This document shows, piece after piece, positions 1 to 64,000 of a stretch of DNA of 64,000 bases; the first letter of the stretch is position 1; every line of letters begins with the position of its first letter. Source of the stretch: Clostridia bacterium. GTDB lineage: Bacteria > Bacillota > Clostridia > Oscillospirales > CAG-272. A program made the translations under genes and the position numbers. The notes below the pieces were generated by a model that ran no database searches, was not told the origin of the DNA, and was given only the letters and a program-made list of their open reading frames with translations. The stretch covers positions 31,967 through 95,966 of the forward strand of contig JAFVWS010000023.1 of assembly GCA_017501545.1 (NCBI GenBank), given 5' to 3'.

Positions 1-2346
1 AGCGAGGCTGAAATTGTGCGTGCTGTTTCTAAGGCTGGCTACTCTTGTAAAAAAGCATCAAGCCAAGGGGCTGATGAAAGCATTTTAAAGGACAAGGAAA
101 CCCCTATTCTACTAAAAAGGCTTATTATTTCAGTTGTCTTTTTACTGCCACTTATGTATTTTTCAATGGGCTCTCATTTTGGCATTTTGCCAAGCTTTAT
201 AAGGGACAAATATTTAGTGCTTGCCTTTATACAGTTCTTTCTCTCCCTTGTTATCTTAATTATCAATAAAAAATTCTTTATAAATGGCGTAAGAGGCGTT
301 TTTAAGCTTTCTCTTAATATGGACACCTTGGTTTCTCTTGGCTCTGGCGTTTCGTTTATTTACAGCACGGTGCTTCTTGTTTTGATGTGCATAAACGCAA
401 AAAACAGCGATTATTTAATGAACGTTTTTCACGAAAAGGGCTTGTACTTTGAGTCAGCCGCTATGATTTTGGCGCTTATCACAATAGGCAAAGCGCTTGA
501 AGCCTTTTCCAAGGGAAAAACAAAAAGCGCTCTTAAAAATCTAATCAAGCTAAAGCCAAAGAGTGCTACCTTGCTTCGTGACGAGACTGAAATAGAGGTT
601 CCCATTGAGGAAATTATGGTGGGCGATATATTCGTTGTCAAGGCGGGTGGTGCTGTCCCTGTTGATGGTGTGATTATTTCTGGCGCAGGCTCATTTGATG
701 AGTCGGCGCTGACTGGTGAGAGTATTCCCGCTGACAAATGCGAGGGCACAAAAATCTTTGCCTCATCCCTAAACACCTCTGGCTATGTGGTTGCAAGGGC
801 AAGCGAGGTTGGCGAGGAAACATCTCTTGCCAAAATTATAAAAACGGTCTCCGACGCAGTCTCAACAAAGGCTCCAATTGCAAAAATAGCCGACCGCGTG
901 TCTGGATTTTTCGTTCCTGTCGTTATAGGAATCGCTGTTTTGACAACTGTAATTTGGCTCATCTGTGGCGCTGATTTCGGCTACAGTCTTGAGCGAGGAA
1001 TTTCAGTGTTAGTTATAAGCTGTCCGTGCGCACTTGGGCTTGCAACCCCAGTTGCAATAATGGTTGGCAGTGGAATCGGTGCAAAAAAGGGAATTTTATT
1101 CAAGGACGCTGGCAAGCTTGAGGCGCTGGGCTCTTGTGATATAATTCTTCTTGACAAAACCGGTACAATTACCGAGGGCAAGCCTGAGGTAACTGACGTA
1201 ATAGAGCTTAACGCGGGCAAGGACGAGCTTTTAAAATACGCATACTCTCTTGAAAGAATGAGTGAGCACCCTCTTGCCAGTGCGATAAATGATTACGCAG
1301 AAAAAGCCTCTTTAGACCATTTTGAGGTAAGCGAGTTTAAAACGCTTTTGGGAAGTGGCGTATCAGCAAAAATAGATGGTGTGCCTTGCTTTGGCGCAAG
1401 CTATTCCTACACAACCGAAGTACTTGGAAAATCCGGAGTGTTAAGCGAGCATTTTGAGCGTCTTTCCACCGAAGGCAAGACCCCTTTGTTTTTTGTAAAA
1501 AACGACACTCCCCTCGGTATAATTGCCGTGCGCGACAAAATCAAGGACGATAGTCGCGAGGCAATCTCCAAGCTTAAAAGGATGGGACTTTACACTGTTA
1601 TTTTATCGGGCGACAACGAAAAAACCGCCAAGGCAGTAGCAAGCGAGGTGGAGGTTGACTCCTACATTGCAGGCGTTATGCCAGATGAGAAGGCGAAGGT
1701 GGTTGAGGATATGAAAAAGCGAGGTAAGGTTATTATGGTCGGCGACGGAATTAACGACTCCCCCGCCCTTGCAACCGCTGACGTTGGAATTGCAATAGGC
1801 GCAGGCACCGACGTTGCAATTGACACAGCAGATATCGTGCTTGTAAAAAGCAAGCTTAGCGACTGTGTAAGCGCCATTAAGCTTAGCCGTGCAACAATTA
1901 AAAACATCAAGGAAAACCTATTTTGGGCATTTATTTATAATTTGATAGGTATTCCTTTGGCAGCAGGCGCATTTATTTATATAACTAATGGCGTCTTAAC
2001 CCTTACGCCTGTGGTCGGCGCACTTGCAATGAGCCTTTCAAGCATTTGCGTTGTATTAAATGCCCTTAGGCTGAATCTATTTAACGAAAATCGAAAATAT
2101 TCTAAGAAAAGAAAAGCAATTAAAAAAGAGGTAGAAAGCACTATGGAAATTATTTTAAAGGTCGAAGGCATGATGTGCCATCACTGTGAAGCAAGAGTTA
2201 AGGACGCACTTCAAGCGATCAAGGGCGTTCTGGCTGCCGAGCCAAGCCACGAAAAGGGTGAGGTTAAAATCACTCTTAGCCGTGAGGTAGCAGTTAAAAA
2301 ATTAAAGGCTGTTATCGAAAAGCAGGGCTACAAGGTTACAGAATAA
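1..2346 (+). CDS. copA: Copper/heavy-metal P1B-type ATPase; the 5' end lies outside the window; carries an extra C-terminal HMA domain
   Basis: The frame is open from base 1, and SEAEIVRAVSKAGY is the tail of an N-terminal HMA. CPC motif SCPCALGLATP, phosphorylation site DKTGT, hinge GDGINDSPAL. C-terminal GMMCHHC HMA domain. Confidence 0.9.
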   Translation, partial: SEAEIVRAVSKAGYSCKKASSQGADESILKDKETPILLKRLIISVVFLLPLMYFSMGSHFGILPSFIRDKYLVLAFIQFFLSLVILIINKKFFINGVRGVFKLSLNMDTLVSLGSGVSFIYSTVLLVLMCINAKNSDYLMNVFHEKGLYFESAAMILALITIGKALEAFSKGKTKSALKNLIKLKPKSATLLRDETEIEVPIEEIMVGDIFVVKAGGAVPVDGVIISGAGSFDESALTGESIPADKCEGTKIFASSLNTSGYVVARASEVGEETSLAKIIKTVSDAVSTKAPIAKIADRVSGFFVPVVIGIAVLTTVIWLICGADFGYSLERGISVLVISCPCALGLATPVAIMVGSGIGAKKGILFKDAGKLEALGSCDIILLDKTGTITEGKPEVTDVIELNAGKDELLKYAYSLERMSEHPLASAINDYAEKASLDHFEVSEFKTLLGSGVSAKIDGVPCFGASYSYTTEVLGKSGVLSEHFERLSTEGKTPLFFVKNDTPLGIIAVRDKIKDDSREAISKLKRMGLYTVILSGDNEKTAKAVASEVEVDSYIAGVMPDEKAKVVEDMKKRGKVIMVGDGINDSPALATADVGIAIGAGTDVAIDTADIVLVKSKLSDCVSAIKLSRATIKNIKENLFWAFIYNLIGIPLAAGAFIYITNGVLTLTPVVGALAMSLSSICVVLNALRLNLFNENRKYSKKRKAIKKEVESTMEIILKVEGMMCHHCEARVKDALQAIKGVLAAEPSHEKGEVKITLSREVAVKKLKAVIEKQGYKVTE

Positions 2347-2347
2347 T

Positions 2348-2376
2348 AAAGCGCGCCATGATAGGCGCGTTTTTTA
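2348..2376 (+). terminator. Rho-independent terminator after copA
   Basis: GC-rich hairpin AAGCGCGCC-atgat-aGGCGCG followed by a T-run. Confidence 0.7.
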
Positions 2377-2377
2377 T

Positions 2378-2406
2378 TTGACAAAATCTACATTTTATGA
2401 TATAAT
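2378..2406 (+). promoter_or_regulatory. Sigma-A type promoter for the DtxR-family regulator gene
   Basis: TTGACA (2378-2383), 17-nt spacer, TATAAT (2401-2406). Confidence 0.6.
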
Positions 2407-2439
2407 AGCATAGTAGTCTAAGAAAAGGAGCGCCAACGT

Positions 2440-2808
2440 ATGATTATTAAGGAATCTGCCGAGAATTATCTTGAGTCAATTTTAGTTATAAAATCTGATA
2501 AGGGACACGTGCGCTCTATCGATATTGCAAACGACCTTGGCGTTTCAAAGCCAAGCGTTTCTGTGGCTATGAAAAACTTCCGTGAGGAGGGCTATATCAC
2601 CGTTGACCCCGACGGCTTTATCGACCTTACCGACAAGGGTCTGACAATTGCTAAGCGCGTATACGAAAGGCACCAAATTATCTCTGAGGCGCTAATGGCT
2701 CTTGGAGTTAGCCGTGAGACTGCTCTTGACGACAGCTGTAAAATTGAGCATGTTATAAGCGAGGAAAGCTTCCTCAAAATTAAGGAGTTTTTAAATTCTA
2801 AATCGTAA
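2440..2808 (+). CDS. Metal-dependent transcriptional regulator, DtxR/MntR family (short form without SH3-like domain)
   Basis: The N-terminus ESAENYLESILVI...GHVRSIDIANDLGVSKPSVSVAMKNF is a typical DtxR wHTH plus dimerisation helix. RBS AAGGAG lies upstream. Confidence 0.8.
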   Translation: MIIKESAENYLESILVIKSDKGHVRSIDIANDLGVSKPSVSVAMKNFREEGYITVDPDGFIDLTDKGLTIAKRVYERHQIISEALMALGVSRETALDDSCKIEHVISEESFLKIKEFLNSKS

Positions 2809-2875
2809 TTTTGGCGCGCATGGGCTTTTTCTTGTGTGCGCTTTTATATTTTAAATCTAAAAGGAGTGATTACCA

Positions 2876-3715
2876 ATGAGTGAGCTTGAAAAGGATACTC
2901 TTTTGCAAGGTGACGATGACAAGGTGGTCGAGGCTATAGCTGCTGACGAAAAGCCAGCCGAGACACAAGCGCCAAAGCCAGCCAATGCGCCAGTGCAAGA
3001 GGGTGAGCCAAATGACTTCATCGTTTACACCTATAAATTAACAAAGGACTACGGCAAAATGCTTGCCCTAAAAGGGGTAAGCCTAAATTTAACAAGGGGA
3101 AAGATAGTTGGTCTTCTCGGCCCTAACGGAAGTGGCAAGACAACGCTTATAAAAATTCTTTCAGGTCTTTTAACCAAGACTGACGGTGGCGTGCTTGTTG
3201 ACGGCAAGGAGATAGGCATTGAGACAAAGGCGGTCATTTCCTACCTTCCAGAAAGACCTTATTTCAGCTCTTGGATGAGGGTTGAGGACTGCATTAAGTA
3301 CTTTGAGGATTTCTACGAGGATTTCAGCCGAGAAACTGCCGAAAAAATGCTTTTAGACCTTGATATTGACAAATCAAAAAAGCTTCGCACCCTTTCAAAG
3401 GGAACAAAGGAAAAGGTACAGCTTGTTTTGGTTATGTCAAGAAAAGCAAAGCTTTATTTGCTTGACGAGCCTATTGCAGGCGTTGACCCTGCTGCGCGCG
3501 ATTACATTCTTGACACTATTATTTCCAGCTATAATAAGGAAGCAACCATTGTTATTTCCACACACTTAATTTCCGACATTGAAGGCGTGCTTGACGAATA
3601 CGTATTTATCAAAAACGGCGAAATTGTCGAGCATGGAAATGCAAAGGAATACGTAGAAAACAATGGTCAATCCCTTGATGAGCATTTTAGGGAGGTGTTT
3701 AAGTATGTTCGCTAA
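2876..3715 (+). CDS. ABC transporter ATP-binding protein with an acidic/proline-rich N-terminal extension
   Basis: Walker A GPNGSGKTT, signature-like LSKGTKEKV, Walker B LYLLDEP. RBS AAGGAG upstream. Confidence 0.85.
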   Translation: MSELEKDTLLQGDDDKVVEAIAADEKPAETQAPKPANAPVQEGEPNDFIVYTYKLTKDYGKMLALKGVSLNLTRGKIVGLLGPNGSGKTTLIKILSGLLTKTDGGVLVDGKEIGIETKAVISYLPERPYFSSWMRVEDCIKYFEDFYEDFSRETAEKMLLDLDIDKSKKLRTLSKGTKEKVQLVLVMSRKAKLYLLDEPIAGVDPAARDYILDTIISSYNKEATIVISTHLISDIEGVLDEYVFIKNGEIVEHGNAKEYVENNGQSLDEHFREVFKYVR

Positions 3716-4664
3716 GCTATTAAAATATGATATGAAGGCAACCAAGCGCATTGGAATACCTATGCTTATAGGCGTTTTAGCTGTTATTGTTCTTTCCGTA
3801 ATTAATTCGCTTTTCGGTGCATTTATAAGCGACGTTACATATCTTGAGCTTGAGGAGCTACCAAAGCTTTTCCAAGAAAGTGAGGGCGCACTTCTTGCCC
3901 TTACTGTTGCGTGCTTGCTTGGCACACTTGCATCTTACCTTCTTAACGTAATTTGCACAGCCCTTCTTTCAGCATCCGTAATTGCTATAATTGTAATTAA
4001 CCTTGTTAATTTTTACAAGTCACTAATCACTGACGAGGGATATTTGGCATTTACGTTGCCAGTTTCACAAAGTGAAATTCTTTCCTCAAAGATTATAAAT
4101 GCAATTATTTGGGACCTTTCCTTTGGCGCACTATATCTTGTTGGATTTTTGGCAAGCCAAGCGCCTACATTTATACGTTCAACCTATGTAAATATGGAAT
4201 ATATGCAGCTGCTTGACCCTGATTTTACATTCTGGGATTCACTAACCATGCAGTTTGGTCTTGAGGGCGTAAACGGCTTTAATATTTTAGCAGTACTGCT
4301 TTTGTTTGTTGCCTTTTACATTGCAATTACAATCGCGCTACAAATATTTATGTTCTTTACAGTGTTCCTCGGTGGCGTGGTTGCAAAAAAGCGCAAATTC
4401 CTTGCCTCAATCGGCTTTACCGCAGCAGGATATGGAACATATTACATTGTTGAATTAATTATAGTTGGCATAATTTTGGCAGTGTGCATTGTGTTCCTCT
4501 TCGTTGCAGATGCCGAGGTAATAACAGGCCTTGTGGCAGCAAATTTACTACTGCTTTCAGTAAACGTAATATTGCTTATTTCAATTATCGTTTTGGTGGG
4601 ACTATCTGTTTTATTCTATTTCCTAACAAAATGGCTAATGACCAAAAAGCTAAATCTACCATAA
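3705..4664 (+). CDS. Polytopic membrane protein, probable permease partner of the ABC ATPase
   Basis: ATG at 3705 is preceded by GGAGG (3691-3695) and overlaps the ATPase stop by 11 nt. Multiple hydrophobic helices. The 3663 start in the track has no RBS. Confidence 0.6.
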   Translation: MFAKLLKYDMKATKRIGIPMLIGVLAVIVLSVINSLFGAFISDVTYLELEELPKLFQESEGALLALTVACLLGTLASYLLNVICTALLSASVIAIIVINLVNFYKSLITDEGYLAFTLPVSQSEILSSKIINAIIWDLSFGALYLVGFLASQAPTFIRSTYVNMEYMQLLDPDFTFWDSLTMQFGLEGVNGFNILAVLLLFVAFYIAITIALQIFMFFTVFLGGVVAKKRKFLASIGFTAAGYGTYYIVELIIVGIILAVCIVFLFVADAEVITGLVAANLLLLSVNVILLISIIVLVGLSVLFYFLTKWLMTKKLNLP

Positions 4665-4667
4665 AAG

Positions 4668-4694
4668 AAAAGCGTCCCCTCGGGGCGCTTTTTA
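4668..4694 (+). terminator. Rho-independent terminator
   Basis: AGCGTCCCC-t-CGGGGCGCT hairpin followed by TTTTT. Confidence 0.7.
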
Positions 4695-4781
4695 TATTAT
4701 ATTTAAGTATGCTATAAGCACGCTTTTTCACTGACGAGCGCATTGCCTAATTTAAAAATTTTAAAAATTTTAAATTTCCTA

Positions 4782-4810
4782 TTGACAAACAAAATTTTAT
4801 GTGATAGAAT
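4782..4810 (+). promoter_or_regulatory. Sigma-A promoter of the tRNA operon with an upstream phased A/T-tract UP-like element
   Basis: TTGACA (4782-4787), 17 nt, TAGAAT (4805-4810). TTTAAAAATTTTAAAAATTTTAAATTT lies immediately upstream. Confidence 0.65.
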
Positions 4811-4833
4811 AAGGTGCGTTGCAGGACAACTAT

Positions 4834-4908
4834 GCTGGTGTGGCTCAATGGCAGAGCAGCTGATTTGTAATCAGCAGGTTGATGGTTCGACTCCGTTCAC
4901 CAGCTCCA
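4834..4908 (+). tRNA. tRNA-Thr (anticodon UGU), CCA encoded
   Basis: Manual cloverleaf: acceptor GCTGGTG/CACCAGC, D stem GCTC/GAGC, anticodon stem GCTGA/TCAGC with loop TTTGTAA, T loop TTCGACT, 3' TCCA. Confidence 0.85.
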
Positions 4909-4927
4909 AAGTCCTGCAACTTTTAAT

Positions 4928-5012
4928 GGGGGATTTCCCGAGCGGCCAAAGGGGGCAGACTGTAAATCTGTTGTCAACGACTTCGCTGGTCCGAATCCAG
5001 CATCCCCCACCA
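4928..5012 (+). tRNA. tRNA-Tyr (anticodon GUA), long variable arm, CCA encoded
   Basis: Acceptor GGGGGAT/ATCCCCC, anticodon loop CTGTAAA, long variable arm, T arm GCTGG-TCCGAAT-CCAGC, 3' ACCA. Confidence 0.9.
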
Positions 5013-5047
5013 AAAAAATCGACAAGTTTCGACTTGTCGATTTTTTT
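5013..5047 (+). terminator. Rho-independent terminator of the tRNA operon
   Basis: A-run, ATCGACAAG-tttcga-CTTGTCGAT hairpin, then T7 run. Confidence 0.8.
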
Positions 5048-5050
5048 ATT

Positions 5051-5447
5051 CAAGCCGCAGGCTTGGTATGTAATCACGCGTCAGCGTGTATGGTATCGCC
5101 GTAGGCGCATGGAATCATCAAAGGTGCATTTTCTGCGGCTTGATTCCATACCGTCTTGCAACGGATTCCATACAATGTTTTGCATTGATTCCATACACGC
5201 CTCACGGCGTGATGTGGCGCACGAGTTCAAGTCCATACGAAAACTCCCCGAAATATCTTTTTTGTTTATCCAAGCCGCAGGCTTGGTATATCATCACGAC
5301 GCAGTCGTGAATATCATCAGCCCCTTTGGGGCTGTATCTCATCACGCGCCTGCGTGCATCTTGCCTGCGGCTTGATGTTATACAACACTATATGTGTTGA
5401 TGATATGCAATTCCTATGGAATTGATGATATGCAAGGCTACGCCTTG
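5051..5447. repeat. Two tandem multi-hairpin units: variable short palindromes separated by constant linkers
   Basis: Both units start with CAAGCCGCAGGCTTG (5051, 5271) and contain its complement CTGCGGCTTG (5133, 5365). At least 13 hairpins of 4-7 bp, most with CA...TG ends. Linkers are GATTCCATAC (unit 1) and GATGATATG (unit 2), with their reverse complements in the first half of each unit. Confidence 0.7.
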
Positions 5448-5518
5448 ATTTATTTACAAAAGCATGGTATAATAAAGCCATCGATAAATAAGAATTTGAT
5501 AAGCGGAGGTAATTTATT

Positions 5519-6223
5519 ATGAAAAAAGCTTTGGTGCTTGTTCTGACATTTGTATTAGTTTTAGGATTAAGCAGTTGTGCACAGAAGGAATACGAATTAC
5601 CGTGGGATCACTTCTGCTATTCTGCTAACGACGGGAGTGTCATAGAGCTTTCCTCAGAACAAAAAGAGGTTATCATCGACTTGCTTAACAATGGTAAATG
5701 GTACGGAGAAATCGCAAAATGCACCTCCGACGTAAAGTTTGCAACGAAACGTCAAAGCATCGGTTATTGCATAAGTGAAGGAATCTTTAACGATTTCACT
5801 CAAAACAAATCTTTGCGACTTTCAGATGAAGATAGAAGTACAATTAATGGATATTTGGTAAAACAGGCGACAAAGTTGATCGATATTGAAAAATATAAGG
5901 CTCTTAAGATAGAGGATACGACATCTATTGAAGTGGTATACGATTATATTAAGGGCGAATTTACTACTTACGAATTTGTCATTGATAACCAAGAAACAAT
6001 CGAAGATATCATGACAGAAATAGTAAATATGGAACTTAAGAAGTATCCCGAAGATCAGGATATAGATTTTTATCAACGTTGGATTACCGTTAAACAAGGT
6101 GATAATGAATATCTCATCAACTTAGCATACGTTTCTGACAACTACGGAAACAGTTATTTGTGTCAATCTCAAACAGTGTGTGAAATTATTGAAAAATACA
6201 TTGAAGATAACTTGATTCAATAA
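5519..6223 (+). CDS. Hypothetical lipoprotein
   Basis: Signal peptide with lipobox MKKALVLVLTFVLVLGLSSC. RBS GGAGG upstream. No recognisable catalytic motif. Confidence 0.6.
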   Translation: MKKALVLVLTFVLVLGLSSCAQKEYELPWDHFCYSANDGSVIELSSEQKEVIIDLLNNGKWYGEIAKCTSDVKFATKRQSIGYCISEGIFNDFTQNKSLRLSDEDRSTINGYLVKQATKLIDIEKYKALKIEDTTSIEVVYDYIKGEFTTYEFVIDNQETIEDIMTEIVNMELKKYPEDQDIDFYQRWITVKQGDNEYLINLAYVSDNYGNSYLCQSQTVCEIIEKYIEDNLIQ

Positions 6224-6316
6224 CGTCAAACCCCAATTTGTCGGGCAGAAGCACAAAAAAATCAGACACCTTTTGTTCGTTCCCCCCCTGTTTAGACACC
6301 TTTTATCACGTTTAAG

Positions 6317-6356
6317 GCACAAAAAAAGGACACCAATTGGGTGTCCTTTTTTGTGC
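6317..6356. terminator. Bidirectional rho-independent terminator
   Basis: GCACAAAAAAAGGACACC-aatt-GGGTGTCCTTTTTTGTGC, an extended perfect palindrome with A and T runs on both sides. Confidence 0.7.
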
Positions 6357-6440
6357 TTTGAGCTATCGAATGCCAAGCCAAAATGCCTCGGCTATGCCGA
6401 GAATCCATCCTTGCCTGTATCTTTTTCTATACCCTATAAA

Positions 6441-6475
6441 ATTTAAAAGCCTCGGAAGCAGACTCCGAGGCTTTA
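6441..6475 (-). terminator. Terminator downstream of rny
   Basis: AGCCTCGGA-loop-TCCGAGGCT hairpin followed on the minus strand by a T-rich run. Confidence 0.7.
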
Positions 6476-6487
6476 TTTGTATAAAAA

Positions 6488-8041
6488 TTATTTTGCGTAG
6501 TCAACTACACGGCTTTCACGAATTAAGTTAACCTTGATTTGTCCAGGATACTCAAGCTCGCTTTCTATCTTCTTAACGATATCGCGTGCAACAAGTGCCA
6601 TTGTGTCATCCTTGATTTGCTCAGGCTTAACCATAATACGAATTTCACGACCTGCTTGAATTGCAAAGGTCTTTTCAACGCCATCAAAGCTATTAGCAAT
6701 TTCCTCAAGCTTTTGTAGACGCTTTATGTAGTTTTCAAGATTTTCACGTCTTGCGCCAAGTCTTGCCGCTGAAATTGCATCAGCTGCTTGAACGATAACG
6801 GCAATGATTGATTGTGGCTCAACATCATTATGGTGCGCCTCAATTGCGTGAACAATCTCGCGTGATTCCTTGTACTTCTTAGCTACGTCAACACCAATTT
6901 GTACGTGTGAGCCCTCGATTTCAGCAGTAAGTGCCTTACCAATATCGTGGAGCAAGCCCGCACGCTTAGCAAGAGTAACGTCTGCGCCAAGCTCAGCTGC
7001 CATAACACCAGCCAAGGTTGAAACCTCTACCGAGTGTGTAAGAACGTTTTGACCATAGCTTGTTCTGTATTTTAGACGGCCAAGGAGCTTAACAAGCTCA
7101 TTGTTAAGGCCGTGTACGCCTGTTTCAAAGGTAGCCTTTTCACCAGCCTGCTTAATTGTAGCCTCAACCTCACGACGTGCCTTTTCAACGGTCTCCTCAA
7201 TTCTTGTTGGGTGAATACGTCCATCTGAAATAAGCTTTTCAATTGAGAGTCTTGCAATTTCACGTCTAACTGGGTCAAAGCCAGAGATTGTAATTACCTC
7301 TGGGGTATCATCGATAATAAGCTCAACGCCTGTGAGGTTTTCAATAGCGCGTACGTTACGTCCCTCACGTCCGATAATTCTGCCCTTCATCTCATCATTT
7401 GGAAGTGCTACAACTGAAATTGTAGCCTCCGAAACGTGGTCTGCCGCGCATCTTGCAATAGCAAGTGAAATAATGTTTTTAGCCTTTTTATCAGCCTCTT
7501 CCTTAAATTCCTCCTCAAGCTCAATAAGCTTTTGCGCTTGCTCGTGCTTAACATCGTCCTCAAGTGCCTGAACGAGGGCAGCCTTGGCCTCCTCCGCTGA
7601 GTATCCTGAGATCTTTTCAAGTAATTTAAGCTGTGTTTCGTGTGCTTGTGATAGCTTTTCTTTGATTTCTTCTGTTTCTTTAACCTTGTTTGCCAACAAT
7701 TCTTCTTTCTTTTCTATTGCATCAACCTTACGGTCAAGGTTTTCTTCCTTGTTAGCAAGACGGGTTTCTTGACGGTTTAATTCTGAACGGCGCTCTCTAA
7801 CCTCAGCCTCAAGCTCTTTTCTTGAAGCAATAATTTCTTCCTTCGCCTCAAGCATATACTCTTTACGCTTGGTTTCTGCCGTTTTTATAGCATCCTCAAG
7901 TAGCTTCTTTGCTTGTGCTTCAGCTGAGCCTATCTGCTTTTCAGCAACAGCTTTTCTTATAATAAAGCCGGCTACAACACCAACGATTGCGCCAACTACT
8001 AAGCAACCTAAGCCAATGAGGAGTACAAAATACCATTCCAT
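6488..8041 (-). CDS. rny: Ribonuclease Y
   Basis: N-terminal TM helix, long charged coiled coil, KH domain ([13 protein letters not shown]), HD domain (LLHDIGK...HH). Confidence 0.92.
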
Positions 8042-8098
8042 CTTGTTTACCTCCTATTAGATTTTCCTATGTGAAAGGTTTTTATCAAACCAAGTTTC

Positions 8099-8410
8099 AG
8101 CAAGCCAAGACCCCTTTCAAACGCGTCTAAGCCGTGCATTTAGCCAGCCGTGTAATCAAAAGTCTGTTCTTGCCTTTAACGCTTTTAGCAGACTTGCTCC
8201 TTGTAGTATTTTTATACAACTGCGTCACAATTCTACTAAAATCATTTAAAAATGCATCGGTTTAGATGCCTTGCAATTTCGAACAGCCAGTAGGCTTGTA
8301 GGCAAGGCATAAAAATCGAAGCAAATTAAAAAATTTACAAGATTTTTTAACATAGCATAGAAGACTACTGGCAGTTCCAAATCGCGTTTAGCCAGGGGTC
8401 TTGGTTTGCT
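8099..8410 (-). ncRNA. Candidate structured 5' leader RNA of rny, or alternatively a MITE-like inverted-repeat element
   Basis: Arms 8099-8125 and 8383-8410 are reverse complements (5+11 bp with one mismatch, an internal loop, then 7 bp) enclosing about 260 nt with further helices. A consensus promoter fires into the outer arm. Confidence 0.45.
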
Positions 8411-8412
8411 AC

Positions 8413-8441
8413 ATTATAATTTTATAATATATACTTGTCAA
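8413..8441 (-). promoter_or_regulatory. Sigma-A promoter driving the rny leader
   Basis: On the minus strand: TTGACA (8441-8436), 17 nt, TATAAT (8418-8413). A second TTGACA lies at 8447-8442. Confidence 0.65.
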
Positions 8442-8479
8442 TGTCAAGAGAAAAACCGAAAATAATTGCATTTTTCGAG

Positions 8480-8508
8480 TTGACACGCGCATAAATATAT
8501 TTTATAAT
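8480..8508 (+). promoter_or_regulatory. Sigma-A promoter for the flavin-reductase-like gene
   Basis: TTGACA (8480-8485), 17 nt, TATAAT (8503-8508). Confidence 0.6.
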
Positions 8509-8544
8509 TATTATAAGCGCTAAATGGCGCGAAGGGTGGTATTT

Positions 8545-9033
8545 ATGAAGCTTTCAGGCATATCAAAATTCAACTTTACAAAAGAGATTAACAAGGGTGC
8601 ACTTTTAACTGCAATTAACAAAAATGGTGATGTCAACACTATGACCGTTTCATGGGGACAATGTGGCATTTTGTGGGGGCGCAAGGTGTGTACTGTTTAT
8701 GTACGCCCACAAAGATACACCTACGAGTTTTGCGAGGATGGCGACACTGTGACCCTTTCGTTTTTTGGTGACGAAAGGCGCGACACGCTTGCCTTCTGTG
8801 GCACAAAAACAGGCAGGGACGTGGATAAATTTGAGGTGTGTAGCCTCAAATATGACCTTATAAACGGGGCTCCCGTTTTTAGTGACGCTAAGGTGACACT
8901 AATTTTAAAAAAGCTTTACGCACAAGACCTTAAGCGTGAGTGCTTTACCAATGAAAGCCCACTTTCAAGCTACAAAAATGGCGATTTTCACAGGGCATAC
9001 ATCTGTGAGATAATAGACGTAATTACTAAATAG
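8545..9033 (+). CDS. Flavin reductase-like (FMN-binding split-barrel) domain protein
   Basis: TMTVSWGQCGILWGRKVCTVYVRPQRYTYEF resembles flavin reductase/flavoredoxin family cores. ATG 8545 is preceded by AAGGGTGG. Confidence 0.5.
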   Translation: MKLSGISKFNFTKEINKGALLTAINKNGDVNTMTVSWGQCGILWGRKVCTVYVRPQRYTYEFCEDGDTVTLSFFGDERRDTLAFCGTKTGRDVDKFEVCSLKYDLINGAPVFSDAKVTLILKKLYAQDLKRECFTNESPLSSYKNGDFHRAYICEIIDVITK

Positions 9034-9051
9034 CAAAGGCAGGATAATAAA

Positions 9052-11235
9052 ATGAAGGACGCAAGATGGATTACCAACAAATGCGCAGGAGCAAGTGATA
9101 ATGCAACCTATTTCTTTAAAAGGAGCTTTTTGCTTGACAAGGTGTCAAGCGCCACTATTGAAATTAGCGCTCAGGCACGCTATAAGCTCTTTATAAATGG
9201 TGAATTTGTTGCGTGTGGCCCTTGCAAGGGCACGCGTGAAAAAACATATTTCGACGCACTTGACGTAACAAAATATTTAAGCGTTGGCGAAAACGAGATT
9301 TTTTGTGAGGTTTTACAGCTTGTTTCTGATGATATGCAGGGCAAAATGTCACCTATTGAGGGCGTAATTCGTGTTGGGGCTGCTCTTCTCACCTTGGAGC
9401 TTCGCTGTGGAGATTTTGTCCTCAAGACAAACGAGGACTGGCTCACCGCCAAAGCGCCTGTAAAGCATCTAAGCGCATCAAGCTGTTATTCTGCTACAAC
9501 ACGTGAAATTCACGACAAAACGCTCGACCCTGTGTGGGAAAACGCAGTTATACAGACTGGCGTTTCCAACGCCGAGGTTGACCACTACTGGTGGGGCTCA
9601 ACAAATAAATGCTTCCTTTACGAAAGACCTATTCCAATGCTTGATTTCAGCGACAAAACAAGCATTGTCAAATACGATGGCGAGTTTTTTGAGGCTGATT
9701 ATTTAACCTTCGGCTTCCCCACCTTTAAAATTTCAGGCAAGGGCACGCTTCGTCTTTACTATTTCGAGTGCTTTACCGAAATTCAAGGCAAGACAAACAA
9801 CGTTCGCACCGACAGAAGCCTCGATTTTACAAAGGAAATGTATGACGAGATTATAGTTGACGGTGAGACAACCTTCCAGCCGTTTTGGTTCAGATGCTTC
9901 CGCTTTATTAAGCCAGAGGCGCAGGGTGATATTACAGTTGAGCTTGTAAATATGACAGAGGTTAACTACCCTATGTTCCCAAGAGCTGACTACGATTTCG
10001 GTAGCAAGGTAGATAACAAGCTATGGGAAATTAGCGTGCGCACGCTTCAGCGCTGTATGCACGAAACATATGAGGACTGTCCATTCTATGAGCAATTACA
10101 GTATTGCATGGACACATCAACACAAATGATATTTAACTATCAGCTAACAAGCGACGACCGTCTTGCAAGAAAGGCTATGGATGATTTTGCAGCATCACAG
10201 CTTGCAAATGGTCTTATGCCATCAAGGACACCTTCAGTTGGTGACCAGCATATTCCTTCGTTCCAATTCTACTTTATATTTATGGTTTATGCGCACTATA
10301 CAAGATTTGGCGACGTTGACCTTGTAAGAAAGCACCTGCGCGCTATCGATGGCGTTTGTGAGTGGTTTACTAACCATATAAATGACGACGGCGTCGTTGG
10401 GCAAAGCAAGTATTGGAACTTTGTTGACTGGGCGACCCCTTGGGGCTATGTTAAGGACGAAAACGATGGTGGTGTGCCTGTTGGAATCCATGGTGGAGTT
10501 ATTGGACTTTACAACCCAATGATGGCGTACTTTTTGCAGTGTGCAGCCAAGCTAAACTTCGTTTGTGGCAGAGCTGACGTTGCAAACGAGTATTTGGCTA
10601 CTGCCGAGATGCTAAAGAAAAACACCGAAAAATATTTCTGGGACAAGGAAAAATGCTTATACGCTGACAACCTTGAGCACACAAAATATTCACAGCATAT
10701 GCAGACTTGGTGTGTGCTTAGTGGCTTGGCAACTGGTAGAAAAGCAAAAAAGATTATGAAAAACTCCCTTGCCCTTGAGGCAAAGGCAACGTATGCATTT
10801 GCATATTTCTATTTTCGCGCACTTGAGATTTGTGGCATGTACGAAAAGACCAAGGAAATGATGGACTCATACCGTGGACTTTTGAAGCTAAACTGCACAA
10901 CAGTGCCAGAAACTCCTACGTATTCAAGAAGTGACTGTCACGCGTGGGGCGCACTTGCAATTTATGAGTTTAGCGCAACCGTGCTTGGCGTGCGCACCTA
11001 TGACGTAAATGAAAAATCCGTTTCAATTAAGCCTTACATTAAGGGTAGAAAATACGCCAAGGGAACTGTATCAACTATTGCTGGTGACGTTACTGTTTCT
11101 TGGAAAAAGTCGGGGGACGTATTTGAAATCGCCATTGAAAGTGAGCAAAACGGAGTTAAAAAATACATCACCCTGCCAAATGGCGAGGAAGTTATAACAA
11201 GCAAGAAAAAATCAAGCTATAAATGCAAAATATAA
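9052..11235 (+). CDS. GH78-like alpha-L-rhamnosidase family (six-hairpin) glycoside hydrolase
   Basis: N-terminus ARWI...FFKRSF...ARYKLFINGEFV is typical of the rhamnosidase N domain. EDCPFYEQLQY motif of the (alpha/alpha)6 catalytic domain. Confidence 0.6.
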   Translation: MKDARWITNKCAGASDNATYFFKRSFLLDKVSSATIEISAQARYKLFINGEFVACGPCKGTREKTYFDALDVTKYLSVGENEIFCEVLQLVSDDMQGKMSPIEGVIRVGAALLTLELRCGDFVLKTNEDWLTAKAPVKHLSASSCYSATTREIHDKTLDPVWENAVIQTGVSNAEVDHYWWGSTNKCFLYERPIPMLDFSDKTSIVKYDGEFFEADYLTFGFPTFKISGKGTLRLYYFECFTEIQGKTNNVRTDRSLDFTKEMYDEIIVDGETTFQPFWFRCFRFIKPEAQGDITVELVNMTEVNYPMFPRADYDFGSKVDNKLWEISVRTLQRCMHETYEDCPFYEQLQYCMDTSTQMIFNYQLTSDDRLARKAMDDFAASQLANGLMPSRTPSVGDQHIPSFQFYFIFMVYAHYTRFGDVDLVRKHLRAIDGVCEWFTNHINDDGVVGQSKYWNFVDWATPWGYVKDENDGGVPVGIHGGVIGLYNPMMAYFLQCAAKLNFVCGRADVANEYLATAEMLKKNTEKYFWDKEKCLYADNLEHTKYSQHMQTWCVLSGLATGRKAKKIMKNSLALEAKATYAFAYFYFRALEICGMYEKTKEMMDSYRGLLKLNCTTVPETPTYSRSDCHAWGALAIYEFSATVLGVRTYDVNEKSVSIKPYIKGRKYAKGTVSTIAGDVTVSWKKSGDVFEIAIESEQNGVKKYITLPNGEEVITSKKKSSYKCKI

Positions 11236-11245
11236 GAGGTAAAAA

Positions 11246-11620
11246 ATGAAAATAGCACTAATTGCACACGACAAGAAAAAATCAGATATGATAAATCTTG
11301 CAATTAAGTACAAGGATACGCTTGCAAAGCATACCCTTTATGCAACCGGCACAACCGGCACGCTTGTAATGGGCGAAACAGGACTTTCAATTAACCGTAT
11401 GAAGAGTGGCCCACTTGGCGGTGACCAACAAATTGGCTCAATGGTGGCAGAAGGAAAATTAGACCTTATAGTTTTCCTACGTGACCCTCTAACCTCACAA
11501 CCACACGAGCCGGACGTAAGCGCACTTCTCCGCCTTTGCGACGTGCAGTCAATCCCGCTTGCAACAAACGTAAAAAGCGCCGAGATTATGCTAAATGCTC
11601 TTAGTAAAAACGAAATCTAA
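11246..11620 (+). CDS. mgsA: Methylglyoxal synthase
   Basis: [12 protein letters not shown]...LYATGTTG...[10 protein letters not shown]...LRDPL..QPHEPDV are diagnostic MGS motifs. Confidence 0.9.
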
Positions 11621-11689
11621 TCCACTGCAATTGCTTATCAATCCCTCCGTCAGCACTGCTGACACCTCCCTTTGCACAAAGGAGGCTAT

Positions 11690-11730
11690 GAGAAATTATG
11701 CTTAACGCACTTGCAAAGAACGAGATTTAA
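11690..11730 (+). pseudogene. Orphan duplicate of the last ~12 codons plus stop of mgsA
   Basis: GAGAAATTATGCTTAACGCACTTGCAAAGAACGAGATTTAA encodes MLNALAKNEI*, versus the gene end [10 protein letters not shown] at 11582-11620. Confidence 0.5.
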
Positions 11731-11740
11731 TTTCTACATA

Positions 11741-11780
11741 AAAAAGCCACGGAAAATTCCGTGGCTTTTGTTTATTTTTT
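11741..11780. terminator. Bidirectional terminator between mgsA and the DUF1295 gene
   Basis: AAGCCACGG-aaaatt-CCGTGGCTT flanked by A and T runs. Confidence 0.75.
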
Positions 11781-12638
11781 GTATGGTTTTGGGAGTGGTA
11801 ATAGTGCCCAGGTTTGCTTTTTGTACTCGGCAAAGCCTTCCTTTTTAGACTGTCTTTTGTCTGCCATTGGTATGCTGACAAAGAGGAATAAAAGTGTGTT
11901 TAATACTGCTCCGATTAAAACGTACCAAGCGCGTGGTTGCGTTGCGAACACGCTAAGAGCAATGCCCCACCACATTAATATTTCGCCAAGATAGTTTGGA
12001 TGGCGTGAGAATTTCCAAGGTCCTACCCTTATAAACGGTGTGGCTTTGTTCTTTCTGTATGCGTGCATTAATATGTCAGATGCACCCTGCAAAATAACCG
12101 CGAGGAATGAAATTATTATAAAAACAACCGACCACGTGTTTATTTTTAGGTCATTTTGAAACGCATAAACAACGGGGATACAGCATGCATAAACTACAAG
12201 CGTTGGCACAAGATGTATGCCAAGGAAATTGATTACTGGATAGAATTTTCCAGTCCTTTCGTTTAGCATTGTGTAGCGCCAGTCCTGATGCATAAGCGAT
12301 TTAAAGGTGTACGCCCAGTTAACTGTAAGCCTAATGCCCCAGAATAAAACTGCCACGAAAATTAGCGCGCGCAATGGGTCAACGTCCTTGTTTACTGCAT
12401 ATGCAAGCACAATTACAATTGGCTTTACGCTCCAGTATGGGTCATAGACTGATGCGTTTTCAAAAAGCAGACTAAACAAGAAAACAACAATCGTTGCAAA
12501 TATATCAGAAATTAGTAAGCTTGCCCACCAAGGAAGTGGAAGAACCGGACAAATTAAAAGCGCACCTAAAATTGCGAAGAAATATACTAAAAATACTATT
12601 AGGAAGCTTACGCCCCTGTTCTTTTTTAGCTTTTCCAT
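11772..12638 (-). CDS. DUF1295 / steroid 5-alpha-reductase-like membrane protein
   Basis: Polytopic membrane protein with C-terminal SRHPNYLGEILMWWG motif. Confidence 0.7.
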   Translation of the reverse strand: MEKLKKNRGVSFLIVFLVYFFAILGALLICPVLPLPWWASLLISDIFATIVVFLFSLLFENASVYDPYWSVKPIVIVLAYAVNKDVDPLRALIFVAVLFWGIRLTVNWAYTFKSLMHQDWRYTMLNERTGKFYPVINFLGIHLVPTLVVYACCIPVVYAFQNDLKINTWSVVFIIISFLAVILQGASDILMHAYRKNKATPFIRVGPWKFSRHPNYLGEILMWWGIALSVFATQPRAWYVLIGAVLNTLLFLFVSIPMADKRQSKKEGFAEYKKQTWALLPLPKPYKK

Positions 12639-12693
12639 TAAATCACCTCGTTTCCACTATATTATACACTATTTTCACCTCATTGTAAAGCCT

Positions 12694-12726
12694 AAAATGC
12701 CCGTGTGATTCCACGGGCATTTTTTA
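12694..12726 (-). terminator. Terminator hairpin downstream of the 5'-nucleotidase gene
   Basis: ATGCCCGTG-tgattc-CACGGGCAT with flanking A/T runs. Confidence 0.6.
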
Positions 12727-13626
12727 TTTAGTTTTATATGGCACTCTTGCAGAGGGAACTGATAGCTGTGCGCGGTCAGTATGTACCTTTTGGTCATCAA
12801 AGAAAATATTTGCACCAAAGGATTTTAAAACCTCTGTTTTTTCAATACCGCCAAGGAAAAACGCCTCGTCAATTCTTACGTCCCACGCGCGAAGAGTCCT
12901 TATTACTCTTTCGTGTGCAGGGGTGTTACGCGCGGTAACTAACGCTGTTCTAATTGGTGATTTCTCTTTATTTTCAAACTCCTTCTGGATTAAGGAAATA
13001 GTCTTAAGTAGCTTTGCAAAGGGGCCCTCGGGAAGTGGCTTTTTCGCGTTTTCTCTTTCGTGCTCACTAAATGCCTTAAGTCCCTTTTCTTGATAGATTT
13101 TTTCAGCCTCATCAGAGAAAATCACAGCATCACCATCAAATGCAATTCTAATCTCGGGAATTGGTGCACTTGGGTCAATTGGCAAGCTTGTTGGCAAGCA
13201 AATTATTCCTGCGGCAAAGCCAGAGTTTATTGCCTCCTGCACGTCCTGTTCGTTTGCTGACAAAAACAGGTCAGTTTTAAAGGTTTCAAGATAAGGAGAA
13301 ATACTATTTCCACCAACAAGTGCAGCGCGTGAAATATCAAGCCCATAGTGATTAATTGAATTAAAAATTCTTAGGCTTGTGTCAGCACTGTTTTTTGACA
13401 TAATTATAATTTCAGTAATTTGCTTCTCGCCACAGTTTAAATTATGAAGCGCCTTAACAAGGGGAAAAGCAGTGCCTGGCTTTAAAATATCGTTTTCGTG
13501 CTCAATTTGATATTCTGAGTATGCCTCAAGTCCCTTTTCCTCATATATTCTATTTTCCTCCTCAAGGTCAAAAAGCGCACGTGAGGAAATTCCTACAACT
13601 AATTTATCATCAAGATTGTGTGGCAT
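12724..13626 (-). CDS. Cytosolic 5'-nucleotidase IA-like protein
   Basis: LVVGISSRALFDLEEEN...VFDGDAVIFSDEAE...IFFDDQ resembles the bacterial 5'-nucleotidase (cN-IA-like, HAD-like) family. Confidence 0.6.
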   Translation of the reverse strand: MPHNLDDKLVVGISSRALFDLEEENRIYEEKGLEAYSEYQIEHENDILKPGTAFPLVKALHNLNCGEKQITEIIIMSKNSADTSLRIFNSINHYGLDISRAALVGGNSISPYLETFKTDLFLSANEQDVQEAINSGFAAGIICLPTSLPIDPSAPIPEIRIAFDGDAVIFSDEAEKIYQEKGLKAFSEHERENAKKPLPEGPFAKLLKTISLIQKEFENKEKSPIRTALVTARNTPAHERVIRTLRAWDVRIDEAFFLGGIEKTEVLKSFGANIFFDDQKVHTDRAQLSVPSARVPYKTK

Positions 13627-13751
13627 GTTGTTTTTGCCTCCTTAGTCATTTTCTTGATTTAATTATATCATCTTGAAATCTTAAAATCAACTAAATTATA
13701 CACGTATGCGCCCGTTTTTATTTAGAAGTCGCATTTTTACGACAGATAAGT

Positions 13752-13783
13752 AAAAAAGAAGCAGAATTTCTGCTTCTTTTTTG
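13752..13783 (-). terminator. Terminator downstream of the LRR protein gene
   Basis: AAAAAAGAAGCAGAA-tt-TCTGCTTCTTTTTT palindrome. Confidence 0.75.
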
Positions 13784-13785
13784 TT

Positions 13786-16700
13786 CTATTCTGTGTAGTC
13801 CCAGACCTTTGTGCCTCTAAAGGTATTTGACCAAGATGGTGACCAGCCACTTCCCGTAGAGGAAACACCAAGATACAAGGTGCCCGTTATATCAGAAAAC
13901 GCGTTTGATCCAATGTAGGTAATAGATTTAGGCACGTAAATTTCCTCGATGCCGTAGCATCCACTAAAGGCACTATCTCCTATGGTTTTCACCCCACTTG
14001 GTAGCTTAACCGAGGTTATTTTTCCCATATTAGTGAATGAATATGCACCTACCTCTGTAAGCTTACTTCCCTCCTCAAAGGTGATTTTTGCGATATTTGC
14101 CTTCTCGCTTACAGGGGCGAAGAAAAGTCCCGCTGGAATTGTAGTGGTGCCCGCTTTAATATTAACCTCAACACCTGTGGTATTGTGTCCTAAGAATGCA
14201 AACGCATTTGTGTTATATTCAATAGGATGCCAAGCGTTGACATAGTAGTCAATTGTAAAGCTTCCCTTAGCGTAAAAATCTATTTTCTTTACCGCTGTAC
14301 AGCCATAAAATGCATGTGTGCCAAGCTCACCACTCAAGCCATATGGCAACGTAATAAGCTCAAGATACGTGCAATTTTTGAATGCGTTTTCGCCTATTGT
14401 AATGCTTACCGTGGAGCTTGTATCCTCAAGCTCTATTCTTTTTAGCTTAGGAGCTTTCGGTGCTTCCTCACTTGTTGATGGATAGAATAGATTTGATGGA
14501 ATCACGCTTGCTTTTTTTCCAATAATAAGCGTTATTCCCTCGCCATCTGTGCCTGCATTTGCAAAAACTAAGTTGTCGCTATCAAGCGTGCTTACATTTG
14601 CGCCATAGGAAATTGTATTTAGGTAGGTACAGCTTTCAAACGCGCTATTGCCTATTTTTGTCACCTTTGAAGGAAGTGAAACAGTCCTTAAGCCTGAGCC
14701 ACTAAATGCGCCCTCTCCGATTTCAATATCCGAGGTGGTGGTAGTAGAGAAATATACGTTTTCAACAAGTGGTAAGCCCTTAAACGCTTCCTTTCCAACT
14801 GAAAGAAGTGTGTTTTCTTGTGCAAGTGCAAAGCTATTACAGCCTCTGAACGCATATTCGCCCACTATCATTTCCTTTAGGTCAATACTCTCTAAGCTTA
14901 AGCAGCCGTCAAAGGCAGTGTCACCTATTGTTACCGTGGTTTTATAAAGCGATGTAAGGCTTTTAAGTGAGGTACAGCCACTAAATGCACTGCTTCCTAT
15001 TTGCGTAATTCTATTAAACGATATGCTTTGAAGCCCTGTACAGTACATAAACGACTGCTCACCAACTGAGCTAACCGTGCCAAGGGAGATGCTTGTTAGT
15101 GCGCTACATCCATAAAACGTTGCATTGCCTATGGTTGCTATTCTTGAAAGATTTTCAATAGAAGTTAGTGATTTACAGTTATAAAATGCTAGTGAGCCAA
15201 GCTTTGTTGTGGCTGGCTGTAATGTCACCCTTTCAAGCGCGCTACACCCATTAAACACCGAGTCCTCGATTGAGGTTACGCGAGTTTGATTAAGTGAAAT
15301 TTCAGTTAGCGACTTGCAGTTTGCAAATGCGCCCTGCTTTATGCTTGAAAGAGATGAGTCAAGCGTTAAATTCGTTAGGTGTGCGCAGTTATTAAATGCG
15401 CCCTCGGAAATTTCCGTAACACCCGTCAAAATAGCGCTTTCTACTTTAGTGTTTGCAAAGGCATAATTGCCAAGTGAGGACACTGCGCCGTTTGTGTCAA
15501 CTGAGGTAATGTTAGAATTTCTAAACACACCCGTGCCCATTTCGTACGCTGTGCCATTATACGTCTTTGGTAGTATAACGTCCGTTTTCTCGCCTATATA
15601 GTCAACAAGATAAATTTTTGAGTCCGTATTTAAAAAGCCAAAGCCGTTTTCGTCATAGACAATTCCATTTTCCTCTTCGGCCGTGTGTATCAGCCTTGCG
15701 TGGGCGTAAAGATAGCTATTTGCAATATCGTCCTCGTCAGCTGCGCTTAGGTTATAAACCAGAGAAAGCTTAGTGCAGTTAAAAAACGAGAGCTGAGCAA
15801 GCGTTTTTACGTTTGATGGGATTTTAACCATAAGAAGGTTTTCACAGCCTGAAAATGCACTTGTGCCTATAGACTTTAGTGTGCTTGGGAACACGGCGGT
15901 TTTAATTCCTGCGCCCTCAAACGCATTTGGACCAATATAAACCAAGCCCTCGTTAAACTCAACGTCTCTTAAGCTCGTACAGCCATAAAATGCGTATTTT
16001 GAAATTTCTGTTACGCTACTTGGTAGCTTTAAGCTGGTAATTTTTTCACAGCCGTAAAAGGCAGCGAATGGAATTACCTCAGCGCCACTTGATATCGCTA
16101 TTTCGCCATTTATTTCCTCGCCATTTAAGTATAGCTTAGCGCCTGTTTCATAAAGTGGATTTGATCGAACATCAGTAAACTCAATACCACACCACGCATC
16201 AACGTCACTTATTATAACCTTGTCTATCTTGGTTTCAAAAAATGCGTATGATGCAATGTTAGTTAGCCCACTTGGAACGTAAAGCTCCTCAAGGCAGTTA
16301 ATCTTTTGGAACGCGTGATAACCGAATTCAGTTACGCTGTTTGGTATATTTAAGCTCTTTAGCGAGTTACAGTTATAAAACGCATTGCCTGGTATTGTTA
16401 AAATTCCCTCACTGGGCAAAGTGATTTTTTCAATAGATGTGCAGTTTGAAAATGCACCATATCTAAGCGTGCCACCTAATACTGTTACCTCTTTTACAGA
16501 GGCAGGAATTCCAAATCGACCGCCACTTGTTGAGCCATCATAGTATTGATACGAGCCAGTTGAGCTTTCGCCGAAAATAAATCCAAATACAGTTTCTGGT
16601 GTTTGTTCTGCTGGATTTGTCATTCCTCCAACAAATGGAATTGTAAGCTTTTCAAGACCTGTACAGCCACGAAGCGCGCCGTCACCTATCATGCTAACGC

Positions 16701-18606
16701 CTTCTTCTATTACAATTTCCTTAACCATTGTCATATTTTGAAGTGCGCCGAATTGCAAAATCACGCCACGAACAGTGATTTTTTCAAGTCCTGATGGCAC
16801 GTACGCCTTAATGCTCGAGCTACTTGAATAAAATTGTGTAACAAGCGTGCCTCCGTCATACTGGTCATCGCCAAAAATATGACCAAGAAGCGCTTCCCTT
16901 CCGCTTGCACTGCTTCCCTCTCCGACAAATGGAGCATTAATCTCAGTAATGCCAGCACAGCCACTAAACGCGCCCTTGCCAACGCTTGCTACGCTATTTG
17001 GTAGGTAAAGCGTTTTTATCCCTGTACAGCCCTTAAATGCGTAGCCCTCAATGGTTGTTACGTCTTCTGAAAGCGTAATTTGCGCACTTGAATTTAAAAA
17101 TGCGTTTTCTCTAATTGTGATAATCTTTTCAGGTACTGAAAATTCTTTTCCAAGGTAGCCGGCAAATGCGTATGGGGTGATTTCGGTAAGCGAGGTGTTC
17201 GTCCACGAAATCTGTGCCAAGACTCCAAAAAATGCGTTTTGCCCTATTTGACCAACGCTTGCCGGAATGGTTAGCTTTTCTATTTTGTCACAGCCATAAA
17301 AGGCAAAGTCGTTTATTTTTATAACGCCATCTTTAATCTCTGTGTCAATTTTGTTTGAACCGATAAGTAGCGCGCCCTCGCTTTTATCAATAAGCGCACC
17401 GCTTGCACATTCATATCTTTCGTTTGCCTCATCTACCTCAATTCCCTCAAGCACACAGCCAGAAAAAGCATCGCTTGCTATTTCTACAACAGTGCTTGGT
17501 ATCTTAACCGAGGTAATTTTTGTATCCTTAAATGCGCCTGATAAAATTTTGGTTACAGGCTTGCCAAGGCTATTTTCGGGAACGTGTGCCTCAGTCATAT
17601 CCTTGTTTTCTACACCTGAAAGGTAGTATTCAGTATAGTCATTTGATAAAACGTATATAAACCCGTCATTGGCAGTTAACTGATATCCACACTCTGTGCA
17701 TTGATTTTTAATATCAAAGCTATGTGGCTCCTCGGGGGTTATCAAATCACAGCCACAGCTTGCCTTGTGCCAGTGGCACTCCCTGTCAAAGGTAAAGTCA
17801 TCACTATACTCGTGATCTACCATTTCAATAGGAGAATATACCCCGTGATAGCACACAGTACAGTATTGATAATATTTTCCCTCGCTTGTACAGGTTGGTA
17901 TTGTATGTACTCTTTTTTCAGTAAGCGTGTGCTCTGTCTTTTCAATTAGGTCATCACAGCCACAGATATAGCCATACCAGTGGTGCGTGTCATCACTTGA
18001 TAAGGAGGTTGAAATTTCGTGAGGAAGAATCGCAATAGGCTCAGTATAATAAGCGCCACAGTAATCTGTTGTGCAGGTATAGGTCATTACACCCTCTTTT
18101 GTGCAGGTAGGAGGTGTTGTAACCACGCCCTCATCCCACTCGTGTGGGTATTTTTCAATTTCACAGCCACAGGTATAGTCGCGCCAGTGACTTTCCTCGT
18201 CACTTAACCAAACCGTAATGTCAAATGAGTGCCACTTTGCATAAAGAGTTTCACTTCTGACATAATTACACACGGTGCAGTAATATTCTGCCATACCATT
18301 TTCCTTGCAGGTTGGCTCCTTTATAACTCGTTTTTCAATAGTGTGGTCTGCCTTGTCCTTAGCAAAGTTTGTAGGATGGCAGATGGTGCCCCTATAGTGA
18401 AACTCGTCATTGTAGGTGTACTCTTCACTAAAAACATGCTCGTGCTTGATATATTTTCCACACACGTCACATTGTGCATTATAGTCGCTATCTACGTGCT
18501 CATCACAGGTGTCATTAGTGCCACCACCCAAGCCACCAAGTCCTGTGCAAGCAGAAAATAAAAGAAGTGTTAAAAGTATTATAACTAAAAAAGCTATCTT
18601 TTTCAT
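13786..18606 (-). CDS. Giant surface lipoprotein: N-terminal Cys/His-rich repeat modules followed by BspA-type leucine-rich repeats
   Basis: Lipobox LLLFSAC. About five repeats of H..W....CGC...H...PTCT.EG..Y.C..C. Then dozens of ~23-aa repeats with the A/GAF..C..L..I.IP..V..IG pattern. Confidence 0.8.
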   Translation of the reverse strand: MKKIAFLVIILLTLLLFSACTGLGGLGGGTNDTCDEHVDSDYNAQCDVCGKYIKHEHVFSEEYTYNDEFHYRGTICHPTNFAKDKADHTIEKRVIKEPTCKENGMAEYYCTVCNYVRSETLYAKWHSFDITVWLSDEESHWRDYTCGCEIEKYPHEWDEGVVTTPPTCTKEGVMTYTCTTDYCGAYYTEPIAILPHEISTSLSSDDTHHWYGYICGCDDLIEKTEHTLTEKRVHTIPTCTSEGKYYQYCTVCYHGVYSPIEMVDHEYSDDFTFDRECHWHKASCGCDLITPEEPHSFDIKNQCTECGYQLTANDGFIYVLSNDYTEYYLSGVENKDMTEAHVPENSLGKPVTKILSGAFKDTKITSVKIPSTVVEIASDAFSGCVLEGIEVDEANERYECASGALIDKSEGALLIGSNKIDTEIKDGVIKINDFAFYGCDKIEKLTIPASVGQIGQNAFFGVLAQISWTNTSLTEITPYAFAGYLGKEFSVPEKIITIRENAFLNSSAQITLSEDVTTIEGYAFKGCTGIKTLYLPNSVASVGKGAFSGCAGITEINAPFVGEGSSASGREALLGHIFGDDQYDGGTLVTQFYSSSSSIKAYVPSGLEKITVRGVILQFGALQNMTMVKEIVIEEGVSMIGDGALRGCTGLEKLTIPFVGGMTNPAEQTPETVFGFIFGESSTGSYQYYDGSTSGGRFGIPASVKEVTVLGGTLRYGAFSNCTSIEKITLPSEGILTIPGNAFYNCNSLKSLNIPNSVTEFGYHAFQKINCLEELYVPSGLTNIASYAFFETKIDKVIISDVDAWCGIEFTDVRSNPLYETGAKLYLNGEEINGEIAISSGAEVIPFAAFYGCEKITSLKLPSSVTEISKYAFYGCTSLRDVEFNEGLVYIGPNAFEGAGIKTAVFPSTLKSIGTSAFSGCENLLMVKIPSNVKTLAQLSFFNCTKLSLVYNLSAADEDDIANSYLYAHARLIHTAEEENGIVYDENGFGFLNTDSKIYLVDYIGEKTDVILPKTYNGTAYEMGTGVFRNSNITSVDTNGAVSSLGNYAFANTKVESAILTGVTEISEGAFNNCAHLTNLTLDSSLSSIKQGAFANCKSLTEISLNQTRVTSIEDSVFNGCSALERVTLQPATTKLGSLAFYNCKSLTSIENLSRIATIGNATFYGCSALTSISLGTVSSVGEQSFMYCTGLQSISFNRITQIGSSAFSGCTSLKSLTSLYKTTVTIGDTAFDGCLSLESIDLKEMIVGEYAFRGCNSFALAQENTLLSVGKEAFKGLPLVENVYFSTTTTSDIEIGEGAFSGSGLRTVSLPSKVTKIGNSAFESCTYLNTISYGANVSTLDSDNLVFANAGTDGEGITLIIGKKASVIPSNLFYPSTSEEAPKAPKLKRIELEDTSSTVSITIGENAFKNCTYLELITLPYGLSGELGTHAFYGCTAVKKIDFYAKGSFTIDYYVNAWHPIEYNTNAFAFLGHNTTGVEVNIKAGTTTIPAGLFFAPVSEKANIAKITFEEGSKLTEVGAYSFTNMGKITSVKLPSGVKTIGDSAFSGCYGIEEIYVPKSITYIGSNAFSDITGTLYLGVSSTGSGWSPSWSNTFRGTKVWDYTE

Positions 18607-18773
18607 TTTCTCTCTCCTTACCTAAGATGCGTTGAAAAATTTTCCTTCATTATAATTTTATCATTATATTATATGGTTGTCAAGTTTTGCATTTTTCCAA
18701 ATAATGTAAGGGTTCCTTATAGTGACAAAAAAATAAAAAAGGAACGGTTTCCCGTTCCCTTTATTAGTTGTTT

Positions 18774-18805
18774 TCTGGCTTTTTGTTTCTTCTCTTGTTT
18801 TCGCG
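18774..18805 (-). pseudogene. Orphan duplicate of the 3' end of jag
   Basis: About 32-42 nt are near-identical to 18919-18960 and would encode ..ENKRRNKKPENN* like the real gene end. Followed by its own terminator (GGAACGG-gaaa-CCGTTCC). Confidence 0.55.
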
Positions 18806-18887
18806 CTCTGCCTCCTTCGAGTGCGAGGGAGGGGGACCGCAACGTGTCTTTTCACGCACGTTTTTCTTTGTCAGCGGTGGAGGGAGT

Positions 18888-18917
18888 AAAAACCCCGCCA
18901 AAATGACGGGGATTTTC
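18888..18917 (-). terminator. Terminator immediately after jag
   Basis: Minus strand CCCCGTC-attttgg-CGGGG followed by TTTTT. Confidence 0.7.
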
Positions 18918-18918
18918 G

Positions 18919-19845
18919 TTAGTTGTTTTCTGGCTTTTTGTTTCTTCTTTTGTTTTCGCAGGTGATTACAATCTTACGGTTGTCATCATATCCAACGGAA
19001 TGGGTTGAAACACCCTCTACCTTTTGAATTTCAGAGTGAATAATCATTCTCTCGTATGGGTTCATTGGCTCAAGAAGCACGTTTCTTTGATACTTGAGAG
19101 CCTTCTGTGCCATTCTTCTTGCGAGCGCACGAAGTGTTGCCTCTCTCTTTTCTCTGTAATTCTCAATGTCAATAATAACCCTTACGTATTCCTTATGCTC
19201 GCCCTCGCTCTTGCGTGCTAAGCAAAGGTTTGAAAGGTATTGAAGTGCGTCAAGCATTTCGCCTCTGTGGCCGATTAGGCTTGGTGCGTCCTCTCCCTCA
19301 ATTGTGATAAGACGTGAAACAAAGCCCTTTTCATTAACGCTCATATCTCCCTTAACCTCGCAGTTAAAGCCGATATCAGAAATGAAGCCCTTTAAGAAGT
19401 TAATTGCAAGCTCCTTTTCCTTTGCTGTTACGTTAATGCTTTCTTCCTTTTCCTCCATAGTAGGAATTGACTGCGTCTTTTCCTCACGAGGTGCTTGTGT
19501 CTTTTGTTGTTTTTCGTTAGCAGGCTTTTGAGCTTGCTTATTCTCTTGCTTTGGAGCCTTATTCTCCTGCTTTGGAGCCTTCTTTACTTGCTCCTTTTCT
19601 TGGGTCTTTTGTTGCTTATTTTCAGCTTTTGGCTTATCCTGTGTCTCTTTTTGTGGCTTTCTTTCCGGCTTGCCGTCGTCAACAATTACCTTGATTTCTG
19701 CAAGCACGCGGCCGAATCCCAAAAAGCCCTTTTTGCCAGGATTGATAACCTCAATTGAAATCTCACCCAAGGAAGAATATATGTCGTTTGCCTTAGCATA
19801 CGCTTCTTCTACTGTTTTTGCTTGAAGTATGTGTTCGCTTCTCAT
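18919..19845 (-). CDS. jag: Jag/KhpB RNA-binding protein (Jag_N, KH, R3H) with a K/Q/E-rich low-complexity insert
   Basis: R3H-type C-terminus LEPMNPYERMIIHSEI..., N-terminal Jag_N-like domain, and position downstream of yidC. Confidence 0.85.
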   Translation of the reverse strand: MRSEHILQAKTVEEAYAKANDIYSSLGEISIEVINPGKKGFLGFGRVLAEIKVIVDDGKPERKPQKETQDKPKAENKQQKTQEKEQVKKAPKQENKAPKQENKQAQKPANEKQQKTQAPREEKTQSIPTMEEKEESINVTAKEKELAINFLKGFISDIGFNCEVKGDMSVNEKGFVSRLITIEGEDAPSLIGHRGEMLDALQYLSNLCLARKSEGEHKEYVRVIIDIENYREKREATLRALARRMAQKALKYQRNVLLEPMNPYERMIIHSEIQKVEGVSTHSVGYDDNRKIVITCENKRRNKKPENN

Positions 19846-19862
19846 ATTCTATTCCTTTTATA

Positions 19863-20954
19863 TTAATCTTCGTCGTCATCAATATGGTGAAGTGACTTAT
19901 ATGGAGCCGTTTCGCCATTGTTATAAACTATATCAGGTCGCTTGCTTTGACCACGCTTTGCGTCCTTCATTTCCTTTTCCATACGCTTTAAGTCCTCCTC
20001 GGTGTACTTCGGATACTTAAATATTCTTGAAAGGATGAATTGCTGTAGCATTGAAAGCAAGGTTCTGAAAATCCAGTAAATACCTACTGCGCCAGGTGTT
20101 AAGAATGTGAAGAACAAGGTCATAAGTGGCATACCCCACATCATAATCTTCATTGAGTTCATCATTCCGCCAGCGCCAGGCTGCTGTTGCTCTTGTTGTG
20201 GTGGTTGATATGAAAGCTTTCTTGAAATGAACTGTGCAAGGTAGGTAAGACCAAGGTTTACAAATGGAATCAAAAGTAAGAACCAAAGTGACCAGTCTGC
20301 AAAGGTTTGCCATGGGAATTGACCAAGGTTTTGTCCAAACAACGTTACGTTTGGAATATCGTCTGCGCGTGTAATGAGATAATGAAGCGCCTCGCCAGCC
20401 TCTTCGCTAGATACTGAAACCTTACCTGCCTCAAAGCCAGTTAGGATTTGGTCAAGCTCAGCTTTACCAGCGTCGCTTGTAAGCATTTCTCTGATTTCCT
20501 CAGAGATATAAACCTCTTTACCGCTTCTCATATTGTCAGGAATTCTGCCCGCATGGTCGAAGCACGCAACGATGTTTTCGCAAACACCCTTAGGAATTTC
20601 TGCAATAAAGCGAAGTGGGTTAATTACAACTGTGAAAAGTGGGAATACGATAATGAGCTGTAAAAGCATTGGCAAGCATCCCTTAAGTGGGCTGTAGCCC
20701 TCCTTTTGATAAAGCTCCATTATCTCGTTTTGCATTTTTTGTTGGGTAGCACGGTCTGTTCTGCCCGCGTACTTTTTACGAATGATGTACTCCATTGGGC
20801 GCATCTTCGCTTGCTTTACCATGTTTCTTTGTTGGATAATTCCAAAAGGACAAAGCAAAAGCTGCATAAGTAGCGCAAATAGCAAGATTGCGATAACATA
20901 GTTATCTGTCAAATCATAGCACCAGCTAAGCACCTTACCGAATAAAAAATTCAT
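19863..20954 (-). CDS. yidC: Membrane protein insertase YidC/SpoIIIJ
   Basis: Conserved MQ..QP....I..KY motifs, [22 protein letters not shown]. Synteny with rnpA-yidD. Confidence 0.9.
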
Positions 20955-21211
20955 TGTTCGTTATCTTCTCCTTTGAATTTCTGTCTTTTAAAGGTAAATT
21001 TGTCAGGCACGGGGTCATATCCACCACGGCAGAATGGATTGCACCTAAGCAGTCTATATCCACCAAGGAGTGAGCCCCTTATTGCACCAAATTTCTCAAT
21101 TGCCTCCATTGCATATTCCGAGCAGGTCGGAGTAAAGCGGCAGGCAGGTGGAAAAAGTGGTGATATTACCTTTTTATAACCTTTTAAAAAAAAGATAAGT
21201 ATTTTCTTCAT
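20951..21211 (-). CDS. yidD: Membrane protein insertion efficiency factor YidD
   Basis: [23 protein letters not shown] motif. 4-nt overlaps with both neighbours. Confidence 0.85.
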
Positions 21212-21585
21212 ACGTTAATCAAATTAAGAGCCTTAAATGCTCTTTCAATATCGCAGGCTATATCCTGCGTCTTGGCAAGCACACAAGCTTGTCTTGCCAC
21301 TAAGACAATCAAATTGCCCTTCTTTGTTTCATATTTTTTCTCTGTTTGTCTTAAGCCCTCACGCAAAATTCTTTTCACCCTGTTTCTTATATGCGCCTTT
21401 CCAAGCTTTTTGGAAACCGTAAGTCCAACTCTGTTAACGTACTCCCTTTGTGGGTGTGCATTCATTAATTTTTTAGCCTTTAGGTCGCGCAAAACGTACA
21501 CAATTACGTTTTTGCCAACGAATTTTTGTCCCTTTGCGTAGGTTTTCGAGTATAAGTGATTTTCACTGATTGCTATATGCTTCAT
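21208..21585 (-). CDS. rnpA: Ribonuclease P protein component
   Basis: Basic ~125-aa protein with the RNR-type motif ([14 protein letters not shown]), downstream of rpmH. Confidence 0.9.
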
Positions 21586-21761
21586 AACCGCTTCCTCCGT
21601 TTTGTAAATATCTCATTTACATTGCAGGCTAACCCCTGCACCTTTTTCCATCACGATTACTATGTGACATTTTCCCAGTCACTTAAGGGGCGACACTGTC
21701 GCTTAATGAAAAATCGGGACTTGCACAGTTGCAGTCCCGAATCTAAAGCATGCGCAATTAA

Positions 21762-21896
21762 TTAGTAAGTAAGTCTTGCTCTGCCCTTAGCGCGTCTTCT
21801 TTTCAAAACCTTTCTGCCGTCAGCAGTTCTCATTCTCTTTCTGAAGCCGTGCTCTTTCTTTCTTTGACGCTTCTTTGGTTGGTAAGTTCTTAACAT
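21762..21896 (-). CDS. rpmH: 50S ribosomal protein L34 (below the ORF-track size cut-off)
   Basis: Manual translation: [44 protein letters not shown]. Confidence 0.9.
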
Positions 21897-21981
21897 ATTA
21901 GCACCTCCTTGTTTCAAATTGGAAGTCGTAATGAATACGCAATCTGAATACTTTTTCTCGATAGTTTTTAAGACAAGTTAT

Positions 21982-22010
21982 ATTATACACACGAGTAATG
22001 GTTTTGTCAA
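21982..22010 (-). promoter_or_regulatory. Sigma-A promoter of rpmH-rnpA
   Basis: Minus strand TTGACA (22010-22005), 17 nt, TATAAT (21987-21982). Confidence 0.6.
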
Positions 22011-22069
22011 GTGTTTTTTTCGGCAAATGTAGTTTTTTGTGCTGTCGAGGCAATTTTAGCCCCATTTTT

Positions 22070-24115
22070 TCAGCGTCCTGTTTTTTTATTTTTGCCGAGG
22101 GAGTGTCTGTTTTTAGGGGTGCTTTGCATTTTTTTCGTTCCTTGTAATTTTACTTGATTTTTAGGTGATTTTTTTGCATTTTTCGGTGTATTTTTTAAGT
22201 TTTTTTGATTGCTTTTGCTTTTTTGCGTGTCATTTGAGTTGCTATTTTTGCTTGGCGCCCTTTTCGGTGTGTTCTTATTATTTGCCACCGTTTCCCTCTG
22301 ATATTCACTGCCAACGCGCATATCTGGCTTAACCAAGCAATTATTTCCGAAGCCTATCAAATCCTCGCGTCCTGCCAAGATTAGCGCCTCTCTTACAAGG
22401 TTTCTGTTTTCCGGACGTCTATACTGCAAAAGCGCCCTTTGCATTAGCTTTTCGCGATAGTCAGTAGGACAGTAAACCTCCTTGCCGTCAAGTGGATTTA
22501 TGCCTGTGTAGTACATAACCGTTGAGGCTGTACCTGGCGTTGGATAAAAGTCCTGCACCTGCTCAGGGTTTAGTCCTAAATCCTTTAAATATAATGCAAG
22601 CTCAACTGCATCGCAGGGCGTGCTTCCTGGGTGAGATGACATAAGGTAAGGAACCAAATACTGCTCAAGCCCGTATTCCTTGCATAGCGCAAAGTATTTC
22701 TCGCGAAATTTATCGTAAACCTTAACGTCTGGCTTGCCCATATACTTAAGTACTCCACTTGAGCAATGCTCTGGTGCGACCTTAAGCTGACCGCTTACGT
22801 GGTCACGAACTAATTTTCTAAAAAATTCATCGCTCTTGTCGTAAATCATGTAGTCAAAGCGAATGCCCGAGCGAATGAATACCTTTTTAACCTTAGGTAG
22901 CTCCTCTATTCTCTTCAAAAGCTCTATGTATTCGGAGTGATCAACCTCCAAATTCGGACACGGGGTCGGGGCTAAGCACTTTCTTGTGGTGCAAACTCCG
23001 TCCTTTAATTGCTTCTTACAGGCAGGGTATCTAAAGTTGGCTGTTGGGCCTCCAACATCATGTATATAGCCCTTAAAGTCCTTCATTTCAGTTATAATTT
23101 TCGCCTCGCTTAGCACGCTTTCGATGCTACGTGAGCGTACGCTTCTTCCTTGGTGAAACGCAAGCGCACAGAAGTTACAGCCACCGAAGCAGCCTCGGTT
23201 GTGGGTAAGTGAAAACTTAACCTCGCTAATTGCCGGCACGCCACCCTTTGCCTCGTAAGAGGGATGATATGTCCTCATATAAGGAAGTGCATAAACCTTA
23301 TCAAGCTCCTCTCTTTCCAAAGGAAAGGCAGGGGGATTCTGCACGAGCTTTTTGTTGTCGTAGTATTCAACAATCGCCTTGCCGTTTATCGCGTCTTGAT
23401 TTTTATACTGTATTCCAAAGGCACGCGCATATTCACGCTTGTCCTCTTTGATTTTGTTGTAGTCAAGCTCGCAAGCTACCTGGAAGTGTACCTCATCCTC
23501 TGGCTTGCAAAGATATACACAGCCACGCTCAGCACGGATTTTCTTTATAGGCACGCCCTTGTCAAGAAGCTTAGCAATTCTAAGAATTATATTCTCGCCC
23601 ATACCATAGGTTAAAATATCGGCGCGAGAGTCAACCAAGATCGACCTTCTAATCTTATTGTCCCAGTAATCATAGTGGGCAAAGCGACGCAGTGACGCCT
23701 CAAGTCCGCCGATGATAATCGGCACGTCACCATAAGCCTCACGAATTCTATTGCAGTAAACTATTACGGCGCGGTCAGGGCGCTTGCCAGCCTCGCCACC
23801 TGCTGAATAGTAGTCGTATGAGCGCTTCTTTTTCGATGCTGTATAATGCGCAACCATTGAGTCAATGTTGCCTGCGCTTACTAAAAATCCAAGCCTTGGC
23901 TTGCCAAATTTTTTAAACTCCTCACAGCTTTTATAATCCGGCTGTGCAAGAAATGCAACCCTAAAGCCTGCATTTTCCAAGACCCTTGTTATAATTGCCG
24001 CGCCAAAGGAAGGGTGGTCAACATACGCATCACCATTTACATATACAAAATCAACCTCGTCCCAGCCACGGCTAAGACATTCATTTTTTGTTATAGGCAA
24101 AAAATTATTTTCCAT
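22070..24115 (-). CDS. ygiQ: YgiQ-family (UPF0313) radical SAM protein with a Lys/Asn-rich C-terminal tail
   Basis: [10 protein letters not shown]...[18 protein letters not shown]-terminus, radical [11 protein letters not shown]. Start ATG 24115 has the GGAGAGGG RBS. Confidence 0.85.
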
Positions 24116-24218
24116 TTCCCTCTCCTTTTGGTGTTTTTTAGACACAGGGGTCGTTATTTTTAAAATTTAGCCTCCCTTTTTAGGAAGGCTAAATGTGCTT
24201 TTTTTAGATAGCTTGTCC

Positions 24219-24512
24219 TTATTCCTCTTCGTCGTAATCGTCGTATTCGGAGTCAAGCTGAGATAAAACCTCGTTAGCAACAAGCTCGTTATCCACGTAT
24301 GTTAGGCAGTCCTGCTCCTCGTCGATAAAGAACACGTGTGCCTCTCCCTCAAGGGTTTCCTCATTTACTAAAACTGCATAACAGCCGTGGTCGGTTTCAA
24401 CAACTGCAACCTGCTCAAACTTATAGGTCTTGTTGTCCTCACCAACAATTTCAATTGGCTCAAAGTTATCCTCGTCAAAGAGTCTGTCGATATATCTATC
24501 GTATTTTTTCAT
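24219..24512 (-). CDS. DUF1292 (UPF0473) family protein
   Basis: Acidic small protein with YKFEQVAVVETDHGCYAVLV...VFFIDEE, typical of DUF1292. The start at 24512 lies just after the dnaB stop. Confidence 0.7.
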   Translation of the reverse strand: MKKYDRYIDRLFDEDNFEPIEIVGEDNKTYKFEQVAVVETDHGCYAVLVNEETLEGEAHVFFIDEEQDCLTYVDNELVANEVLSQLDSEYDDYDEEE

Positions 24513-24516
24513 AATT

Positions 24517-25854
24517 CTATTCCTCGCTAATATCAGTTTCAAGTGTTGAGAACTTGGTGTATTGACCAAGCCAGCTCATTTTTACCGTGCCAAGTCCACC
24601 GTGACGGTTTTTAGCAACGATAACGTCAACAAGATTCGCCTTGTCTGGGTCCTTTCCGTAATAGTCACGGGAAAGGAATATAACCATATCCGCATCCTGC
24701 TCGATAGAGCCAGAGTCACGAAGGTCAGAAAGCATTGGCTGTCTCTCCTTCTCCTTTTCAGTTCCACGAGAAAGCTGTGAACAAGTAATAACAGGAACGT
24801 CAAGCTCCATAGCTAATTTCTTAAGACCTCTTGAAATGTCGGCGATTTCGTTTACACGGGAGCCGTCCTTTCTTGATTTCTCGCTTTCCATAAGCTGTAG
24901 GTAGTCGACAACTACAAGTCCAAGATTTTTTACACGTCTTAGCTTTGCCTTCATACCTGTGATTGATACGTCTGTGGTATCATCAATATAAATATTTGTC
25001 TCAGTCAAAACAGAGGTTGCGTTTGCAATGTTATCCCAATCGCGTGGCTCAAGCTTTCCTGTGCGAAGCTTTTGTGCATCAACAAGCGCCTCTGATGAAA
25101 TAATTCTTGAAACAAGCTGCTCGTTTGACATCTCAAGGGAGAAAATGCAAACCGCCTTCTTTGACCTTTTGGCTACATTTGTTGCAAGGTTAAGACAGAA
25201 TGATGTCTTACCTACACCAGGACGGGCGCCAACAATAATCAAGCTCCCCTTTCCAAGTCCTACAACAACCTTATCAAGGTCTGAGTAGCCCGTCTTTTGA
25301 CCAAGCGCCTCCTCGCCCTGATCCTTTTGAAGCTCATTTAAGCGATTATAGGTTTCAACTATAACGTCCTTAATATGAACGAAATCTCTTTTTTCATTCT
25401 TCTGTGCAATTTCAAACACTCTTTGCTCAGCAACATCTACGATGTTCTCAACGGAATCGCCCTCGGAATATGCATCCCTTTGAATAGCATCGGACGCCTC
25501 AATAAGACGTCTTAAAATGCTCTTATCATAAACTATCTTTGCATAGTCCTTGGCATTTGCACTTGTTGGAATAATATCAACAAGAAGCTTAATGTATGAG
25601 CGTGCCGCCGCCTCATCCTCATAAACGCCGTTTGAAACAAGCGCATTTACAAGAGTAACAACGTCAATTGGCTTAGAATGGAATTTGAAATCATACATTG
25701 TGCCAAATATTTCTCTGTGAATTTCAAGGTAGAAATCATCTGCCCTTACAATTTGCGCAACGTCGTCAAAGCACTCTGGGTCTATGATAATAGAGCCAAG
25801 CACGCTTTGCTCTGCATCGAGAGAATATGGCATTTTCTTTTGCAAAATATCCAT
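24517..25854 (-). CDS. dnaB: Replicative DNA helicase
   Basis: PYSLDAEQSVLGS N-terminus, Walker A GARPGVGKT, VVVDYLQLM, SQLSR, KNRHG motifs. Confidence 0.93.
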   Translation of the reverse strand: MDILQKKMPYSLDAEQSVLGSIIIDPECFDDVAQIVRADDFYLEIHREIFGTMYDFKFHSKPIDVVTLVNALVSNGVYEDEAAARSYIKLLVDIIPTSANAKDYAKIVYDKSILRRLIEASDAIQRDAYSEGDSVENIVDVAEQRVFEIAQKNEKRDFVHIKDVIVETYNRLNELQKDQGEEALGQKTGYSDLDKVVVGLGKGSLIIVGARPGVGKTSFCLNLATNVAKRSKKAVCIFSLEMSNEQLVSRIISSEALVDAQKLRTGKLEPRDWDNIANATSVLTETNIYIDDTTDVSITGMKAKLRRVKNLGLVVVDYLQLMESEKSRKDGSRVNEIADISRGLKKLAMELDVPVITCSQLSRGTEKEKERQPMLSDLRDSGSIEQDADMVIFLSRDYYGKDPDKANLVDVIVAKNRHGGLGTVKMSWLGQYTKFSTLETDISEE

Positions 25855-25863
25855 CTTATTCTC

Positions 25864-26310
25864 CTATTTTTCGCAAACTGAAACAGTAACCTTACCGCAA
25901 ATTTCCTGATAAAGCTTAATATCAACCTTGTATGAGCCAAACGCCTTTATAGGTGCATCAAGCACGATTTTTCTCTTGTCAACCTCAATGCCAAACTGAG
26001 ACTTAAGCGCCTCGGCAATATCCTTTGAGGTAACAGCACCGTAAAATCTGCCGTCATTTCCACCCTCTGCGGTGATTTTTACTGTTATATCATTTAGCTT
26101 CTCGGCAGTTTGCTTTGCAGCTTGTCTTTCAAGCTCAATCTTATGTGCCTCGGAGCTTTTTTTGTTCTTTATATCGTTAATCGCCTTGGCATCAGCTGGG
26201 ATTGCGAGCTTCTTTGGGAAAAGAAAGTTTCTTGCATATCCCTCGGAAACCTCAACAATATCGTTTTTCTTACCTTGCGCCTTAACGTCCTGTAATAATA
26301 CTACCTTCAA
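25864..26310 (-). CDS. rplI: 50S ribosomal protein L9
   Basis: MKVVLLQDVKAQGKKNDIVEVSEGYARNFLFPKKLA. Confidence 0.93.
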   Translation of the reverse strand: MKVVLLQDVKAQGKKNDIVEVSEGYARNFLFPKKLAIPADAKAINDIKNKKSSEAHKIELERQAAKQTAEKLNDITVKITAEGGNDGRFYGAVTSKDIAEALKSQFGIEVDKRKIVLDAPIKAFGSYKVDIKLYQEICGKVTVSVCEK

Positions 26311-26312
26311 CC

Positions 26313-28319
26313 TTATACCTCCGGATTGATGTACTCATCAATCGCTTCCTTTAGTGTAAATAGCGTGTCGGCAACGCTTGTACCCTTTACCTGCGCGCCT
26401 GCTGCGTCATAACGGCCACCGCCGTTTAATTTTTCAAGAATAAGCTGTACGTTGATTGTTCCGTTTGAGCGTGCAGAAATGTGAACCACGTTGTCAATTT
26501 GAACAAGAACGAACGAAGCTGAAACATCCTCAAGACCAAGTAGATTATCAGCAACCTTAGCCGCCATAATTCTATCTGAGGCGTCCTTACCGTGAGGATT
26601 TAGCGCAATTGCCATGCAGTTACGATAAATCTCAATCTTTTCACCGAAGGATGCTTCCTTTTTGTAATCTTGAATATTTGATTTAAATAAATCCTGTACG
26701 TTTTCATACGAAGCGCCATTGTCTCTTAGATACATAGCCGCTGCGTGTGTCTTTGTGCCCGCGCCCTTAGTAAAGTGCTTAGTGTCGAGCAAAATGCCCG
26801 CATAAAGTGCGTTAGCCTCCACCTGAAGAGGTGATGTTAGATGAAGCGCCTGCTCCAAAATTTCAGATACGATTTCACTTGCACTTGATGCCGAGGTTTC
26901 GATATACGAAATTATAGGCTCCTTTTGAAACTCTGCAGTTTGACGGTGGTGGTCGATAATTATTATATCGTCAACCATCTTTGCAATATCCTTTGACTCA
27001 AACATATTTGCGTTGTTTACGTCAACGATAACAAGGAGTGTGTCTGCCTTTACAAGGTCAAGACCCTTTGAGGAATCAACGAAAACGTTTTTATATTCGT
27101 CAATATCCTCAAAATGCTTAAGCATTTTCTTTACGTTTATATCTCTAAAGTTTGTTACGATATTAACCTTTGCACCACAGAATTTTGCAAGGCGCGCAAT
27201 ACCAACAGAAGCACCGATTGCGTCGTAGTCTGGGTATGCGTGACCCATAATAATTACGTTTGATGCCTTGGAAATACGACCAACAAGCTCGTTTGCGACA
27301 ACCCGCGCACGCACCTTGGTTCTCTTTTGTACAGCGTTTGTTCTGCCACCGAAGAAAAGAACCTCCTCCTCAAGCTTAACAACAGCCTGGTCACCACCGC
27401 GCTGAAGCGCCATATCAAGCGCCATATGCGCAAGCTTTTCCTTTTCAGAAAGGCTTGCCTCTGCGTTCTTGGCAACACCAATCGAAAGTGTAACAGGAAT
27501 ACTGCCACTACCGAACCTAATATCTCTTACTGTATCAAGAAGCGAGAAGTTGTCGCCTATAAACTTATCAAGGTCCTCCATATTAAAAATGGCAATATAC
27601 TTGTCCTTTTCGTACTCCTTGATAATACCATTTACGCTTTCAACCCATGAGCGAATGATTTTTTCAACCTTAGCAGCAGTCTCACGATAGTTCTCCTGCT
27701 CGTACTGCAAAAGCGCGTCCAAGTTGTCAGCAACGACGTAAGCAACGATTTTTTCCTTGTCCCTTTGAAGCTGCTCAAGCTCTGCTTGCCTTGTCAGGTT
27801 GCGTAGATACAAAAGATAGTAAACCTCAGAAAGGGTGTCTATTTTTGTTTCCTCAACCAAGTAGGTCTGTGCGTTTAAATCAACCCTTATGCTTCTTGCC
27901 TTTTTGGAGATTGTCTCGTCCGTAAATTCGTATGGGAAAATTGAATTTATGTTGGCACCAAGCACCTTTTTCACTCCAAGCTCATTTGAAGCGAATCGGT
28001 TTGACCAAACTATTTTATGGCTTTGGTCACAAATAAACGCAGGCTCATTTGCGAAGTTGATTTTGTCATACATTACGTTTCCAAGCACTGGGCCCTTTTT
28101 TATTTGATGCTCCCTTTTGCCCCTTGACAGAAGCCCAACAAGAAGCCAAATTAAGGCTGTAATCAAGAAATACGATGCTACCGTCAGGGAAATAATAAGC
28201 GCATCAAAGCCATGCACGCCGTAGATTAACGCACAGCCAGCCACAATATGCAAAATAGCTAATAAAGGAAGCACAACTGCAAAAAGCGCGCCCCTTAGTC
28301 CAAATTTATTGTTTTTCAT
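26313..28319 (-). CDS. gdpP: GdpP-like membrane DHH/DHHA1 phosphoesterase (c-di-AMP phosphodiesterase family)
   Basis: Two N-terminal TM helices, PAS-like and degenerate GGDEF regions, DHH (IIIDHH) and DHHA1 (GGGRYDAAGAQ). Conserved gdpP-rplI-dnaB synteny. Confidence 0.8.
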   Translation of the reverse strand: MKNNKFGLRGALFAVVLPLLAILHIVAGCALIYGVHGFDALIISLTVASYFLITALIWLLVGLLSRGKREHQIKKGPVLGNVMYDKINFANEPAFICDQSHKIVWSNRFASNELGVKKVLGANINSIFPYEFTDETISKKARSIRVDLNAQTYLVEETKIDTLSEVYYLLYLRNLTRQAELEQLQRDKEKIVAYVVADNLDALLQYEQENYRETAAKVEKIIRSWVESVNGIIKEYEKDKYIAIFNMEDLDKFIGDNFSLLDTVRDIRFGSGSIPVTLSIGVAKNAEASLSEKEKLAHMALDMALQRGGDQAVVKLEEEVLFFGGRTNAVQKRTKVRARVVANELVGRISKASNVIIMGHAYPDYDAIGASVGIARLAKFCGAKVNIVTNFRDINVKKMLKHFEDIDEYKNVFVDSSKGLDLVKADTLLVIVDVNNANMFESKDIAKMVDDIIIIDHHRQTAEFQKEPIISYIETSASSASEIVSEILEQALHLTSPLQVEANALYAGILLDTKHFTKGAGTKTHAAAMYLRDNGASYENVQDLFKSNIQDYKKEASFGEKIEIYRNCMAIALNPHGKDASDRIMAAKVADNLLGLEDVSASFVLVQIDNVVHISARSNGTINVQLILEKLNGGGRYDAAGAQVKGTSVADTLFTLKEAIDEYINPEV

Positions 28320-28532
28320 AAGAATACCTCCTTCTAAAGAGATTCTTTTTCTGCTAATTTACAATTATAATATATTATAACAGAAAAAGTTATTTTTGTA
28401 AAGTATTTTAATAATATTATTTTCTCTCTTGAAAGTCGGGCTTTTTTATGATATACTTTAGTAAACCAAATTCCGTGCCCGACTTGTGCGGGCTTATCGT
28501 GCGTTATGCGAAAATATTTATGCGAGGTATTT

Positions 28533-29168
28533 ATGTCAAGCATTTTTGATTTATTTAAGAAAATTGAAAAAAAGGAGGAGCCCTCCTTGCCTATTTCCCA
28601 CATTATTGTCGGACTTGGAAACCCTGGTGAGAAGTACCAAAAGACAAGACATAATGCGGGCTTTTTGGCTATTGATTATATCTCGGAAAAATACGGCACG
28701 CGCTGTGACAGGGTCAAGTTCAAGGGCCTTTGTGGTGAAGCTACAATAGGTGGGGTACGTGTGCTACTTCTAAAGCCACAAACCTTTATGAATTTATCTG
28801 GCGAGTCAATTGCTGAGGCTTCAAAATTTTATAAAATTCCGCCAGAAAAAATCATCGTTTTGTCAGACGACGCATCGTTTGACGTTGGCAAGCTACGCAT
28901 AAGAAAAAGCGGCTCGGCAGGTGGGCACAATGGCTTAAAAAGTGTCATAGAGTGTCTGGGATCCGACAAATTTCCACGCATAAAGCTTGGTGTTGGGCAA
29001 AAGCCAAATCCCGACTATGATATTGCCGATTGGGTGCTTGCAAAAATCCCAAGTGAGCTTGAGCCACACCTTTACGATTTATTCACCTGCCTCCCCGATA
29101 TTTTAGCCCTTCTTTTAAAGGGCGAAATTGAAAAGGCAATGTGTGATTTCAACGGTATTTCAAAATAG
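28533..29168 (+). CDS. pth: Peptidyl-tRNA hydrolase
   Basis: IVGLGNPGEKYQKTRHNAGF, GGHNGLKS motifs. ATG 28533 has a GAGGT RBS. Confidence 0.9.
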   Translation: MSSIFDLFKKIEKKEEPSLPISHIIVGLGNPGEKYQKTRHNAGFLAIDYISEKYGTRCDRVKFKGLCGEATIGGVRVLLLKPQTFMNLSGESIAEASKFYKIPPEKIIVLSDDASFDVGKLRIRKSGSAGGHNGLKSVIECLGSDKFPRIKLGVGQKPNPDYDIADWVLAKIPSELEPHLYDLFTCLPDILALLLKGEIEKAMCDFNGISK

Positions 29169-29176
29169 AGGTAATA

Positions 29177-32100
29177 ATGGAAGCATCTCTCTTATCAAGC
29201 GCAATTAAGCTAAGCCCTCAGTATCGCGAATTAATTTCTCGCTATGAGGAACTGAAAAACGAGGGTGCCCGTCTTCCACTTTTAGTGGATGGCGTAAGTG
29301 ACGGGGCGCTTTATTCCCTTATTTATTCCTTAACCAAGGACACAAGGAAAACTGCCACACAGCCACTGCTTGTTTTATGTGGCGAGGAAAGGCGTGCAAA
29401 CAAGCTAAGCGAGTTTTTAAAGCGCGCAGGCTTAAAAAGTGAGCTTTACCCCGTACGTGATTTTAATTTTTATGATTTAACAGCCTCCCATGACACTGAG
29501 CATGAGAGGCTAAAGGTCTTATCTGGGGTTTTGTTTAACGACCTTGACGTGGTAATTACAACGCCAGAGGCGCTTTTGCAATACACTATGCCAAAAAACG
29601 TGCTTCTTGATTCGTCCATTTCCATTTCAAAAAGCACTACTATTGATATTTCCGAGCTTACAAGCAAGCTTTTCAATATGGGCTACACTCCCTCTGAGGT
29701 TGTTGAGGGTGCAGGACAGTATGCTGTGCGTGGTGGAATTTTAGATATTTTCCCAACGAAATGCGAATATACCATTAGCAAAAAAACAGTAACTGAAGAA
29801 AAGCCGATAAGAATTGAGCTTTTTGGTGACGAAATTGACCGTATGGCAACCTTTGACAAGGAAAGCCAGCGTATGACTGACAAAATTACGTCCTTCAAAA
29901 TCACTCCGTCAAAGGAAATTGTTGCAAATGAATCCCAGCTTGAAAAAATCGCTGGCGAAATTGAAAATCTAATCTCCGAGGCAACAAGCGAGGAAACAAT
30001 AAGCCGACTTAAAAGAGAGCTTGCAACCGTTAGGGCAGGCGGACTTTCACACGCATTTTTTGATAAATACGTTTCACTAATCTACGAAGAAAAATCTTGT
30101 CTTCTTGACTATTTTGACGAAAGCTCCACGCTTGTTATTTGTGACACAAACTCCGTTGCAACCCGTGCAAGGGAATCTGAAAACGCAGAAAACGAGCTTG
30201 TAAAAACGCTTATAGAGGAGCACCTCGTTCCATCGAAATATGCAATTTTTCGCGCCCCTGTGTCTAAAATTGACGTTTTTTCCAAAAAATGCATGACAAT
30301 AAACGTTGACACCTACATTATGTCTCGTCTTGACGCAGTCGGTGGTCTTTTCCACTTTAACACCAAGGGTACGTCCTTTGCAAACCATTCTCTTGGGCTT
30401 GTCACTGAGGAGCTTGAATATTTTGCAAAAAACTCCTATCGTGCGTTGCTTGTTTGCCAAACCCCAACCGAGGCAAAGGGCGCAGTTAAAACGCTTAACG
30501 AGCTTGAAATTCCTGCCACCCTTATTAAATCCGACGTTTGTGTTGATTCCCTTGCCTCTGGCGTTATAAGTGTAATTTCCGACTCATTTATTGAGGGCTT
30601 TGAAATTCCCGAGGCTAAGCTTGCCATTGTCGTTTTATCAAGCAAGCAAGCGTCAAAAAAGAAAAAATCCTTTAAAAACAAGATTTTTGCAAAAAACGCA
30701 GGTGAAAAAATTCTTTCTCACACTGATTTAAACGTTGGCGACTACGTTGTGCACGTAAGCTATGGTATTGGTAAATATCTTGGTATACAAAACCTTTGCG
30801 TAATGGGCGCATATCGCGACTACATTACCATTCAATACGCAGGCACGGATAAGCTATACTTGCCAGTTGACCAGCTTGATATGGTTGCAAAATATATCGG
30901 CGCCGGCTCACTTGACGGTGAGGTAAGGCTATCTAAAATGGGTGGTGCCGAGTGGAAAAAATCGACACAGCGTGCCAAAAAATCGGCGCAGGATATGGCA
31001 AAGGAGCTAATTGACCTTTATGCCAAGCGTACAAGAATTAACGGCTTTGCCTTTGCCCCAAGCTCACTAATGGAGGAGGAGTTTGCCTCATCCTTTGAAT
31101 ATGAGGAAACCGACTCACAAGCTGTTGCAATTGACGAAATTTTGTCCGATATGCAAAGGCCCTATCCTATGGATAGAGTTTTATGTGGTGACGTTGGCTA
31201 CGGAAAGACCGAGGTTGCCTTTCGTGCAGCGATGAAGGCTGTTGCAAACAATAAGCAGGTTGCGATTTTAGTGCCTACTACAATTCTTGCAATGCAACAC
31301 TATCAAACTGCTCTTGCGCGCTTTGCCGGCACTGGCGTCAACGTTGGTATGATTTCGCGCTTTAGAACCACAAAGGAGCAAAACGCAACACTGCGCTCAC
31401 TTAGACGTGGCGACCTTGATATAATTATCGGCACACATAAGCTTCTTGCAAAAAATATAGAATTCAAGGACCTTGGTCTTTTAATAATCGACGAGGAGCA
31501 GCGCTTTGGTGTTGCCCAAAAGGAAAAAATCAAGGGGGCGTGGCCAGACGTTGACGTGCTTACCCTTTCAGCAACTCCTATCCCAAGGACGCTTAGCATG
31601 GCACTTGGTGGAATACGTGACCTTTCCGTTTTAGAGGAGGCGCCAGAGGGACGCGTTGGCGTGCAATCCTACGTTTTGGAGCATGACAAGAGCATACTAA
31701 ACGACGCCATAAAGCGTGAGCTACACCGTGGCGGTCAGGTCTTTTATCTTCAAAACGACGTAAATAAGATTTACCACACCGCATCCGAGCTTCAAAGGAC
31801 GTTTCCCGATGCTGTAATTGCCGTCGGTCACGGGCAAATGGACCGTGAAAGCCTTGAGGGAATTTGGCAAAGCCTTGTCCTTGGCGAGATTGATATTTTA
31901 GTTTGCACTACAATTATCGAAACCGGAATCGACATTCCCAACGCAAACACATTAATCATTGAAAACGCCGATAGAATGGGACTTTCTCAGCTTCACCAAA
32001 TAAGAGGACGCGTTGGCAGAAGCCACCGTCGAGCATATGCATTCTTCACCTACCGTCGTGGAAAGGAAATTTCCGAAATCGCCTCGAAGCGCCTAAACGC

Positions 32101-32743
32101 AATTCGTGACTTTTGCGAGTTTGGCGCAGGCTTTAAAATAGCAATGCGCGACCTTGAAATAAGGGGCGCCGGCAATCTTCTTGGCAGTGAGCAGCACGGA
32201 CATCTTGACGCTGTCGGCTATGACCTTTATATCAAGCTTCTAAACGAGGCTGTTTTAGAGGAAAAGGGTCTTTTAGAAAAAGAGGAGCGCTACGAAACCA
32301 AGATAAACACAGTTTACGATGCAATGATTCCTCAAAGTTATATAAAATCCTCATCACAGCGTATGGAAATTTACAAAAAAATTGCGCACATTGAGCTTTT
32401 AGAGGACAGAGATGACATTGTAAATGAGCTTACCGACCGATTTGGAAAAATCCCAAAGGAAACCGACACGCTCATTTCCATTGCATTAATCAAGGCATAT
32501 GCCTCACGCGCAAAATTCAAAAAGGTTGACCATCTAAAGGGTGAAATTAGGCTTTACCCTGAAACCATCAATCTCCCTCTTCTTGTCGAGGTCTCGCGTT
32601 ACGACCGTGAGCGCATCAGCGTGGTTGGAATTGGCAAGGTGCCTTATATTTGCATCAAGCTGTCATCAAGCGAGCCAATACACAAGGAGGCTGTTGAGCT
32701 AATTACCTTTTATATTGAAAAGGGCAAGGAGCTATCAAAGTAA
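29177..32743 (+). CDS. mfd: Transcription-repair coupling factor
   Basis: UvrB-homology N-terminus, CarD-like domain (GDYVVHVSYGIGKY), helicase motifs GDVGYGKTEVA, DEEQRFG, TATPIPRT, and the TRG motif. Confidence 0.93.
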   Translation: MEASLLSSAIKLSPQYRELISRYEELKNEGARLPLLVDGVSDGALYSLIYSLTKDTRKTATQPLLVLCGEERRANKLSEFLKRAGLKSELYPVRDFNFYDLTASHDTEHERLKVLSGVLFNDLDVVITTPEALLQYTMPKNVLLDSSISISKSTTIDISELTSKLFNMGYTPSEVVEGAGQYAVRGGILDIFPTKCEYTISKKTVTEEKPIRIELFGDEIDRMATFDKESQRMTDKITSFKITPSKEIVANESQLEKIAGEIENLISEATSEETISRLKRELATVRAGGLSHAFFDKYVSLIYEEKSCLLDYFDESSTLVICDTNSVATRARESENAENELVKTLIEEHLVPSKYAIFRAPVSKIDVFSKKCMTINVDTYIMSRLDAVGGLFHFNTKGTSFANHSLGLVTEELEYFAKNSYRALLVCQTPTEAKGAVKTLNELEIPATLIKSDVCVDSLASGVISVISDSFIEGFEIPEAKLAIVVLSSKQASKKKKSFKNKIFAKNAGEKILSHTDLNVGDYVVHVSYGIGKYLGIQNLCVMGAYRDYITIQYAGTDKLYLPVDQLDMVAKYIGAGSLDGEVRLSKMGGAEWKKSTQRAKKSAQDMAKELIDLYAKRTRINGFAFAPSSLMEEEFASSFEYEETDSQAVAIDEILSDMQRPYPMDRVLCGDVGYGKTEVAFRAAMKAVANNKQVAILVPTTILAMQHYQTALARFAGTGVNVGMISRFRTTKEQNATLRSLRRGDLDIIIGTHKLLAKNIEFKDLGLLIIDEEQRFGVAQKEKIKGAWPDVDVLTLSATPIPRTLSMALGGIRDLSVLEEAPEGRVGVQSYVLEHDKSILNDAIKRELHRGGQVFYLQNDVNKIYHTASELQRTFPDAVIAVGHGQMDRESLEGIWQSLVLGEIDILVCTTIIETGIDIPNANTLIIENADRMGLSQLHQIRGRVGRSHRRAYAFFTYRRGKEISEIASKRLNAIRDFCEFGAGFKIAMRDLEIRGAGNLLGSEQHGHLDAVGYDLYIKLLNEAVLEEKGLLEKEERYETKINTVYDAMIPQSYIKSSSQRMEIYKKIAHIELLEDRDDIVNELTDRFGKIPKETDTLISIALIKAYASRAKFKKVDHLKGEIRLYPETINLPLLVEVSRYDRERISVVGIGKVPYICIKLSSSEPIHKEAVELITFYIEKGKELSK

Positions 32744-32821
32744 AATATAAGTGCTTGATATTATTATTTTCTTATGTTATAATTAATTAGAATTTACTCT
32801 TTTTAAAAGGAGGTTTGAGGC

Positions 32822-34057
32822 TTGAAAAGGATAATTTGCCACACCCTGTGTCTGATTTTCACTGTTTTACTCCTTATCCCTATGCTTAGTGCATGTGGCA
32901 AGGATAAGAATATTTATGAGCTGGGCGAATACGCGATTACAGAAAAAGAATACAACTACCTTATGGGTATGTTTAAAAAAAGAGCCCTTGCTTCTCTTGG
33001 TGGCTCACTAACTGATGATAGCTTTGAAACCGAAATCGGTGATGGGCACACCTTTGGTGAATACTTTGAGGCAAGATATCGTGACGGGTTTGAGCAAAGC
33101 GTAATGACGCTTCTGTACTCACAATCTCTCTTTGATGAGCTTGGTCTTTCCTTGACTGACGAGGAAAAAAGCACCATAAACGCAACTGCAACCGCCATTA
33201 TCGCCTACTATGGCAACTATAACGAGGGCGAGTTTAACAAGCTTGCCAAGGATTACGGCTTTGACGATGAGGCAATGCGACACGTTTACGAAATGCAGTT
33301 TAAGGAAAACAAGGTGCGCCAGCATCTACTTGGCATTGACAACGAAAACATCAAGGAATCCGAGCGCGAGGAATACTACCAAGAGACTTACCTGCGCTAT
33401 AAAATGCTCATTGTTAACACCTTATATAAGCTACACACCGACTCAAGTGGTGAGGTCAAGTTCGTTTTGCTTGACGAGTACGAAAAGGCAGAGCGAGAGC
33501 TTCTTTCAAAGGAGCTTCGTGAGCTACTTGTAAACAAGAATATGGAATATGACTACATTCTTTTAAAGGATGATTTAAACCTTTCATTTGATGAGCTTTG
33601 GGAAAAGTATTCCGATGACACATATTACCCAGGTGGCATTTATGGTCCAGCACACCCAACAGAGGAGCAATTAAGTGGCTCCAACACCCTTTCTGCTGCT
33701 TACGAAAGCAAGGTTGGTGAGGTTAAGGTTGTTACCGCAAAAAGGTATTTCGAGGGCAATGCGTCCTTGGAGGACGGCAACACAACAATAAAGCCGGGTG
33801 ACTACTTTGAATATGGTGACGTTTTTGTTAAAAGGCTTGAATTAAACGAGGGTGGGTACGATAAAAAGGCAAATCGCGAGTTCTTTGGCGAAAGCTTTGA
33901 GGCTGGCGTTGCAAACGCTGTTTACTATAAAGCAATTCTTAACCACGCAGACTCACTCCCCTACGACATAATGATTTCAGACAAATTGGCAGAGTACACC
34001 TTTGCCTCAGTTAAATCAAACGAGCTTGATTATTATTTCTTCGAGGGCGATAAATAA
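32822..34057 (+). CDS. Hypothetical lipoprotein (TTG start)
   Basis: GGAGG RBS followed by TTG. Lipobox LIPMLSAC. No PPIase signature recognised, despite sitting in the usual post-mfd position of foldase-like genes. Confidence 0.55.
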   Translation: MKRIICHTLCLIFTVLLLIPMLSACGKDKNIYELGEYAITEKEYNYLMGMFKKRALASLGGSLTDDSFETEIGDGHTFGEYFEARYRDGFEQSVMTLLYSQSLFDELGLSLTDEEKSTINATATAIIAYYGNYNEGEFNKLAKDYGFDDEAMRHVYEMQFKENKVRQHLLGIDNENIKESEREEYYQETYLRYKMLIVNTLYKLHTDSSGEVKFVLLDEYEKAERELLSKELRELLVNKNMEYDYILLKDDLNLSFDELWEKYSDDTYYPGGIYGPAHPTEEQLSGSNTLSAAYESKVGEVKVVTAKRYFEGNASLEDGNTTIKPGDYFEYGDVFVKRLELNEGGYDKKANREFFGESFEAGVANAVYYKAILNHADSLPYDIMISDKLAEYTFASVKSNELDYYFFEGDK

Positions 34058-34069
34058 GCATAAGATAAA

Positions 34070-34107
34070 AATAAAGCAGGAATTAGCTAAAATTCCTGCT
34101 TTTTTAT
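34070..34107. terminator. Bidirectional terminator
   Basis: AGCAGGAATT-agctaaa-ATTCCTGCT with A and T runs. Confidence 0.75.
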
Positions 34108-35016
34108 TTACTTTTTCCAGTCGTAAGGGGTAACCTGATATACGTAGTAGTTTAGCCAGTTTGAATAAATAAGGTTGGCAACCGAATACCAGTTTGGCAC
34201 TACCTTTGTTTTTTCCTCATCCTTAAAATAATTTTCAGGTGGGTCAATAGGCAAGCCCTTATTTAGGTCACGATAATACTCGTTTTTAAGCGTATCCTTG
34301 TCGTATTCCATATGTCCCATTAGGAAAATACGGCGTCCGTCCTTGGAGCGCACAACTGAAGCACCGATTTTGTCCGAGCCAGCAAGGATCAAAAGGTCAT
34401 CAACCGAACGAATATCTTCAATATCAACCGTTGTGTGTCTTGAGTGTGGCATATAAAATTCCTCGTCTGTACCCTTTAAAAGTGGGTCAAAGCTTACAAA
34501 TTTCTTATGTCTGAACACTCCAAAGAGCTTCTTATCAAGCACGTGCTTGTTTAAGCCATAGTAGTAATGAAGCGCAGCCTGTGCACCCCAACAAATAAAG
34601 ATTGTGCTTTGCACGTTAGTGTTGGCAAAATCTAAAATCTCGGTTAGCTCACGCCAGTACTTGACCTCGTCAAACTCCATCATTTCAACTGGCGCGCCAG
34701 TAATAATCATACCATCAAAGTGTTGGTCCTTTACCTCAGTGAAGGTCTTGTAAAATCTTTGAAGGTGACCAAGAGGCGTATGCTTTCCAACGTAGCTCTC
34801 AGTGCCGATTAGCGTCACCTTGATTTGAAGTGGTGAGTTTGATAAAAGTCTAATTAGCTGAGTTTCCGTTTCAATCTTTGTAGGCATCAAATTAAGAATA
34901 GCAATTTCAATAGGACGTATATCCTGCGTCATTGCCCTTTCGTGATTCATTACAAAGATGTTCTCGCCAAGAAGCGTTTTATAAGCAGGAATGTCCTTAG
35001 GTATAATAATGGGCAT
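34108..35016 (-). CDS. metA: Homoserine O-acyltransferase (MetA/HTS family)
   Basis: MPIIIPKDIPAYKTLLGENIFVM...ILNLMPTKIETETQ..., with the catalytic Cys context FICWGAQAA. Confidence 0.9.
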   Translation of the reverse strand: MPIIIPKDIPAYKTLLGENIFVMNHERAMTQDIRPIEIAILNLMPTKIETETQLIRLLSNSPLQIKVTLIGTESYVGKHTPLGHLQRFYKTFTEVKDQHFDGMIITGAPVEMMEFDEVKYWRELTEILDFANTNVQSTIFICWGAQAALHYYYGLNKHVLDKKLFGVFRHKKFVSFDPLLKGTDEEFYMPHSRHTTVDIEDIRSVDDLLILAGSDKIGASVVRSKDGRRIFLMGHMEYDKDTLKNEYYRDLNKGLPIDPPENYFKDEEKTKVVPNWYSVANLIYSNWLNYYVYQVTPYDWKK

Positions 35017-35073
35017 TTCTTTCTCCTTTATTTAGGGTCGAATTAGCGACCCTGTGTCGATAATTTGTTGTTT

Positions 35074-36342
35074 TTACACTCTATCAAGAGCGTTTTTAAG
35101 GTCAGCAATAATATCCTCTGCATTTTCAATACCAACGGATAGACGAACCAAGTTGTCCTTGATTCCAATTGACTCAAGGTCGTCTTTTGAAAGCTGACGG
35201 TGAGTTGTTGATGCCGGGTGTAATACACAGCTACGGCTGTCTGCAACGTGAGTAACGATTGCAATCATCTCAAGCCCTTCCATAAATTTAGCCGCCTTTT
35301 CCGAGCCACCCTTAACACCAAAGCTCATCATTCCGCCTTGGCCGTTTGGCATATATTTATTTGCAAGTGCGTTGTATTTATTATCGGCAAGTGATGGATG
35401 AAGCACCCATTCAACCTTTTCGTGGCTTGCAAGAAACTCTGCAACCTTCTTTGCGTTTTCGCAGTGCCTTTGCATTCTGAGCGCCAAGGTCTCCATACCA
35501 AGGTTGGTAAGGAAAGCGTTTTCAGGGCTCATAATAGCGCCAAGATCTCTCATCATTTGCACTCTGCATTTAACTCCAAACGCTGTTTTACCAAGTGATG
35601 CATAAACAAGTCCATGGTAGCTTTCGTCCGGCTTTAAAAACTCCTCATAGCGATTAGTCGCTGTGAAATCAAAGTTTCCACCGTCAACAATACAGCCACC
35701 AAGCGCAACTGCGTGTCCATCCAAATATTTAGATGAGGAATAAATTACAATGTTAGCGCCGAAATCAAGTGGACGGCAAAGAACTGGCGTAACAAGAGTG
35801 TTATCAACCATAAAAAGAACCTTGTTTCTCTTTGCGATTCTTGCAATCTTTTCAAAGTCGAGAACTACAATTGTTGGGTTAGCAATTGTTTCAGTGAAGA
35901 TTGCTCTTGTCTTGTCGTCAACAAGCGCCTCAATATCAGCCTCGCTATCATCCGGGTCAAAGAATCTTGTTTCAATGCCGTACTTTGGCAAGGTAACTGA
36001 GAAAAGATTGTAGCTACCACCATAAATTGCGCGTGACGCAACGATATTGTCGCCTGCGCCTGCGATATTTAGAATTGCAAGAAGCGTCGCGCTCATACCA
36101 GAGGCAGTTGCAATAGCAAGCACACCACCATCAAGCTCACAAAGCTTTTTTTCAAATGCATCAACAGTTGGGTTAGCTAAGCGGGTATAGAAATAGCCCT
36201 CTGTTTTAAGGTCAAAAAGGTCAGCAAGCTCGCTTGCCTTTTCGTAATAATAGGTTGTGCTTTGTACAATTGGCACCACTCTTGGATCTCCACTTTTTGG
36301 CTTGTAGCCACCTTGCACGCATATAGTATCTAATTTCTTCAT
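35074..36342 (-). CDS. metY: O-acetylhomoserine sulfhydrylase (PLP-dependent Cys/Met metabolism family)
   Basis: TTYYYE...YTRLANPT...SSSKYLDGH (PLP lysine context)...HPASTTH. Confidence 0.88.
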   Translation of the reverse strand: MKKLDTICVQGGYKPKSGDPRVVPIVQSTTYYYEKASELADLFDLKTEGYFYTRLANPTVDAFEKKLCELDGGVLAIATASGMSATLLAILNIAGAGDNIVASRAIYGGSYNLFSVTLPKYGIETRFFDPDDSEADIEALVDDKTRAIFTETIANPTIVVLDFEKIARIAKRNKVLFMVDNTLVTPVLCRPLDFGANIVIYSSSKYLDGHAVALGGCIVDGGNFDFTATNRYEEFLKPDESYHGLVYASLGKTAFGVKCRVQMMRDLGAIMSPENAFLTNLGMETLALRMQRHCENAKKVAEFLASHEKVEWVLHPSLADNKYNALANKYMPNGQGGMMSFGVKGGSEKAAKFMEGLEMIAIVTHVADSRSCVLHPASTTHRQLSKDDLESIGIKDNLVRLSVGIENAEDIIADLKNALDRV

Positions 36343-36385
36343 AATATCTCCTTACGCGCCCATTTTAGACACAGGGTCGCGTTTT

Positions 36386-37744
36386 TTAGTTTCTAAGGCT
36401 GTGAATAGGAGCAGGAATTCTGCCACCTCTTTTTATAAATTCCTCGCTTGAATATGAGTTAAGCTTCATAATAGGAGCGTGTCCAAGCAAGCCACCAAAC
36501 TCAACGCTTTCGCCAACGCCCTTACCATATACAGGTATTAGACGAACCGCGGTGGTTTTGTTGTTAATTACGCCGATTGCAATTTCGTCAGCGATAATTC
36601 CACTAAGGGTTGAAGCGCTTGTGTCTCCAGGCACTGCAATCATATCAAGACCAACGGAGCAAACTGCCGTCATTGCCTCAAGCTTTTCAATGTTCAACGC
36701 GCCAAGCTCTGCCGCCTCAATCATACCTGCGTCCTCAGAAACAGGAATGAATGCGCCACTTAGTCCACCAACGTGTGACGACGCCATAACGCCGCCCTTC
36801 TTAACTGCATCGTTAAGCATTGCAAGGGCTGCTGTTGTGCCGTGTGTGCCACAACGCTCAAGTCCCATATTTTCAAGGATTCTTGCAACCGAGTCACCAA
36901 CAGCAGGGGTTGGAGCAAGAGAAAGGTCAATTATTCCATATGGTGTGTTAAGCTTTTTAGATGCCTCATAGGCGATAAGCTGACCAACCCTTGTAATTTT
37001 GAATGCTGTTTTCTTAATTACATCGGCAAGCTGTGAGAAGTTGCAAAAGCCTTCCCTTTTAATTGCAGATGCAACAACGCCAGGGCCAGAAACGCCAACG
37101 TTGATTACAGTATCAGGCTCACCAACACCGTGAATAGCGCCTGCCATAAATGGGTTGTCCTCTGGAATATTTGAGAACACAACAAGCTTAGCACAGCCGA
37201 TTGAACCATTATCCCTTGTAAGATACGCGGTTTCTTTCATAATTTCGCCCATGCGCGCAACTGCGTCCATATTAATACCGGCCTTTGTGCTTGCAACGTT
37301 TATGCTTGAGCATACCTTTGTCGTTGTAGCAAGCGCCTCAGGAATAGAATCAATAAGTGCAGCAGCACCCTTGGTTGCACCCTTTTGTACAAGCGCACCA
37401 TAACCACCGATGAAGTTAATACCAACCTCGTTTGCAGCGCTTTCCAAGACGTGTGCAAGACGAACAAATCCGTCCCTGTCACAGCCTGCGCCAACAAGTG
37501 AAATTGGGGTAACAGATACACGCTTATTAATAATAGGAATACCATATTTCGCCTCAAGCTCATTTGCTGTTGAAACAAGATTTTTAGCGCTTTTTGTTAT
37601 TTTATCATAGATTTTATTTTCAAGTCTTTTTTGGTCGTCGCTTATGCAGTCGAAAAGTGAAATACCCATAGTAATTGTACGGATATCAAGATTTTCCTGC
37701 TTTATCATATTGACCGTTTCAAGTACGTCGTTAATATTTACCAT
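36386..37744 (-). CDS. UPF0210 / DUF711 family protein
   Basis: [11 protein letters not shown]-terminal signature and ~450-aa size. Paired with the upstream ACT-domain UPF0237 gene, as is usual in Firmicutes. Confidence 0.8.
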
Positions 37745-37754
37745 TGTCTACTCC

Positions 37755-38030
37755 TTAAATACGGTGCATTGAATTGAAAATGTCCTCGTGCATTACGCGA
37801 ATGTCAAGACCACGGCTTGTGCCAAGGTCGCCGAGTGCTTTTTGGAAAACTGCGAAGTCACTTTCCATCTTTTCTATCTCTACTAACATAATCATAGCAA
37901 AGTAGTCCTTCAAGACACTTTGTGTGATATCGACAATATTCACCTTGTGCTTCGCGCACTCCATGCTTACGTCAGCAATAATACCTACTGAGTCCTTACC
38001 TATAACAGTTACAACCGCTTTCATTTTCAA
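37755..38030 (-). CDS. ACT domain protein (UPF0237)
   Basis: AVVTVIGKDSVGIIADVS, the ACT fold signature. ~90 aa. Confidence 0.8.
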   Translation of the reverse strand: MKMKAVVTVIGKDSVGIIADVSMECAKHKVNIVDITQSVLKDYFAMIMLVEIEKMESDFAVFQKALGDLGTSRGLDIRVMHEDIFNSMHRI

Positions 38031-38058
38031 ATCTCCTTAAAATATATTTAATATATAG

Positions 38059-38087
38059 ATTATATCACCAGCGCACGCGTATGTCAA
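38059..38087 (-). promoter_or_regulatory. Sigma-A promoter of the ACT-UPF0210(-metY-metA) transcription unit
   Basis: Minus strand TTGACA (38087-38082), 17 nt, TATAAT (38064-38059). Confidence 0.6.
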
Positions 38088-38176
38088 GAGCAGTTTTTTA
38101 GCAAAAATTCAAAACTGTACCGCTCTGTACCGGTTTGACTGTGAGAGAATATAAATGCAAGGGAAAGGAGGTCAAC

Positions 38177-39967
38177 TTGAAGAAGGAAGCATTGACAATA
38201 AATGATTTAACAGCAAAAAGGCGCGTCCTTTGGGAAAAGCATCACGATATAAAGCTTGACAGTGAGCTTGTACGCGCCATAGCCGACAAAATTCTCGACA
38301 CAGATTCAATACGTGACGAGGTGATAAATAAGCCGGAGCTACTAATTGAAGCGTGCTTTACCATAACCGACAAAAAAAGACGTAGCGTTCCATTCTTTTT
38401 AAACGAGGTTCAAAAAGACTTTTTGTCAAGAATATTGACACTGGGTCGCCAAAAACCTTATTTTGTACTAAAAGGAAGACAGCAAGGATTTACTACCTTG
38501 ATCACTGGTATGATGCTTGCAAATGCGATTGTAAAAAGGAATTTTTCAGGCTTTACGGTTGCAGACAGAGACGATAACACTCGTTCGATTTTCACCGACA
38601 AGGCAAAGCTTATGTACTCACTTTTACCATCAAGGCTTAAGCCGACAGAAAAATTCAACTCAGTGGGTGAGCTTTACTTTGATAAGCTAAATTCCTCGTG
38701 GAGGATAGCCTCTGCAACCTCAAACGTTGGTAGAAGCCGTACTCTTTCGTTTATTCACTACTCCGAGGTTGCATTTTTCAAATGTCCACTTAGCGATTTG
38801 CAAAAATCAATTGCCGAGGCAGCAACCGAGGATGCATTATGCATTTACGAAACGACAGCAAATGGCTTTAACGACGCAAAAAGGCTTTGGGACAGTGGCA
38901 CGTGCATAAATCTTTTCTACGAGTGGTGGAAAACCTCCGAATACGCATCAAAGGATCACGAATACCTAAAAAACCCCGACACGTGGCTTAAAAACAGACT
39001 TTTGTCACTGAAAAAGCGAGGCTTGAATGATGACCAGCTTGCGTGGTATGCAAAGAAATATCACTCTTACATTGATAAAAGCGCGATAAGGCAAGAATAT
39101 CCGTGCTCTCCCGAGGAGGCGTTTGTTACAAGTGGTGGCTCTGTGTTTGATACGGAGAAGATATCAAACTATCTAAGCCGTGGCACATTCAACTCACGCC
39201 GTGGATATTTTTCTTATAAGCTTCGTCCCGAGACAATGTATTCTCCAAGCGGAGAAATATACAGCTACAAAAGCACTATTAGTGAAATTTCCTTTGTTGA
39301 AAGCGAAGATGGTTACATTTCTATTGTTACCGAGCCACGTGCAACTATTGAGGGTGGTAGCATTTTGGCTAACCCCTACGTTATCGGTGCGGACACCGCT
39401 GGCACGGGCGAGGACTACTTTTCAGCAAAGGTTATAGACAACACAAGTGGTGCGTGCGTGGCTACTCTACACGTAAAAAATATGGACGAAGACCTTTTTG
39501 CACACCAGCTTTACTGCCTTGGAAGGTACTATCACGACGCACTAATTGCTGTGGAGATTAATTATTCCAGACACCCAGTAAGGGTTTTACGAGAGCTTGA
39601 ATATAAAAACCTATACTCCTCTCGCACCTTTAGCAGTAGCGAAAGAGGTGGAGAGTATGGCTTTTTGACTACATCAGTATCAAGACCAATAATAATTTCC
39701 AACCTAATTTCTATAATGAGAGAAAATATTGAGCTTGAGACTGACCGTCAAACCCTTATGGAAATGACAACCTTTGTAAGGCGCGAGGACGGAAAAATTG
39801 CCGCCGCAAACGGTAGCCACGATGACCTTGTTATGGCAAGTGCTATTGCACACTTCGTCTCCTCCTCGTTTGCCCATAGTCCAGTTTTGGTTGGTCAAAG
39901 AAAGGAATTTATAAGTATGCATTTTTCGCCTCCTACCTTGCAAAATGAAGCCTACATGGAGTGGTAA
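38177..39967 (+). CDS. terL: Phage terminase large subunit
   Basis: Walker A-like VLKGRQQGFTT, coupling motif IHYSEVAF, C-terminal RNaseH-like nuclease (IGADTAGTGEDYF ... GSHDDLVMA). TTG 38177 is preceded by AAGGAGG. Confidence 0.85.
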   Translation: MKKEALTINDLTAKRRVLWEKHHDIKLDSELVRAIADKILDTDSIRDEVINKPELLIEACFTITDKKRRSVPFFLNEVQKDFLSRILTLGRQKPYFVLKGRQQGFTTLITGMMLANAIVKRNFSGFTVADRDDNTRSIFTDKAKLMYSLLPSRLKPTEKFNSVGELYFDKLNSSWRIASATSNVGRSRTLSFIHYSEVAFFKCPLSDLQKSIAEAATEDALCIYETTANGFNDAKRLWDSGTCINLFYEWWKTSEYASKDHEYLKNPDTWLKNRLLSLKKRGLNDDQLAWYAKKYHSYIDKSAIRQEYPCSPEEAFVTSGGSVFDTEKISNYLSRGTFNSRRGYFSYKLRPETMYSPSGEIYSYKSTISEISFVESEDGYISIVTEPRATIEGGSILANPYVIGADTAGTGEDYFSAKVIDNTSGACVATLHVKNMDEDLFAHQLYCLGRYYHDALIAVEINYSRHPVRVLRELEYKNLYSSRTFSSSERGGEYGFLTTSVSRPIIISNLISIMRENIELETDRQTLMEMTTFVRREDGKIAAANGSHDDLVMASAIAHFVSSSFAHSPVLVGQRKEFISMHFSPPTLQNEAYMEW

Positions 39968-40126
39968 ATGTTTATTTCAAAGAAAAAATTACAAGAAATC
40001 GAGAACAAATTAGCGCGTCTTGAAAAGAAGCTGGTTTGCCTCGAAAGCAAGAAAACAGCCGACCCTGTGGATGAAATTTCATATAAGGAGGTCGTTGACG
40101 AATGGTTAAATGGAAAGAAGAATTAA
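39968..40126 (+). CDS. Small coiled-coil protein (52 aa), unannotated in the ORF track
   Basis: The ATG abuts the terL stop (TAAATG). Translation MFISKKKLQEIENKLARLEKKLVCLESKK... Its end overlaps the portal start by 25 nt. Confidence 0.35.
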   Translation: MFISKKKLQEIENKLARLEKKLVCLESKKTADPVDEISYKEVVDEWLNGKKN

Positions 40127-41706
40127 AGTCAGAATTAACCCCTTCGTATCATTTATATCAAGATGCCCTTAGTAGTCAGCTTAGGATGGGTTTGCGTGTT
40201 AAAATACCTGAATGTGTTGATTTTTACGAGGGTCGCCAATGGCCACCTGCCACAGAAAACACCAAAAATCTGCCACGGCCGGTTGTAAACGTCGTCAAAA
40301 TGATTTGCAGAAGTAAAAAGGGAGCCATTTTGTCTACTCCCGTTAAAATTCACTATAAAAGCTACTCTCCATATACCGACATAGAGCGCTTTAACGCATT
40401 TGCGACAAGCGTTTTCAGAGAAATCGGTCAGGATGAGCTTGATAGATTAGCAATCGACGACGCAATCAAGAAGGGCTCCTACTTTTTTCATTATTTTTGG
40501 GACAAGGAGTCAATTTCAAGGGAAAGTGGCGAGGTCGGCGCGCTTTCTTGTGAGCTAATCGACCCTCTAAACATCTTTTTTGCAAATCCAGCTGAAACAA
40601 ATGAGCAGAAGCAGGATTGGATTATGATTAGCTCGCGAATAAAGACGGAAAAAATCAAAAATATGGCTGACCCGGACGCCGATACAACACTGCTCATGCC
40701 CGACGGAGACGAAAACGACAACAAAACAACGCTTCTAACGCGCTATTTTAGAGTTGGAAACGACGTTTTTTGTGAAAGACAGACTAAGTTTTGTATAATT
40801 TCTAAGCCGTTTAACATTATTCCAGCACCTTTTGATAAGAAAAGCAAGGCGCAAGGGGGCAAGAGGAAGGAGCGTATTCTCTACCCTATTGTTTGTGGGC
40901 AGTACGAAAGACGTGAAAATTCAATATACGGAATGGGCGAGGTTGAGGGCTTAATTCCTAACCAAAAGGCAATTAATTTCAACATTGCAATGAGCCTTTT
41001 AAATGCTCAGCAGTGTGCTTGGGGCAAGTATGTTGCTCTTCCAAATGCGTTAAACGGACAAAAAATTTCAAACGTCCCAGGACAAGTTCTTGTTGACTTT
41101 TCAGGCACTGGCGAGGGTATCAAAAGACTACCGGAATCAGAGCTTTCAAGGGCGCCGATGGAGCTGACCACTGCGCTCGAGGAGCTTACAAGGTCAGTCA
41201 GTGGTGCATCAAGCGTGATGACTGGTGAAATAAGCGGGACAAGCCTTTCTGGCGCTGCAATTGCATATCTGCAATCCCAAGCGCAGGTGCCAATTGAGGA
41301 ATTAAAAAGCTCCTTTTGGTTTGCAAAGCGCAAGCAGGGCATGGTCGTTGCGCAGTTCTTAAAGCATTTTTACCTCAAGCACGCGTACATAAAAATTAGC
41401 CCTGACAAGAAGTGTGACGGCGTATTTGACGAATTTTCATCACGCGATTTCGAGTCGTCACTTTTTGAGGTTTACGTCGAAGCTATCGGTGGCACAAAAG
41501 CGTCCTTAGCGTCCGACATTTCGTTGCTTGATAGTTGTCTTAAGGCAGGTAAAATTTCGCTTGAAACCTATATTCGAGCTTACCCTGCGTCTGCAATCAC
41601 TAACAAAGAAGAGATACTCAAGCAAATCAAGCTTGAAAAGGATTCAGAGGTTGAAATTTTACGAAAGGAGCTCAAGGAGCTAAAGGAAAAGTATGCAGAA
41701 TTCTAA
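40102..41706 (+). CDS. Phage portal protein
   Basis: ~530 aa directly after terL. DFYEGRQWPP motif near the N-terminus, typical of portal families. C-terminal coiled coil. Confidence 0.8.
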   Translation: MVKWKEELKSELTPSYHLYQDALSSQLRMGLRVKIPECVDFYEGRQWPPATENTKNLPRPVVNVVKMICRSKKGAILSTPVKIHYKSYSPYTDIERFNAFATSVFREIGQDELDRLAIDDAIKKGSYFFHYFWDKESISRESGEVGALSCELIDPLNIFFANPAETNEQKQDWIMISSRIKTEKIKNMADPDADTTLLMPDGDENDNKTTLLTRYFRVGNDVFCERQTKFCIISKPFNIIPAPFDKKSKAQGGKRKERILYPIVCGQYERRENSIYGMGEVEGLIPNQKAINFNIAMSLLNAQQCAWGKYVALPNALNGQKISNVPGQVLVDFSGTGEGIKRLPESELSRAPMELTTALEELTRSVSGASSVMTGEISGTSLSGAAIAYLQSQAQVPIEELKSSFWFAKRKQGMVVAQFLKHFYLKHAYIKISPDKKCDGVFDEFSSRDFESSLFEVYVEAIGGTKASLASDISLLDSCLKAGKISLETYIRAYPASAITNKEEILKQIKLEKDSEVEILRKELKELKEKYAEF

Positions 41707-42286
41707 AAAGCACGAGGAAAACGGTGCAATGAACGAAAAATTTGAGCAATTAACAATAGATGCTTCAAATCTTGAGTCAAAAGCAGAGGAAAATATTCTA
41801 AATTCCACTAACAACTTACCAGAAAAAGGCAGCAAATCCACAGGTAAAACGTGTAAAGACGAGCTCGTTGAAAACGCAAAAACACCCGACCCAGTGTCTG
41901 AGTTTGGCACTTTTAATGTGGAATCAACGACAGAAAATACTATTAGCGATGAAGATGATAGCTTACTATTTTCCAAACTATTTCCGGGCGTTTCGCGCGA
42001 AAGTGTCGAAAACGACGAAGTTTTCAAGCTTTTTTCAAAAAGTAGGCTGAAAAATGCACCATTTTCAGTGATTTACAGTGATTTTCGCGCTTTAGTTGAT
42101 AAAATTAGCCAGAGTGAGAGAGAAAAGCTTGCTTTTAGTGCGAAGGTAGCTAATTCAAGCCCTGGCGCCCTTGCTTCAAGCGCTACCGACGACTCTTTCT
42201 TTACAAAAGAGCAGGTTTTGAGAATGAGCAAGGAGCAAATCGCAAGAAACTACCAAAAAATAAGACAAAGTCAAGAGAGATGGTAA
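41693..42286 (+). CDS. Phage capsid scaffolding protein (probable)
   Basis: Acidic, low-complexity ~197-aa protein between portal and capsid genes. C-terminal FFTKEQVLRMSKEQIARNYQKIRQS resembles scaffold C-termini. Overlaps the portal stop. Confidence 0.6.
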   Translation: MQNSKKHEENGAMNEKFEQLTIDASNLESKAEENILNSTNNLPEKGSKSTGKTCKDELVENAKTPDPVSEFGTFNVESTTENTISDEDDSLLFSKLFPGVSRESVENDEVFKLFSKSRLKNAPFSVIYSDFRALVDKISQSEREKLAFSAKVANSSPGALASSATDDSFFTKEQVLRMSKEQIARNYQKIRQSQERW

Positions 42287-42493
42287 ACCGAAGGCCTTAC
42301 GCATCTTGGCGTCAAATTTGGGCGCTGTGAGCGTCTAAGAGGCGTTTTTTAAAGAGTTTAAGCAATACTGAGTAAATTAGCGGGCGCTGAAGGGAGGGCT
42401 CCTTAAGCCGTTATTTGTGCAGTGTGTCCCGCAAAGGTAAAATCCTTTTTCTTCGCAACTACGCGACTCAGTCGCAATATAAAGGAGAACATT

Positions 42494-43336
42494 ATGGCTT
42501 ATTCAAATTTTATTCCATCAGTTTGGTCAGAATCAATCAACCGAGAGCTTGAGCGCGCTTGTGTCTTCGCCGAGGACTGTAACCGTCAATACGAGGGTGA
42601 GGTTTCAAAGAAGGGTGACAGCGTTCACATTCTTGGCGTTGGCAAGCCAACAATCAAGTCACTCTCTCGTGAAAACGCAAGCGGAGAGATTGACGCCGCC
42701 GAGGAGGTAAGCGACACATCCGTAATTCTTGGCATCAACCAAATCAGATATTTCAACTACAAGGTGGGCGACATTGACAAGGCGCAAGCAATTGGCGGAC
42801 TTATGGATGCCCTTTCCGAGGAAACAAGCGAGGGTCTTGCAAACGAAATCGACAAGTACATTGCCGAAATGGTGCTTGACGAAAGTGTTAGCAAGCTCAC
42901 AGCTACACCAACAGTAGTTACAAAGGAAAACGTCCTTTCAATTCTTGACGATGCAATCGAGGCACTACAAGAAAACGATGTCAACATGGCAAGCGGTGTT
43001 ACAGTAACAGTTTCACCACGCTTTTACAAGCTATTCAAGCAAGCATACAGCGCCATTGACACCGGCAACAGCGACATGCTCAAAAACGGCAAAGTGGCTA
43101 CGTACGGCAACGTGACCGTCAAGCTTTCAAACAACGTTGCAAAGAGCGACAGTGGCGCGACTGACAACATTATGATCAGATCCAAGCGTGCCATCGCATT
43201 TGTGAACCCAGTTACTCACACAGAGGCTTATCGCCCAGAGAAATCCTTTGCCGACGCAGTCAAGGGTTATGCTCTTTTTGACGGCAAGGTGGTAAGACCC
43301 AAGGAAATCATCAACGTTAACGTAAAATACGCTTAA
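42494..43336 (+). CDS. Phage major capsid protein (probable HK97-fold)
   Basis: 280 aa in the position after the scaffold gene. N-terminal FIPSVWSESINRELE is typical of small major capsid protein families. ATG 42494 has an AAGGAG RBS. Confidence 0.7.
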   Translation: MAYSNFIPSVWSESINRELERACVFAEDCNRQYEGEVSKKGDSVHILGVGKPTIKSLSRENASGEIDAAEEVSDTSVILGINQIRYFNYKVGDIDKAQAIGGLMDALSEETSEGLANEIDKYIAEMVLDESVSKLTATPTVVTKENVLSILDDAIEALQENDVNMASGVTVTVSPRFYKLFKQAYSAIDTGNSDMLKNGKVATYGNVTVKLSNNVAKSDSGATDNIMIRSKRAIAFVNPVTHTEAYRPEKSFADAVKGYALFDGKVVRPKEIINVNVKYA

Positions 43337-43403
43337 TTGGTCTAATTTCGCTTTATTCCGCTGTTTAGGCAACGCACCGCAGCTCGCAAAAGCACAAGAG
43401 CAA

Positions 43404-43440
43404 AGGAACACAGTCTTTTCGACTGTGTTCCTTGTTTTGT
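43404..43440 (+). terminator. Strong rho-independent terminator closing the head module
   Basis: AGGAACACAGTC-ttttc-GACTGTGTTCCT followed by TGTTTTGT. Confidence 0.8.
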
Positions 43441-44135
43441 ATATTTATTTAATTTTATTGTATAATTATACTTTATTTAAAATATGTCAACCATATTATG
43501 CCAAGCCCTGTGTTTGTTTGTTACATTTTGTTAACATTTGGTTTATAAATATTTATTCATCGTTTTTATGTAAATTTAACAGCAAAAAATTGATTTTAAA
43601 AAAAGATTTTGCTCGGTGGAAAATCAAACGATGCTAAAAAATCGCCGCAAAGCCTTATAGTAAAAGGGCGCACAAGAGATTTTTCATTCTTTTTTCTCTC
43701 CTTGGCGTTTTTTCAAAAAAATCGCAAAAAATCTGTACAAATCCATATAGCAAAAGCGCCGAGGGCAAAAAATTTATCGTTTTACAGCAGTTGTGAAAAA
43801 CCAGCGTAAAAGCCTCAAAAAGCAAGTCGCTATAAGGCTCAGGACGGAATTTTAACGGCACCAAAGAGGATTTTATACTTATATGTAAAAACGCGCCTAT
43901 TTCGGCACAATCAGCCGAGCATATAGCTGTTTTCAGCCACTTGCGTACTCCGGCAGTGCATTTGTTACCGCTTTGCAGACTTCTCTCTACCGTTTGTCAA
44001 GATGCGACAATAAAAGTGCTAATTTTACCACACGCTTTGGCATTTTTCGCCGTCGAGAAATGTTATTATAATAGTGGAAATATTATTTCCAAATTTATTA
44101 AATTTAATATTCAAAAGCAAGAAAAAGGAGTCAAA

Positions 44136-44933
44136 ATGAAGGAAGAAAAAGAGGTATTCAAAGAGGTATATTCCATAGGCGTAGACAAAATCTCGCCCAA
44201 CCCAAATCAGCCGAGAAAGGACTTTTCAGACGACGCAATTCTGAAATTAGCAAGCAGCATAAAGCAGTTCGGAATCATCCAACCACTATGCGTGCGCGAG
44301 TGCGAAAACGGCTACGAATTAATATCAGGTGAAAGGCGCTTAAGGGCAGCCAAGGAGCTTGGTATGGCATTTGTGCCGTGCATAATCAGCGAGGCAAGCG
44401 ACGAAAAAAGTGCCGAAATGGCAATTATAGAAAACATCATCAGACAAGATTTAAACGTATTCGAGGAGGCCGAAGCAATCGAGGTTTTGATTGATACATA
44501 TTGCTTGACACAGGAGCAAATTGCCGAAAAGCTAAGTGTCAGCCAGTCGTTTATTGCCAACAAGCTAAGGCTTTTAAGGCTAAGTGCAGGCGAGCGTGAA
44601 AAAATTCTGAAAAACAAGCTAACAGAGCGCCATGCGAGAGCCCTTCTAAGAATATTTGATCCGGATATACGCGCAAAAGCCCTCGACGCCTTCATAGGGG
44701 AAGGATTAAACGTCTCAAACGCCGAGGAGTACGTTGATAAGCTGCTTTCAAAATCAAGCCCACAAAAGTCCAAAAGGCGCGCGTACAAAAGCATCGGCGC
44801 GTTTTATGATTCAATTAACAGAGCAATATGCGCAGTTGAAAACGCAGGAATAAAGATAAAAAGCAGAAAAATAGAGAGCGACGAGTACACAGAGCTAACA
44901 ATCATCGTGCCCAAGGAAAGCGCTTGTGTGTAA
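44136..44933 (+). CDS. noc: ParB-family protein, Noc-like paralogue
   Basis: ParB box ISPNPNQPRK, GERRLRAAKELG, HTH LTQEQIAEKLSVSQSFIANKLRLLRL. ATG 44136 has AAAGGAG. The track's upstream extension lacks an RBS. Confidence 0.8.
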   Translation: MKEEKEVFKEVYSIGVDKISPNPNQPRKDFSDDAILKLASSIKQFGIIQPLCVRECENGYELISGERRLRAAKELGMAFVPCIISEASDEKSAEMAIIENIIRQDLNVFEEAEAIEVLIDTYCLTQEQIAEKLSVSQSFIANKLRLLRLSAGEREKILKNKLTERHARALLRIFDPDIRAKALDAFIGEGLNVSNAEEYVDKLLSKSSPQKSKRRAYKSIGAFYDSINRAICAVENAGIKIKSRKIESDEYTELTIIVPKESACV

Positions 44934-45205
44934 GAGGCAACACAAGCCAGAAAGCCCCCAAAAACCATAAAAAAGCGCTTAAAAGTGGCAAAAAGCTCGG
45001 GCTTACGTTGAAAAGTTCAAGCTTTGTTGACAAGGCAACAATTTGGCGCACAAAGGCAATTGCCATAAGCCTTGGCGAGCAGTGAACGTTGTTTACGAAT
45101 TTCCATATTTTTCCATTTTTCGACAAAATTCAAAGAGTTTTCAACGTGTTTTTCAACAAGAGGTTGATTTTTGATAAAAATCGCACGTTGAAGTAGTCAT
45201 TTCGT

Positions 45206-45240
45206 AAAAGAGCAACCCTTGATAGGTTGCTCTTTTTCTT
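45206..45240 (+). terminator. Rho-independent terminator about 270 nt after noc
   Basis: AGAGCAACC-cttgata-GGTTGCTCT followed by TTTTTCTTTT. Confidence 0.6.
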
Positions 45241-45368
45241 TTCAAGCACTATCAAGCCAAATGACGAGCGCCAGCGCATTTAGAGAACACAGAAAAAAGG
45301 CAGAGGCGACAAAAAGATAAGCTTTAGCGCCCACCAATGCAACGACCAAATACGATAAATTCCGACAT

Positions 45369-45384
45369 TGTTTCACGTGAAACA
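45369..45384. promoter_or_regulatory. parS: parS site (perfect)
   Basis: TGTTTCACGTGAAACA, the perfect 16-bp ParB-binding palindrome. Confidence 0.85.
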
Positions 45385-45799
45385 CATATTTCGGCGAGCG
45401 TGAAGTCCGTAAATAAGCATTTTGCAGGCACATCAAATAAGACACACAGTGACACCCACAAAAACCACCGTAAGAAAAGAGGCATCACTGTGGCAAAAGT
45501 GGCGCGGACAAGCCGCGCATAAGCAAAAAAAGGAGAGGCAGCATGGTCAACAAGCAAGGGCGAGGGGTGGTGCGAGCAAGGACGAGGGGGTGGCACAAGC
45601 CAAAAGAGAGCGCATAGTGTTCTGTAAACCGCACCAAGCTAAAGGGAAAAATCGCACACAAGGAAGGGTCAATGGCAGGTCGCCAATCCACCATGCCAAA
45701 GGGCGCAAAAATTGCGTATGACAAAGGCACAGGCTACACCACCCCGCCCCGAGACCACTTGCCTTGCAGAAAAAACTATCGCTTTTACCAAAAACGCCT

Positions 45800-45815
45800 T
45801 GTTTCACGTGAAACA
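45800..45815. promoter_or_regulatory. parS: parS site (perfect)
   Basis: TGTTTCACGTGAAACA. Confidence 0.85.
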
Positions 45816-46107
45816 TCCCCCCACGCGTCACCATACAAAAACCCAAGTGCAACGGAAAACAGAAAGTGCACATTTTGTAAAACGTACATAGTGAATAGTT
45901 AAAAGAGGCACACAAAGGCGAGTGCGCGAAAACCAACCCCTGTCGGAGGGAGCCACAAACGCCAACTAAGCCGTTATATTCGCAACAGCCGACATCCACA
46001 AAAAGCACAAAGCTTCCTAGAAAAGTAGAGGCTTTGTGCGCCCGTTTTGACCTCTTTTTCTCATACTATGGTGCCCTCACATCAATAGCTCAACTAAGCA
46101 ATTTCTG

Positions 46108-46123
46108 TGTTTCACGTGAACAA
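46108..46123. promoter_or_regulatory. parS: Degenerate parS site (one half intact, 1-nt deletion in the other)
   Basis: TGTTTCACGTGAACAA. Confidence 0.55.
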
Positions 46124-46590
46124 TACACAAAATAAGCAAAATTGTAGGCACGAAAAGGCGTCAAAATCACAATAACGAAGAGGCACGTCCATTCAAGCTC
46201 CATAGATAGCGCTTGGGTGGCAGAAGCTCAGCTCTCTGTAAAGCGCCCATGCCGAAGGCTCCTTTTGAGAGAAAGCAACCAGAAAATCAGCGTTGATTTC
46301 AGAAATGCACGCCCTCGTTTAGCGATTCAAGGCCGATGTGGGGGCGGGTTTAAAAGGGGCCCGCCACATTCTTTCAAAAATTAGAAAGGTGTAGCATTGC
46401 AAAAAGCAGAAAAGCGTAGCATTCAAAAAGCAGAAAGCTCCACGTTTTTGAGACAAACAAAAGTAGTCTGGTTTAAAAGCTTGCTTTAAAGTTGGCACGT
46501 TAAAGTGGTTCATAAATGGTTTTTAGCAAAAGGAAGCTCCGAAACGGCTACGCAACACCAACACCCTCTTCCCTTCTCACTTACCGGCTG

Positions 46591-46606
46591 CGTTTCACGT
46601 GAAACA
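46591..46606. promoter_or_regulatory. parS: parS site (one mismatch)
   Basis: CGTTTCACGTGAAACA, about 85 nt upstream of soj. Confidence 0.8.
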
Positions 46607-46692
46607 TTTTAATTTTTTTGAAAATTTCTATTGATTTTGTCGATTTTTAATGATATACTTTTAGTAAGAACTTTAGTAGAGGAGCTAAAACT

Positions 46693-47472
46693 GTGCAAAT
46701 TGTTTCTTTTGCAAATCAAAAGGGCGGTGTTGGCAAGACTACGTCAGCCCTTAATTGCGCTACAATGCTTGGCGTGCTTGGCAAAAGAGTTTTGCTTTTG
46801 GATTTAGATCCACAAGCTAACAGTACAAGCTCGCTTGGAATATCAAAAAACGGCGTGAAGTATACCATTTACGAGGTTTTATCCGGAAAAGCAAAGGATA
46901 TTTCTCAAGCAATCATCGCAACTAAATTTAAAAACCTATCTATTATCCCATCAAATATGGCTTTAGCAAGCTTAGAAACAGAGCTTAGTATGCAGGGCGG
47001 CCGTGAAGCATATCTCAAAAGAACGTTGAGCGAGCTTGAAAAAACAGATTTATTTGATTACGTCATCATCGATTGTCCACCATCGCTTGGAATGTTGACA
47101 ATCAACGCTTTAGTAGCAAGCACCGGATTAATTATTCCTATGCAATGCGAATATTTCGCCCTTGAAGGACTTACGCAGCTAATGATGAGCGTAAAAGCGA
47201 TAAAAAACAGATACAATCCCAACCTAAATATCACCGGAATATTAATTACGATGTTCACTCCGCGCTTCAGACTTTCAAAAGAGGTGCTTGCGGAGCTTGA
47301 AAATTATTATTTTGACATTGTTTTTGAGCAAAAAATTTCTCGCAGTATAGTCATCAGTGAATCATCGAGCTATGCTGAGCCGCTTTATTATTATTCCAAA
47401 TACTCAAAATCGAGTCTGGAATATATGGCAGTAACAAAGGAAATCATTACTCGAATAGAAGGAATTATATAA
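46693..47472 (+). CDS. soj: Chromosome partitioning ATPase ParA/Soj (GTG start)
   Basis: Deviant Walker A NQKGGVGKTT, LLLDLDPQ, IIDCPPSLG. GAGGAG RBS. Confidence 0.92.
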   Translation: MQIVSFANQKGGVGKTTSALNCATMLGVLGKRVLLLDLDPQANSTSSLGISKNGVKYTIYEVLSGKAKDISQAIIATKFKNLSIIPSNMALASLETELSMQGGREAYLKRTLSELEKTDLFDYVIIDCPPSLGMLTINALVASTGLIIPMQCEYFALEGLTQLMMSVKAIKNRYNPNLNITGILITMFTPRFRLSKEVLAELENYYFDIVFEQKISRSIVISESSSYAEPLYYYSKYSKSSLEYMAVTKEIITRIEGII

Positions 47473-47488
47473 ATAAGGAGAAAAAGCT

Positions 47489-48376
47489 ATGAAAAAAGGA
47501 CTTGGAAGAGGACTTGACTCCATCTTCGCAGACAACTACATCGAGGTTGCCTCAAAGGAAGAGGGCATCCAAACACTTAGAATTTCACAGGTTGAGCCAA
47601 AGGCAGACCAACCAAGAAAATATTTCGACGAGGAAGCTCTTTTAGAGCTTTCAGATTCAATCAAACGTCACGGACTTCTCCAACCTATTATAGTTCGTGA
47701 AAGCTCTGCTGGTTACTATCAAATTATCGCAGGTGAGCGCAGATGGCGCGCATCAAAGCTTGCCGGACTTACAGAAATTCCTGCTATCGTTATGCAAGCT
47801 GACGCTCTTGAGGCGGCAGAAATTGCAATTATCGAAAATATTCAGCGTGAGGACTTAAACCCATACGAGGAAGCTACTGCATATGCATCTCTCATTGAGC
47901 AATATGGTCTAACCCAAGAGGAGGTTAGCGAAAAGGTTGGAAAGTCAAGAAGCGCAGTTGCAAACACAATGCGTCTACTCGACCTGCCAGAGGACGTGCT
48001 TGAAATGCTAAAAACCGGCGATATTTCTGCCGGCCACGCACGCGCGCTCCTTGGACTTAAGGACAAAGAGGTTATTGTTGACACAGCTGAACAAATTCTC
48101 ATTCGTTCACTCTCTGTACGCGACACAGAGGCTCTTGTTAAGAAGCTTAACAAGGAATATGAAAAGGGTCTTAATCCTTCCCCCGTTACTAAAAGTAACG
48201 AGATAGAGGTTGACTACGTTAAGGACCTTGAGAAAAAGGCAATGCATTTAACTGGCAAGCGCGTAAAAATCAAGACAAAGGGCAAGGTGTCTACCGTTGA
48301 GATAGACTTCTACGGAAACGACGACCTTGAGGACATTTTAGTAAAGCTTTGCGGTAAAGACATCATCGAGAAATGA
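47489..48376 (+). CDS. spo0J: Chromosome partitioning protein ParB/Spo0J
   Basis: KGLGRGLDSIF, ParB box QPRK, GERRWRA, HTH LTQEEVSEKVGKSRSAVANTMRLLDLP. Confidence 0.92.
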   Translation: MKKGLGRGLDSIFADNYIEVASKEEGIQTLRISQVEPKADQPRKYFDEEALLELSDSIKRHGLLQPIIVRESSAGYYQIIAGERRWRASKLAGLTEIPAIVMQADALEAAEIAIIENIQREDLNPYEEATAYASLIEQYGLTQEEVSEKVGKSRSAVANTMRLLDLPEDVLEMLKTGDISAGHARALLGLKDKEVIVDTAEQILIRSLSVRDTEALVKKLNKEYEKGLNPSPVTKSNEIEVDYVKDLEKKAMHLTGKRVKIKTKGKVSTVEIDFYGNDDLEDILVKLCGKDIIEK

Positions 48377-48398
48377 GGTGCCCGAGGTGACACTTTTC

Positions 48399-48872
48399 AT
48401 GGATGCTGTTTACGCAGTTTCAACTAACGTAATCATTTGGTCTATATGCATAGGCGTAAATTTAGGCTTTATTTATAATTATATAAATAAAAACCTAATC
48501 GGCGCCTTTGTGCGTCGTGTGCTTGACGAAACGCACGGTGAGGACAGCGCAAAAACAATGTCTGAGCTTGGCTACAAGAAATTCGGCTTTTTTAAAAAGG
48601 TGCTTTTAAAGGACGGTGGCTCACTTCGCCGTTACGTCAGCGTCGCAGGTGGCAAAATCCCACGTGCAACCAACGAGGAGGGCGTCGAGGCAATCGACTG
48701 GGACAGCGCGCGCTTTTACGTAAGCCTTGAGCAAAGGGAAAAAACCCACCTTTCATATAGCAAGCCAAACAAATGGATATTTTTACCAATTTTCATGGTT
48801 TTGTCCGTCTTAATTTCCATTGCTATGACCTACATAATGCCATTCTTCATTGAGGCACTACCATTTATATAA
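48399..48872 (+). CDS. Hypothetical membrane protein downstream of spo0J
   Basis: N- and C-terminal hydrophobic helices. Tightly linked to the spo0J stop. Start uncertain: GTG 48378 or ATG 48399. Confidence 0.5.
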   Translation: MDAVYAVSTNVIIWSICIGVNLGFIYNYINKNLIGAFVRRVLDETHGEDSAKTMSELGYKKFGFFKKVLLKDGGSLRRYVSVAGGKIPRATNEEGVEAIDWDSARFYVSLEQREKTHLSYSKPNKWIFLPIFMVLSVLISIAMTYIMPFFIEALPFI

Positions 48873-48873
48873 C

Positions 48874-48908
48874 AAAAAAGAAGACTCGGTGTGAGTCTTC
48901 TTTTATTT
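48874..48908 (+). terminator. Rho-independent terminator of the soj-spo0J operon
   Basis: GAAGACTC-ggtgt-GAGTCTTC followed by TTTTATTTT. Confidence 0.75.
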
Positions 48909-49152
48909 TGCCGTTTCAGCTAAATTTAAGCCGTTTTTTGAGCCTTTCGCTTCATTCCCGAGTGTTTGCCCACCCAAAGCTTGCCCGTCTCTTTTTAAGC
49001 CTCGTTTGGCTTCCACTGCCTACGCCTCACAGAAGAGCTAAATCGTTAGCCCCTCGCTTATTTGTCTTGATTTTTAGCCCACAATTTGTTATAATGCAAT
49101 TAGCTACGTAATGCATAATTACAAGCAAAATCAATTATACAAGGAACATACT

Positions 49153-50889
49153 ATGGATTTTAGAATACAAGGCAAGGAATTTTTATTAAACGGCGAGCCT
49201 ATAAAGCTTATTTCGGGTGCTGTGCATTACTTCAGAAATATGAAATGCACCTGGCGCGACATTTTTAAGAAAATGAAGGCAATGGGCTTAAACTGTGTTG
49301 AGACCTACTGCGCGTGGAACATGCACGAAAAGAAAATGGACGAGTTCGACTTTTCTGGCAACCTTGATATTTCCGAGTTTATTAAAATCGCAGGCGAGGA
49401 GGGGCTTTTAGCCATCGTTCGCCCTGGGCCATACATTTGCGCCGAGTGGGAGTTTGGCGGGCTTCCTTGGTGGCTTCAAACGCTTGAGGATATGGAAATC
49501 CGTTGTCAAAACAAGACATATATGGAAAGATTTGAAAAATATCTTTCAAAAATGTTTGACGAAATTCGCCCGCACCTAATAACAAATGGTGGAAACATTA
49601 TTATGCTTCAGTGCGAAAACGAGTACGGCTACTATGGCGACGACAAGGAGTATTTAAAAAAGCTGTATGAAATTTATCGCAAGTACGGAATTGACGTGCC
49701 ACTTTTCACCTCAGACGGCACCGGTGAGGAGGACCTACGCGATGGCACTGTTGAGGGTTGCTTACCGACTCTAAACTTCGGCTCACGCGTGGAGGAAAAC
49801 TTCCGTGCGCACGATAAGCTTTTCCCAGATTCACCAAAAATGTGTATGGAAATGTGGAACGGCTGGTTTGATGCGTGGGGAGATGACCACCACCATACAA
49901 CAAGCGCCGAGGACTATGCAGGCGTTGTTGACAACATGCTTACGCGTGGTAGCCTAAATATGTATATGCTAATAGGTGGCACCAACTTTGGCTTCACAAG
50001 TGGCGCAAACCACTATGATAAGTTCGCGCCAGACGTAACAAGCTATGACTACGATGCACCACTTACCGAATGTGGCGATATTACTCCAAAATATATGGCT
50101 CTACGCGAGGTGATTAAAAAGCATACCGGCAAGGAGCCACCAGCTATCCCCGAGAACAGAAAAAAGAAAGCATATGGTAGGGTTATGCTTAAGGACGAGG
50201 CAAGCCTGTTTGATAATCTTGACAATCTTTCAACTAAGCAATTTTCAAACGTGCCAAAATGCATGGAAGCATACGGACAGGGCTATGGCTATATTGCATA
50301 CGTAAGCAAGCTAAACAGAGATTACCACGACACAGATTTAACCTTTGATGGTCTTGGTGACAGGGCACAGGTGTATGTAAATCGCGCGCTTCAAGGCATC
50401 GTTTACGTGAACGACGAAAGACAAAGCGTAAAAATCAATGCAAAGGGTGGCGACACGCTAACTATTCTTGTTGAAAATATGGGCAGGGCAAACTTCGGTC
50501 CAAAAATGATGCGCAAGAAGGGAATTGCAGGCAGACTGCTCCTTGGCAGACGCATCCACTTTAACTGGGACGTTTGCACGTTGCCAATGGACAATTTAGA
50601 AGCGCTTGATTTTTCAAAGAAGCCAAGCGCACCCTCACGCTTTTATAAGGGCAATTTCACAGTGGATGTGATAGAGGACACATTCTTATACCTCGACAAT
50701 TTCACAAAGGGCTTTGTTGTTATAAACGGCTTTAACCTTGGTAGATACTGGGAGATAGGCCCACAAAAAAGCCTTTACGTGCCAGCCTCTATTCTAAACG
50801 AGGGCGAAAACGAGATTATCGTTTTTGAATCCGACGGAATAAAGGGCGAGGCAGTAGTTGAATTTAAGGACTTCCCAACACTTGAGTAA
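49153..50889 (+). CDS. GH35 beta-galactosidase
   Basis: MDFRIQGKEFLLNGEPIKLISGAVHYFR, catalytic QCENEYG, and later nucleophile region MEMWNGWFDAWG. Confidence 0.88.
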   Translation: MDFRIQGKEFLLNGEPIKLISGAVHYFRNMKCTWRDIFKKMKAMGLNCVETYCAWNMHEKKMDEFDFSGNLDISEFIKIAGEEGLLAIVRPGPYICAEWEFGGLPWWLQTLEDMEIRCQNKTYMERFEKYLSKMFDEIRPHLITNGGNIIMLQCENEYGYYGDDKEYLKKLYEIYRKYGIDVPLFTSDGTGEEDLRDGTVEGCLPTLNFGSRVEENFRAHDKLFPDSPKMCMEMWNGWFDAWGDDHHHTTSAEDYAGVVDNMLTRGSLNMYMLIGGTNFGFTSGANHYDKFAPDVTSYDYDAPLTECGDITPKYMALREVIKKHTGKEPPAIPENRKKKAYGRVMLKDEASLFDNLDNLSTKQFSNVPKCMEAYGQGYGYIAYVSKLNRDYHDTDLTFDGLGDRAQVYVNRALQGIVYVNDERQSVKINAKGGDTLTILVENMGRANFGPKMMRKKGIAGRLLLGRRIHFNWDVCTLPMDNLEALDFSKKPSAPSRFYKGNFTVDVIEDTFLYLDNFTKGFVVINGFNLGRYWEIGPQKSLYVPASILNEGENEIIVFESDGIKGEAVVEFKDFPTLE

Positions 50890-50894
50890 AATAT

Positions 50895-50957
50895 AAAAAA
50901 TCCCCTTTTGGCCTTATGTCATTTGTCGAAAATGACAGGCTTTAAAAGGGGATTTAT
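50895..50957. terminator. Bidirectional nested-hairpin terminator
   Basis: AAAAATCCCCTTTT ... AAAAGGGGATTT outer stem with an inner ATGTCATTT/AAATGACA hairpin. Confidence 0.7.
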
Positions 50958-51265
50958 TTGTTAGAAAGCTTTTTGACAATTTGTGCAATGCTACCAAGAG
51001 AGGCTTCGTCCAAAAGCATTAAATCTTCGGTTATATTGCGTATTGCTTCAGGGGACTTAACCTCGGTTTCAAAAAATTCAGAAGGCGTAACACCCAAATA
51101 CTCACAAATGCAGAAAAACACAGACATAGATGGTAGTGCCTTGCCACTTTCGATATTGTTTATATACCCAGGGTTTTGTCCTATTGACAGGCTCATATCG
51201 CGCGCAGAGACATTCTTCTTATCGCGAAGCCTTGCTAAGCGTAATGAAAAATCTTCCTTATACAT
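50954..51265 (-). CDS. XRE-family helix-turn-helix transcriptional regulator
   Basis: LRLARLRDKKNVSARDMSLSIGQNPGYINNIESGKALPSMSVFFCICEYLGVTPSEFF. ATG 51265 has an AGGAGG RBS. Confidence 0.8.
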   Translation of the reverse strand: MYKEDFSLRLARLRDKKNVSARDMSLSIGQNPGYINNIESGKALPSMSVFFCICEYLGVTPSEFFETEVKSPEAIRNITEDLMLLDEASLGSIAQIVKKLSNK

Positions 51266-51442
51266 CGTTTTTCCTCCTGCTATTTTATTATATTGTATCA
51301 CATATATACCAGAAAAATGTCGGTTTAAATCCGTCAAATATATTGACATATAGGAATCAATATGATAAAATTTAGAAAACAACGGAAATGCTCTGCAAAC
51401 AGTCTTTGCAAGCTTCGTTGTAAATATACGAAGGAGTAAAAA

Positions 51443-52480
51443 ATGGGATTTTTTGATTCAGTAAAAAATGTAGTAAAGGAAGCATCCGACGAAGCAAAAG
51501 AGAAAAGAAAGTCAAAAGCAGTAAGAAAGCAAGAAGCCTCTTCGATTGCAGAAAAGCGCAAGCAATATCTTGAAGCCTTAGCCCCCTTTTATTACGCATT
51601 TGACAGTGGCAGTGGAATATCCACAGAGTTTGAAAAAAAGATACTCGAAAGCCTTGGATTTACAGATATTGACGAAAAGGCGTTATCGCAGTTACGCAGT
51701 CATCAATTTCCAGAAGGAGTGGAGCGTACCGACTACGTATTCAGAAGCAAGGAGCCAAAAACTAAGGTTGAGCCCTCCTTCTTGCTCGATTTGATACAGC
51801 CCGGCATAAGTCAAGAAATACTTACTGGAATAGCTCCTGCTCTTTACGAGGCGTGTCAGTACAAGGATTACACAATAGATGGTCAAATTGCAGACCTTTT
51901 AGCACCGTTAACTAATAAAAGAGTAGAAGATTGCAAGCGCGAGTTTATGGACGGCAAATTAGAGGCGGAAATAGAAAAAAGAGTTTTAAGAAACGACGTC
52001 AAGCTTTGTCAAGAGATATTAGAGGAAACCACCTCTCCTCTTTCCAATATTTTTGTCAACCTTGACACAAACTATGAAGAAAAAACCATTATTCTTTTGG
52101 GTGCAGCGTGTAGAATTTGCAATTTTGCTTCATATAACGGTGAGGGCGCTTATACTCCAATATCCAATGAAAAATGGAGAGAAATTGTCAAAGGAACGTG
52201 GAAATCCAAGCTTGAGGGACTAAGCCCTGAGGGCTGTGAAAGCGTAATCAATAAATATTTTTCCCTTATAATTAAAAAGGATATCAGCGAAACCTCCTTT
52301 GGGTATCTTTCAGATGCTATGGAAAACGAAACGGTATATGACGCAATAATGTATCATAGCTATATTCGCTACCTGCTTGGCAACAATTATGACAAAAAAA
52401 GCAAGTGCCTTAACATAGCCGAGGTTTACGAGGTGCTTTTGGATTGCTTGGTAAGCTCCGTTACCCAAGGAATGTCTTAA
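51443..52480 (+). CDS. Hypothetical protein (345 aa), no recognisable domain
   Basis: Good RBS (AAGGAG). The N-terminal amphipathic MGFFDSVKNVVKEA resembles PspA-type N-termini only superficially. Confidence 0.6.
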   Translation: MGFFDSVKNVVKEASDEAKEKRKSKAVRKQEASSIAEKRKQYLEALAPFYYAFDSGSGISTEFEKKILESLGFTDIDEKALSQLRSHQFPEGVERTDYVFRSKEPKTKVEPSFLLDLIQPGISQEILTGIAPALYEACQYKDYTIDGQIADLLAPLTNKRVEDCKREFMDGKLEAEIEKRVLRNDVKLCQEILEETTSPLSNIFVNLDTNYEEKTIILLGAACRICNFASYNGEGAYTPISNEKWREIVKGTWKSKLEGLSPEGCESVINKYFSLIIKKDISETSFGYLSDAMENETVYDAIMYHSYIRYLLGNNYDKKSKCLNIAEVYEVLLDCLVSSVTQGMS

Positions 52481-52534
52481 TAACAATAATAAGATAATTT
52501 TAGTGATTATTTATATTTTAGGAGAAGACCGAAT

Positions 52535-52843
52535 ATGGACTTAAGCAAAAATGAATTACTTGAAAAATTAGACACAATCTCCTCACGATATGGCGAAGTA
52601 GTCGCCATTAAGGAGAAAATGAACAGCTTTGTGCCCGAAGATATTTACATACGCCAAGTAGAGCTTCCTGCCTTTCCCGAGGCAGAGGGCGGAGAGGCTG
52701 ACACTGCAAAATTCATGAACAACGTTGACCACAAGGACGACAGTGGAAGTGGCTTTATACGTGCTTACGAAAGGACCTACGCCATGCCAAAGCCACCAAA
52801 GGAGCCAAAAGAGCCAAAATTTGAAGAGCCTAAAAGCCAATAG
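52535..52843 (+). CDS. Hypothetical protein; probably the N-terminal part of a gene split at an A4 run
   Basis: RBS AGGAGAAG. Ends in the PK-rich linker PKPPKEPKEPKFEEPKSQ*. The next ORF lacks an RBS, and its frame is open and hydrophobic right up to this stop. Confidence 0.5.
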   Translation: MDLSKNELLEKLDTISSRYGEVVAIKEKMNSFVPEDIYIRQVELPAFPEAEGGEADTAKFMNNVDHKDDSGSGFIRAYERTYAMPKPPKEPKEPKFEEPKSQ

Positions 52844-52893
52844 GCTTATTATTACTTTATGTCGCTACCGCGCTTGCTGCTTTAACTGCTGTT

Positions 52894-53817
52894 ATGCAGG
52901 TTGGTAACTTTGTGCTTGAAATTTTCACCTTTAGCTTAGACTGGAGAGACCTTTTTACGCTTGTCTTTGCTGCACTTGCGGCAATTGTTGCCGGTGGATT
53001 CTTTATAGGCTCACTTTTTGTGAAAAAATCGTATAAAGAGAAGGTAAAGACAGCACGCATAGCATTTGACCTTGAGCAAAAGCCTATGAAAGACGAATAT
53101 AACGAAAAGCTAAGCCAATACGAATACGATATGCAAGTATACAGACAAAAGGAGCAAGACTATATAGATGCATACTGGGCTTGGAGAACGATTTACCTTG
53201 AGCACCTTGATGAGGAGGAAAGAGTAAAGGCTCAGCTTGAAATAGACAAGCAAGAAGCAATTTCCGAAATTGAAGCAAACGAGCTTGTACCAGCCGAGGC
53301 AAGACTAAACGAGGTAAACGACCTTTTAAGCGAGAAATATTTGCCTGCTATTAATAAACTAATTGAGCTTATTAAAAGCGGACGTGCTGACACTTTAAAG
53401 GAAGCTATCAATCTTTACGAGGAAATTCTTTATAAGGAAAAGCAGCTTGAGCTTGAAAAGGAAAAGGAAGAGCGAAAGGAATATATACAAATGCTACAGC
53501 TCTTAGCCGAGCAGCGCCGTTACGAAAGAGAGATGGAAATACGCAGAATGTTGGAGCTCGAAAGAGAAATGGAAGAGGAGCGCCGTCAAAACGAAGAGGA
53601 GCGCCGCCATAGAGAGCAAATGGAGCTTCTTGAAAAGCAAGAATCAAATCGTCAAGCAGAGGCTCGTCGTGAGGAGGCAAGACGCAAGCACGAGGAAACT
53701 GCCGCAATGTACAGAGATTACCATGCGACCCACAGACAATGCCAATCCTGCGCTAATATGACCCATTGTAGAATGGCATTCCAGCGCTCTAACTGTGCAA
53801 GCTACCGACCAAAATAA
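52894..53817 (+). CDS. Membrane-anchored coiled-coil protein with E/R-rich region and Cys-rich C-terminus; probably the C-terminal part of the split gene
   Basis: TM helix LFTLVFAALAAIVAGGFFIGSLFV, long E/R/K coiled coil, C-terminal CQSCANMTHCRMAFQRSNC. No SD before ATG 52894. Confidence 0.5.
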   Translation: MQVGNFVLEIFTFSLDWRDLFTLVFAALAAIVAGGFFIGSLFVKKSYKEKVKTARIAFDLEQKPMKDEYNEKLSQYEYDMQVYRQKEQDYIDAYWAWRTIYLEHLDEEERVKAQLEIDKQEAISEIEANELVPAEARLNEVNDLLSEKYLPAINKLIELIKSGRADTLKEAINLYEEILYKEKQLELEKEKEERKEYIQMLQLLAEQRRYEREMEIRRMLELEREMEEERRQNEEERRHREQMELLEKQESNRQAEARREEARRKHEETAAMYRDYHATHRQCQSCANMTHCRMAFQRSNCASYRPK

Positions 53818-53899
53818 TATAAAAAAGAGCAGACATACAAGTTTTAATCTTGCGTGTTTGCTCTTTTTGCTTGTCTGTATGAATTTTTGTTTTCAAGAA

Positions 53900-54316
53900 T
53901 TAATCATCAAACTCAATACTATAAATGCCATAGCCCTCGTCGTTTTCTACTATTTCGATTTCAAGCCCTATTGTTTTTCCACTTACTATGATTTCCATTT
54001 CAACGTCAAAGTCGCTTCCATCGACCTCGCTGTCGTAATATGAGCTTGAAAGGCTGGTATATCTCTTTATCTCTATGCCTGACTGAAAGTCAACGCCCAT
54101 TCTTAATTCCTGCATGTTAAATAGATATTCTACTCCAATCGCTCTTGATGGGTGTATTTGCTCGGACGCCTTATCAAAGTCGCCACTTGAAACGTTTTCT
54201 AAAAACATCTCAACCTCATCTGTTGCCTCACCCTTTGTTATCCCCTTGGAGCAGGACGCAAGAGAGAAGACAAGCATTAGTATAAGTATTCCTGTAAAAA
54301 TGCGCTTAATTTTCAT
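53900..54316 (-). CDS. Hypothetical small lipoprotein
   Basis: Lipobox LVFSLASC. 138 aa. Confidence 0.6.
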   Translation of the reverse strand: MKIKRIFTGILILMLVFSLASCSKGITKGEATDEVEMFLENVSSGDFDKASEQIHPSRAIGVEYLFNMQELRMGVDFQSGIEIKRYTSLSSSYYDSEVDGSDFDVEMEIIVSGKTIGLEIEIVENDEGYGIYSIEFDD

Positions 54317-54336
54317 TTTTATTCTCCTTTTGCTTA

Positions 54337-55086
54337 TTAAATTTCCAATTTTATAAACAGTCCGTAGTGGTCGGTTGGGTACTTTCCGTCCACCAGCTCG
54401 TCAATAATTTTTAAGCTAACCGGCTTAATTTTATCGTCTATAAAGCAGTAATCAATATGCTCGTTATCTACTGTGCCGTAGCCGTGGTAGGTTGTGCGCC
54501 TGTCGTTTACTGTTGCCCCGTTTACGTCGGTAAAATGCTTTACCATTTCTTGGTAGCCCTTGCTTGTTGGGCGCATATTAAAATCGCCTGTTATAAAGGT
54601 TGGGTTATTTGAAATTTTCTTTGAATATTCATAAATAAGCTTTGAGCTTGCCACCTGACCGTTGTCGCCAAAGCCATAGTGCGTGTTCATATAGGTAAAG
54701 ATTTTGCCACTTTCTATGTGCTTTAAAATAACGTACTCACACATACGCCAGCAGTGATATAATTCATCCCACCCACGGGACTCAACCTCTGGTGTGTCTG
54801 AAAGCCAGAAATTGCCCTTGTCAAGAAGCTCAAATTTGTCCTTTTTCCAAAGAATAGGAGCGCCCTCAAGCTCACTTTTAGAGCGGTACAAATTAAACAT
54901 TTCATATTTGTCAAGGTAATATTTTTCTATTTCCTTTTCCCAAGGCACAGTAAACTCTTGAAAGCCGATTATGTCAGCATCGTACCCCTTTGTAATTTTT
55001 GCAAGTCTTGGCGCACGCTCAGCCACCGAGTTACCATTCGGGTCGTCCCCGTATCTTATATTAAAGCTAATTACCTTTAGTTCCAT
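54337..55086 (-). CDS. Endonuclease/exonuclease/phosphatase (EEP) family protein
   Basis: VISFNIRY...DIIGFQEF...GDFN...TDHYGL are canonical EEP motifs. Confidence 0.8.
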   Translation of the reverse strand: MELKVISFNIRYGDDPNGNSVAERAPRLAKITKGYDADIIGFQEFTVPWEKEIEKYYLDKYEMFNLYRSKSELEGAPILWKKDKFELLDKGNFWLSDTPEVESRGWDELYHCWRMCEYVILKHIESGKIFTYMNTHYGFGDNGQVASSKLIYEYSKKISNNPTFITGDFNMRPTSKGYQEMVKHFTDVNGATVNDRRTTYHGYGTVDNEHIDYCFIDDKIKPVSLKIIDELVDGKYPTDHYGLFIKLEI

Positions 55087-55214
55087 ATCTACCTCGCTAA
55101 ATAAGTTGTTATCTTTATTTTAGCATATATATTCACGGAATTCAATCTATAAGATTGACTTTTATTTTTTAGTCATATATAATTAAGTTAAGGCTATAAA
55201 AAGGAGCGACAAAA

Positions 55215-56297
55215 ATGGACTTTAAATATAAAAAGGGAATGGGCATTGGTGGTTGGCTAACCAACTACAAAAGGTTTAATGTTTTGCCAAACGACAAGCG
55301 TCTTGAATTGACAATTGGCGACTATGAGCATTTTGAGTCCTATATAACCGAGTGGGACATAATAAATATCAAAAATATGGGTATGGACCATATACGCTTA
55401 GGCTTTGACCAAATTGTTTTGGAGGAAGCGCCCTTTGTATATCGTGAGCATACAATGGCGCTGCTTGAGAATTTTGTTTCCCTTTGCCAAAAGCACGGCC
55501 TTGGCATTATTTTAAATTTACATAAATGCATAGGCAACTACTGTGATATTGAGGAAAATGTTACCCTGTTTGATAGCGAGGAATTAAAATCGCGCTTTAT
55601 AGGGCTATGGCTTGAGCTTGAAAATCGATTTAAGGACAACGAAAATGTAATTTTTGAGCTACTTAACGAGGTGAGAGATGTTGAGCCAGATTTATGGAAC
55701 GACCTTGCCGAAAAAGCAATAAAAGCCATAAGGCGTGTCAATAATTCAAGAAAAATTATAGTTGGACCTGTGTGCTGGAACAACCCAAACAAGCTTGATA
55801 AATTAAGAATTTTCGATGACGAAAACGTAATTTACACCTTCCACGTTTACGACCCAAGCGAATTTACACACCAGCGTAGTGTTTTACACTGGAAGCACCT
55901 ATATTACAACAGAAAAATGGAATACCCAGGCGATATTAAAAAATACCGCGAGTTTTATAAGGTAGTGCATAACAACCCAAACGCATACCCCCACATTGAT
56001 AGAATGGATATAAGGTATATGCGTGAAATTTTTAACCCTGTGGCTGAATTTAAAAGAGCGAACCCAGATAAAATCTTATGGTGTGGAGAGTTTGGCACTA
56101 TTCGCCACGCAGACAAAAGTAGCCGTGAAAGCTGGATGAGGGATGTTATCACCCTTTTAAAGGAAAACGACGTCCCATACTGCGTTTGGAACTATCTTAG
56201 CACCCCAAATGACGGCAACCGCTTTAGCTTAGTTGATGATGACACAAGAGAAATATTAAGCAAAAATATGCTAAATATAATAAACGGAAATATATAA
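55215..56297 (+). CDS. GH5 (cellulase-family) glycoside hydrolase
   Basis: GMDHIRL, acid/base FELLNEV, nucleophile region WCGEFG. Confidence 0.85.
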   Translation: MDFKYKKGMGIGGWLTNYKRFNVLPNDKRLELTIGDYEHFESYITEWDIINIKNMGMDHIRLGFDQIVLEEAPFVYREHTMALLENFVSLCQKHGLGIILNLHKCIGNYCDIEENVTLFDSEELKSRFIGLWLELENRFKDNENVIFELLNEVRDVEPDLWNDLAEKAIKAIRRVNNSRKIIVGPVCWNNPNKLDKLRIFDDENVIYTFHVYDPSEFTHQRSVLHWKHLYYNRKMEYPGDIKKYREFYKVVHNNPNAYPHIDRMDIRYMREIFNPVAEFKRANPDKILWCGEFGTIRHADKSSRESWMRDVITLLKENDVPYCVWNYLSTPNDGNRFSLVDDDTREILSKNMLNIINGNI

Positions 56298-56327
56298 AAA
56301 AGGGCAGAGAATTCTGCCCCCTTTTTG
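56297..56327 (+). terminator. Rho-independent terminator
   Basis: GGGCAGAGAATTCTGCCC palindrome followed by CCTTTTT. Confidence 0.75.
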
Positions 56328-56334
56328 TTCCACC

Positions 56335-56426
56335 GTTTTGCGCTCTTTTTGAAGCACCCTGTGCATTTCTAAGTAGTTTTCTACACCCGTAAAATCTATC
56401 GTATATTTTTCTTTATATTCGTATAT
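56335..56426 (-). pseudogene. Truncated orphan barstar-like immunity gene fragment
   Basis: Minus-strand translation IYEYKEKYTIDFTGVENYLEMHRVLQKE aligns with the N-terminus MYEYKEKYILDFTSMKDWRYFHSIIAKE of the adjacent gene. The start codon is ATA, and it is truncated after ~30 codons. Confidence 0.45.
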
Positions 56427-56447
56427 GCTTTCTCTGTGAAGCTAAAG

Positions 56448-56780
56448 TTATGTTAATTCAACCAACGAGCCTCCATGATGAATTGCTATTTTTATAGCAT
56501 CGAAATACTCATCGTTGTAGACATGTTTTAATCTCTTAAGAATTTTGATTAAAAGGTCCACATCCTTTTTATTTTCATCGTATATCTTGTCAAGCCCAAT
56601 TATTTCTATGTTTAAATTTTTGTTGCTCAATAAAAGATCTACCATGCAATCCCAAAAAGCTGACCAATTACGACCATAATGGTCGGGAAAGTCAAATTCT
56701 TTCGCTATAATTGAATGAAAATATCGCCAGTCCTTCATGCTTGTAAAATCAAGTATATACTTCTCTTTATACTCATACAT
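56448..56780 (-). CDS. Barstar-family ribonuclease inhibitor (immunity protein)
   Basis: FHSIIAKEFDFPDHYGRNWSAFWDCMVDL matches the barstar pattern (F.FP.YYG.N.DA..DCL). Immediately downstream of the barnase-domain gene. Confidence 0.8.
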   Translation of the reverse strand: MYEYKEKYILDFTSMKDWRYFHSIIAKEFDFPDHYGRNWSAFWDCMVDLLLSNKNLNIEIIGLDKIYDENKKDVDLLIKILKRLKHVYNDEYFDAIKIAIHHGGSLVELT

Positions 56781-56791
56781 GTTATGCCTCC

Positions 56792-57376
56792 TTATGCTGT
56801 AATTTCATAAAATGTTTGATAATGGTCATAGGTTACAAAAATCAACCCGTCGTTAGAATAAATTATCCTTTGGCGATTTCGGAATCCTCCATTGTAATTT
56901 ATATCTGCCTCATACCATACTCGCCCTGATACAGAAGGAAGCTTGTATTCATCATTATTATACAAATCTCCACCGATCATTTTGTTTGGACACACCTTAG
57001 CCAAATTTCTTTTTTTGGAAATCCAGCCTTGTTCCACTGCTTGCTTTTTTGTGATATAACAATCTGGCAAAATTCTGTTATAAAACAAAGAAAAATCTGC
57101 TCCGTCTTTTCCAGCGCTTGTTGCCTTACCCGCCTGCTTTGTTCGCATACGAACCCATTTACACCTGCAATTTGTATGTATATTCACCGCCACTTCTGTT
57201 CGCAAGAGCAAAACAGACGATGCTTCAACTATTTTCCCATGATTATCAATACATTTTTGACAGGTATGGAGTGACAATTCAGACATCCAATTTGCCCATT
57301 TGATACTGTTTCCCGCAAGCCTTCTTTCTTGGAGCAAATCATCGACTACAGTTACCAACTTATTTTCTTCCATCAT
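56792..57376 (-). CDS. Truncated MuF (SPP1 gp7-like head morphogenesis) domain fused to a barnase-type ribonuclease toxin
   Basis: MuF C-terminal motif HTCQKCIDNHGKIV...HTNCRCKW. The C-terminus YITKKQAVEQGWISKKRNLAKVCPNKMIGGDLYNNDEYKLPSVSGRVWYEADINYNGGFRNRQRIIYSNDGLIFVTYDHYQTFYEI is near-collinear with Bacillus barnase. Confidence 0.85.
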   Translation of the reverse strand: MMEENKLVTVVDDLLQERRLAGNSIKWANWMSELSLHTCQKCIDNHGKIVEASSVLLLRTEVAVNIHTNCRCKWVRMRTKQAGKATSAGKDGADFSLFYNRILPDCYITKKQAVEQGWISKKRNLAKVCPNKMIGGDLYNNDEYKLPSVSGRVWYEADINYNGGFRNRQRIIYSNDGLIFVTYDHYQTFYEITA

Positions 57377-57385
57377 TTCTCCTTT

Positions 57386-57414
57386 ATTATACTTTCTTTC
57401 TCTCAAATTGTCAA
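57386..57414 (-). promoter_or_regulatory. Consensus sigma-A promoter directly abutting the toxin start codon
   Basis: Minus strand TTGACA (57414-57409), 17 nt, TATAAT (57391-57386). Only 9 nt lie between the -10 box and ATG 57376. Confidence 0.5.
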
Positions 57415-57614
57415 TTTCTTTAATTATATATTAGCGTATAAAAACCGGTACCAAACGGAACTCTTTTTCTTTTATGAGCTTAGAGCAAAAAAACAGGGCA
57501 GAGAATGGGCTAAGCCCAAAGCTCATTACATTCGTTTCGGGGAACCCCTACACAAGCAGAAAGAGAGAACAAATCGGTTGTTCGCCGAAATGTCCTCTCT
57601 TTTTCTGTTGGTTG

Positions 57615-57815
57615 AATGAAATCGTGGCTATACCACGATGAAATCTTCGCTTTACTCAGATGAAATCCAAGGCGTTGCCTTGGATGAAATCAAATCCGTC
57701 TGTTATAACCCTGCGAAGCAGGATTTCATCGCGAAAGCGATTTCATCCACCATAGGTGGATTTCACCCGTCGAAGACGGATTTGACTGCGTGATACTCCG
57801 TTAAGAGTATCACGC
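57615..57815. repeat. Multi-hairpin array with constant GATGAAATC / GATTTCATC linkers
   Basis: Hairpins at 57621-57639, 57665-57685, 57710-57722, 57728-57741, 57745-57761, 57767-57779 and 57788-57815. Linker GATGAAATC occurs 4 times in the left half. Its reverse complement GATTTCATC (and variants) occurs 4 times in the right half. Confidence 0.7.
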
Positions 57816-57831
57816 TATTCTGCCCTTTATT

Positions 57832-58452
57832 TTATAAATTTTCGTACGCCTTTAGCCACTGGGTTTTAATAAATTCGTGGCCGGCTGGTGTTGGATGCAC
57901 GCCGTCTGCAAGCCAGTAGCTGTTTTCTGCCTTCTTTGCAAGCTCGTCAAAGCCATTTTGTAGCTCAACAAATGGTAAGCTATATTTTTCGGCAATTTTT
58001 CTTGCCATCTCGGCACGCTTTTTAGTTTCGGTCTTGAAAAACTCCCAATGCTCGGTAGTTGAACACGCCTCTAAAACAAATGGCTCTAAAATTATAATTT
58101 TGATATTAGGAAGCGCCTCCTTAACCTCCTCAATAAGCATTGAGTATATCTTAAAGAACTTGTCGGCATCCACTCCATTTGGGCTATCTCCTATTTCGTG
58201 CCAAACGTCATTTACACCGATAAGAATACTCATTAAATCTGGGGAATAGTTAATAATATCGCGCTTAATGCGTGCGTATAGGTCAACTACACGGTTGCCA
58301 CTAATGCCCTTATTTACAAACGTGTGCTTGCCAGGCTCTAAATATCCAAGATATGCTGACACTAAATGTGCGTAGCCTCTGCCAAGATTAGCATCATTGT
58401 TCCAGTCTCTGCCACAGTCTGTAATTGAATCACCTTGAAATAAAATTTTCAT
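57832..58452 (-). CDS. SGNH/GDSL hydrolase family protein
   Basis: ILFQGDSITD block I, GINDVWH block, DGVHPT block V. Confidence 0.85.
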   Translation of the reverse strand: MKILFQGDSITDCGRDWNNDANLGRGYAHLVSAYLGYLEPGKHTFVNKGISGNRVVDLYARIKRDIINYSPDLMSILIGVNDVWHEIGDSPNGVDADKFFKIYSMLIEEVKEALPNIKIIILEPFVLEACSTTEHWEFFKTETKKRAEMARKIAEKYSLPFVELQNGFDELAKKAENSYWLADGVHPTPAGHEFIKTQWLKAYENL

Positions 58453-58478
58453 AATACACCTCTCTAATTTATAGAAAA

Positions 58479-59075
58479 CTATTTTATATCTATCAAAACC
58501 GCTCTACAGGGCGCGCCATCTCCACCACCCAAATTTAGTGGAGCAGAGCTTAAAAAATAGACACCCTCTGCCACATTTTTTAGTCTTATTCCCTCAAGCA
58601 AGGCAACTCCGGCTCCCAAAAGTGCAAGATGCACAGCCATAGGGGAGTCTTTTGGTCCAACCGTTTGTGGCTCGTTTCCAAGCAGTAAAATTCCTGCCTT
58701 AACAAACGCCTCCGTTGCCTCAAGGGACACCTCAACCTCGCCCTTTACTAATATTCTTTTTGCTGACTCCTCGCTTTTCTCCCTTGCTTTTTTAATAATA
58801 TTTTCAGCATCACTATACGACACCACGCCTTGATGCTCAGCCACATAAGCCATTCCCACAAAAGCCTCAAGCCCCATTTTGTCAACCGTCTTGCCATCAC
58901 TAATAAAATGAAACGGCGCATCTATATGTGTGCCATTGTGCGCACACATACTAAGCTTGGATAGGTTGCACACGTCTCCGTTTTCAATTTGGCTAATCAT
59001 CTCTTTTTTAGGCACAGGGTCGCCAGGAAACACATCAGAGGAAAACACCTCTTGTGAAATATCGTAAATTTTCAT
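58479..59075 (-). CDS. Cyclase-family protein (kynurenine formamidase-like)
   Basis: HNGTHIDAPFHF metal-binding motif. MKIYDISQ start. Confidence 0.8.
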   Translation of the reverse strand: MKIYDISQEVFSSDVFPGDPVPKKEMISQIENGDVCNLSKLSMCAHNGTHIDAPFHFISDGKTVDKMGLEAFVGMAYVAEHQGVVSYSDAENIIKKAREKSEESAKRILVKGEVEVSLEATEAFVKAGILLLGNEPQTVGPKDSPMAVHLALLGAGVALLEGIRLKNVAEGVYFLSSAPLNLGGGDGAPCRAVLIDIK

Positions 59076-59142
59076 TATTTTCTCCACTTGAATAGTATAT
59101 CACTTAGATTATACTACAACTATTGGCGCTTTTCAATGAAAT

Positions 59143-59178
59143 AAAATAAAAAAGGGAACAAATGTTTGTTCCCTTTAA
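59143..59178 (-). terminator. Terminator closing the microcompartment operon
   Basis: Minus strand AGGGAACA-aacatt-TGTTCCCT followed by TTTTTT. Confidence 0.7.
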
Positions 59179-59180
59179 TT

Positions 59181-59459
59181 TTAGAGTAGGTAGTATGGTA
59201 GGTCGTCGCCTATTGCAAGATGCACAAAGCCTTGCTTTTTTGGTGTTGCTGTCTTTTTTGTTGGCTTCTTTGCTGTTTTCTTTGGGGCCTCCTTAGCTGG
59301 CGCTTCTACTACTGTTATAGGCTCTGTTACAGGCACTTCAGCCTTTGGTGGTTCCTCTGTCGTTGCAATAGCGCTGTTTTCCATATCAGGCGCTGTGCTT
59401 TTTACGTTGGAATAGCCACTATTGGAAACTCTTTTAATCGCATTTTTACCTATTGGCAT
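59181..59459 (-). CDS. Small disordered basic protein, candidate partner/adaptor of the ParA-like ATPase
   Basis: AAGGAGG RBS 9 nt upstream. The start overlaps the ParA-like stop by 14 nt. Basic N-terminus MPIGKNAIKRV, P/A/E/K-rich low-complexity core, conserved-looking C-terminus GFVHLAIGDDLPYYLL. Confidence 0.55.
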   Translation of the reverse strand: MPIGKNAIKRVSNSGYSNVKSTAPDMENSAIATTEEPPKAEVPVTEPITVVEAPAKEAPKKTAKKPTKKTATPKKQGFVHLAIGDDLPYYLL

Positions 59460-60237
59460 ATTCTACTACCTCCTTTGCAAGACTTCTATACTCAATAGCG
59501 CTTCTTGAATACTTTTTGTAAGCAACAACGGGCTTGCTATTGTCCTGTGACCATTCAATTGCACTATCAACCTTAACGTAGGTGTCAAAAACCCTTACGT
59601 CCTCCGACTCACGAAGGGATTTTAGAGTTTCCTTGAAGTAATTCTTTCTCTCGTCTGCCTTAGTCACCATAATTCCCATGATTTCAAGGCGAGGTGCCAT
59701 TTCTCTTACCTTGCCGATAAAATCAAACATATTTGCAAGGCCGAAAAGTCCCCAAGGGCTTGCCTCAACAGGGATAATAACATAGTCAGAGGCGCACATT
59801 ACGTTCATAACCCAGCCACCAAGCGTTGGGGGAGAGTCAATTAATATGTAGTCATAATAGCCACGCGCCTTAACCGGCTCAAGACACTTTTTAAGTATAA
59901 ACTCTCTTTGCCACTTTGTAAAAAGGTCAAACTCAATTGAGCTCATAAGTGAGGTTGATGGTACAATATCAAGCCCCTCATATTCTGTTGGCACAATAAA
60001 GTCAGAAAGGTCCCTTTCCTCCTTTAGGGCAGTATATATATTTTTTCCGTTGCTTGCGTACTCTAAAACCTTTTCCTCGTCAAAGAAGGAAAGTGTTAAA
60101 TTTATCTGCATATCGCCATCTATAAGTAGTACCTTTTTGCCCATCATAGAAAGCGCACAGCCGATATTTGAGCAGGTTGTGGTTTTTCCACTTCCGCCCT
60201 TGTTATTCGCAAACGCGATTACCTGAGTTTTGCTCAT
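59446..60237 (-). CDS. ParA/MinD-family ATPase encoded inside the microcompartment operon
   Basis: Deviant Walker A NNKGGSGKTT, LLIDGDMQ, ILIDSPPTLG. 4-nt overlap with the upstream eutP-like gene. Confidence 0.88.
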   Translation of the reverse strand: MSKTQVIAFANNKGGSGKTTTCSNIGCALSMMGKKVLLIDGDMQINLTLSFFDEEKVLEYASNGKNIYTALKEERDLSDFIVPTEYEGLDIVPSTSLMSSIEFDLFTKWQREFILKKCLEPVKARGYYDYILIDSPPTLGGWVMNVMCASDYVIIPVEASPWGLFGLANMFDFIGKVREMAPRLEIMGIMVTKADERKNYFKETLKSLRESEDVRVFDTYVKVDSAIEWSQDNSKPVVAYKKYSRSAIEYRSLAKEVVEYANR

Positions 60238-60689
60238 TTTCGCATAGCCTCCAATTCTTCTTCGTCATCTGCAAGGAATTCTATCAATTTATCAAGTCCC
60301 TCTCCTGTATAAGCACTGACAGGGAATATTTTCTTACAGCCTGCAAGCCGGAGCCATCTTTCAACCCTTTCCGGGTTGGCATCAGGCTTGTCAATTCCTG
60401 TGATAATTCCGACAACCTCACGATTTACAAGGCTTGTAATACAGGGTGAGAAAATAGAGTAGGGCTCATTTGCCGAAAGGACAAGCCCAACAACGTCCGC
60501 CTCGTACGCATAAAGCGCCAGTGCGCCACTTGTCTGCCTAAGCTCTGTATATTCGCCAGGGGTGTCTATTATCGTATCAAGATAATTTATGTACTGCGTT
60601 TTATAATAGTGAATATCCTCACCATTAAGCGCTTGTGTCAGGGTAGTTTTTCCTGCCGCAACCCTTCCAATTAAAATAATTTTTTTCAT
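60234..60689 (-). CDS. eutP: EutP/PduV-family small GTPase
   Basis: MKKIILIGRVAAGKTTLTQAL...IDTPGEY. Size and motifs match EutP/PduV. Confidence 0.85.
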   Translation of the reverse strand: MKKIILIGRVAAGKTTLTQALNGEDIHYYKTQYINYLDTIIDTPGEYTELRQTSGALALYAYEADVVGLVLSANEPYSIFSPCITSLVNREVVGIITGIDKPDANPERVERWLRLAGCKKIFPVSAYTGEGLDKLIEFLADDEEELEAMRK

Positions 60690-61048
60690 TACGTTTTAGT
60701 TATTTCACAGCATACATAGGAAAGCTTTGTGGTGAAATACTCACGTATAGCGCTAAAGGCTGATTCCACGCTTGAAACGCTTCCCGAAATAATTAATGTT
60801 CCTGTAAATCTATCAACAAAGCCAATCTCAGCGCCCGAGGACTTTATAGAAATATCGGCTGCAATCACAGCACTTTCCGCAGGTGAAACGGTCAAAACTC
60901 CAATTGCGCTTCTTGTATAATCCGTCTTTGGGTCAAGTCCAAGCTTTGTAAAAAGCACGTCGTCTGGATTTGCAATTATATGGCAAAGAGTTATCTGCTT
61001 ACCAGGTACTAACTCCTGCACAATTCTCATATTTTCTTTAAGCTCCAT
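60689..61048 (-). CDS. pduU: Circularly permuted BMC-domain shell protein (PduU/EutS type)
   Basis: VQELVPGKQITLCHIIANP...AIGVLTVSPAESAVIAADI..GAEIGFVDRFTGTLIISG is collinear with PduU/EutS. Confidence 0.88.
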   Translation of the reverse strand: MELKENMRIVQELVPGKQITLCHIIANPDDVLFTKLGLDPKTDYTRSAIGVLTVSPAESAVIAADISIKSSGAEIGFVDRFTGTLIISGSVSSVESAFSAIREYFTTKLSYVCCEITKT

Positions 61049-61050
61049 TG

Positions 61051-61842
61051 TTAGCCTCCGATTTTACATTTAAGCCCCGATTCCTCGGCGACTGATAAAA
61101 GATATTCCATCTTTTCATTAGATGGTGGCTCTATCTCCTTTAGGGCATAATTTCTGCCAAGCCCCTTATACTTGTCTGAGCCAAGACGGTGATAGGGAAG
61201 TAAGTGATGCTCACAAACGCCCTTTAGTGTTTTTGCAAAGCTTGAAATAGCTCTTATTTCCTCTGGTGTATCGTTAAAGGTAGGTATTACTGGCGTTCTT
61301 ATTATAAGCTCAACACCACTTTGGGCTATCCTTTTTGCGTTTTCAAGAATTAATTCGTTACCTACCCCTGTATATTCCTTATGCTTTTCTGAGTCCATAT
61401 GCTTTATATCCATAAGATACAGGTCAAGATAAGGAAGAAGCTTTTCTATTTCCGAGAAATTTAGTGACGACGCCGACTCAATAGCGGTATGTAGCCCCTC
61501 ACTCTTGCACGCCCTTAGTAGCTCGGCTGCAAAGTCAGCTTGGCATAAAACCTCACCACCAGAAAGGGTAACTCCACCACCGCTTCTTTTGTAATAAGGC
61601 TTGTCGGCTAAAATCTCTGGCATAATGTCCCAAACACTAACGTCCCTGCCAACAATTTTTTCCTTGTCCTTTTCAATTATCGTTTCAATTTCTCTATTTT
61701 GAGATTCGGGATTACAGCACCAAGCGCACCTTAGCCGACAGCCCTTGAAAAAGACTATTGTTCTTATTCCTGGCCCGTCATGTATTGAAAAGCGCTGAAT
61801 ATTAAATATTCTGCCCTTTATTTCGTTTGGCACGGTAATCAC
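61051..61842 (-). CDS. Glycyl-radical enzyme activating enzyme (radical SAM), short form without ferredoxin-like insert
   Basis: GRIFNIQRFSIHDGPGIRTIVFFKGCRLRCAWCCNPE (CX3CX2C). No further CX2CX2CX3C motifs. Confidence 0.88.
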   Translation of the reverse strand: MITVPNEIKGRIFNIQRFSIHDGPGIRTIVFFKGCRLRCAWCCNPESQNREIETIIEKDKEKIVGRDVSVWDIMPEILADKPYYKRSGGGVTLSGGEVLCQADFAAELLRACKSEGLHTAIESASSLNFSEIEKLLPYLDLYLMDIKHMDSEKHKEYTGVGNELILENAKRIAQSGVELIIRTPVIPTFNDTPEEIRAISSFAKTLKGVCEHHLLPYHRLGSDKYKGLGRNYALKEIEPPSNEKMEYLLSVAEESGLKCKIGG

Positions 61843-61929
61843 CTCCTTGTTTGTTTTGTTTGCGCCTTGAAAATGCTCTCTTGGATTTTTTGTGGAATGT
61901 GTTTGTGCCTTAATGTGACACCCTTCCCT

Positions 61930-64000
61930 TTAAAAGCCCTGTTCGGTTCTGTTTATAATGTCGTCCTGTAATGAACGGGAAAGCGTTGTAAAGAGCGCGC
62001 TATAGCCAGCAACTCTTACTACGAGTGTTTTATATTTTTCTGGGTTCTTTTGCGCGTCAAGCAACGTTTCCTTTGTTACAACGTTAAACTGCACGTGCAT
62101 ACCCTTTTGGTCAAAGTATGAGCGAATTAATGCAACAAACTTAGAAAGACCGCTCATTCCAGCTAAGGCTGATGGATGGAACTTTTGGTTAAGCAGTGTT
62201 CCGTTTGATGCAACGCCCTGCTCAAGCTTTGCAACCGAGTTTGCTGTTGCTGTTGGTCCCTTTGTATCTCTGCCCGAGGCTGGACCTATACCATCTGCAA
62301 GTGGAGTATAGGCAAGACGTCCGTCAGGGGTTGCGCCTGTCGATGCACCAAGTGGCACGTTTGCTGAAACTGGATAAAGTCCCGCTTGGAAAATACCACC
62401 ACGTGGGTTTTTATATTTTTCAACCTCTTTAGTATAGGTATTTGCAACGTCACGTGCAAACATATCGACGTCGTAAATATCGTTTCCATACTTAGGGGCT
62501 TCCTCGTCTATTAGACGCTTAATTTCCTTATATCTTGCTTTTTGCTCATAGCTAAGAGATGTTTGGTTTGTCACCTCATCGTAAATTGTGCGAATTGCGC
62601 CTTCATTTACGTTTATGCCTTGACGTACAAGCTCTGTCGCTATCTCAGTGGTTAATTTTTCTGCCGCCACACCATGCACGCCATAGCCAAAGTTTGCTCT
62701 CATTGCCTCCTTAAGCTCAGAAAGGGTAAATCTGCCCTCTTCAAATACAAGCTTTTTAATGGCAATAAGACCGTCTGTGTTGTTTGCAATACCAAAGCCC
62801 TGTGGACCTGTGAAATTGTATATGGCGCCACCCTCTTGAAGTGATTTTCCTCTGCCTATACAGTCCTCAACCATACAGGACTGGAAGGGAAGTGGGCACC
62901 TTGTCGCGTGTGCCATATCTATTGCGTTATTTGCATTTACAAGAAGCTTTATCATATAGCTTTGCTGAGTCTTATATGCTGAGTATAGCTCCTCGAAGGT
63001 TTTCATACCCGAAACGTCGCCTGTGTCTGGACCTATTTTCTTGCCCTTATCGTAGCCGTTTGAGAAAACAAGCTCCATTGGGCGACACATATTAAAGAAC
63101 GCTGCATCGTGCCAGCCGTCAGTTTTTCCAGCCTTTTGTGGCTCAACGCAACCGATAATGCAATAATCTCTTGCATCCTCAAGGGTAAGTCCTCTTGCCA
63201 TTATAGATGGAATGATTATTTCGTCGTTGTAGTATGCTGGCAAGCCTGTTCCAAGCCTTGTAAGCGCCGCTGCCTTGATTAATAAATCCTCTGGTGAGCC
63301 ATTCCATACTCTAATAGAGATAGAAGGCTGTGGAAGTGGAACGTGCATAGCTGCCTCAATGCACATATATGAAAGGTCGTTTGTCGCATCCATGCCGTGA
63401 ATATCCTGTCCACCTACAATAAGGTTTTGGAACATTCCATAGCCTGCAAAGCCATCAGCCGACGCTTGGTCTCTTACCTTGTTTATATCGTTGAATTTTA
63501 CCCAAATGCAGTCAAGCAGCTCTTGCGCCCTTTCGCGTGTGATTTTGCCACTGTCAATATCCTTTTTATAATATGGGTACATATATTGGTCAAAGCGACC
63601 TGGGGAAATAGAGTGTCCGCTTGACTCAACCTGTAAAAGAAGCTGAATAAACCAAAACGCTTGGCAAGCCTCGTAAAAGCTTGTTGCGCCAAACTCTGGC
63701 ACTCTTACACAGTTTTTAGAAATTTGCTCAAGCTCGCGCTTTCTTTCAGGATTTTGCTCCTTTTGTGCAAGCTCCCTTGCAAGTGCGCTATATCTGCGCG
63801 CGTATTCAATTACTGCCTCACAGCTTTCAATTACTGCGTAAAGGAAGTTGCTTCTTGAAACGTAGTCGCTATCCGATACGTCAAGCTTAGATAGTGCAGT
63901 TTCTGCCTCGGCAATAATGCCTCTGTAACCATTTTTTAAAACCTTACCATAATCTACGCAAACGTGACCGATTCCGTTGTAGAAATAGTTACCTGGTGTG
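61930..64000 (-). CDS. Glycyl radical enzyme (PFL2/CutC/diol-dehydratase class); the 5' end lies outside the window
   Basis: Glycyl radical motif VRVAGYSALF, active-site GCVEP. The frame stays open upstream of the track's GTG at 63702 (...ELARELAQKEQNPERKRELEQISKNCVRVPEF) to the window edge. Confidence 0.9.
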   Translation of the reverse strand, partial: TPGNYFYNGIGHVCVDYGKVLKNGYRGIIAEAETALSKLDVSDSDYVSRSNFLYAVIESCEAVIEYARRYSALARELAQKEQNPERKRELEQISKNCVRVPEFGATSFYEACQAFWFIQLLLQVESSGHSISPGRFDQYMYPYYKKDIDSGKITRERAQELLDCIWVKFNDINKVRDQASADGFAGYGMFQNLIVGGQDIHGMDATNDLSYMCIEAAMHVPLPQPSISIRVWNGSPEDLLIKAAALTRLGTGLPAYYNDEIIIPSIMARGLTLEDARDYCIIGCVEPQKAGKTDGWHDAAFFNMCRPMELVFSNGYDKGKKIGPDTGDVSGMKTFEELYSAYKTQQSYMIKLLVNANNAIDMAHATRCPLPFQSCMVEDCIGRGKSLQEGGAIYNFTGPQGFGIANNTDGLIAIKKLVFEEGRFTLSELKEAMRANFGYGVHGVAAEKLTTEIATELVRQGINVNEGAIRTIYDEVTNQTSLSYEQKARYKEIKRLIDEEAPKYGNDIYDVDMFARDVANTYTKEVEKYKNPRGGIFQAGLYPVSANVPLGASTGATPDGRLAYTPLADGIGPASGRDTKGPTATANSVAKLEQGVASNGTLLNQKFHPSALAGMSGLSKFVALIRSYFDQKGMHVQFNVVTKETLLDAQKNPEKYKTLVVRVAGYSALFTTLSRSLQDDIINRTEQGF

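Follow-up and report, generated by a model that had tools for sequence, protein, structure and literature searches.

Tandem hairpin-array units at a tRNA gene end are part of an insertion cassette and of a widespread, uncatalogued element of gut Clostridia

The non-coding region at 5051-5447 of the window, the 64,000-nt stretch of Oscillospirales DNA analysed here, consists of two tandem copies of a modular hairpin-array unit. It lies in the tRNA-proximal front part of a 1307-bp cassette (5013-6319, + strand) that three related species lack at the orthologous site. The element is widespread in gut Clostridia, non-coding and uncatalogued, and belongs to no known family. Our main reading, to which we assign a probability of about 45%, is that the units are the cis-acting module of a non-autonomous mobile cassette and act as single-stranded DNA, in a mode resembling that of REP/BIME elements.

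Both units begin with the same anchor, CAAGCCGCAGGCTTG, at 5051-5065 in unit 1 (5051-5211, + strand) and at 5271-5285 in unit 2 (5271-5447, + strand). The anchor hairpin is followed by two to three modules, each made of a constant linker of 8-9 nt and a short G+C-rich hairpin. An inverted copy of the anchor's 5' arm and loop comes next, and then at least three modules in which linker and loop are reverse-complemented. This partial anchor copy forms the centre of each unit, at 5133-5142 and 5363-5374, with perfect arms of 11 nt in unit 1 and 12 nt in unit 2. In unit 2, the anchor/centre helix encloses the left hairpins at 5295-5309, 5318-5334, and 5343-5356, while the right hairpins occupy 5383-5399, 5408-5424, and 5433-5447. 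The corresponding hairpins of unit 1 are at 5075-5088, 5097-5107, and 5116-5126 on the left and at 5151-5164, 5173-5187, and 5196-5211 on the right; its third left hairpin, CATCAAAGGTG, is a weakened version of CACCGAAGGTG in related units. Unit 1 carries linkers of class B (GTATGGAAT / ATTCCATAC) and unit 2 linkers of class A (GTATATCAT / ATGATATGC). The right linkers read ATTCCATA(C) and ATGATATG, respectively, and the left linkers are their reverse complements. Unit 1 ends in a truncated tail (5212-5267, + strand; ..GAGTTCAAGTCC..GAAATATCTTTTTTG) that is joined to the T-run and ATC leader of unit 2. A tail consensus was built from 12 loci; in relatives, the tail extends as ..GTAGCCC..CACA and is followed by a terminator. 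Across units, hairpins measure 11-22 nt, their stems are perfect, bulge-free, and 4-10 bp long, and the number of right-hand modules ranges from three to more than six.

These features are far beyond chance. Fold z-scores were -7.7 and -6.4 for unit 2 and -4.1 and -3.7 for unit 1, and none of 200 shuffles folded as well. TTGATGATATGCAA with up to two mismatches occurs seven times in the window against 0.9 expected, and the anchor with up to three mismatches eight times against 1.9. An open reading frame at 4743-5375 is spurious, as it crosses both upstream tRNA genes and the region is non-coding. Gene callers have likewise read the element as open reading frames elsewhere, giving a 175-aa "gene" in L001 and a 193-aa "gene" in L124.

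Unit 2 was aligned and tested for covariation across 55 units. Of the cells, 97.3% pair, compared with 82% in shuffles and 29-40% in slid controls. Compensatory change was found in 22 pairs, with 327 cells altered on both sides, and none of 500 shuffles reached this level; RNAalifold was also run. Over 211 distinct hairpin modules, 94.6% of pairs are Watson-Crick. The stems differ inside every unit and change by compensatory substitution, while the linkers stay constant. Complementarity between anchor and centre is kept through four full anchor replacements and one loop-length change, and five alternative anchors have matching centres (CAAGCCGACAGG/CTGTCGGCTTG, CCATTGCGAAA/TTTCGCAATG, CAATCCGAAGG/CCTTCGGATTG, TCCGCCT/AGGCGGA, and GTGTTCCGC/GCGGAACAC). 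The first-pass annotation had described two related multi-hairpin units with a long-range helix around three hairpins, stems that vary with pairing preserved, and half-units with reverse-complementary linkers, all of which hold. It also had each unit end in a T-run, which is not the case for unit 2, where the last hairpin runs directly into TTGATT, a -35 box. Its picture of an "inverse CRISPR" with variable palindromes is misleading. Although the palindromes vary within a unit, each position is conserved between species, and the hairpins form a small, position-specific repertoire common to different species.

Strong folding, numerous compensatory changes, and a covarying long-range helix are what a structured non-coding RNA would show. 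Such an RNA could be a read-through product of the tRNA operon or start at a promoter that escaped detection. Its anchor helix would form the base of a cloverleaf-like junction, leaving the single-stranded linkers to bind protein or RNA, as a sponge or scaffold. The position of the units downstream of a highly transcribed operon and the U-rich stretch at the end of each unit also fit, as does a preference for G:U-type mismatches on the top strand of the left half. We nevertheless regard a functional RNA as unlikely. The loops, linkers, and mismatch bias switch strand at the centre, so that neither strand carries the same motif throughout. Counting modules that are related by descent rather than independent events, loops of the G..A type number 42 of 98 in the left half and 0 of 76 in the right, and T..C loops 6 of 98 and 43 of 76, respectively; on the same footing, G:T mismatches outnumber A:C mismatches 21 to 6 in the left half, with no such bias in the right. 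Both halves use one set of motifs for linkers, loops, and anchor but read it in opposite directions, with G..A loops on the top strand at left and on the bottom strand at right. This flip argues against one functional RNA. Linker classes C, D, and E appear reversed in polarity relative to the tRNA, which counts against the DNA reading. Triloops closed by C-G, GAA, GCA, and GTA among them, account for more than half of the loops. Triloop dominance is unusual among stable RNA hairpins, and d(GCGAAGC) is a very stable DNA mini-hairpin of the C-G-closed GAA triloop type. The variable number of right-hand modules also counts against an RNA, as does a strong terminator (5013-5047) ahead of the units, with no promoter found by the promoter scan between it and 5445. 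Rfam lends no support either: across 4600-5700 of the window only the two tRNAs scored, even at E<=10, and at the gathering threshold the whole window and ten related loci gave only tRNAs and Gut-1, both elsewhere.

The linkers of the two halves do not pair with each other. For linker-linker covariation, 495 of 500 shuffles do as well as the alignment, and columns 80:127 are mismatched in 43 of the 55 sequences. The left/right complementarity exists only because each linker is nearly invariant; instead of forming a helix, the linkers present a single motif in both polarities. Linker-linker helices stacked into a rod of four-way junctions were rejected on the same grounds, TATCTCAT in left linker 3 standing opposite a T of right linker 1 in 37 of 55 units. 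The inverted repeat of anchor and centre surrounds a unit's left half only. If the segment between them underwent site-specific inversion, one uniform array would result; this idea was rejected for now, as 123 of 123 units are in the same state with respect to the upstream terminator.

Several other readings of the repeats were considered and set aside. A promoter array was suggested by the resemblance of TG-GTATATC to an extended -10, but the linkers of classes B, C, and D are unlike it, and the scan of 5047-5445 was negative. The region is not an array of intrinsic terminators: only 5013-5047 fully qualifies, and what comes after a module hairpin is ATGATATG or ATTCCATA. A weak terminator-like match, made up of unit 2's final hairpin and ATTTATTT, overlaps the -35 box. 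A CsrA-type GGA sponge fails because GGA occurs in class B only. The tail has a conserved GGTTCAAATCC-like motif but no consistent accompanying stem, which speaks against a true tRNA-like T-arm. Chi-like, Ter-like, dif-like, and DNA-uptake-sequence readings found no feature in support.

The setting of the units became clear from related genomes. Upstream lies a tRNA operon with a predicted promoter at 4782-4810 (+ strand) and the genes for tRNA-Thr(TGT) (4834-4908, + strand) and tRNA-Tyr(GTA) (4928-5012, + strand), both called by ARAGORN and Rfam. The CCA of tRNA-Tyr (5010-5012) is the insertion point. In three related species (L129, L134, and L135), with the same gene order as the window, this CCA is followed directly by CAAAAAAGGACACC...GGTGTCCTTTTTTGTG, and the window minus 5013-6319 aligns seamlessly to L134, at 93% over 406 nt. 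These empty sites show that 1307 bp were cleanly inserted after the CCA and ahead of the ancestral tRNA-Tyr terminator, CAAAAAAAGGACACCAATTGGGTGTCCTTTTTTGTG, which now lies at 6320-6355, shifted by 1.3 kb. The insertion polymorphism has exact borders. The cassette ends are AAAAAAATCGAC... and ...GTTTAAGGCA, and they show neither terminal inverted repeats nor a target-site duplication; junction homology is limited to CA.

Besides the two units, the cassette contains a terminator, a promoter, a single orphan gene, and, at its end, a conserved motif. The terminator at 5013-5047 is a bidirectional intrinsic one, with A7, a 9-bp stem with a TTCG loop, and T7; counting A-run and T-run, it forms a perfect palindrome with 16-nt arms. 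It is part of the element and not of the tRNA gene, because the same terminator types follow different tRNAs across species and similarity between copies begins directly after CCA. The cassette in this way brings its own terminator, which insulates the tRNA gene, and unit 2 brings an outward promoter. This promoter (5445-5473, + strand; promoter scan) has a -35 box TTGATT, a 17-nt spacer, and an extended -10 TG-TATAAT. Its -35 box uses the TTG of the last hairpin of unit 2, and it faces the cargo gene at 5519-6223 (+ strand). The same junction of hairpin and -35 box is present in at least 34 other units, and the downstream genes differ. The cargo gene encodes an orphan protein of 234 aa with a lipoprotein-like signal peptide and no Pfam match, and it is missing from the orthologous site in the three species with empty sites. 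The gene-distal end of the cassette is formed by the motif E3 (6265-6319, + strand; GACACCTTTTGTTCG..AGACACCTTTTATCACGTTTAAGGCA), whose final GGCA echoes the CCA of the tRNA. In L022, L028, L042, L048, and L053, E3 also follows the one cargo gene that each unit-bearing cassette carries, and in L096 it lies directly upstream of a unit's terminator. A metagenome scan found it in only five contigs, none of which carries a recombinase. In all these cases an A-run terminator comes next after E3. Other loci likewise combine terminator, one or more units, promoter, one small orphan gene, and E3.

We sought a gene that could move such a cassette. No recombinase, transposase, or HUH-nuclease gene was found in the cassette or nearby, and 148 open reading frames within 3.5 kb downstream of units, on 8-kb pieces of metagenome-assembled genomes (MAGs), showed no enrichment of such families. 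RAYT, integrase, and transposase are absent from the 25 most frequent of the 132 Pfam families that these reading frames match. A conserved neighbouring gene was also rejected, as the downstream genes are diverse; the largest cluster consists of nine PF05635 proteins and the next of five XRE-type regulators. No autonomous copy of the element was identified.

A search with an anchor-based pattern across Oscillospirales brought the number of related units to more than 120, spread over about 100 genomes at species level, all of them MAGs. Of 113 units, 71 sit 35-50 nt past a tRNA, with more than 30 anticodon types represented, and one unit follows a tmRNA. The element does not accompany tRNA genes universally, since about 13 further tRNA operon ends in these loci lack a unit. 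Copies inside one genome are 68-85% identical; the best match, at 87-97%, is found in another species beside a different tRNA. The nearest relative of unit 1 (L027), for example, is 94% identical and lies behind a tRNA-Met in a different genus-level MAG. Strain-level relatives (L001-L003) differ by only four SNPs, two in hairpin loops and two in the degenerate third left hairpin of unit 1. BLAST against phage and plasmid collections and a pattern search of viral contigs gave no match, and a literature search by sequence strings and keywords found no description of the element. The first-pass annotation recognised no element family in the region, and none turned up in Rfam, among phages and plasmids, or in the literature; nor does the region match a known REP, BIME, or MITE family, and related copies are plentiful. 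Comparison of the same locus between relatives, which it had proposed, revealed the empty sites, and hairpin number does vary among units. Its view of a free-standing RNA-like locus 400 bp long "after the tRNA terminator" does not survive, since the terminator belongs to the element, the region is the tRNA-proximal part of an insertion, and the polarity flip is at odds with a single RNA.

The anchor and linkers are almost invariant across these roughly 100 species, and such extreme conservation across bacterial families would also fit a function for the host. Placed between active tRNA operons and the next gene, the element could insulate one from the other, buffer supercoiling, or serve as a platform for regulation, with a conserved host protein on duplex 12-bp TG-linker-CA blocks or with cruciform extrusion, and it would have spread by recombination instead of transposition. 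An analogy comes from the BIMEs of E. coli, which are bound by gyrase and IHF where operons end. It is consistent with such a role that the element always follows a terminator and very often precedes a promoter whose -35 box lies in the last hairpin, and that the genes around it are of the usual chromosomal kind, none of them from a mobile element. However, hairpins of 11-22 nt place the linkers out of helical phase for cooperative duplex binding, and duplex binding requires neither compensatory stem changes nor loop polarity. Many tRNA operon ends lack the element, the close relatives at the window locus have neither the element nor a substitute, and near-identical copies lie behind different tRNAs in different species. 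We find a host-serving DNA element improbable, to the same degree as a functional RNA.

Placement at tRNA and tmRNA 3' ends, with three plus three to four short repeats in two orientations, also raises the possibility of a classical integrase attachment site, in which the units would be an attL- or attP-like remnant and the linkers integrase and excisionase sites around a core. Inserts of a second kind, E2, occur in other loci of the set; these small inserts are bordered by exact 16-23-nt copies of the tRNA 3' end, as is characteristic of insertion by an integrase, and the T-loop-like GGTTCAAATCC in the tail would fit as well. Yet the E2 inserts carry no units, and the window cassette has no duplicated tRNA segment, only CA. 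In the downstream screen, no integrase gene lies near any of the roughly 120 loci, viral contigs and phage and plasmid collections contain no match, and mere spacers between arm sites would not explain compensatory hairpins. We consider this very unlikely. The tRNA- and tmRNA-targeting islands and their integrase-less derivatives (CIMEs and satellite-type elements) resemble the cassette in 3' end insertion, tandem accretion, small cargo, and non-autonomous copies. Islands of the integrase type have direct repeats of about 15-50 nt of the tRNA 3' end on both sides and a tyrosine integrase gene. The cassette differs from them in having neither a duplicated tRNA 3' segment (2 nt, CA) nor an integrase, its junction is exactly CCA/terminator A-run, and the hairpin arrays have no counterpart there.

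Among known repeats, the REP/BIME/REPIN elements are similar in having short G+C-rich extragenic hairpins with a conserved flanking motif, clustered in both orientations at operon ends as a mosaic of hairpins and linker motifs. They are also strand-specific and presumably work in single-stranded form, recognised by a protein in trans, the REP-associated tyrosine transposase (RAYT), a Y1 HUH enzyme. In REPs, however, the stem itself is the conserved repeat, whereas here the linker is constant and the stem free. REP palindromes have a GTAG or CGTC tetranucleotide at one end, and REP dimers are mostly head-to-head, with head-to-tail negligible (PMC3733652). The flank of the unit hairpins is instead G(T/C)AT plus 5 nt (GTATATCAT or GTATGGAAT), with no GTAG or CGTC, and the modules run head-to-tail in blocks of three and then flip. 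The same REP survey makes no mention of Clostridia or Firmicutes (PMC3733652), and the unit hosts are Firmicutes. The units further differ in their long-range anchor helix, strict placement at tRNA 3' ends, and built-in terminator and promoter, and no RAYT was found for them in the downstream screen described above. Pneumococcal BOX, a modular MITE-like repeat with the layout boxA-boxB(n)-boxC, is another point of comparison. Like the units, it is non-coding, intergenic, and strongly folding, has a variable number of modules, can alter expression of its neighbours, and is presumably mobilised in trans. BOX has another sequence and host, its modules are conserved in sequence and are not alternations of hairpin and linker, and it has no tRNA-end targeting, polarity switch, cargo gene, or end motif. 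Nor is the cassette a MITE, as its ends have neither terminal inverted repeats nor a target-site duplication, only CA microhomology. CRISPR arrays share the regular alternation of constant and variable, partly palindromic short segments, but their direct repeats are 23-55 bp, with unique spacers of like length and usually cas genes, compared with the 8-9 nt of the unit linkers, and a unit has six to seven modules with a polarity switch. The "variable" parts are conserved between species rather than acquired, and no cas genes were present among the 148 downstream reading frames.

We return to the main reading, of the units as a module of a non-autonomous cassette that acts as single-stranded DNA. 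We infer that the unit functions as DNA and not as a single RNA, considering the loop polarity, the C-G-closed triloops, the mismatch bias, the unpaired linkers, and the negative Rfam and promoter results. Replication, transcription, or supercoiling would open the duplex and allow the hairpins to fold. The folded form may be strand-specific, with the linker and G..A-loop hairpin in the top strand of the left half and the bottom strand of the right; since the G..A-loop form lies on opposite strands in the two halves, one array would be exposed whichever strand is single-stranded. A putative trans-acting protein, from the host or from an autonomous relative, would read the constant linkers and the anchor, and the stems would need only to pair. 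The unit would then serve as the recognition and architecture module of the cassette and have a role in its mobility, comparable to REP/BIME elements read by RAYTs or to multi-site transposon ends. It is only the polarity of loops and mismatches in the sequence that points to the single-stranded form. Mobility would accord with the empty sites and with best matches that lie in other species next to other tRNAs. Against the reading stand the negative screen for recombinase, transposase, and HUH-nuclease genes, the failure to find an autonomous copy, cassette ends with nothing but CA microhomology, the reversed polarity of linker classes C, D, and E, and a conservation of anchor and linkers that a host function would also explain.

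A broader and more doubtful proposal is that these are the cassettes of an undescribed gene-cassette system in gut Oscillospirales, in which small, recombinase-less cassettes are inserted and stacked at any tRNA or tmRNA CCA end by a putative enzyme that reads folded single-stranded DNA. Such an enzyme would recognise a tRNA-like target fold together with the cassette's linker-hairpin arrays. Integrons offer the nearest parallel, as attC sites are also defined by a folded structure and act strand-specifically, and integron cassettes typically carry just one small gene, frequently an orphan, and line up in tandem at a shared platform. An attC site has an R''-L''...L'-R' architecture and a neighbouring intI/attI platform. 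The cassettes described here differ in that each comes with a promoter and a terminator, any tRNA gene can supply the platform with its 3' end, there are no R''/R' (GTTRRRY) boxes or extrahelical bases, and no integrase family is among the 25 most frequent Pfam families downstream. If this proposal is true, it would amount to an integron-like platform built on tRNA gene ends, and a dedicated enzyme, if one exists, would represent a structure-guided, sequence-tolerant insertion system.

With these units, gut bacteria that are abundant but uncultured prove to have a large non-coding family, sharp in structure and very conserved, that both RNA and repeat catalogues have missed. Their design of constant linkers and free stems, with a switch of strand at the centre, is a natural case for the study of folded single-stranded DNA recognition, and the built-in terminator and promoter form a compact natural insulator-promoter part. 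The exact filled and empty sites make precise insertion at a tRNA CCA end directly testable. For the biology of these bacteria, the 3' ends of tRNA genes are hot spots for the gain and loss of small orphan-gene cassettes.

Behind the genes for tRNA-Thr (4834-4908) and tRNA-Tyr (4928-5012), the window carries a cassette (5013-6319) built around two non-coding hairpin arrays, here called units. It opens with a terminator, a perfect palindrome with 16-nt arms (5012-5047, of which 5013-5047 belongs to the cassette), and continues with unit 1 and its truncated tail (5051-5267), unit 2 (5271-5447), a promoter predicted to be strong by a promoter scan (5445-5473; -35 TTGATT, 17 nt, TG-TATAAT), a cargo gene for a 234-aa orphan protein in no Pfam family, and a 55-nt end motif, E3, ending in GGCA (6265-6319). 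The hairpins, units and helices described in the first-pass annotation were all found in place on reading 4300-6200. As it proposed, both units open with CAAGCCGCAGGCTTG, whose 5' arm plus loop recurs inverted 72-80 nt on (perfect arms of 11 and 12 nt), and short hairpins with 8-9-nt linkers lie within and after this repeat; unit 1 includes one degenerate hairpin. Unit 2 does not end in the T-run first described but in the -35 box of the promoter at 5445-5473. Linker and anchor motifs are over-represented within the window, and both strands fold strongly (z -3.7 to -7.7, with none of 200 shuffles as good). An ORF at 4743-5375 that overlaps the units is spurious, as it passes through both tRNA genes. 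Gene callers likewise report units as ORFs elsewhere, a 175-aa "gene" in comparison locus L001 and a 193-aa one in L124.

Empty sites were traced through orthologues of the upstream permease in three related species (loci L129, L134 and L135), which share with the window the gene order copA, dtxR-like repressor, ABC transporter, permease, tRNA-Thr, tRNA-Tyr ... rny. In all three, the CCA of tRNA-Tyr is followed directly by CAAAAAAGGACACC..GGTGTCCTTTTTTGTG, and the orthologous site has neither units nor the lipoprotein-like cargo gene. Their terminator is matched by the ancestral tRNA-Tyr terminator of the window at 6320-6355, and the window minus 5013-6319 aligns over the junction to L134 (93% over 406 nt). 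Given these empty sites and the restored junction alignment, the cassette is a clean 1307-bp insertion. Homology at the junction is limited to CA, and neither target duplication nor terminal inverted repeats were found at the borders. Near the rny terminator, GCCAAAATGCCTC..GAGAATCCA(G/T)CCTT is conserved (window 6386-6420, L129 about 5070-5110, and the equivalent place in L133-L135). A 9-nt copy of the T-loop region of tRNA-Tyr (GAATCCAGC) lies inside this stretch, which an old integration event probably left as a scar.

Related copies were present elsewhere: a scan for the anchor...centre pattern (the first hairpin motif and its inverted copy), over a set with a single genome for each species, returned at least 120 loci. 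Among the matches listed, hosts are metagenome-assembled genomes (MAGs) from animal guts (Oscillospiraceae, Acutalibacteraceae, Christensenellaceae-labelled, and unclassified Eubacteriales/Clostridia). Leaving out those at a locus edge, 71 of the 113 listed units lie 35-50 nt 3' of a same-strand tRNA gene, with more than 30 different anticodons represented; one listed unit lies behind tmRNA (L121), and the remainder are mostly second units or sit behind another small insert. About 13 other tRNA operon ends in the same loci have a plain terminator and no unit. Between tRNA and unit lies a terminator that is conserved behind different tRNAs, and copy-to-copy similarity starts immediately 3' of CCA; this terminator is therefore part of the element. 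Copies inside one genome are only 68-85% identical, while among the matches listed the best match of each copy (87-97%) comes from another species, where a different stable-RNA gene is its neighbour, as for L026 behind tRNA-Trp versus L121 behind tmRNA (97%) or window unit 1 behind tRNA-Tyr versus L027 behind tRNA-Met (94%). The evidence shows that the hairpin unit is a mobile, non-coding, strongly structured module. Contigs often end in or near the tRNA and unit region (L130 at 4695, L131 at 4155; also hit loci such as L006, L028, L057 and L073). The repeats probably break up short-read assemblies, and unit copy numbers would therefore be underestimated.

Tokenising all units found and aligning 55 units of linker class A gave a common grammar. 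An anchor hairpin is followed by two to three repeats of left linker plus hairpin, a short pyrimidine-rich spacer, a centre that is the reverse complement of the anchor 5' arm plus loop, and a right half of 3 to >6 repeats of right linker plus hairpin. Units exit either into a promoter that draws on the TTG of the last hairpin for its -35 box (at least 34 units) or through a conserved tail, ..GAGTTCAAATCC..AAAATATCTTTTTTGTAGCCC..CACA, and the next terminator. Left and right linkers are GTATATCAT and ATGATATAC in class A (window unit 2), GTATGGAAT and ATTCCATAC in class B (window unit 1), ATGAAGC and GCTTCAT in class C (L057, L102), TGAAAT and ATTTCAC in class D (L022), and GTGAAGT and ACTTCAC in class E (L138). 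Classes C to E keep the overall layout with other linkers and anchors. The right-module count varies from 3 to >6 (L021 about 2160-2400, L104, L105, L015, L013); in L021 two modules, CAAGGC.. and CAACAC.., take turns three times, a pattern suggestive of tandem growth through slippage at the constant linkers. After the element promoter, a leader (A)AACTCACCGATAAATAAGAATTTGA(C/T) is conserved ahead of unrelated genes (window 5474-5518, L031, L058, L084, L106, L122), possibly an operator or leader motif travelling with the element.

Hairpin pairing holds in 97.3% of cells, versus 82.2% in column shuffles and 29-40% with slid partners. Both sides change in 22 pairs (327 cells), and the covariation score is 0.388 versus 0.117, with 0 of 500 shuffles as high; RNAalifold agrees. 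Watson-Crick pairs fill 1014 of the 1072 stem positions in the 211 distinct modules. The palindromes had been called variable. Pairing is indeed kept by compensatory change, but the stems come from a limited, position-specific repertoire common to species and do not vary freely. The anchor-centre helix is invariant in the canonical set by search design; with non-canonical anchors the centre still matches, down to a 1-nt loop insertion (anchor/centre pairs CAAGCCGACAGG/CTGTCGGCTTG, CCATTGCGAAA/TTTCGCAATG, CAATCCGAAGG/CCTTCGGATTG, TCCGCCT/AGGCGGA and GTGTTCCGC/GCGGAACAC). Left linkers are the reverse complement of right linkers in sequence, as first described, but they do not form a helix: left and right linkers show no covariation (495 of 500 shuffles are as complementary), and in 43 of the 55 sequences the characteristic C of left linker 3 stands opposite T. 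What is conserved is therefore a single linker motif, present in two polarities. The evidence shows that sequence constraint sits in the anchor and linkers, while stems need only pair.

Polarity also switches in the loops. On the top strand, left-half loops are G..A in 42 of 98 distinct modules and T..C in 6, and right-half loops are G..A in none of 76 and T..C in 43; single mismatches in the left half are G:T-type in 21 cases versus A:C-type in 6, a bias absent or reversed in the right half, although modules share descent and these counts are not independent. More than half of the loops are triloops (GAA, GCA, GTA or complements) closed by C-G. Triloops of the C-GNA-G type are a hallmark of stable DNA mini-hairpins. 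The right half carries linker, loop and anchor in reverse complement, flipped one module at a time, and the order of the modules is not mirrored. The form "linker + G..A-loop hairpin" thus occupies the top strand on the left and the bottom strand on the right, and neither strand throughout; the evidence shows that the strand-specific form changes strand at the unit centre. Classes C to E seem to be arranged oppositely to A and B, with T..C-loop hairpins in the left half (L022, L057, L102, L138, L051).

The units could instead be structured RNA, which the conserved pairing would fit. However, the loop pattern with its polarity switch, the strong upstream terminator and the lack of a detectable promoter favour a single-stranded-DNA form over one functional RNA, and we consider the RNA reading unlikely, as we do, to the same degree, a host insulator or regulatory DNA element. 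Given the constraint pattern and the strand switch, folded single-stranded DNA with a trans protein is the most economical mechanism, and we put its probability at roughly 0.45. The unit would fold as single-stranded DNA and be read by a protein supplied in trans; whichever strand is exposed, one array would be ready. Its part in the cassette would be that of a cis-acting module for recognition or architecture; the cassette's terminator would shield the tRNA gene, and its outward promoter would drive the cargo. This working mode would resemble that of REP/BIME-RAYT systems and multi-site transposon ends, although by their defining tests the unit is not a REP, MITE, attC site, CRISPR or integrase island.

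Other parts of the cassette recur. E3 reads GACACCTTTTGTTCG..AGACACCTTTT..CGTTTAAGGCA, with two direct repeats of AGACACCTTTT and the end CGTTTAAGGCA. It lies directly 3' of the single gene behind a unit (L022, L028, L042, L048, L053) or immediately 5' of the next unit's terminator (L096, L053, L022), and five metagenome contigs show the same placement; an A-run terminator follows it in every case (window 6265-6319, the loci just named, and L136-L140). In cassettes that combine units with a gene, E3 marks the gene-distal end; it has no Rfam match. The cargo genes are small, and most are orphans. Commonest among them is one for a PF05635 "23S rRNA intervening sequence" four-helix-bundle protein (counted at 9 loci; first gene after the unit in L018, L025, L028, L033, L047, L081, L099, L105, L114 and L116), followed by XRE-type regulators. 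The PF05635 family includes Avd, the accessory protein of diversity-generating retroelements; the cargo protein of this family may bind nucleic acid as a partner of the element, or may just be a frequent hitch-hiker.

That the units are classical integrase arm sites seems more doubtful than the RNA and host-DNA readings. Among 148 ORFs within 3.5 kb downstream, neither integrase nor transposase is found in the 25 most frequent of 132 matched Pfam families, and no single family matches over 5 ORFs. In general, the grammar 3' of such tRNA genes can be written as X, A-run terminator ... X', where X and X' can be the tRNA 3' end, its exact 16-23-nt duplicate, the tail, or E3. The duplicate belongs to separate 160-360-nt inserts, E2, which carry their own terminator right behind the tRNA CCA, often have the T-loop segment inverted at their start, in several cases share an internal GCAACGAGCGCAAGCGAGGCGA, and end in an exact 16-23-nt duplicate of the preceding tRNA 3' end (T-loop to CCA). 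E2 lies between tRNA and unit in L007, L024, L031, L037, L048, L055, L062, L076, L085, L089, L104, L106, L108 and L123, and also at L129 4806-5060 and L133 4200-4500. E2 inserts resemble mini-elements of the integrase type that lack the integrase gene itself.

The first-pass annotation recognised no known family, and Rfam agreed: at E<=10 only the two tRNAs matched, and the whole window plus ten related loci gave no match for the hairpin units. Gut-1 RNA (RF01706), unrelated to the units, scores above gathering at window 57718-57788 (minus strand) and L106 1-72. BLAST against phage and plasmid collections, the anchor...centre scan of viral contigs (0 matches), and a literature search by sequence strings and keywords did not return the units. 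A survey of REP families does not mention Firmicutes and defines REPs by other features (PMC3733652). Taken together, the units are real, unexplained by the libraries searched, and form a widespread family with a well-defined, unusual architecture and demonstrable insertion polymorphism; we rate them as mobile repeat elements of the structured, intergenic kind. The chance is fair that the units mark a new system for inserting cassettes at the ends of tRNA genes.

Follow-up and report, generated by a model that had tools for sequence, protein, structure and literature searches.

Our analyses indicate that the five-gene operon upstream of noc-soj-spo0J in the window (the whole 64-kb stretch of DNA that was analysed) is very probably a functional, domesticated viral head and packaging cassette. 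Since it is intact at one site in 26 or more species and has kept a phage-type late promoter, it is best regarded as a working viral heirloom and not as a dead remnant. Tentatively, we read it as a non-mobile cassette that would be fired in trans by related phages, with an outcome that could be GTA-like, satellite-like or interfering.

Gene content and layout of the cassette

The five open reading frames of the initial annotation are all present on the plus strand, at the coordinates given there (Table 1). The abutting or overlapping junctions were also as claimed (39967/39968, 40102-40126 and 41693-41706), the second being the 25-nt overlap of the 52-aa ORF with the portal start, and the gene arrangement at the junctions in orthologous loci matches that in the window. 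The TerL frame opens at 38135, with its likely start behind a GGAGG ribosome-binding site, while the capsid frame opens at 42422, with an ATG as the most likely start. The strong terminator reported for the end of the operon was found, its 13-bp stem and T-run lying at 43403-43433. Domain assignments confirmed the neighbours as a metabolic unit on the left (ACT, DUF711, Cys_Met_Meta_PP and HTS) and noc-soj-spo0J on the right (a Noc-like ParB, Soj and Spo0J). The NCBI annotation lists all five cassette genes as hypothetical proteins. The spacer between the scaffold and capsid genes ranges from 73 to 460 nt among species and is not conserved; the weak hairpin downstream of the scaffold gene might act as a partial terminator and so set how much capsid is made relative to scaffold.

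Table 1. Features of the cassette and of the second promoter-motif locus (positions in the window)
Feature	Position	Strand	Product	Basis
Putative late promoter	38112..38150	+		matrix score; same architecture in 25 orthologous loci
TerL gene	38177..39967	+	596 aa, TTG start	phrog_2, T4 gp17 nuclease
52-aa coiled-coil gene	39968..40126	+	52 aa	position kept in cassettes and phages
Portal gene	40102..41706	+	534 aa	PF16510 P22_portal, phrog_156
Putative scaffold gene	41693..42286	+	197 aa	position, homology to phage counterpart
Weak hairpin and T-run, 3' of scaffold gene	42317..42339	+		consensus scan only
Major capsid gene	42494..43336	+	280 aa	phrog_267, PF11651, PDB 8E16 gp6
Intrinsic terminator, operon end	43403..43443	+		13-bp stem and T-run, folding z-score -4.2
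MuF-end::barnase toxin and barstar pair	56448..57376	-		PF00545, Phage_Mu_F, phrog_115 and Barstar matches
Second late-promoter motif copy, AAAGAGTTCCGTTTGGTACCGGTTTTTATACGCTAATAT	57428..57466	-		25.3 bits

Three of the proposed gene identities were borne out by profile matches. TerL matched phrog_2 (E 4e-21), and its nuclease domain matched T4 gp17 in the PDB. Its motifs comprise a Walker A-like KGRQQGFTT, HYSE, ETTANG, IGADTAG, E-N-S and HDD, all of them unchanged across 24 of the 25 cassettes and across 50 copies from phages. The portal protein scored 52.4 bits against Pfam P22_portal (cut-off 26.1) and matched phrog_156 (E 5e-34). Cassette portals are 46 to 60% identical to phage portals and lack a C-terminal extension of approximately 80 to 100 aa that most phage copies have, the corresponding alignment columns being 0 to 6% occupied in cassettes versus 54 to 93% in phages. 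The capsid protein matched phrog_267 (E 3e-38), P22_CoatProtein (PF11651; 26.5 bits, cut-off 24) and, over its full length, capsid protein gp6 of PDB 8E16 (E 5e-33). It is of the HK97 type without an insertion domain, and its identity is 80 to 90% among cassettes and 72 to 86% to the nearest phages. With any phage in GenBank, the capsid protein shares no more than 37% identity and TerL no more than 30%.

The scaffold identity was reached on weaker evidence than the others, namely position, phage homology and a low-confidence structural model. The 197-aa ORF gave no match in family searches but is 29 to 50% identical to its positional counterpart in related phages. Conservation is highest over the C-terminal 100 aa, and the AlphaFold model is mostly helical with low confidence (pLDDT 54). 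We therefore refer to it as a putative scaffolding protein; it is shorter than its phage counterparts. The 52-aa protein also had no match in family searches, and its phage counterparts at the same position belong to families F14, F62 and F87 (60 to 80 aa).

Conservation, inheritance and selection

Another 25 species-level genomes carry the five-gene cassette upstream of noc-soj-spo0J, so that it is present in at least 26 species, all of them uncultured gut Clostridia. The ACT-DUF711 left flank is kept in approximately 16 of the 25, and varies from one host clade to another, in the manner of ordinary rearrangement. None of the relatives carries a complete prophage at the site; they have the same five-gene cassette. 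TerS (F6), the adaptor (F7), F5 and F20 are absent from all 25 further loci, and no small terminase, adaptor, tail or lysis gene was found within 10 kb of the cassette in any of the 26 genomes.

TerL distances correlate with those of DUF711, MetY and Spo0J (Spearman 0.78, 0.73 and 0.74, respectively), as the distances of the host genes do among themselves (0.70 to 0.82), and dS is equal in the cassette and in the genes that flank it. Comparison across the genomes shows vertical inheritance of the cassette. The dN/dS values in cassettes (TerL 0.07 to 0.11, portal 0.08 to 0.11, capsid 0.01 to 0.09, scaffold 0.21 to 0.41) were set beside those in complete phages of the family (0.02 to 0.17, 0.05 to 0.15, 0.04 to 0.19 and 0.05 to 0.30, respectively), and by this measure show purifying selection on the cassette to be as strong as in living phages. 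A single frameshift was present in three of the 25 orthologous loci, all three being metagenome assemblies.

In the portal tree, the cassettes form a single clade in 99 of 100 bootstraps. In the TerL tree, they did so in 1 of 100 and clade C3 joined phage group Pb in 63, which points to either past exchange with phages or weak signal. Portal monophyly and the common loss of the C-terminal extension suggest a single origin of the cassettes.

The late promoter and its candidate activator

A direct repeat upstream of terL had been proposed as a possible operator. The repeat, CTGTACCG, is present at both positions (38115-38122 and 38125-38132), and the operator proposal is supported: the repeat is the pair of half-sites, with a period of 10, of a conserved late promoter typical of a phage family. 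The half-site pair is followed by a degenerate T-tract, an extended -10 element (TGaGAGAAT, 38142-38150), a conserved box, ATGCAAGGG, and then the GGAGG ribosome-binding site. With a 39-nt matrix derived solely from sequences of 14 other species, the window promoter scored 35.0 bits, against a maximum of 14.6 bits in 200 simulated 64-kb sequences. The block is retained directly before TerL in all 26 cassettes (the window and the 25 orthologous loci), always 25 to 60 nt before the gene, although the surrounding spacer is unalignable and dS is above 1.

Most of the related phages that were examined, IMG/VR viral contigs among them, have the same block upstream of TerS, and the late operon of the source phage family is the only known context of the cassette promoter. 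GTACC half-sites as in the cassettes occur in phage L018/L021, and the half-site variants GTATAG, GTACAC, GTACAG and GTACCA of the cassettes are seen again among phages. The first half-site, TGTACC, is conserved in most cassettes, which is as compatible with a stable regulator resident in the host as with a phage regulator that is broadly conserved.

The source family consists of undescribed, podovirus-like temperate phages of approximately 40 kb, which still infect the same clade. Complete relatives of the source phage were also present in 8 of the 25 cassette-bearing MAGs, and identity between cassette and phage copies within one MAG was not elevated. Both adaptor homologues examined on long contigs were in complete prophages, and two further homologues were on contigs with a phage-type TerL. 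In many related phages the gene for F17, a protein of 130 to 145 aa that resembles Sigma70_r4 (E 7e-4; some clusters carry PF04545), ends approximately 20 nt before the late promoter, and F17 may act on the GTAYNG repeats. Right after this candidate activator gene, related phages carry the anti-defence genes Acb2/Tad1 and Tad2, which suggests an active arms race in these hosts.

The F17 family is small, with only 122 clusters among 5.8 billion proteins, and the four clusters on contigs longer than 100 kb were all inside complete prophages. No F17 copy was detected in the 64-kb window using tblastn or in the 10 kb around all cassettes, and no host-resident copy was found in the window, these flanks or the F17 clusters on long contigs. 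It is somewhat probable that expression of the cassette depends on the late activator of the phage family, and we consider the chances evenly divided between an activator supplied by a phage and one encoded by an undetected host gene. The promoter could also be driven by a host regulator of another family or by a divergent F17. Prophages of the Pb group that reside in cassette-bearing MAGs carry other repeats, scoring below the matrix threshold, and are probably not the inducers.

Other phage-like sequences in the window

The initial annotation stated that nothing else phage-like was adjacent and that the window had no further phage genes, a MuF/minor head protein among those listed. No relics of the TerS, adaptor, tail and activator genes of the phage family were found in the whole 64 kb using tblastn, but one weak MuF-type trace had been missed. 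A 194-aa protein encoded at 56792-57376 on the minus strand has a MuF-type end fused to a barnase RNase domain. It matched positions 68 to 110 of the 112 in Phage_Mu_F weakly (E 0.011), the minor head protein phrog_115 with E 0.002 and, in its barnase part, Ribonuclease PF00545 with E 1.5e-11. A barstar immunity gene follows the toxin gene (56448-56780, minus strand; Barstar E 2e-17). The MuF polymorphic toxins of temperate phages similarly have a MuF-type motif, a C-terminal toxin and the cognate immunity gene next to it. The window protein differs in having only the last approximately 45 MuF residues (weakly matched, E 0.011), a length of 194 aa, its own sigma-A promoter and a location outside any prophage.

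The sole other copy of the promoter motif in the window, AAAGAGTTCCGTTTGGTACCGGTTTTTATACGCTAATAT, precedes this barnase pair (25.3 bits; the next best site scored 0.3 bits). It lies approximately 25 nt upstream of a canonical TTGACA-17-TATAAT promoter, with the same operator to -10 spacing as in L028, and five independent assemblies of this species all have it in identical form. The motif is absent upstream of the relatives of the barnase gene in other organisms. It is possible that the barnase pair belongs to the same regulon as the head cassette.

Comparison with known systems

In Faecalibacterium prausnitzii, a GTA is encoded by two operons 125 kb apart, GTA I with TerS-like, TerL, portal, scaffold, capsid and other genes and GTA II with tail and lysis genes (bioRxiv 10.1101/2024.11.15.623857, PMC12946183). 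Its particles are podovirus-like capsids of approximately 40 nm with no visible tail, package 8.4 to 8.9 kb of host DNA and are produced spontaneously in late stationary phase; a Christensenellaceae MAG showed near-whole-genome enrichment in a virus-like-particle fraction (bioRxiv 10.1101/2024.11.15.623857). In gene content the cassette is similar, being a podovirus-derived, chromosomal TerL-portal-scaffold-capsid operon of gut Clostridia, and both are conserved across species of one lineage. The remaining functions of the Faecalibacterium GTA are encoded elsewhere or, in some strains, were not found, and its particles have no obvious tail. GTA I, however, comprises ten ORFs over 10.5 kb, among them a TerS-like gene and additional structural genes, whereas the cassette consists of five genes over 5.3 kb and lacks TerS. 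The Faecalibacterium GTA also has a second locus, while none is known for the cassette, and the spontaneous production of that GTA contrasts with a cassette promoter that appears to be phage-activator-dependent.

The GTAs of Rhodobacter capsulatus and other alphaproteobacteria are likewise domesticated phage structural clusters under vertical inheritance and purifying selection, and replication and integration genes are absent from both the Rhodobacter GTA and the cassette. Unlike the cassette, RcGTA keeps a TerS (with its specificity lost), a protease, connectors and a complete tail. The host-encoded activator GafA drives RcGTA under CtrA and quorum-sensing control, and RcGTA is of siphovirus type and unrelated to the cassette in sequence. 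The capsid-forming PICIs (cf-PICIs) obtain tails from a helper phage, with tail-less capsids as a real intermediate (bioRxiv 10.1101/2025.02.11.637232). They resemble the cassette in having their own capsid and packaging genes and no tail, but are mobile and self-packaging, with an integrase, regulator, primase-replicase, TerS and head-tail connectors; the cassette has none of these genes and co-diverges with its host.

The head block of P22 (genes 3-2-1-8-5, encoding TerS, TerL, portal, scaffold and coat) has the same TerL-portal-scaffold-coat order, a portal of the same family, a separate scaffold and no prohead protease. In contrast, the cassette has no TerS, an additional 52-aa gene between TerL and portal, and a coat protein without the insertion domain of P22 coat. 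In RinA/ArpU-type phages of Firmicutes, a small sigma-region-4-like gene ends just 5' of the terS-proximal promoter, which drives the whole morphogenesis operon. The F17-promoter-TerS layout of the related phages appears analogous, although F17 matches Sigma70_r4 weakly (E 7e-4) and the cassette has no activator gene.

Alternative explanations

The initial annotation had suggested a GTA-like machine, a capsid-forming satellite or a DNA-filled nanocompartment, none of which held as put forward. For the GTA-like machine, no small terminase, adaptor, tail or lysis gene lies within 10 kb in the 26 genomes. An autonomous GTA with split loci, as in Faecalibacterium, is a serious rival, although we consider it unlikely. 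The cassette would be a host-controlled locus I, with the adaptor, tail, lysis genes, regulator and maybe a TerS-like gene elsewhere, and random host DNA would be packaged. Such an arrangement has a precedent in the two separate Faecalibacterium operons (bioRxiv 10.1101/2024.11.15.623857), vertical inheritance and purifying selection are typical of GTAs, and the conserved first half-site fits a stable host regulator; yet TerL has no preceding TerS-like gene and directly abuts the promoter in all 26 loci, all six adaptor or F17 homologues examined on long contigs are inside full prophages, and no phage-like gene was found within 10 kb of the cassettes or, except for the MuF-end::barnase gene, in the window. 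It is improbable that the cassette serves pure anti-phage interference, its proteins co-assembling or competing with those of a related phage and poisoning heads or packaging with no useful particle, as a bacterial counterpart of gag-derived restriction factors. A decoy needs no competent terminase and one dominant-negative subunit would be enough, yet TerL motifs are invariant (24 of 25) with phage-like dN/dS and all five genes are kept; PADLOC gave no match to catalogued defence systems, and the phage capsid proteins have no sign of escape divergence. Against these points stand a phage-family late promoter with no resident activator found, which would time expression to the phage late phase, capsid identities of 72 to 86% to the nearest phages, which make co-assembly plausible, the shortened scaffold and the portal without its extension, and the arms race indicated by Acb2/Tad1 and Tad2.

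Contrary to the satellite as proposed, the cassette is not mobile, since it diverges in step with its host and carries neither an integrase nor a replication gene nor TerS. Even a minimal, helper-dependent five-gene element, repeatedly inserted at the noc site and using helper functions both to integrate and to transfer, is very improbable. Head and packaging genes without a tail, helper-like related phages in the same genomes and the interleaving of cassettes with phages in the TerL tree would fit such an element, but no excisionase was found either, att-like repeats were not noticed, cassette-host distances correlate as those of host genes do with dS equal to the flanks, the left flank is host-clade-specific as from ordinary rearrangement, the portal tree is monophyletic, and cassette and phage copies of one MAG are not elevated in identity. 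That the genes are an inert prophage remnant, not yet decayed, is in practice refuted by the comparative data, which strongly support the earlier view that this is not a randomly decaying stump. Prophage truncation could have occurred at this site, the five genes are annotated as hypothetical and three of 25 loci have one frameshift each; nevertheless, with dS >1 among species, 5.3 kb of reading frames, the junctions, the motifs and the 39-nt promoter are preserved, and dN/dS is 0.01 to 0.11 for TerL, portal and capsid. An encapsulin-like intracellular nanocompartment, filled with DNA or protein and without a phage link, is hardly credible: a minimal 280-aa HK97 fold of encapsulin-like size and the lack of a tail gene would suit it, but nothing speaks specifically for it, a portal and a terminase predicted to be active are under selection, no adjacent cargo protein bears a targeting peptide, viral procapsids are what typically come with a separate scaffold gene, and the promoter is a phage late promoter, suggesting interplay with phages.

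Proposed mechanism and implications

The genes were very probably cut from a podovirus-like temperate phage of approximately 40 kb and fixed in the chromosome by an ancient domestication. Genes of the ancestor for the small terminase, the late activator, head accessory proteins, adaptor, tail, lysis and lysogeny were lost, while the late promoter was retained and now abuts TerL. Under our preferred reading of a non-mobile cassette fired in trans, the host appears to have no cognate sigma-region-4-like late activator of its own, so the cassette would stay off unless the infection or induction of a related phage provides one. The cell would then build its own procapsids and a TerS-independent packaging motor beside those of the phage. 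Podoviruses assemble the tail stepwise on the filled head, so heads with a compatible portal could take the adaptor and tail of the phage, and the phage lysis genes would release them. Among the findings that count against this reading, the divergence of the portal (46 to 60% identity) and its missing C-terminal extension weaken the case for adaptor docking, and the cassette has no TerS, which bears on packaging start and DNA choice. That particles are finished with helper parts and carry DNA is conceivable but rather doubtful. If true, the cassette would correspond to a capsid-forming satellite that has no mobility of its own but diverts phage resources, and host DNA may be exported, a phage-triggered GTA-like outcome.

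Genes of the cassette and their identities

The five plus-strand ORFs proposed in the initial annotation were borne out in place by an ORF check and make up a compact cassette encoding TerL, a 52-aa protein, a portal, a putative scaffold and a major capsid protein (see the table for positions). The 52-aa ORF begins one base past the TerL stop and overlaps the portal gene by 25 nt, the 197-aa scaffold ORF overlaps the portal gene by 14 nt, and a 208-nt spacer, in which no element is kept across clades, precedes the capsid gene. The most likely TerL start is a TTG behind a GGAGG site. This codon is the TerL start in the window and several relatives, and three species (loci L019, L027 and L036 of the related loci compared) have no ATG, GTG or TTG at the expected position, which suggests that TerL initiation is deliberately weak or non-canonical. 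Apparent truncation of TerL in three other loci was rejected, since these merely have non-ATG starts.

Profile searches supported three of the protein identities. TerL matched phrog_2 (E 4e-21), its nuclease half matched T4 gp17 (E 1e-8), and it carries the ATPase motifs and RNase-H-like nuclease acidic residues of a large terminase, with invariant motifs. The portal matched Pfam P22_portal PF16510 at 52.4 bits (gathering threshold 26.1) and phrog_156 (E 5e-34), and the same precomputed PF16510 match was present in portal orthologues. The capsid protein aligned over its full length (residues 1-275) with PDB 8E16 gp6 (E 5e-33) and matched phrog_267 (E 3e-38); this homology to a capsid protein of solved structure marks it as an HK97-fold major capsid protein. 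The scaffold label stands in part: the protein has no family match, and the label is favoured by position, by homology to the gene at the same position in related phages and by a helical single-sequence AlphaFold model of low confidence (pLDDT 54), which was too poor for a fold search. NCBIfam and PADLOC returned no matches for any of the five proteins, which NCBI annotates as hypothetical proteins IKC16_04185 to IKC16_04205 of a 'Clostridia bacterium' MAG.

The terminator claimed at the end of the module is real, and the neighbours are as originally described, with ACT, DUF711, MetY-like and HTS genes to the left and Noc-like ParB, Soj and Spo0J to the right. An Rfam scan of 37900-46750 with E up to 1 gave sub-threshold chance matches only. 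A GC-skew turn near 38 kb was considered as an origin and rejected, as it follows gene orientation. The noc-soj spacer is unusual in being 1.76 kb long, non-coding and A-rich, with four parS-like sites; a gap of 0.8-1.8 kb is also found in orthologous loci, and conservation is limited to one block, followed by a hairpin, and to the soj promoter region. Elsewhere in the window, a microcompartment locus is suggested at the right end by an orphan ParA-like ATPase gene that adjoins genes for PduV/EutP and BMC-domain proteins.

Positions of features in the window and in related loci
Sequence	Feature	Position	Strand
Window	1606-aa highly repetitive protein	13786-18606	-
Window	Sigma-A promoter of the ACT gene	38059-38087	-
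Window	TerL gene (start TTG 38177)	38177-39967	+
Window	52-aa ORF	39968-40126	+
Window	Portal gene	40102-41706	+
Window	Putative scaffold gene (197 aa)	41693-42286	+
Window	Major capsid protein gene (start ATG 42494)	42494-43336	+
Window	Terminator	43403-43433	
Window	noc-soj spacer	44934-46692	
Window	Conserved block in noc-soj spacer	45094-45168	
Window	Hairpin after conserved block	45204-45242	
Window	parS-like sites, tgtttcacgtgaaaca	about 45371, 45801, 46110, 46593	
Window	Gene pair of 194-aa MuF-end::barnase protein and barstar	56448-57376	-
Window	Second copy of late-promoter motif	57428-57466	-
Window	Gut-1 RNA (Rfam RF01706)	57718-57788	-
Window	Orphan ParA-like ATPase, next to PduV/EutP and BMC-domain genes	59446-61842	-
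L009	Duplicated operators upstream of TerL	9823-9950	
L010	Duplicated operators upstream of TerL	about 9650-9950	
L013	Duplicated operators upstream of TerL	2284-2442	
L023	Second late promoter and DnaD-like gene	8520-9759	
L214	Anti-defence genes before TerS	8642-9093	
L216	Anti-defence genes before TerS	8658-9029	

Chromosomal and phage forms of the module

TerL has thousands of relatives. The best 120 are full-length and 59-71% identical to it, many of them lying on 100-400 kb contigs from uncultured gut Clostridia. Two such contigs have an identical arrangement, in which ACT-DUF711 is followed by TerL, a gene for 52-53 aa and the portal, scaffold and capsid genes, with noc-soj-spo0J beyond them. 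When GTDB species were scanned with one genome each, 230 relatives were obtained, from which 80 loci were kept. Mapping the window proteins onto these 80 loci and clustering all ORFs separated two architectures. The chromosomal form (type C), found in 25 species and the window, consists of the five genes only and has portals of 520-580 aa. It is followed by noc-soj-spo0J in all but one locus and flanked on the left by ACT-DUF711 in two of the three host sub-clades. Across the 26 genomes, the 10 kb on either side of the cassette contain no further phage gene, the flanks being housekeeping genes.

The phage form (type P) starts with a 160-200-aa HTH protein that is weakly small-terminase-like (family F6), followed by TerL, a 60-80-aa gene, a longer portal (mostly 600-700 aa), the scaffold, often a 120-aa gene, the capsid gene, often a 105-120-aa gene, and a 210-aa protein with weak similarity to the adaptor of podovirus SU10 (family F7, E 5e-4). 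An 830-1000-aa protein and more structural genes end the block. On long contigs it runs on into tail fibre, holin, amidase and giant polyvalent MuF_C/ART proteins, and upstream are ERF, SSB, replication-organiser, DnaC-like and methylase genes. IMG/VR contigs of this source phage family reach about 37-43 kb. GenBank phages are distant, with at most 37% identity in the capsid protein and 30% in TerL, so the family is undescribed. A type P copy was present on another contig in 8 of the 25 cassette-bearing MAGs.

Two complete phages (L214 and L216) carry Acb2/Tad1 hairpin and Tad2-like anti-defence genes between the candidate late-activator gene and TerS, which places these genes at the head of the late operon. 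The 1606-aa repetitive protein in the window, probably a surface protein, has repeats in common with proteins of family F18 beside several phage and cassette loci.

Inheritance and selection of the cassette

Pairwise TerL distances among type C loci correlated with those of DUF711, MetY and Spo0J (Spearman 0.78, 0.73 and 0.74), as the host genes did with each other (0.70-0.82). Mean amino-acid distances were 0.35 for TerL, 0.41 for the portal and 0.17 for the capsid protein, beside 0.30 for Soj, 0.27 for Spo0J and 0.41 for Noc, and in moderately diverged type C pairs dS of the cassette genes equalled that of the flanking genes. Values of dN/dS in type C were 0.07-0.11 for TerL, 0.08-0.11 for the portal, 0.01-0.09 for the capsid protein and 0.21-0.41 for the scaffold; pairs of type P phages gave 0.02-0.17, 0.05-0.15, 0.04-0.19 and 0.05-0.30, respectively. 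Constraint on the cassette genes is undiminished. The ATPase and nuclease motifs of TerL, without exception, are unchanged across 24 of 25 cassettes and 50 phage copies. Single frameshifts were seen in three loci, in TerL (L074) or the portal (L023 and L037), all of them in MAG assemblies. The claim that the module is not a randomly decaying prophage is thus strongly supported, undiminished constraint and invariant TerL motifs excluding a decaying stump.

The cassette portals form one clade (99 of 100 bootstraps) and all lack the C-terminal 80-100 residues present in most phage portals. The boundaries are also common to all cassettes: the promoter abuts TerL, and nothing follows the capsid gene. 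A single origin is argued from this portal tree, the common truncation and the identical boundaries, although the neighbor-joining tree of TerL recovered a cassette clade in only 1 of 100 bootstraps and placed one host sub-clade together with a phage group in 63 of 100. Mean TerL identity is 0.65 both within cassettes and between cassettes and the nearest phages. We read this pattern as probably one ancient capture, the branches being deep and star-like, with a possible past exchange of TerL between cassettes and phages. Recent gene conversion between cassette and prophage in the same MAG was not found, identities being no higher than the general average between the two forms.

A late promoter of phage type in front of TerL

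The spacer before TerL ranges from 146 to >600 nt across type C and is not alignable, yet a block located 25-60 nt before TerL is kept in every cassette. It comprises AAAGTGTACCG-n4-GTACCGG, about seven consecutive T, ATGCAATAAT as an extended -10, TTGCAAGGG and the ribosome-binding site. The CTGTACCG repeat, previously suggested to be an operator, proved to be the half-site pair of this conserved phage late-promoter block. A 39-nt matrix built from 14 other species gave the window TerL promoter 35.0 bits, the highest null score being 14.6. With the same matrix, the same architecture was found before the small-terminase gene in most type P phages examined, viral contigs included. The phage half-sites vary by lineage (GTATCG, GTATAG, GTACAG, GTACAC, GTACCA, CTAACGG), and several of the cassette variants also occur in phages. 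The L018/L021 phage has GTACCA-n4-GTACCA with a T-tract and -10 identical to those of the cassette promoter. Scanning the fetched loci with the matrix was far more informative than exact-pattern searching of IMG/VR, where two exact operator patterns had no match. Reading the conserved -10 region as a sigma-K, -E, -F or -G promoter was rejected by eye.

Several further arrangements were seen around this promoter. A perfect, TG-extended sigma-A promoter (TTGACA-17-TATAAT) serves the divergent ACT gene, in contrast to the activator-type TerL promoter 30 nt away. In four loci (L006, L007, L008 and L011) a 670-aa gene that is not annotated (family F42) lies on the opposite strand between ACT and the cassette promoter; the promoter is still attached to TerL in these species. 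Before TerL in L009, L010 and L013, the GTACCG-n4-GTACCG operator has been duplicated two or three times, and behind each extra copy is a GC-rich hairpin repeat (gcctccc..gagggag), as though a small repeated element had carried them. L023, from a cassette-bearing species, has the late promoter twice in full: the second copy drives the gene of a DnaD-like replication initiator (phrog_270, E 6e-25), which is inserted directly upstream of the TerL promoter.

Candidate activator and missing functions

In many of the phages a gene encoding 130-145 aa (family F17) ends about 20 nt before the late promoter. The protein is weakly similar to Sigma70 region 4 (E 7e-4); some relatives have PF04545 and some are named sigma-24-like by JGI. 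By position and type, F17 is the obvious candidate for the late activator, and we liken it to RinA, the late activator of staphylococcal phages. A collection of 5.8 billion proteins held 122 F17 clusters, mostly on phage-size contigs, and all four of those on contigs >100 kb were inside complete prophages. The adaptor F7 was represented by 382 clusters; the two examined among those on long contigs lay in complete prophages, and two more share contigs with a type P TerL. No host-resident adaptor or late activator was found in this HMMER search, the six long-contig homologues examined all lying in complete prophages; if the host had its own activator or adaptor, dozens of long-contig clusters would be expected, as for TerL. 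No TerS homologous to F6 was found in the cassettes, where the promoter abuts TerL and leaves no room. Relics of F6, F7, F17 and two further phage families (F5 and F20) were absent from the 64-kb window and from within 10 kb of any cassette.

A second promoter copy before a toxin-immunity gene pair

Only one other copy of the motif occurs in the window. It scored 25.3 bits (the next best site scored 0.3 bits), has the operator-to-(-10) spacing of the cassette promoter, lies about 25 nt upstream of a canonical sigma-A promoter and is identical in five independent assemblies of the window species. The gene behind it encodes a 194-aa protein whose residues 29-73 weakly resemble the C-terminal end of Phage_Mu_F (E 0.011; positions 68-110 of 112 only of PF04233, 16.9 bits with a cut-off of 29.6) and minor-head-protein PHROGs (E 0.002). 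Its C-terminal half is a barnase RNase (E 1.5e-11), and a barstar gene is next (E 2e-17). The pair thus has the C-terminal toxin domain and following immunity gene of MuF polymorphic toxins, without the full N-terminal MuF head-morphogenesis domain. A Gut-1 RNA (55 bits, gathering score 50) lies between a GDSL lipase gene and the second motif copy.

The motif was absent upstream of barnase relatives in 45 metagenome loci, which have a sigma-A promoter only, as do full-length relatives of the 194-aa protein in other organisms, so any regulon link would be specific to the window species or to an unsampled clade. No barnase or barstar homologue was found within 10 kb of any other cassette. The second motif may be a stray promoter copy, a reading drawn from the extra copies that also occur upstream of TerL in L009, L010, L013 and L023, or it may reflect species-specific recruitment of the toxin-immunity pair. 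It hints that the toxin might belong to the same phage-triggered regulon.

Comparison with known systems and possible function

The initial annotation had offered three alternatives: a GTA-like machine, a capsid-forming satellite and a DNA-filled nanocompartment. A nanocompartment of the encapsulin kind does not fit, given that portal and terminase are present under selection and no cargo gene is adjacent. Nor is the cassette a satellite. It resembles capsid-forming PICIs in having capsid and packaging proteins and no tail, but it has neither integrase, excision and mobility functions nor a replication module, TerS or packaging site of its own, and its locus is fixed and co-diverges with the host. 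Evidence on induction by a helper is indirect: the late promoter of the phage family is kept and no resident activator was found. None of the five proteins matches a PADLOC defence-system model, which puts the cassette outside the catalogued defence systems. The GTA-like alternative holds in part. As in GTAs, the cassette is a chromosomal, phage-derived structural cluster without replication, integration or lysogeny genes, vertically inherited and under purifying selection; of two features of known GTAs, it lacks a small terminase, typically with relaxed DNA specificity, and a delivery apparatus was not seen in the regions covered, tail and lysis genes being absent from the cassette, the 10-kb flanks (25 genomes) and the 64-kb window.

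The line of cells has long kept exactly the genes for a procapsid (portal, scaffold and capsid protein) and for DNA translocation (TerL), along with the phage late promoter and a short, conserved partner protein. A promoter in which activator half-sites replace the -35 region would be expected to decay unless the activator were regularly present. Since this promoter is maintained and the activator was found only in phages, trans-activation by infecting or induced related phages is, we infer, the most economical reading. That TerL catalysis is intact favours real packaging. Terminases without TerS can start packaging at DNA ends in vitro, as established for T4. Podovirus tails assemble stepwise on filled heads, as established for P22, so that the adaptor, tail and lysis proteins of a phage could finish cassette heads and release them if the truncated portal is compatible. 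The outcome might be interference, export of host DNA, or both. Tentatively, and at well short of an even chance, we propose a 'Trojan head': a host-owned cassette, kept by a whole lineage of gut Clostridia, that would stay silent until a related podophage supplies the late activator, whereupon TerS-independent, tail-less heads would compete for or steal the adaptors, tails and DNA ends of the phage. Chief among the rivals is an autonomous split-locus GTA such as the one of Faecalibacterium, which has a TerS-like/TerL/portal/scaffold/capsid operon and a distant tail-and-lysis operon and forms podovirus-like particles of about 40 nm with 8.4-8.9 kb of host DNA (bioRxiv 10.1101/2024.11.15.623857). 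The published GTA I operon lies at CP030777 2536737-2546346 (RCH50849.1, RCH50851.1). No Faecalibacterium genome was among the best 80 of the 230 loci of our genome scan.

The known cases of domesticated phage parts are complete machines, namely GTAs, tailocins, contractile injection systems and encapsulins. The cassette is a head shell and DNA pump only, without a DNA-recognition subunit, a tail or any resident activator found, and we see in it a variant form among domesticated phage-particle systems. A literature search found no description of it, and there is a substantial chance that a phage-triggered, helper-completed mode has not been described before. If the 'Trojan head' proposal is true, the cassette would be a counterpart of phage satellites, but fixed in the chromosome and not selfish, as well as a bacterial analogue of endogenous-virus capsid genes co-opted against exogenous relatives, and it might serve phage defence and phage-triggered host DNA export at the same time. 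Gut viromes are rich in bacterial DNA packaged in capsids, for which the responsible loci are mostly unknown; the cassette is relevant to gut gene transfer, being annotated only as hypothetical proteins and escaping prophage callers. Its promoter is defined, its five genes are small and there is a candidate family for the activator, all of which suits experiment. The cassette was retained while at least 26 species diverged, and selection on it matches that in living phages in strength. Either head and motor alone are useful to the cell, or the cell relies on incoming phages for completion, which, if true, would be a new mode of host-phage interplay.

Follow-up and report, generated by a model that had tools for sequence, protein, structure and literature searches.

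The 1.76-kb gene-free gap between the stop codon of a noc-like gene (44933) and the GTG start codon of soj (46693) is very probably the chromosomal ParABS partition site, or centromere, of this bacterium, with a fast-evolving and probably neutral spacer between its sites. The gap is neither a relic of a plasmid nor a graveyard of pseudogenes, and it is no structured RNA. Four parS sites lie within 1.24 kb of a single intergenic region between two ParB-family genes, an array denser than those of model Firmicutes but an element of a known kind; since the sites are kept and the filler around them turns over fast, it is a clear but unsurprising example of a known system. An earlier note on this DNA had placed both borders of the gap correctly. 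Within the window (the whole 64-kb stretch of DNA that was analysed), the gap and the genes that flank it comprise the following features:

44136-44933, plus strand: gene of a Noc-like ParB paralogue (265 aa) with ParB_N and HTH_ParB domains, bordering the gap on the left
44995-45195, plus strand: cluster of DnaA-box-like 9-mers, with a conserved core of ~60 bp at 45099-45158
45206-45236, plus strand: intrinsic terminator of noc, a 12-pair stem followed by TCTTTTC
45241-46030, no strand assigned: T-poor filler holding parS1 and parS2 (A 37, C 25, G 23 and T 14% on the plus strand)
45369-45384, no strand assigned: parS1, perfect palindrome match, TGTTTCACGTGAAACA
45800-45815, no strand assigned: parS2, perfect palindrome match
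46108-46123, no strand assigned: parS3, degenerate palindrome match, TGTTTCACGTGAACAA, left half-site intact, 1-nt deletion in the right arm
46340-46365, plus strand: variable-number repeat with hairpin, unit GGGGG(C/T)GGGTTTAAAA(AA)GG, one copy here and 2-3 in other strains
46373-46437, plus strand: 25-nt tandem repeat, 2.7 copies (TRF score 93)
46591-46606, no strand assigned: parS4, palindrome match with one mismatch, CGTTTCACGTGAAACA, followed after 24 nt by the soj -35 hexamer
46631-46659, plus strand: soj-spo0J promoter predicted from its sequence pattern (TTGATT, 17 nt, TG, TATACT)
46693-48376, plus strand: soj (ParA, 46693-47472) and spo0J (ParB, 47489-48376), Pfam matches

The four parS sites stand at the positions, and in the states, in which they had first been described: two perfect, one with a single mismatch and one with a 1-nt deletion. 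Scanning the 64 kb with up to three mismatches allowed returned these four against 0.42 expected, and 0 of 100 shuffled sequences reached that number. The same scan agreed with the earlier statement that the window has no other parS, whether outside the gap or within spo0J, and same-species contigs that extend the view by ~7 kb to the left and ~6 kb to the right (~77 kb in total) added none. Among 75 other ParB-centred loci from diverse bacteria, not one had at least three parS within 2.5 kb. As had been proposed, parAB thus has a dedicated array of parS beside it, in an intergenic region free of genes, and measured against these control loci the array is unusually dense.

Comparison with 11 related species (12 counting that of the window) shows the array to be a stable property of this locus. 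Three to six parS occur in the same noc-soj gap in all 12, the gap measuring 0.46-2.2 kb, and the 7-17 kb that flank it in the 11 relatives contain no parS. The third site, degenerate in the window species, is intact or one base off in the relatives. The first lies 281-436 nt past the noc stop codon in 8 of 8 long-gap species, and the last precedes the soj -35 hexamer by 24-29 nt, this hexamer (TTGATT) being followed after 17-18 nt by TAnAnT, an arrangement kept in all relatives; this promoter is inside a block of 75-90 nt that blastn found in all long-gap relatives. Between the gaps of different species, blastn could align the parS sites, the soj promoter, one DnaA-box-like block and nothing else, and the layout conserved across the clade runs noc, DnaA-box-like block, terminator, four parS, soj promoter and soj. 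From species to species the count of sites hardly changes, and their spacing ranges from ~40 bp to ~700 bp, the short-gap relatives holding the same array in 0.46-0.6 kb.

The proteins encoded on the right side of the gap are those expected of a reader of parS. Soj is a ParA-type ATPase (AAA_31/ParA match), and Spo0J has the specificity residues R-T-D-G, of the parS type, with R and G at the two parS-determining positions (equivalents of R173 and G201). By the published code that separates parS binders from those of the Noc-binding site (NBS), the latter carry Q-K-K-R with R or K at the third position (PMC7383237), and the Noc-like protein, with Q-K-R-R, is of the NBS type. The likeness of this upstream gene to the Noc/NBS system consists in these residues and in an end-to-end alignment with the Noc model TIGR04285; unlike that system, it scores 272.6 bits, under the cut-off of 315 (Spo0J obtains 249.4 on the same model), the gap has no NBS-like palindrome, and the 64 kb show no NBS enrichment (3 matches against 3.5 expected, with up to three mismatches). 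The Noc-like protein, given its residues, its score and a gap devoid of NBS, is therefore unlikely to be the reader of the parS array.

Housekeeping genes of the chromosomal origin region surround the gap (rnpA-yidC-jag, gdpP-rplI-dnaB and pth-mfd), and by type soj and spo0J are canonical chromosomal genes. Plasmid centromeres such as P1 parS, F sopC and the tandem-repeat parC/parS are intergenic arrays of ParB sites beside a parAB operon. The array studied here shares with them its intergenic position immediately beside parAB and its promoter, where autoregulation is plausible, and the earlier note had likened it to a plasmid centromere. One could imagine that a partition cassette from a plasmid or phage was inserted into the chromosome here, perhaps in connection with the neighboring P22-like head module (e.g., as a packaging or GTA-type recognition region), and this conserved phage module does lie directly upstream of noc in 7 of 7 long-gap species whose upstream DNA was read. 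Yet the short-gap relatives have the noc, parS and soj array and no head module, whereas in the relative L097 the head module accompanies a gap that is short and T-rich. Unlike plasmid centromeres, moreover, the array consists of the universal chromosomal parS, a canonical 16-mer palindrome and not plasmid-specific repeats, with irregular spacers and in a chromosomal context. Distant blastn searches detected no similarity of the gap to 72,556 plasmids or 50,697 phages. A mobile origin of the array is accordingly extremely improbable, and the plasmid analogy did not hold.

As had been proposed, no credible gene lies in the gap. Gene callers found none in five same-species contigs, Pfam gave no match to the longest ORF, and a search of this ORF against 5.8 billion proteins returned only self-matches, with no homologue outside its own species. 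Comparing the gap by tblastx with five orthologous ones recovered only DNA-level conserved blocks, in all frames, with no coding conservation. On the other hand, both strands contain ORFs of 40-153 aa that overlap each other, and T-poor DNA of this genome can encode K/Q/E-rich linkers, for example in Jag (18919-19845); the gap might then be decayed coding sequence, and its parS sites relics of formerly intragenic ones. The open frames may be a consequence of composition, because a strand with little T and a complement with little A would have few stop codons. Eight species with Noc 66-72% identical have kept the gap and in all of them it is non-coding, the compact gaps of the short-gap relatives have no space for a gene, and alignment with relatives, which had been suggested as the check for decayed coding sequence, matched no intact gene. 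Together with the empty protein and tblastx searches, these data have already largely refuted a pseudogene graveyard, which keeps hardly any probability.

A long, non-coding and compositionally odd region could instead give rise to a long non-coding transcript, as the earlier note had suggested, or to an extended structured 5′ leader of soj, but this appears very unlikely. Transcription of noc would be stopped by a strong terminator at 45236, which looks bidirectional (an A-run ahead of the stem and a T-run behind it) and has equivalents ahead of the first parS in four relatives (L089, L091, L096, and L098); between 45144 and 46631 no promoter-like site occurs on either strand. Rfam searches at the gathering threshold and even at E ≤ 10 retrieved no known family, only terminator-like noise, these weak matches being confined to 45204-45242. 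Folding z-scores for the T-poor core are not significant (-1.16 on the plus strand and -1.03 on the minus strand), and the gap sequence is not conserved between species.

The filler between the sites is of a different nature. The T-poverty that had been attributed to the entire gap is real but narrower, as T falls to 14% in a core of ~800 bp (45241-46030) and amounts to 21.5% in the whole gap; the 600-bp stretch of lowest T in the window lies in this core (12.8%, against a mean of 29.2% and an sd of 4.3). It cannot serve as a defining feature of the locus, since it exists in some species only, being absent from L097 (T = 34%) and from the short-gap relatives, and the equivalent stretch of a sister species holds an (ACAAGC)n microsatellite that breaks three independent assemblies. 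In the window species the core has no homology, no coding conservation and no RNA-structure signal. Repeats are present elsewhere: the tandem repeat that had been located at ~46390-46440 was recovered as the 25-nt array at 46373-46437, five aligned same-species metagenome contigs are 100% identical except for an indel at the variable-number repeat and a run of N, and T-poor tandem repeats of 23 and 39 nt flank noc in L092 and L094. We regard the filler as probably a fast-evolving, largely neutral spacer, in which the DNA between parS sites grows and shrinks by tandem-repeat slippage and T-poverty would be a by-product of expanding T-less units. Neutral slippage alone does not explain the consistent polarity of the filler: in several species whose sequences cannot be aligned, the T-poor strand is always the one that codes for noc and soj. 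A decayed microsatellite as the source of the core was considered and rejected: the core shows neither a 6-nt nor any other period, its k-mers are only mildly enriched, and TRF was blank over 45241-46030. The idea of a microsatellite origin comes from the relatives only. Downstream of the operon, the purine-rich tract at 48910-49090 that had been compared with the gap does have 17.7% A on the plus strand, but it is an ordinary spacer of 238 bp (144 bp in the closest relative), with a terminator and a promoter.

Besides the parS sites and the soj promoter, the conserved component of the gap is the block downstream of noc, whose core (45099-45158) reads ATTTCCATA, TTTTCCATT, TTTTCGACA, TTTTCAACG, and TTTTCAACA, with inverted copies ACGTTGAA at 45005 and 45185. 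Several ACGTTGAA/TTCAACGT words had been reported at 44995-45195, and indeed three of their four occurrences in the window fall at 45005-45185; the earlier note had missed that they belong to the sole conserved non-parS block, made of DnaA-box-like 9-mers. The block is the densest cluster of TT[AT]TC[CA]A[CT] in the window. Boxes at most one mismatch from TTATCCACA are absent from the gap of the window species, and each relative has one to three of them in the homologous block; over the 12 gaps they number 16 against 3.8 expected, an excess inflated by the shared ancestry of the block. In the relative L011, ~7.6 kb separate the array from dnaA and an unambiguous cluster of DnaA boxes, and the motif types that fill the cluster downstream of dnaA are those of the block. 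Judging from these motifs, a small secondary cluster of DnaA-binding sites, which would link the partition operon to the initiator, is the most likely identity of the block, a reading that is weakest in the window species. Such links have precedents: in Bacillus subtilis, DnaA-box clusters (DBCs) and Spo0J jointly restrain initiation (PMC3245932), and in Pseudomonas aeruginosa DnaA bound at oriCII regulates gidAB-parAB (PMC13438810). The locus resembles both in having a small cluster of DnaA boxes, or similar motifs, by partition genes in a neighborhood of origin-region genes, and differs from both in that its boxes are weak candidates, which follow noc and precede the parS array instead of sitting at a promoter.

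Through this block, the gap might even serve the long-gap clade as its origin of replication, with dnaA relocated elsewhere. The conservation and density of the block and its motif types, as in the genuine dnaA-flanking cluster of L011, would fit this possibility, as would the presence of rnpA-yidC-jag without an adjacent dnaA; in this species, the ~77 kb of the window and its same-species flanks yielded neither dnaA nor a clear oriC. It is nonetheless highly unlikely. The block has only 4-6 weak boxes, none of them within one mismatch in the window species, whereas the dnaA-dnaN region of L011 has many more. GC skew does not turn at the gap, its cumulative curve climbing steadily from 38 to 54 kb, and gene orientation does not switch, noc and soj being co-oriented. 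L011, moreover, carries the block plus a separate dnaA-linked cluster, and in that species the block is therefore not the origin. An oriC elsewhere in the window was also sought and rejected, as boxes within one mismatch of TTATCCACA are scattered and unclustered and the cumulative skew tracks gene orientation. In L012 and L013, the ORFs considered as a possible dnaA beside noc proved to encode MnmE, a methyltransferase and other proteins.

For the chromosomal partition site that we favor, established ParABS biology offers a mechanism. CTP-bound clamps of dimeric Spo0J/ParB would be loaded at the three intact parS, with perhaps some weak loading at the degenerate parS3, and would slide across ~1.5 kb of gene-free DNA and its neighbors to form a single dense ParB-DNA complex on which Soj/ParA would act and which would recruit SMC. 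With parS4 placed 24 nt ahead of the soj -35 hexamer, the complex probably exerts feedback on the transcription of soj-spo0J as well. We infer loading, spreading and autoregulation at the array from this comparison with known systems. A bolder version, which we judge unlikely, would make the gap a bacterial "regional centromere", with about four fixed parS and a DnaA-box cluster, and a spacer selected to be free of genes and promoters and renewed like a satellite. One-strand T-poverty would then remove -10 hexamers and stop codons on both strands, and ParB clamps would have a platform without transcription, right at the soj promoter, on which to load and slide. Were this true, the length and composition of the spacer would be tuned features and not drift, and the clade, with the same sites spaced from 40 bp to 700 bp apart, would be a natural experiment on why parS cluster.

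One of the strongest parS of B. subtilis lies within spo0J. The four strongest in that species are 5, 13, and 39 kb apart (PMC5815017), and the locus described here has the same parS sequence, the same noc-soj-spo0J order and the same Spo0J and Noc specificity residues; unlike B. subtilis, it has no site in spo0J or in the flanking 77 kb, all being packed in one gap. Tight chromosomal parS clusters are already known. The five strongest parS of Caulobacter crescentus lie within 5 kb, ~8 kb from ori, inside essential or high-fitness-cost genes (PMC5815017), those of Corynebacterium glutamicum number ten within 35 kb, with nine in intergenic positions (PMC7083940), and Myxococcus xanthus has 22 near ori (PMC3899335). 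In all of them, as here, several canonical 16-bp parS lie close together near parAB; there they are near the origin and nucleate one ParB complex, as is probably the case here too. Unlike in those clusters, all sites here are in a single intergenic region, four in 1.24 kb, and across species their number is near-constant at widely different spacings.

A recent review of ParABS systems names two open questions, the reason for the clustering of parS sites and the reason for their variable number, given that a single site often suffices (PMC7333895). With about four sites at one genomic address, a spacing that varies more than tenfold and a completely changed filler, these species therefore offer comparative material for the effects of site number and spacing. 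This clade of uncultured gut Clostridia thus provides a compact natural cassette in which ParB loading, spreading and parAB autoregulation can be related to the number and spacing of sites. It also shows that the dispersed, partly intragenic parS pattern of B. subtilis is not general for Firmicutes; otherwise, the array is an expected element at an expected location.

The gap between the stop codon of the noc-like parB gene (44933) and the start of soj (a GTG at 46693, preceded by the ribosome-binding site GAGGAG) is 1,759 bp long. A scan of the 64-kb window for TGTTTCACGTGAAACA that tolerated at most three mismatches yielded four parS sites, 4/4 inside this gap, against 0.42 expected by chance (at least four sites occurred in 0/100 shuffles). 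These are the four that the earlier note had placed here, with none elsewhere in the window, and no additional parS was found in same-species contigs, which reach ~7 kb beyond its left edge and ~6 kb beyond its right edge. That note was also right to see a dedicated centromere-like array beside parAB. The plasmid flavor that it gave to the array is unsupported, the context being chromosomal and the gap having no similarity to plasmids or phages.

Features of the noc-soj gap (positions along the window)
44995-45195, cluster of DnaA-box-like 9-mers (conserved core 45099-45158)
45206-45236, strong, apparently bidirectional terminator
45241-46030, T-poor filler containing parS1 and parS2
45369, parS1, perfect match
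45800, parS2, perfect match
46108, parS3, degenerate (left half intact, right arm with a 1-nt deletion)
46340-46365, G-rich hairpin and strain-level copy-number-variable repeat, or VNTR (unit 46340-46357)
46373-46437, 25-nt tandem repeat, 2.7 copies
46591, parS4, one mismatch
46631-46659, soj promoter (P_soj), TTGATT-17-TG-TATACT, 24 nt past parS4

The claim that this stretch is gene-free survived Pfam, protein, tblastx, and gene-caller evidence. Its longest ORF (153 aa, minus strand) belongs to no Pfam family, its sole matches in a set of 5.8 billion proteins were to itself at 100% identity, and gene callers left the gap unannotated in 5/5 independent same-species contigs. In tblastx against five orthologous gaps, only short blocks matched, in every frame and on both strands; conservation is therefore at the DNA level and not coding. 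The overlapping ORFs would be an effect of composition, since a T-poor strand with an A-poor complement has few stop codons. An Rfam search of the gap found nothing beyond terminator-like matches around 45204-45242, the T-poor core is no more stably folded than its shuffled versions, whichever strand is taken (z = -1.16 and -1.03), and the interval from 45144 to 46631 is free of promoter-like sites in both directions.

Two ParB paralogs flank the array, and the four-residue specificity code of Jalal et al. (ParB R173, T179, A184, and G201; Noc Q, K, K, and R; PMC7383237) predicts which one binds it. Since the specificity residues of Spo0J (R-T-D-G) are of the parS type and those of the Noc-like protein (Q-K-R-R) of the Noc-binding-site type, the array is predicted to be the target of Spo0J and not of its neighbor; no site resembling a Noc-binding site was found in the gap. 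The upstream paralog matches the NCBIfam Noc model over its full length, but its score of 272.6 bits falls under the cut-off of 315, and it is for that reason named here Noc-like and not assigned as Noc.

Relatives retrieved via the Noc-like protein include seven further species with long gaps, whose Noc is 66-72% identical to that of the window, and four more distant ones (63-65%) with gaps of 456-603 bp.

Gap length and parS number in the window and long-gap relatives
L097, 895 bp, 4 parS
L096, 1,357 bp, 4 parS
L091, 1,506 bp, 6 parS
L089, 1,615 bp, 4 parS
window, 1,759 bp, 4 parS
L092, 1,774 bp, 4 parS
L094, 1,971 bp, 4 parS
L098, 2,202 bp, 4 parS

None of the long-gap loci has a parS in its 7-17 kb of sequence outside the gap. 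The short-gap species carry 3-5 parS each, often as pairs or triplets with a spacing of about 39 bp. Site number is almost fixed between species, whereas spacing varies more than ten-fold, and a conserved TTGATT...TA-A-T promoter follows the final parS by 24-29 nt in every species. By contrast, none of 75 other ParB-centered loci from diverse phyla has more than two parS within 2.5 kb, and 58/75 have none. Because all species of the clade have it and the control loci do not, the dense single-gap array is a conserved trait of the clade, uncommon in the 75-locus sample. In L092 (7999-8014) and L094 (3986-4001), the second parS lies within a longer GC-flanked hairpin (AAAAAGGCA-parS-CTGCCTTTTTT) followed by a T-run, so that it doubles as a terminator-like structure.

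The DNA between the sites turns over rapidly and behaves like satellite DNA. In interspecies blastn only the parS sites, the parS4-promoter block, and a ~60-bp DnaA-box-like block are alignable, except in the close pair L092/L094, alignable throughout at 73% identity. Five same-species metagenome contigs are 100% identical over the gap bar an N run in one assembly and the repeat at 46340, a genuine VNTR whose 18-20-nt unit, GGGGG(C/T)GGGTTTAAAA(AA)GG, has one copy in the window, two in L001, and three each in L002, L004, L005, and L006. The tandem repeat noticed earlier near 46390-46440 is the 25-nt unit at 46373-46437. Just past its box block, L089 carries an (ACAAGC)n microsatellite (8930-9160, about 22 readable units with an N gap within); L009 and L090, of the same sister species, end inside it (>20 units at the L090 end), so that it breaks or N-gaps three independent assemblies. 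L092 and L094 have T-poor 23- and 39-nt tandem repeats on either side of noc, the 23-nt ones between the head-protein gene and noc.

T-poverty, to which the earlier note gave much weight across the gap, is real but confined to 45241-46030 (plus strand A 37, C 25, G 23, and T 14%), with flanks of ordinary composition; the lowest-T 600-bp stretch of the window falls here, about 3.8 sd under the mean. That weight is unsupported. The window, L089, and L096 (T 10-12% over 500 bp) show the trait strongly and L091, L092, L094, and L098 mildly, whereas L097 (T 34%) and the short-gap species lack it. T-poverty is therefore dispensable for the array, whatever the role of the latter. Where present, it has a constant polarity (A exceeds T on the strand that codes for noc and soj), and the window filler retains no residual periodicity pointing to a microsatellite origin. 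Most simply, the filler is a neutral spacer renewed by slippage; selection for a promoter-free, stop-free platform T-poor on one strand seems to us distinctly unlikely.

The ACGTTGAA/TTCAACGT words that the earlier note had picked out are indeed present, and belong to the conserved box cluster as copies, in both orientations, of one DnaA-box-like 9-mer, TTTTCAACGT. Across 12 gaps, 9-mers within one mismatch of TTATCCACA number 16 against 3.8 expected, nearly all in the homologous block. In the related locus L011, the parS array is followed about 7.6 kb downstream by dnaA, and the DNA after this gene densely holds the same motif variants (TTTTCCACA/TGTGGAAAA, TTATCAAC, TTTTCCATA, and GTTGAAA), which supports reading the gap block as the putative DnaA boxes of this lineage. 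The boxes of the window are poorer than those of its relatives, with no 9-mer within one mismatch of TTATCCACA, and yet nowhere else in the 64 kb is the relaxed core TT[AT]TC[CA]A[CT] so densely clustered; the block is a probable small DnaA-box cluster, a prediction whose chances we put near even. Reading the gap as oriC itself is disfavored on three counts: these boxes are few and weak, neither skew nor gene orientation switches there, and L011 has a distinct cluster linked to dnaA. Within the conserved block, TTCGACA (45117-45125; also in L096, L097, and L098) perfectly matches the Spo0A '0A box' when read in reverse, but could equally be one more DnaA-box variant; a related TGTCGAT occurs in the soj promoter spacer (46637-46643). 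If it is a DnaA-box cluster, the block would be comparable to those acting with Spo0J/Soj on initiation in B. subtilis (PMC3245932) or to the DnaA sites regulating gidAB-parAB in P. aeruginosa (PMC13438810).

This lineage seems to have rearranged the canonical rpmH/dnaA junction, since no dnaA was found in the window or in the adjoining ~7 kb on its left and ~6 kb on its right. A jag-like gene (KH/R3H-type, with a K/Q/E-rich linker), preceded by ORFs fitting yidC and rnpA, lies in the stretch 18919-21585 (minus strand) and 21586-22069, the three names being assigned by eye from sequence type, ORF sizes, and order; after these genes comes a radical-SAM gene in place of dnaA. The jag-like linker DNA is also T-poor, with 21-nt repeats at 19537-19592. 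Between DUF711-ACT and noc, a P22-like phage head module stands alone (38135-43336, plus strand; large terminase, a 52-aa ORF, portal, scaffold-like protein, and major head protein), with no tail, lysis, or integrase genes. Its position is shared by seven species (the window and six of the seven long-gap relatives; the L096 contig begins at noc and is hence not counted) with Noc only 66-72% identical, and it looks like a domesticated capsid module (perhaps GTA- or PICI-like) beside the centromere. An 800-bp AT-rich region (43337-44135, GC about 30-35%) with a strong terminator (43403-43433) separates it from noc. A second ParA/MinD-type ATPase (263 aa, 59446-60237, minus strand) ends a glycyl-radical-enzyme bacterial microcompartment locus (BMC shell proteins, PFL-like enzyme, activase, and PduV/EutP) and is a candidate microcompartment-positioning ParA unrelated to the array. 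A Gut-1 RNA (RF01706) match lies at 57718-57788 (minus strand; 55 bits, gathering score 50).

One of the strongest parS sites of B. subtilis lies inside spo0J. The strongest sites of that model Firmicute are 5-39 kb apart (PMC5815017), whereas here every site falls in one intergenic region, from noc to soj. Tight chromosomal parS clusters are not new as a kind of element, since they are known from Caulobacter (five sites in 5 kb; PMC5815017), C. glutamicum (ten in 35 kb, nine intergenic; PMC7083940), and M. xanthus (22 sites; PMC3899335). Particular to this one are the confinement to a single gap, the near-fixed number with variable spacing, the linked DnaA-box-like block, and the satellite-like spacer. 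A literature search found no such array described in Clostridia, which is absence of evidence only.

Canonical parS, an adjoining parS-type ParB and ParA, a conserved site count, a promoter-proximal site, and a chromosomal context are established in the sequence. By analogy with ParABS biology, Spo0J-CTP clamps would load at parS1, parS2, and parS4 and spread across the gene-free DNA, generating a partition complex that Soj and SMC may use. Since the reach of Caulobacter ParB from any one site is about 2 kb at most (PMC5815017), four sites 300-500 bp apart would yield one continuous, heavily loaded zone, and the partition complex would overlap P_soj and probably modulate it.
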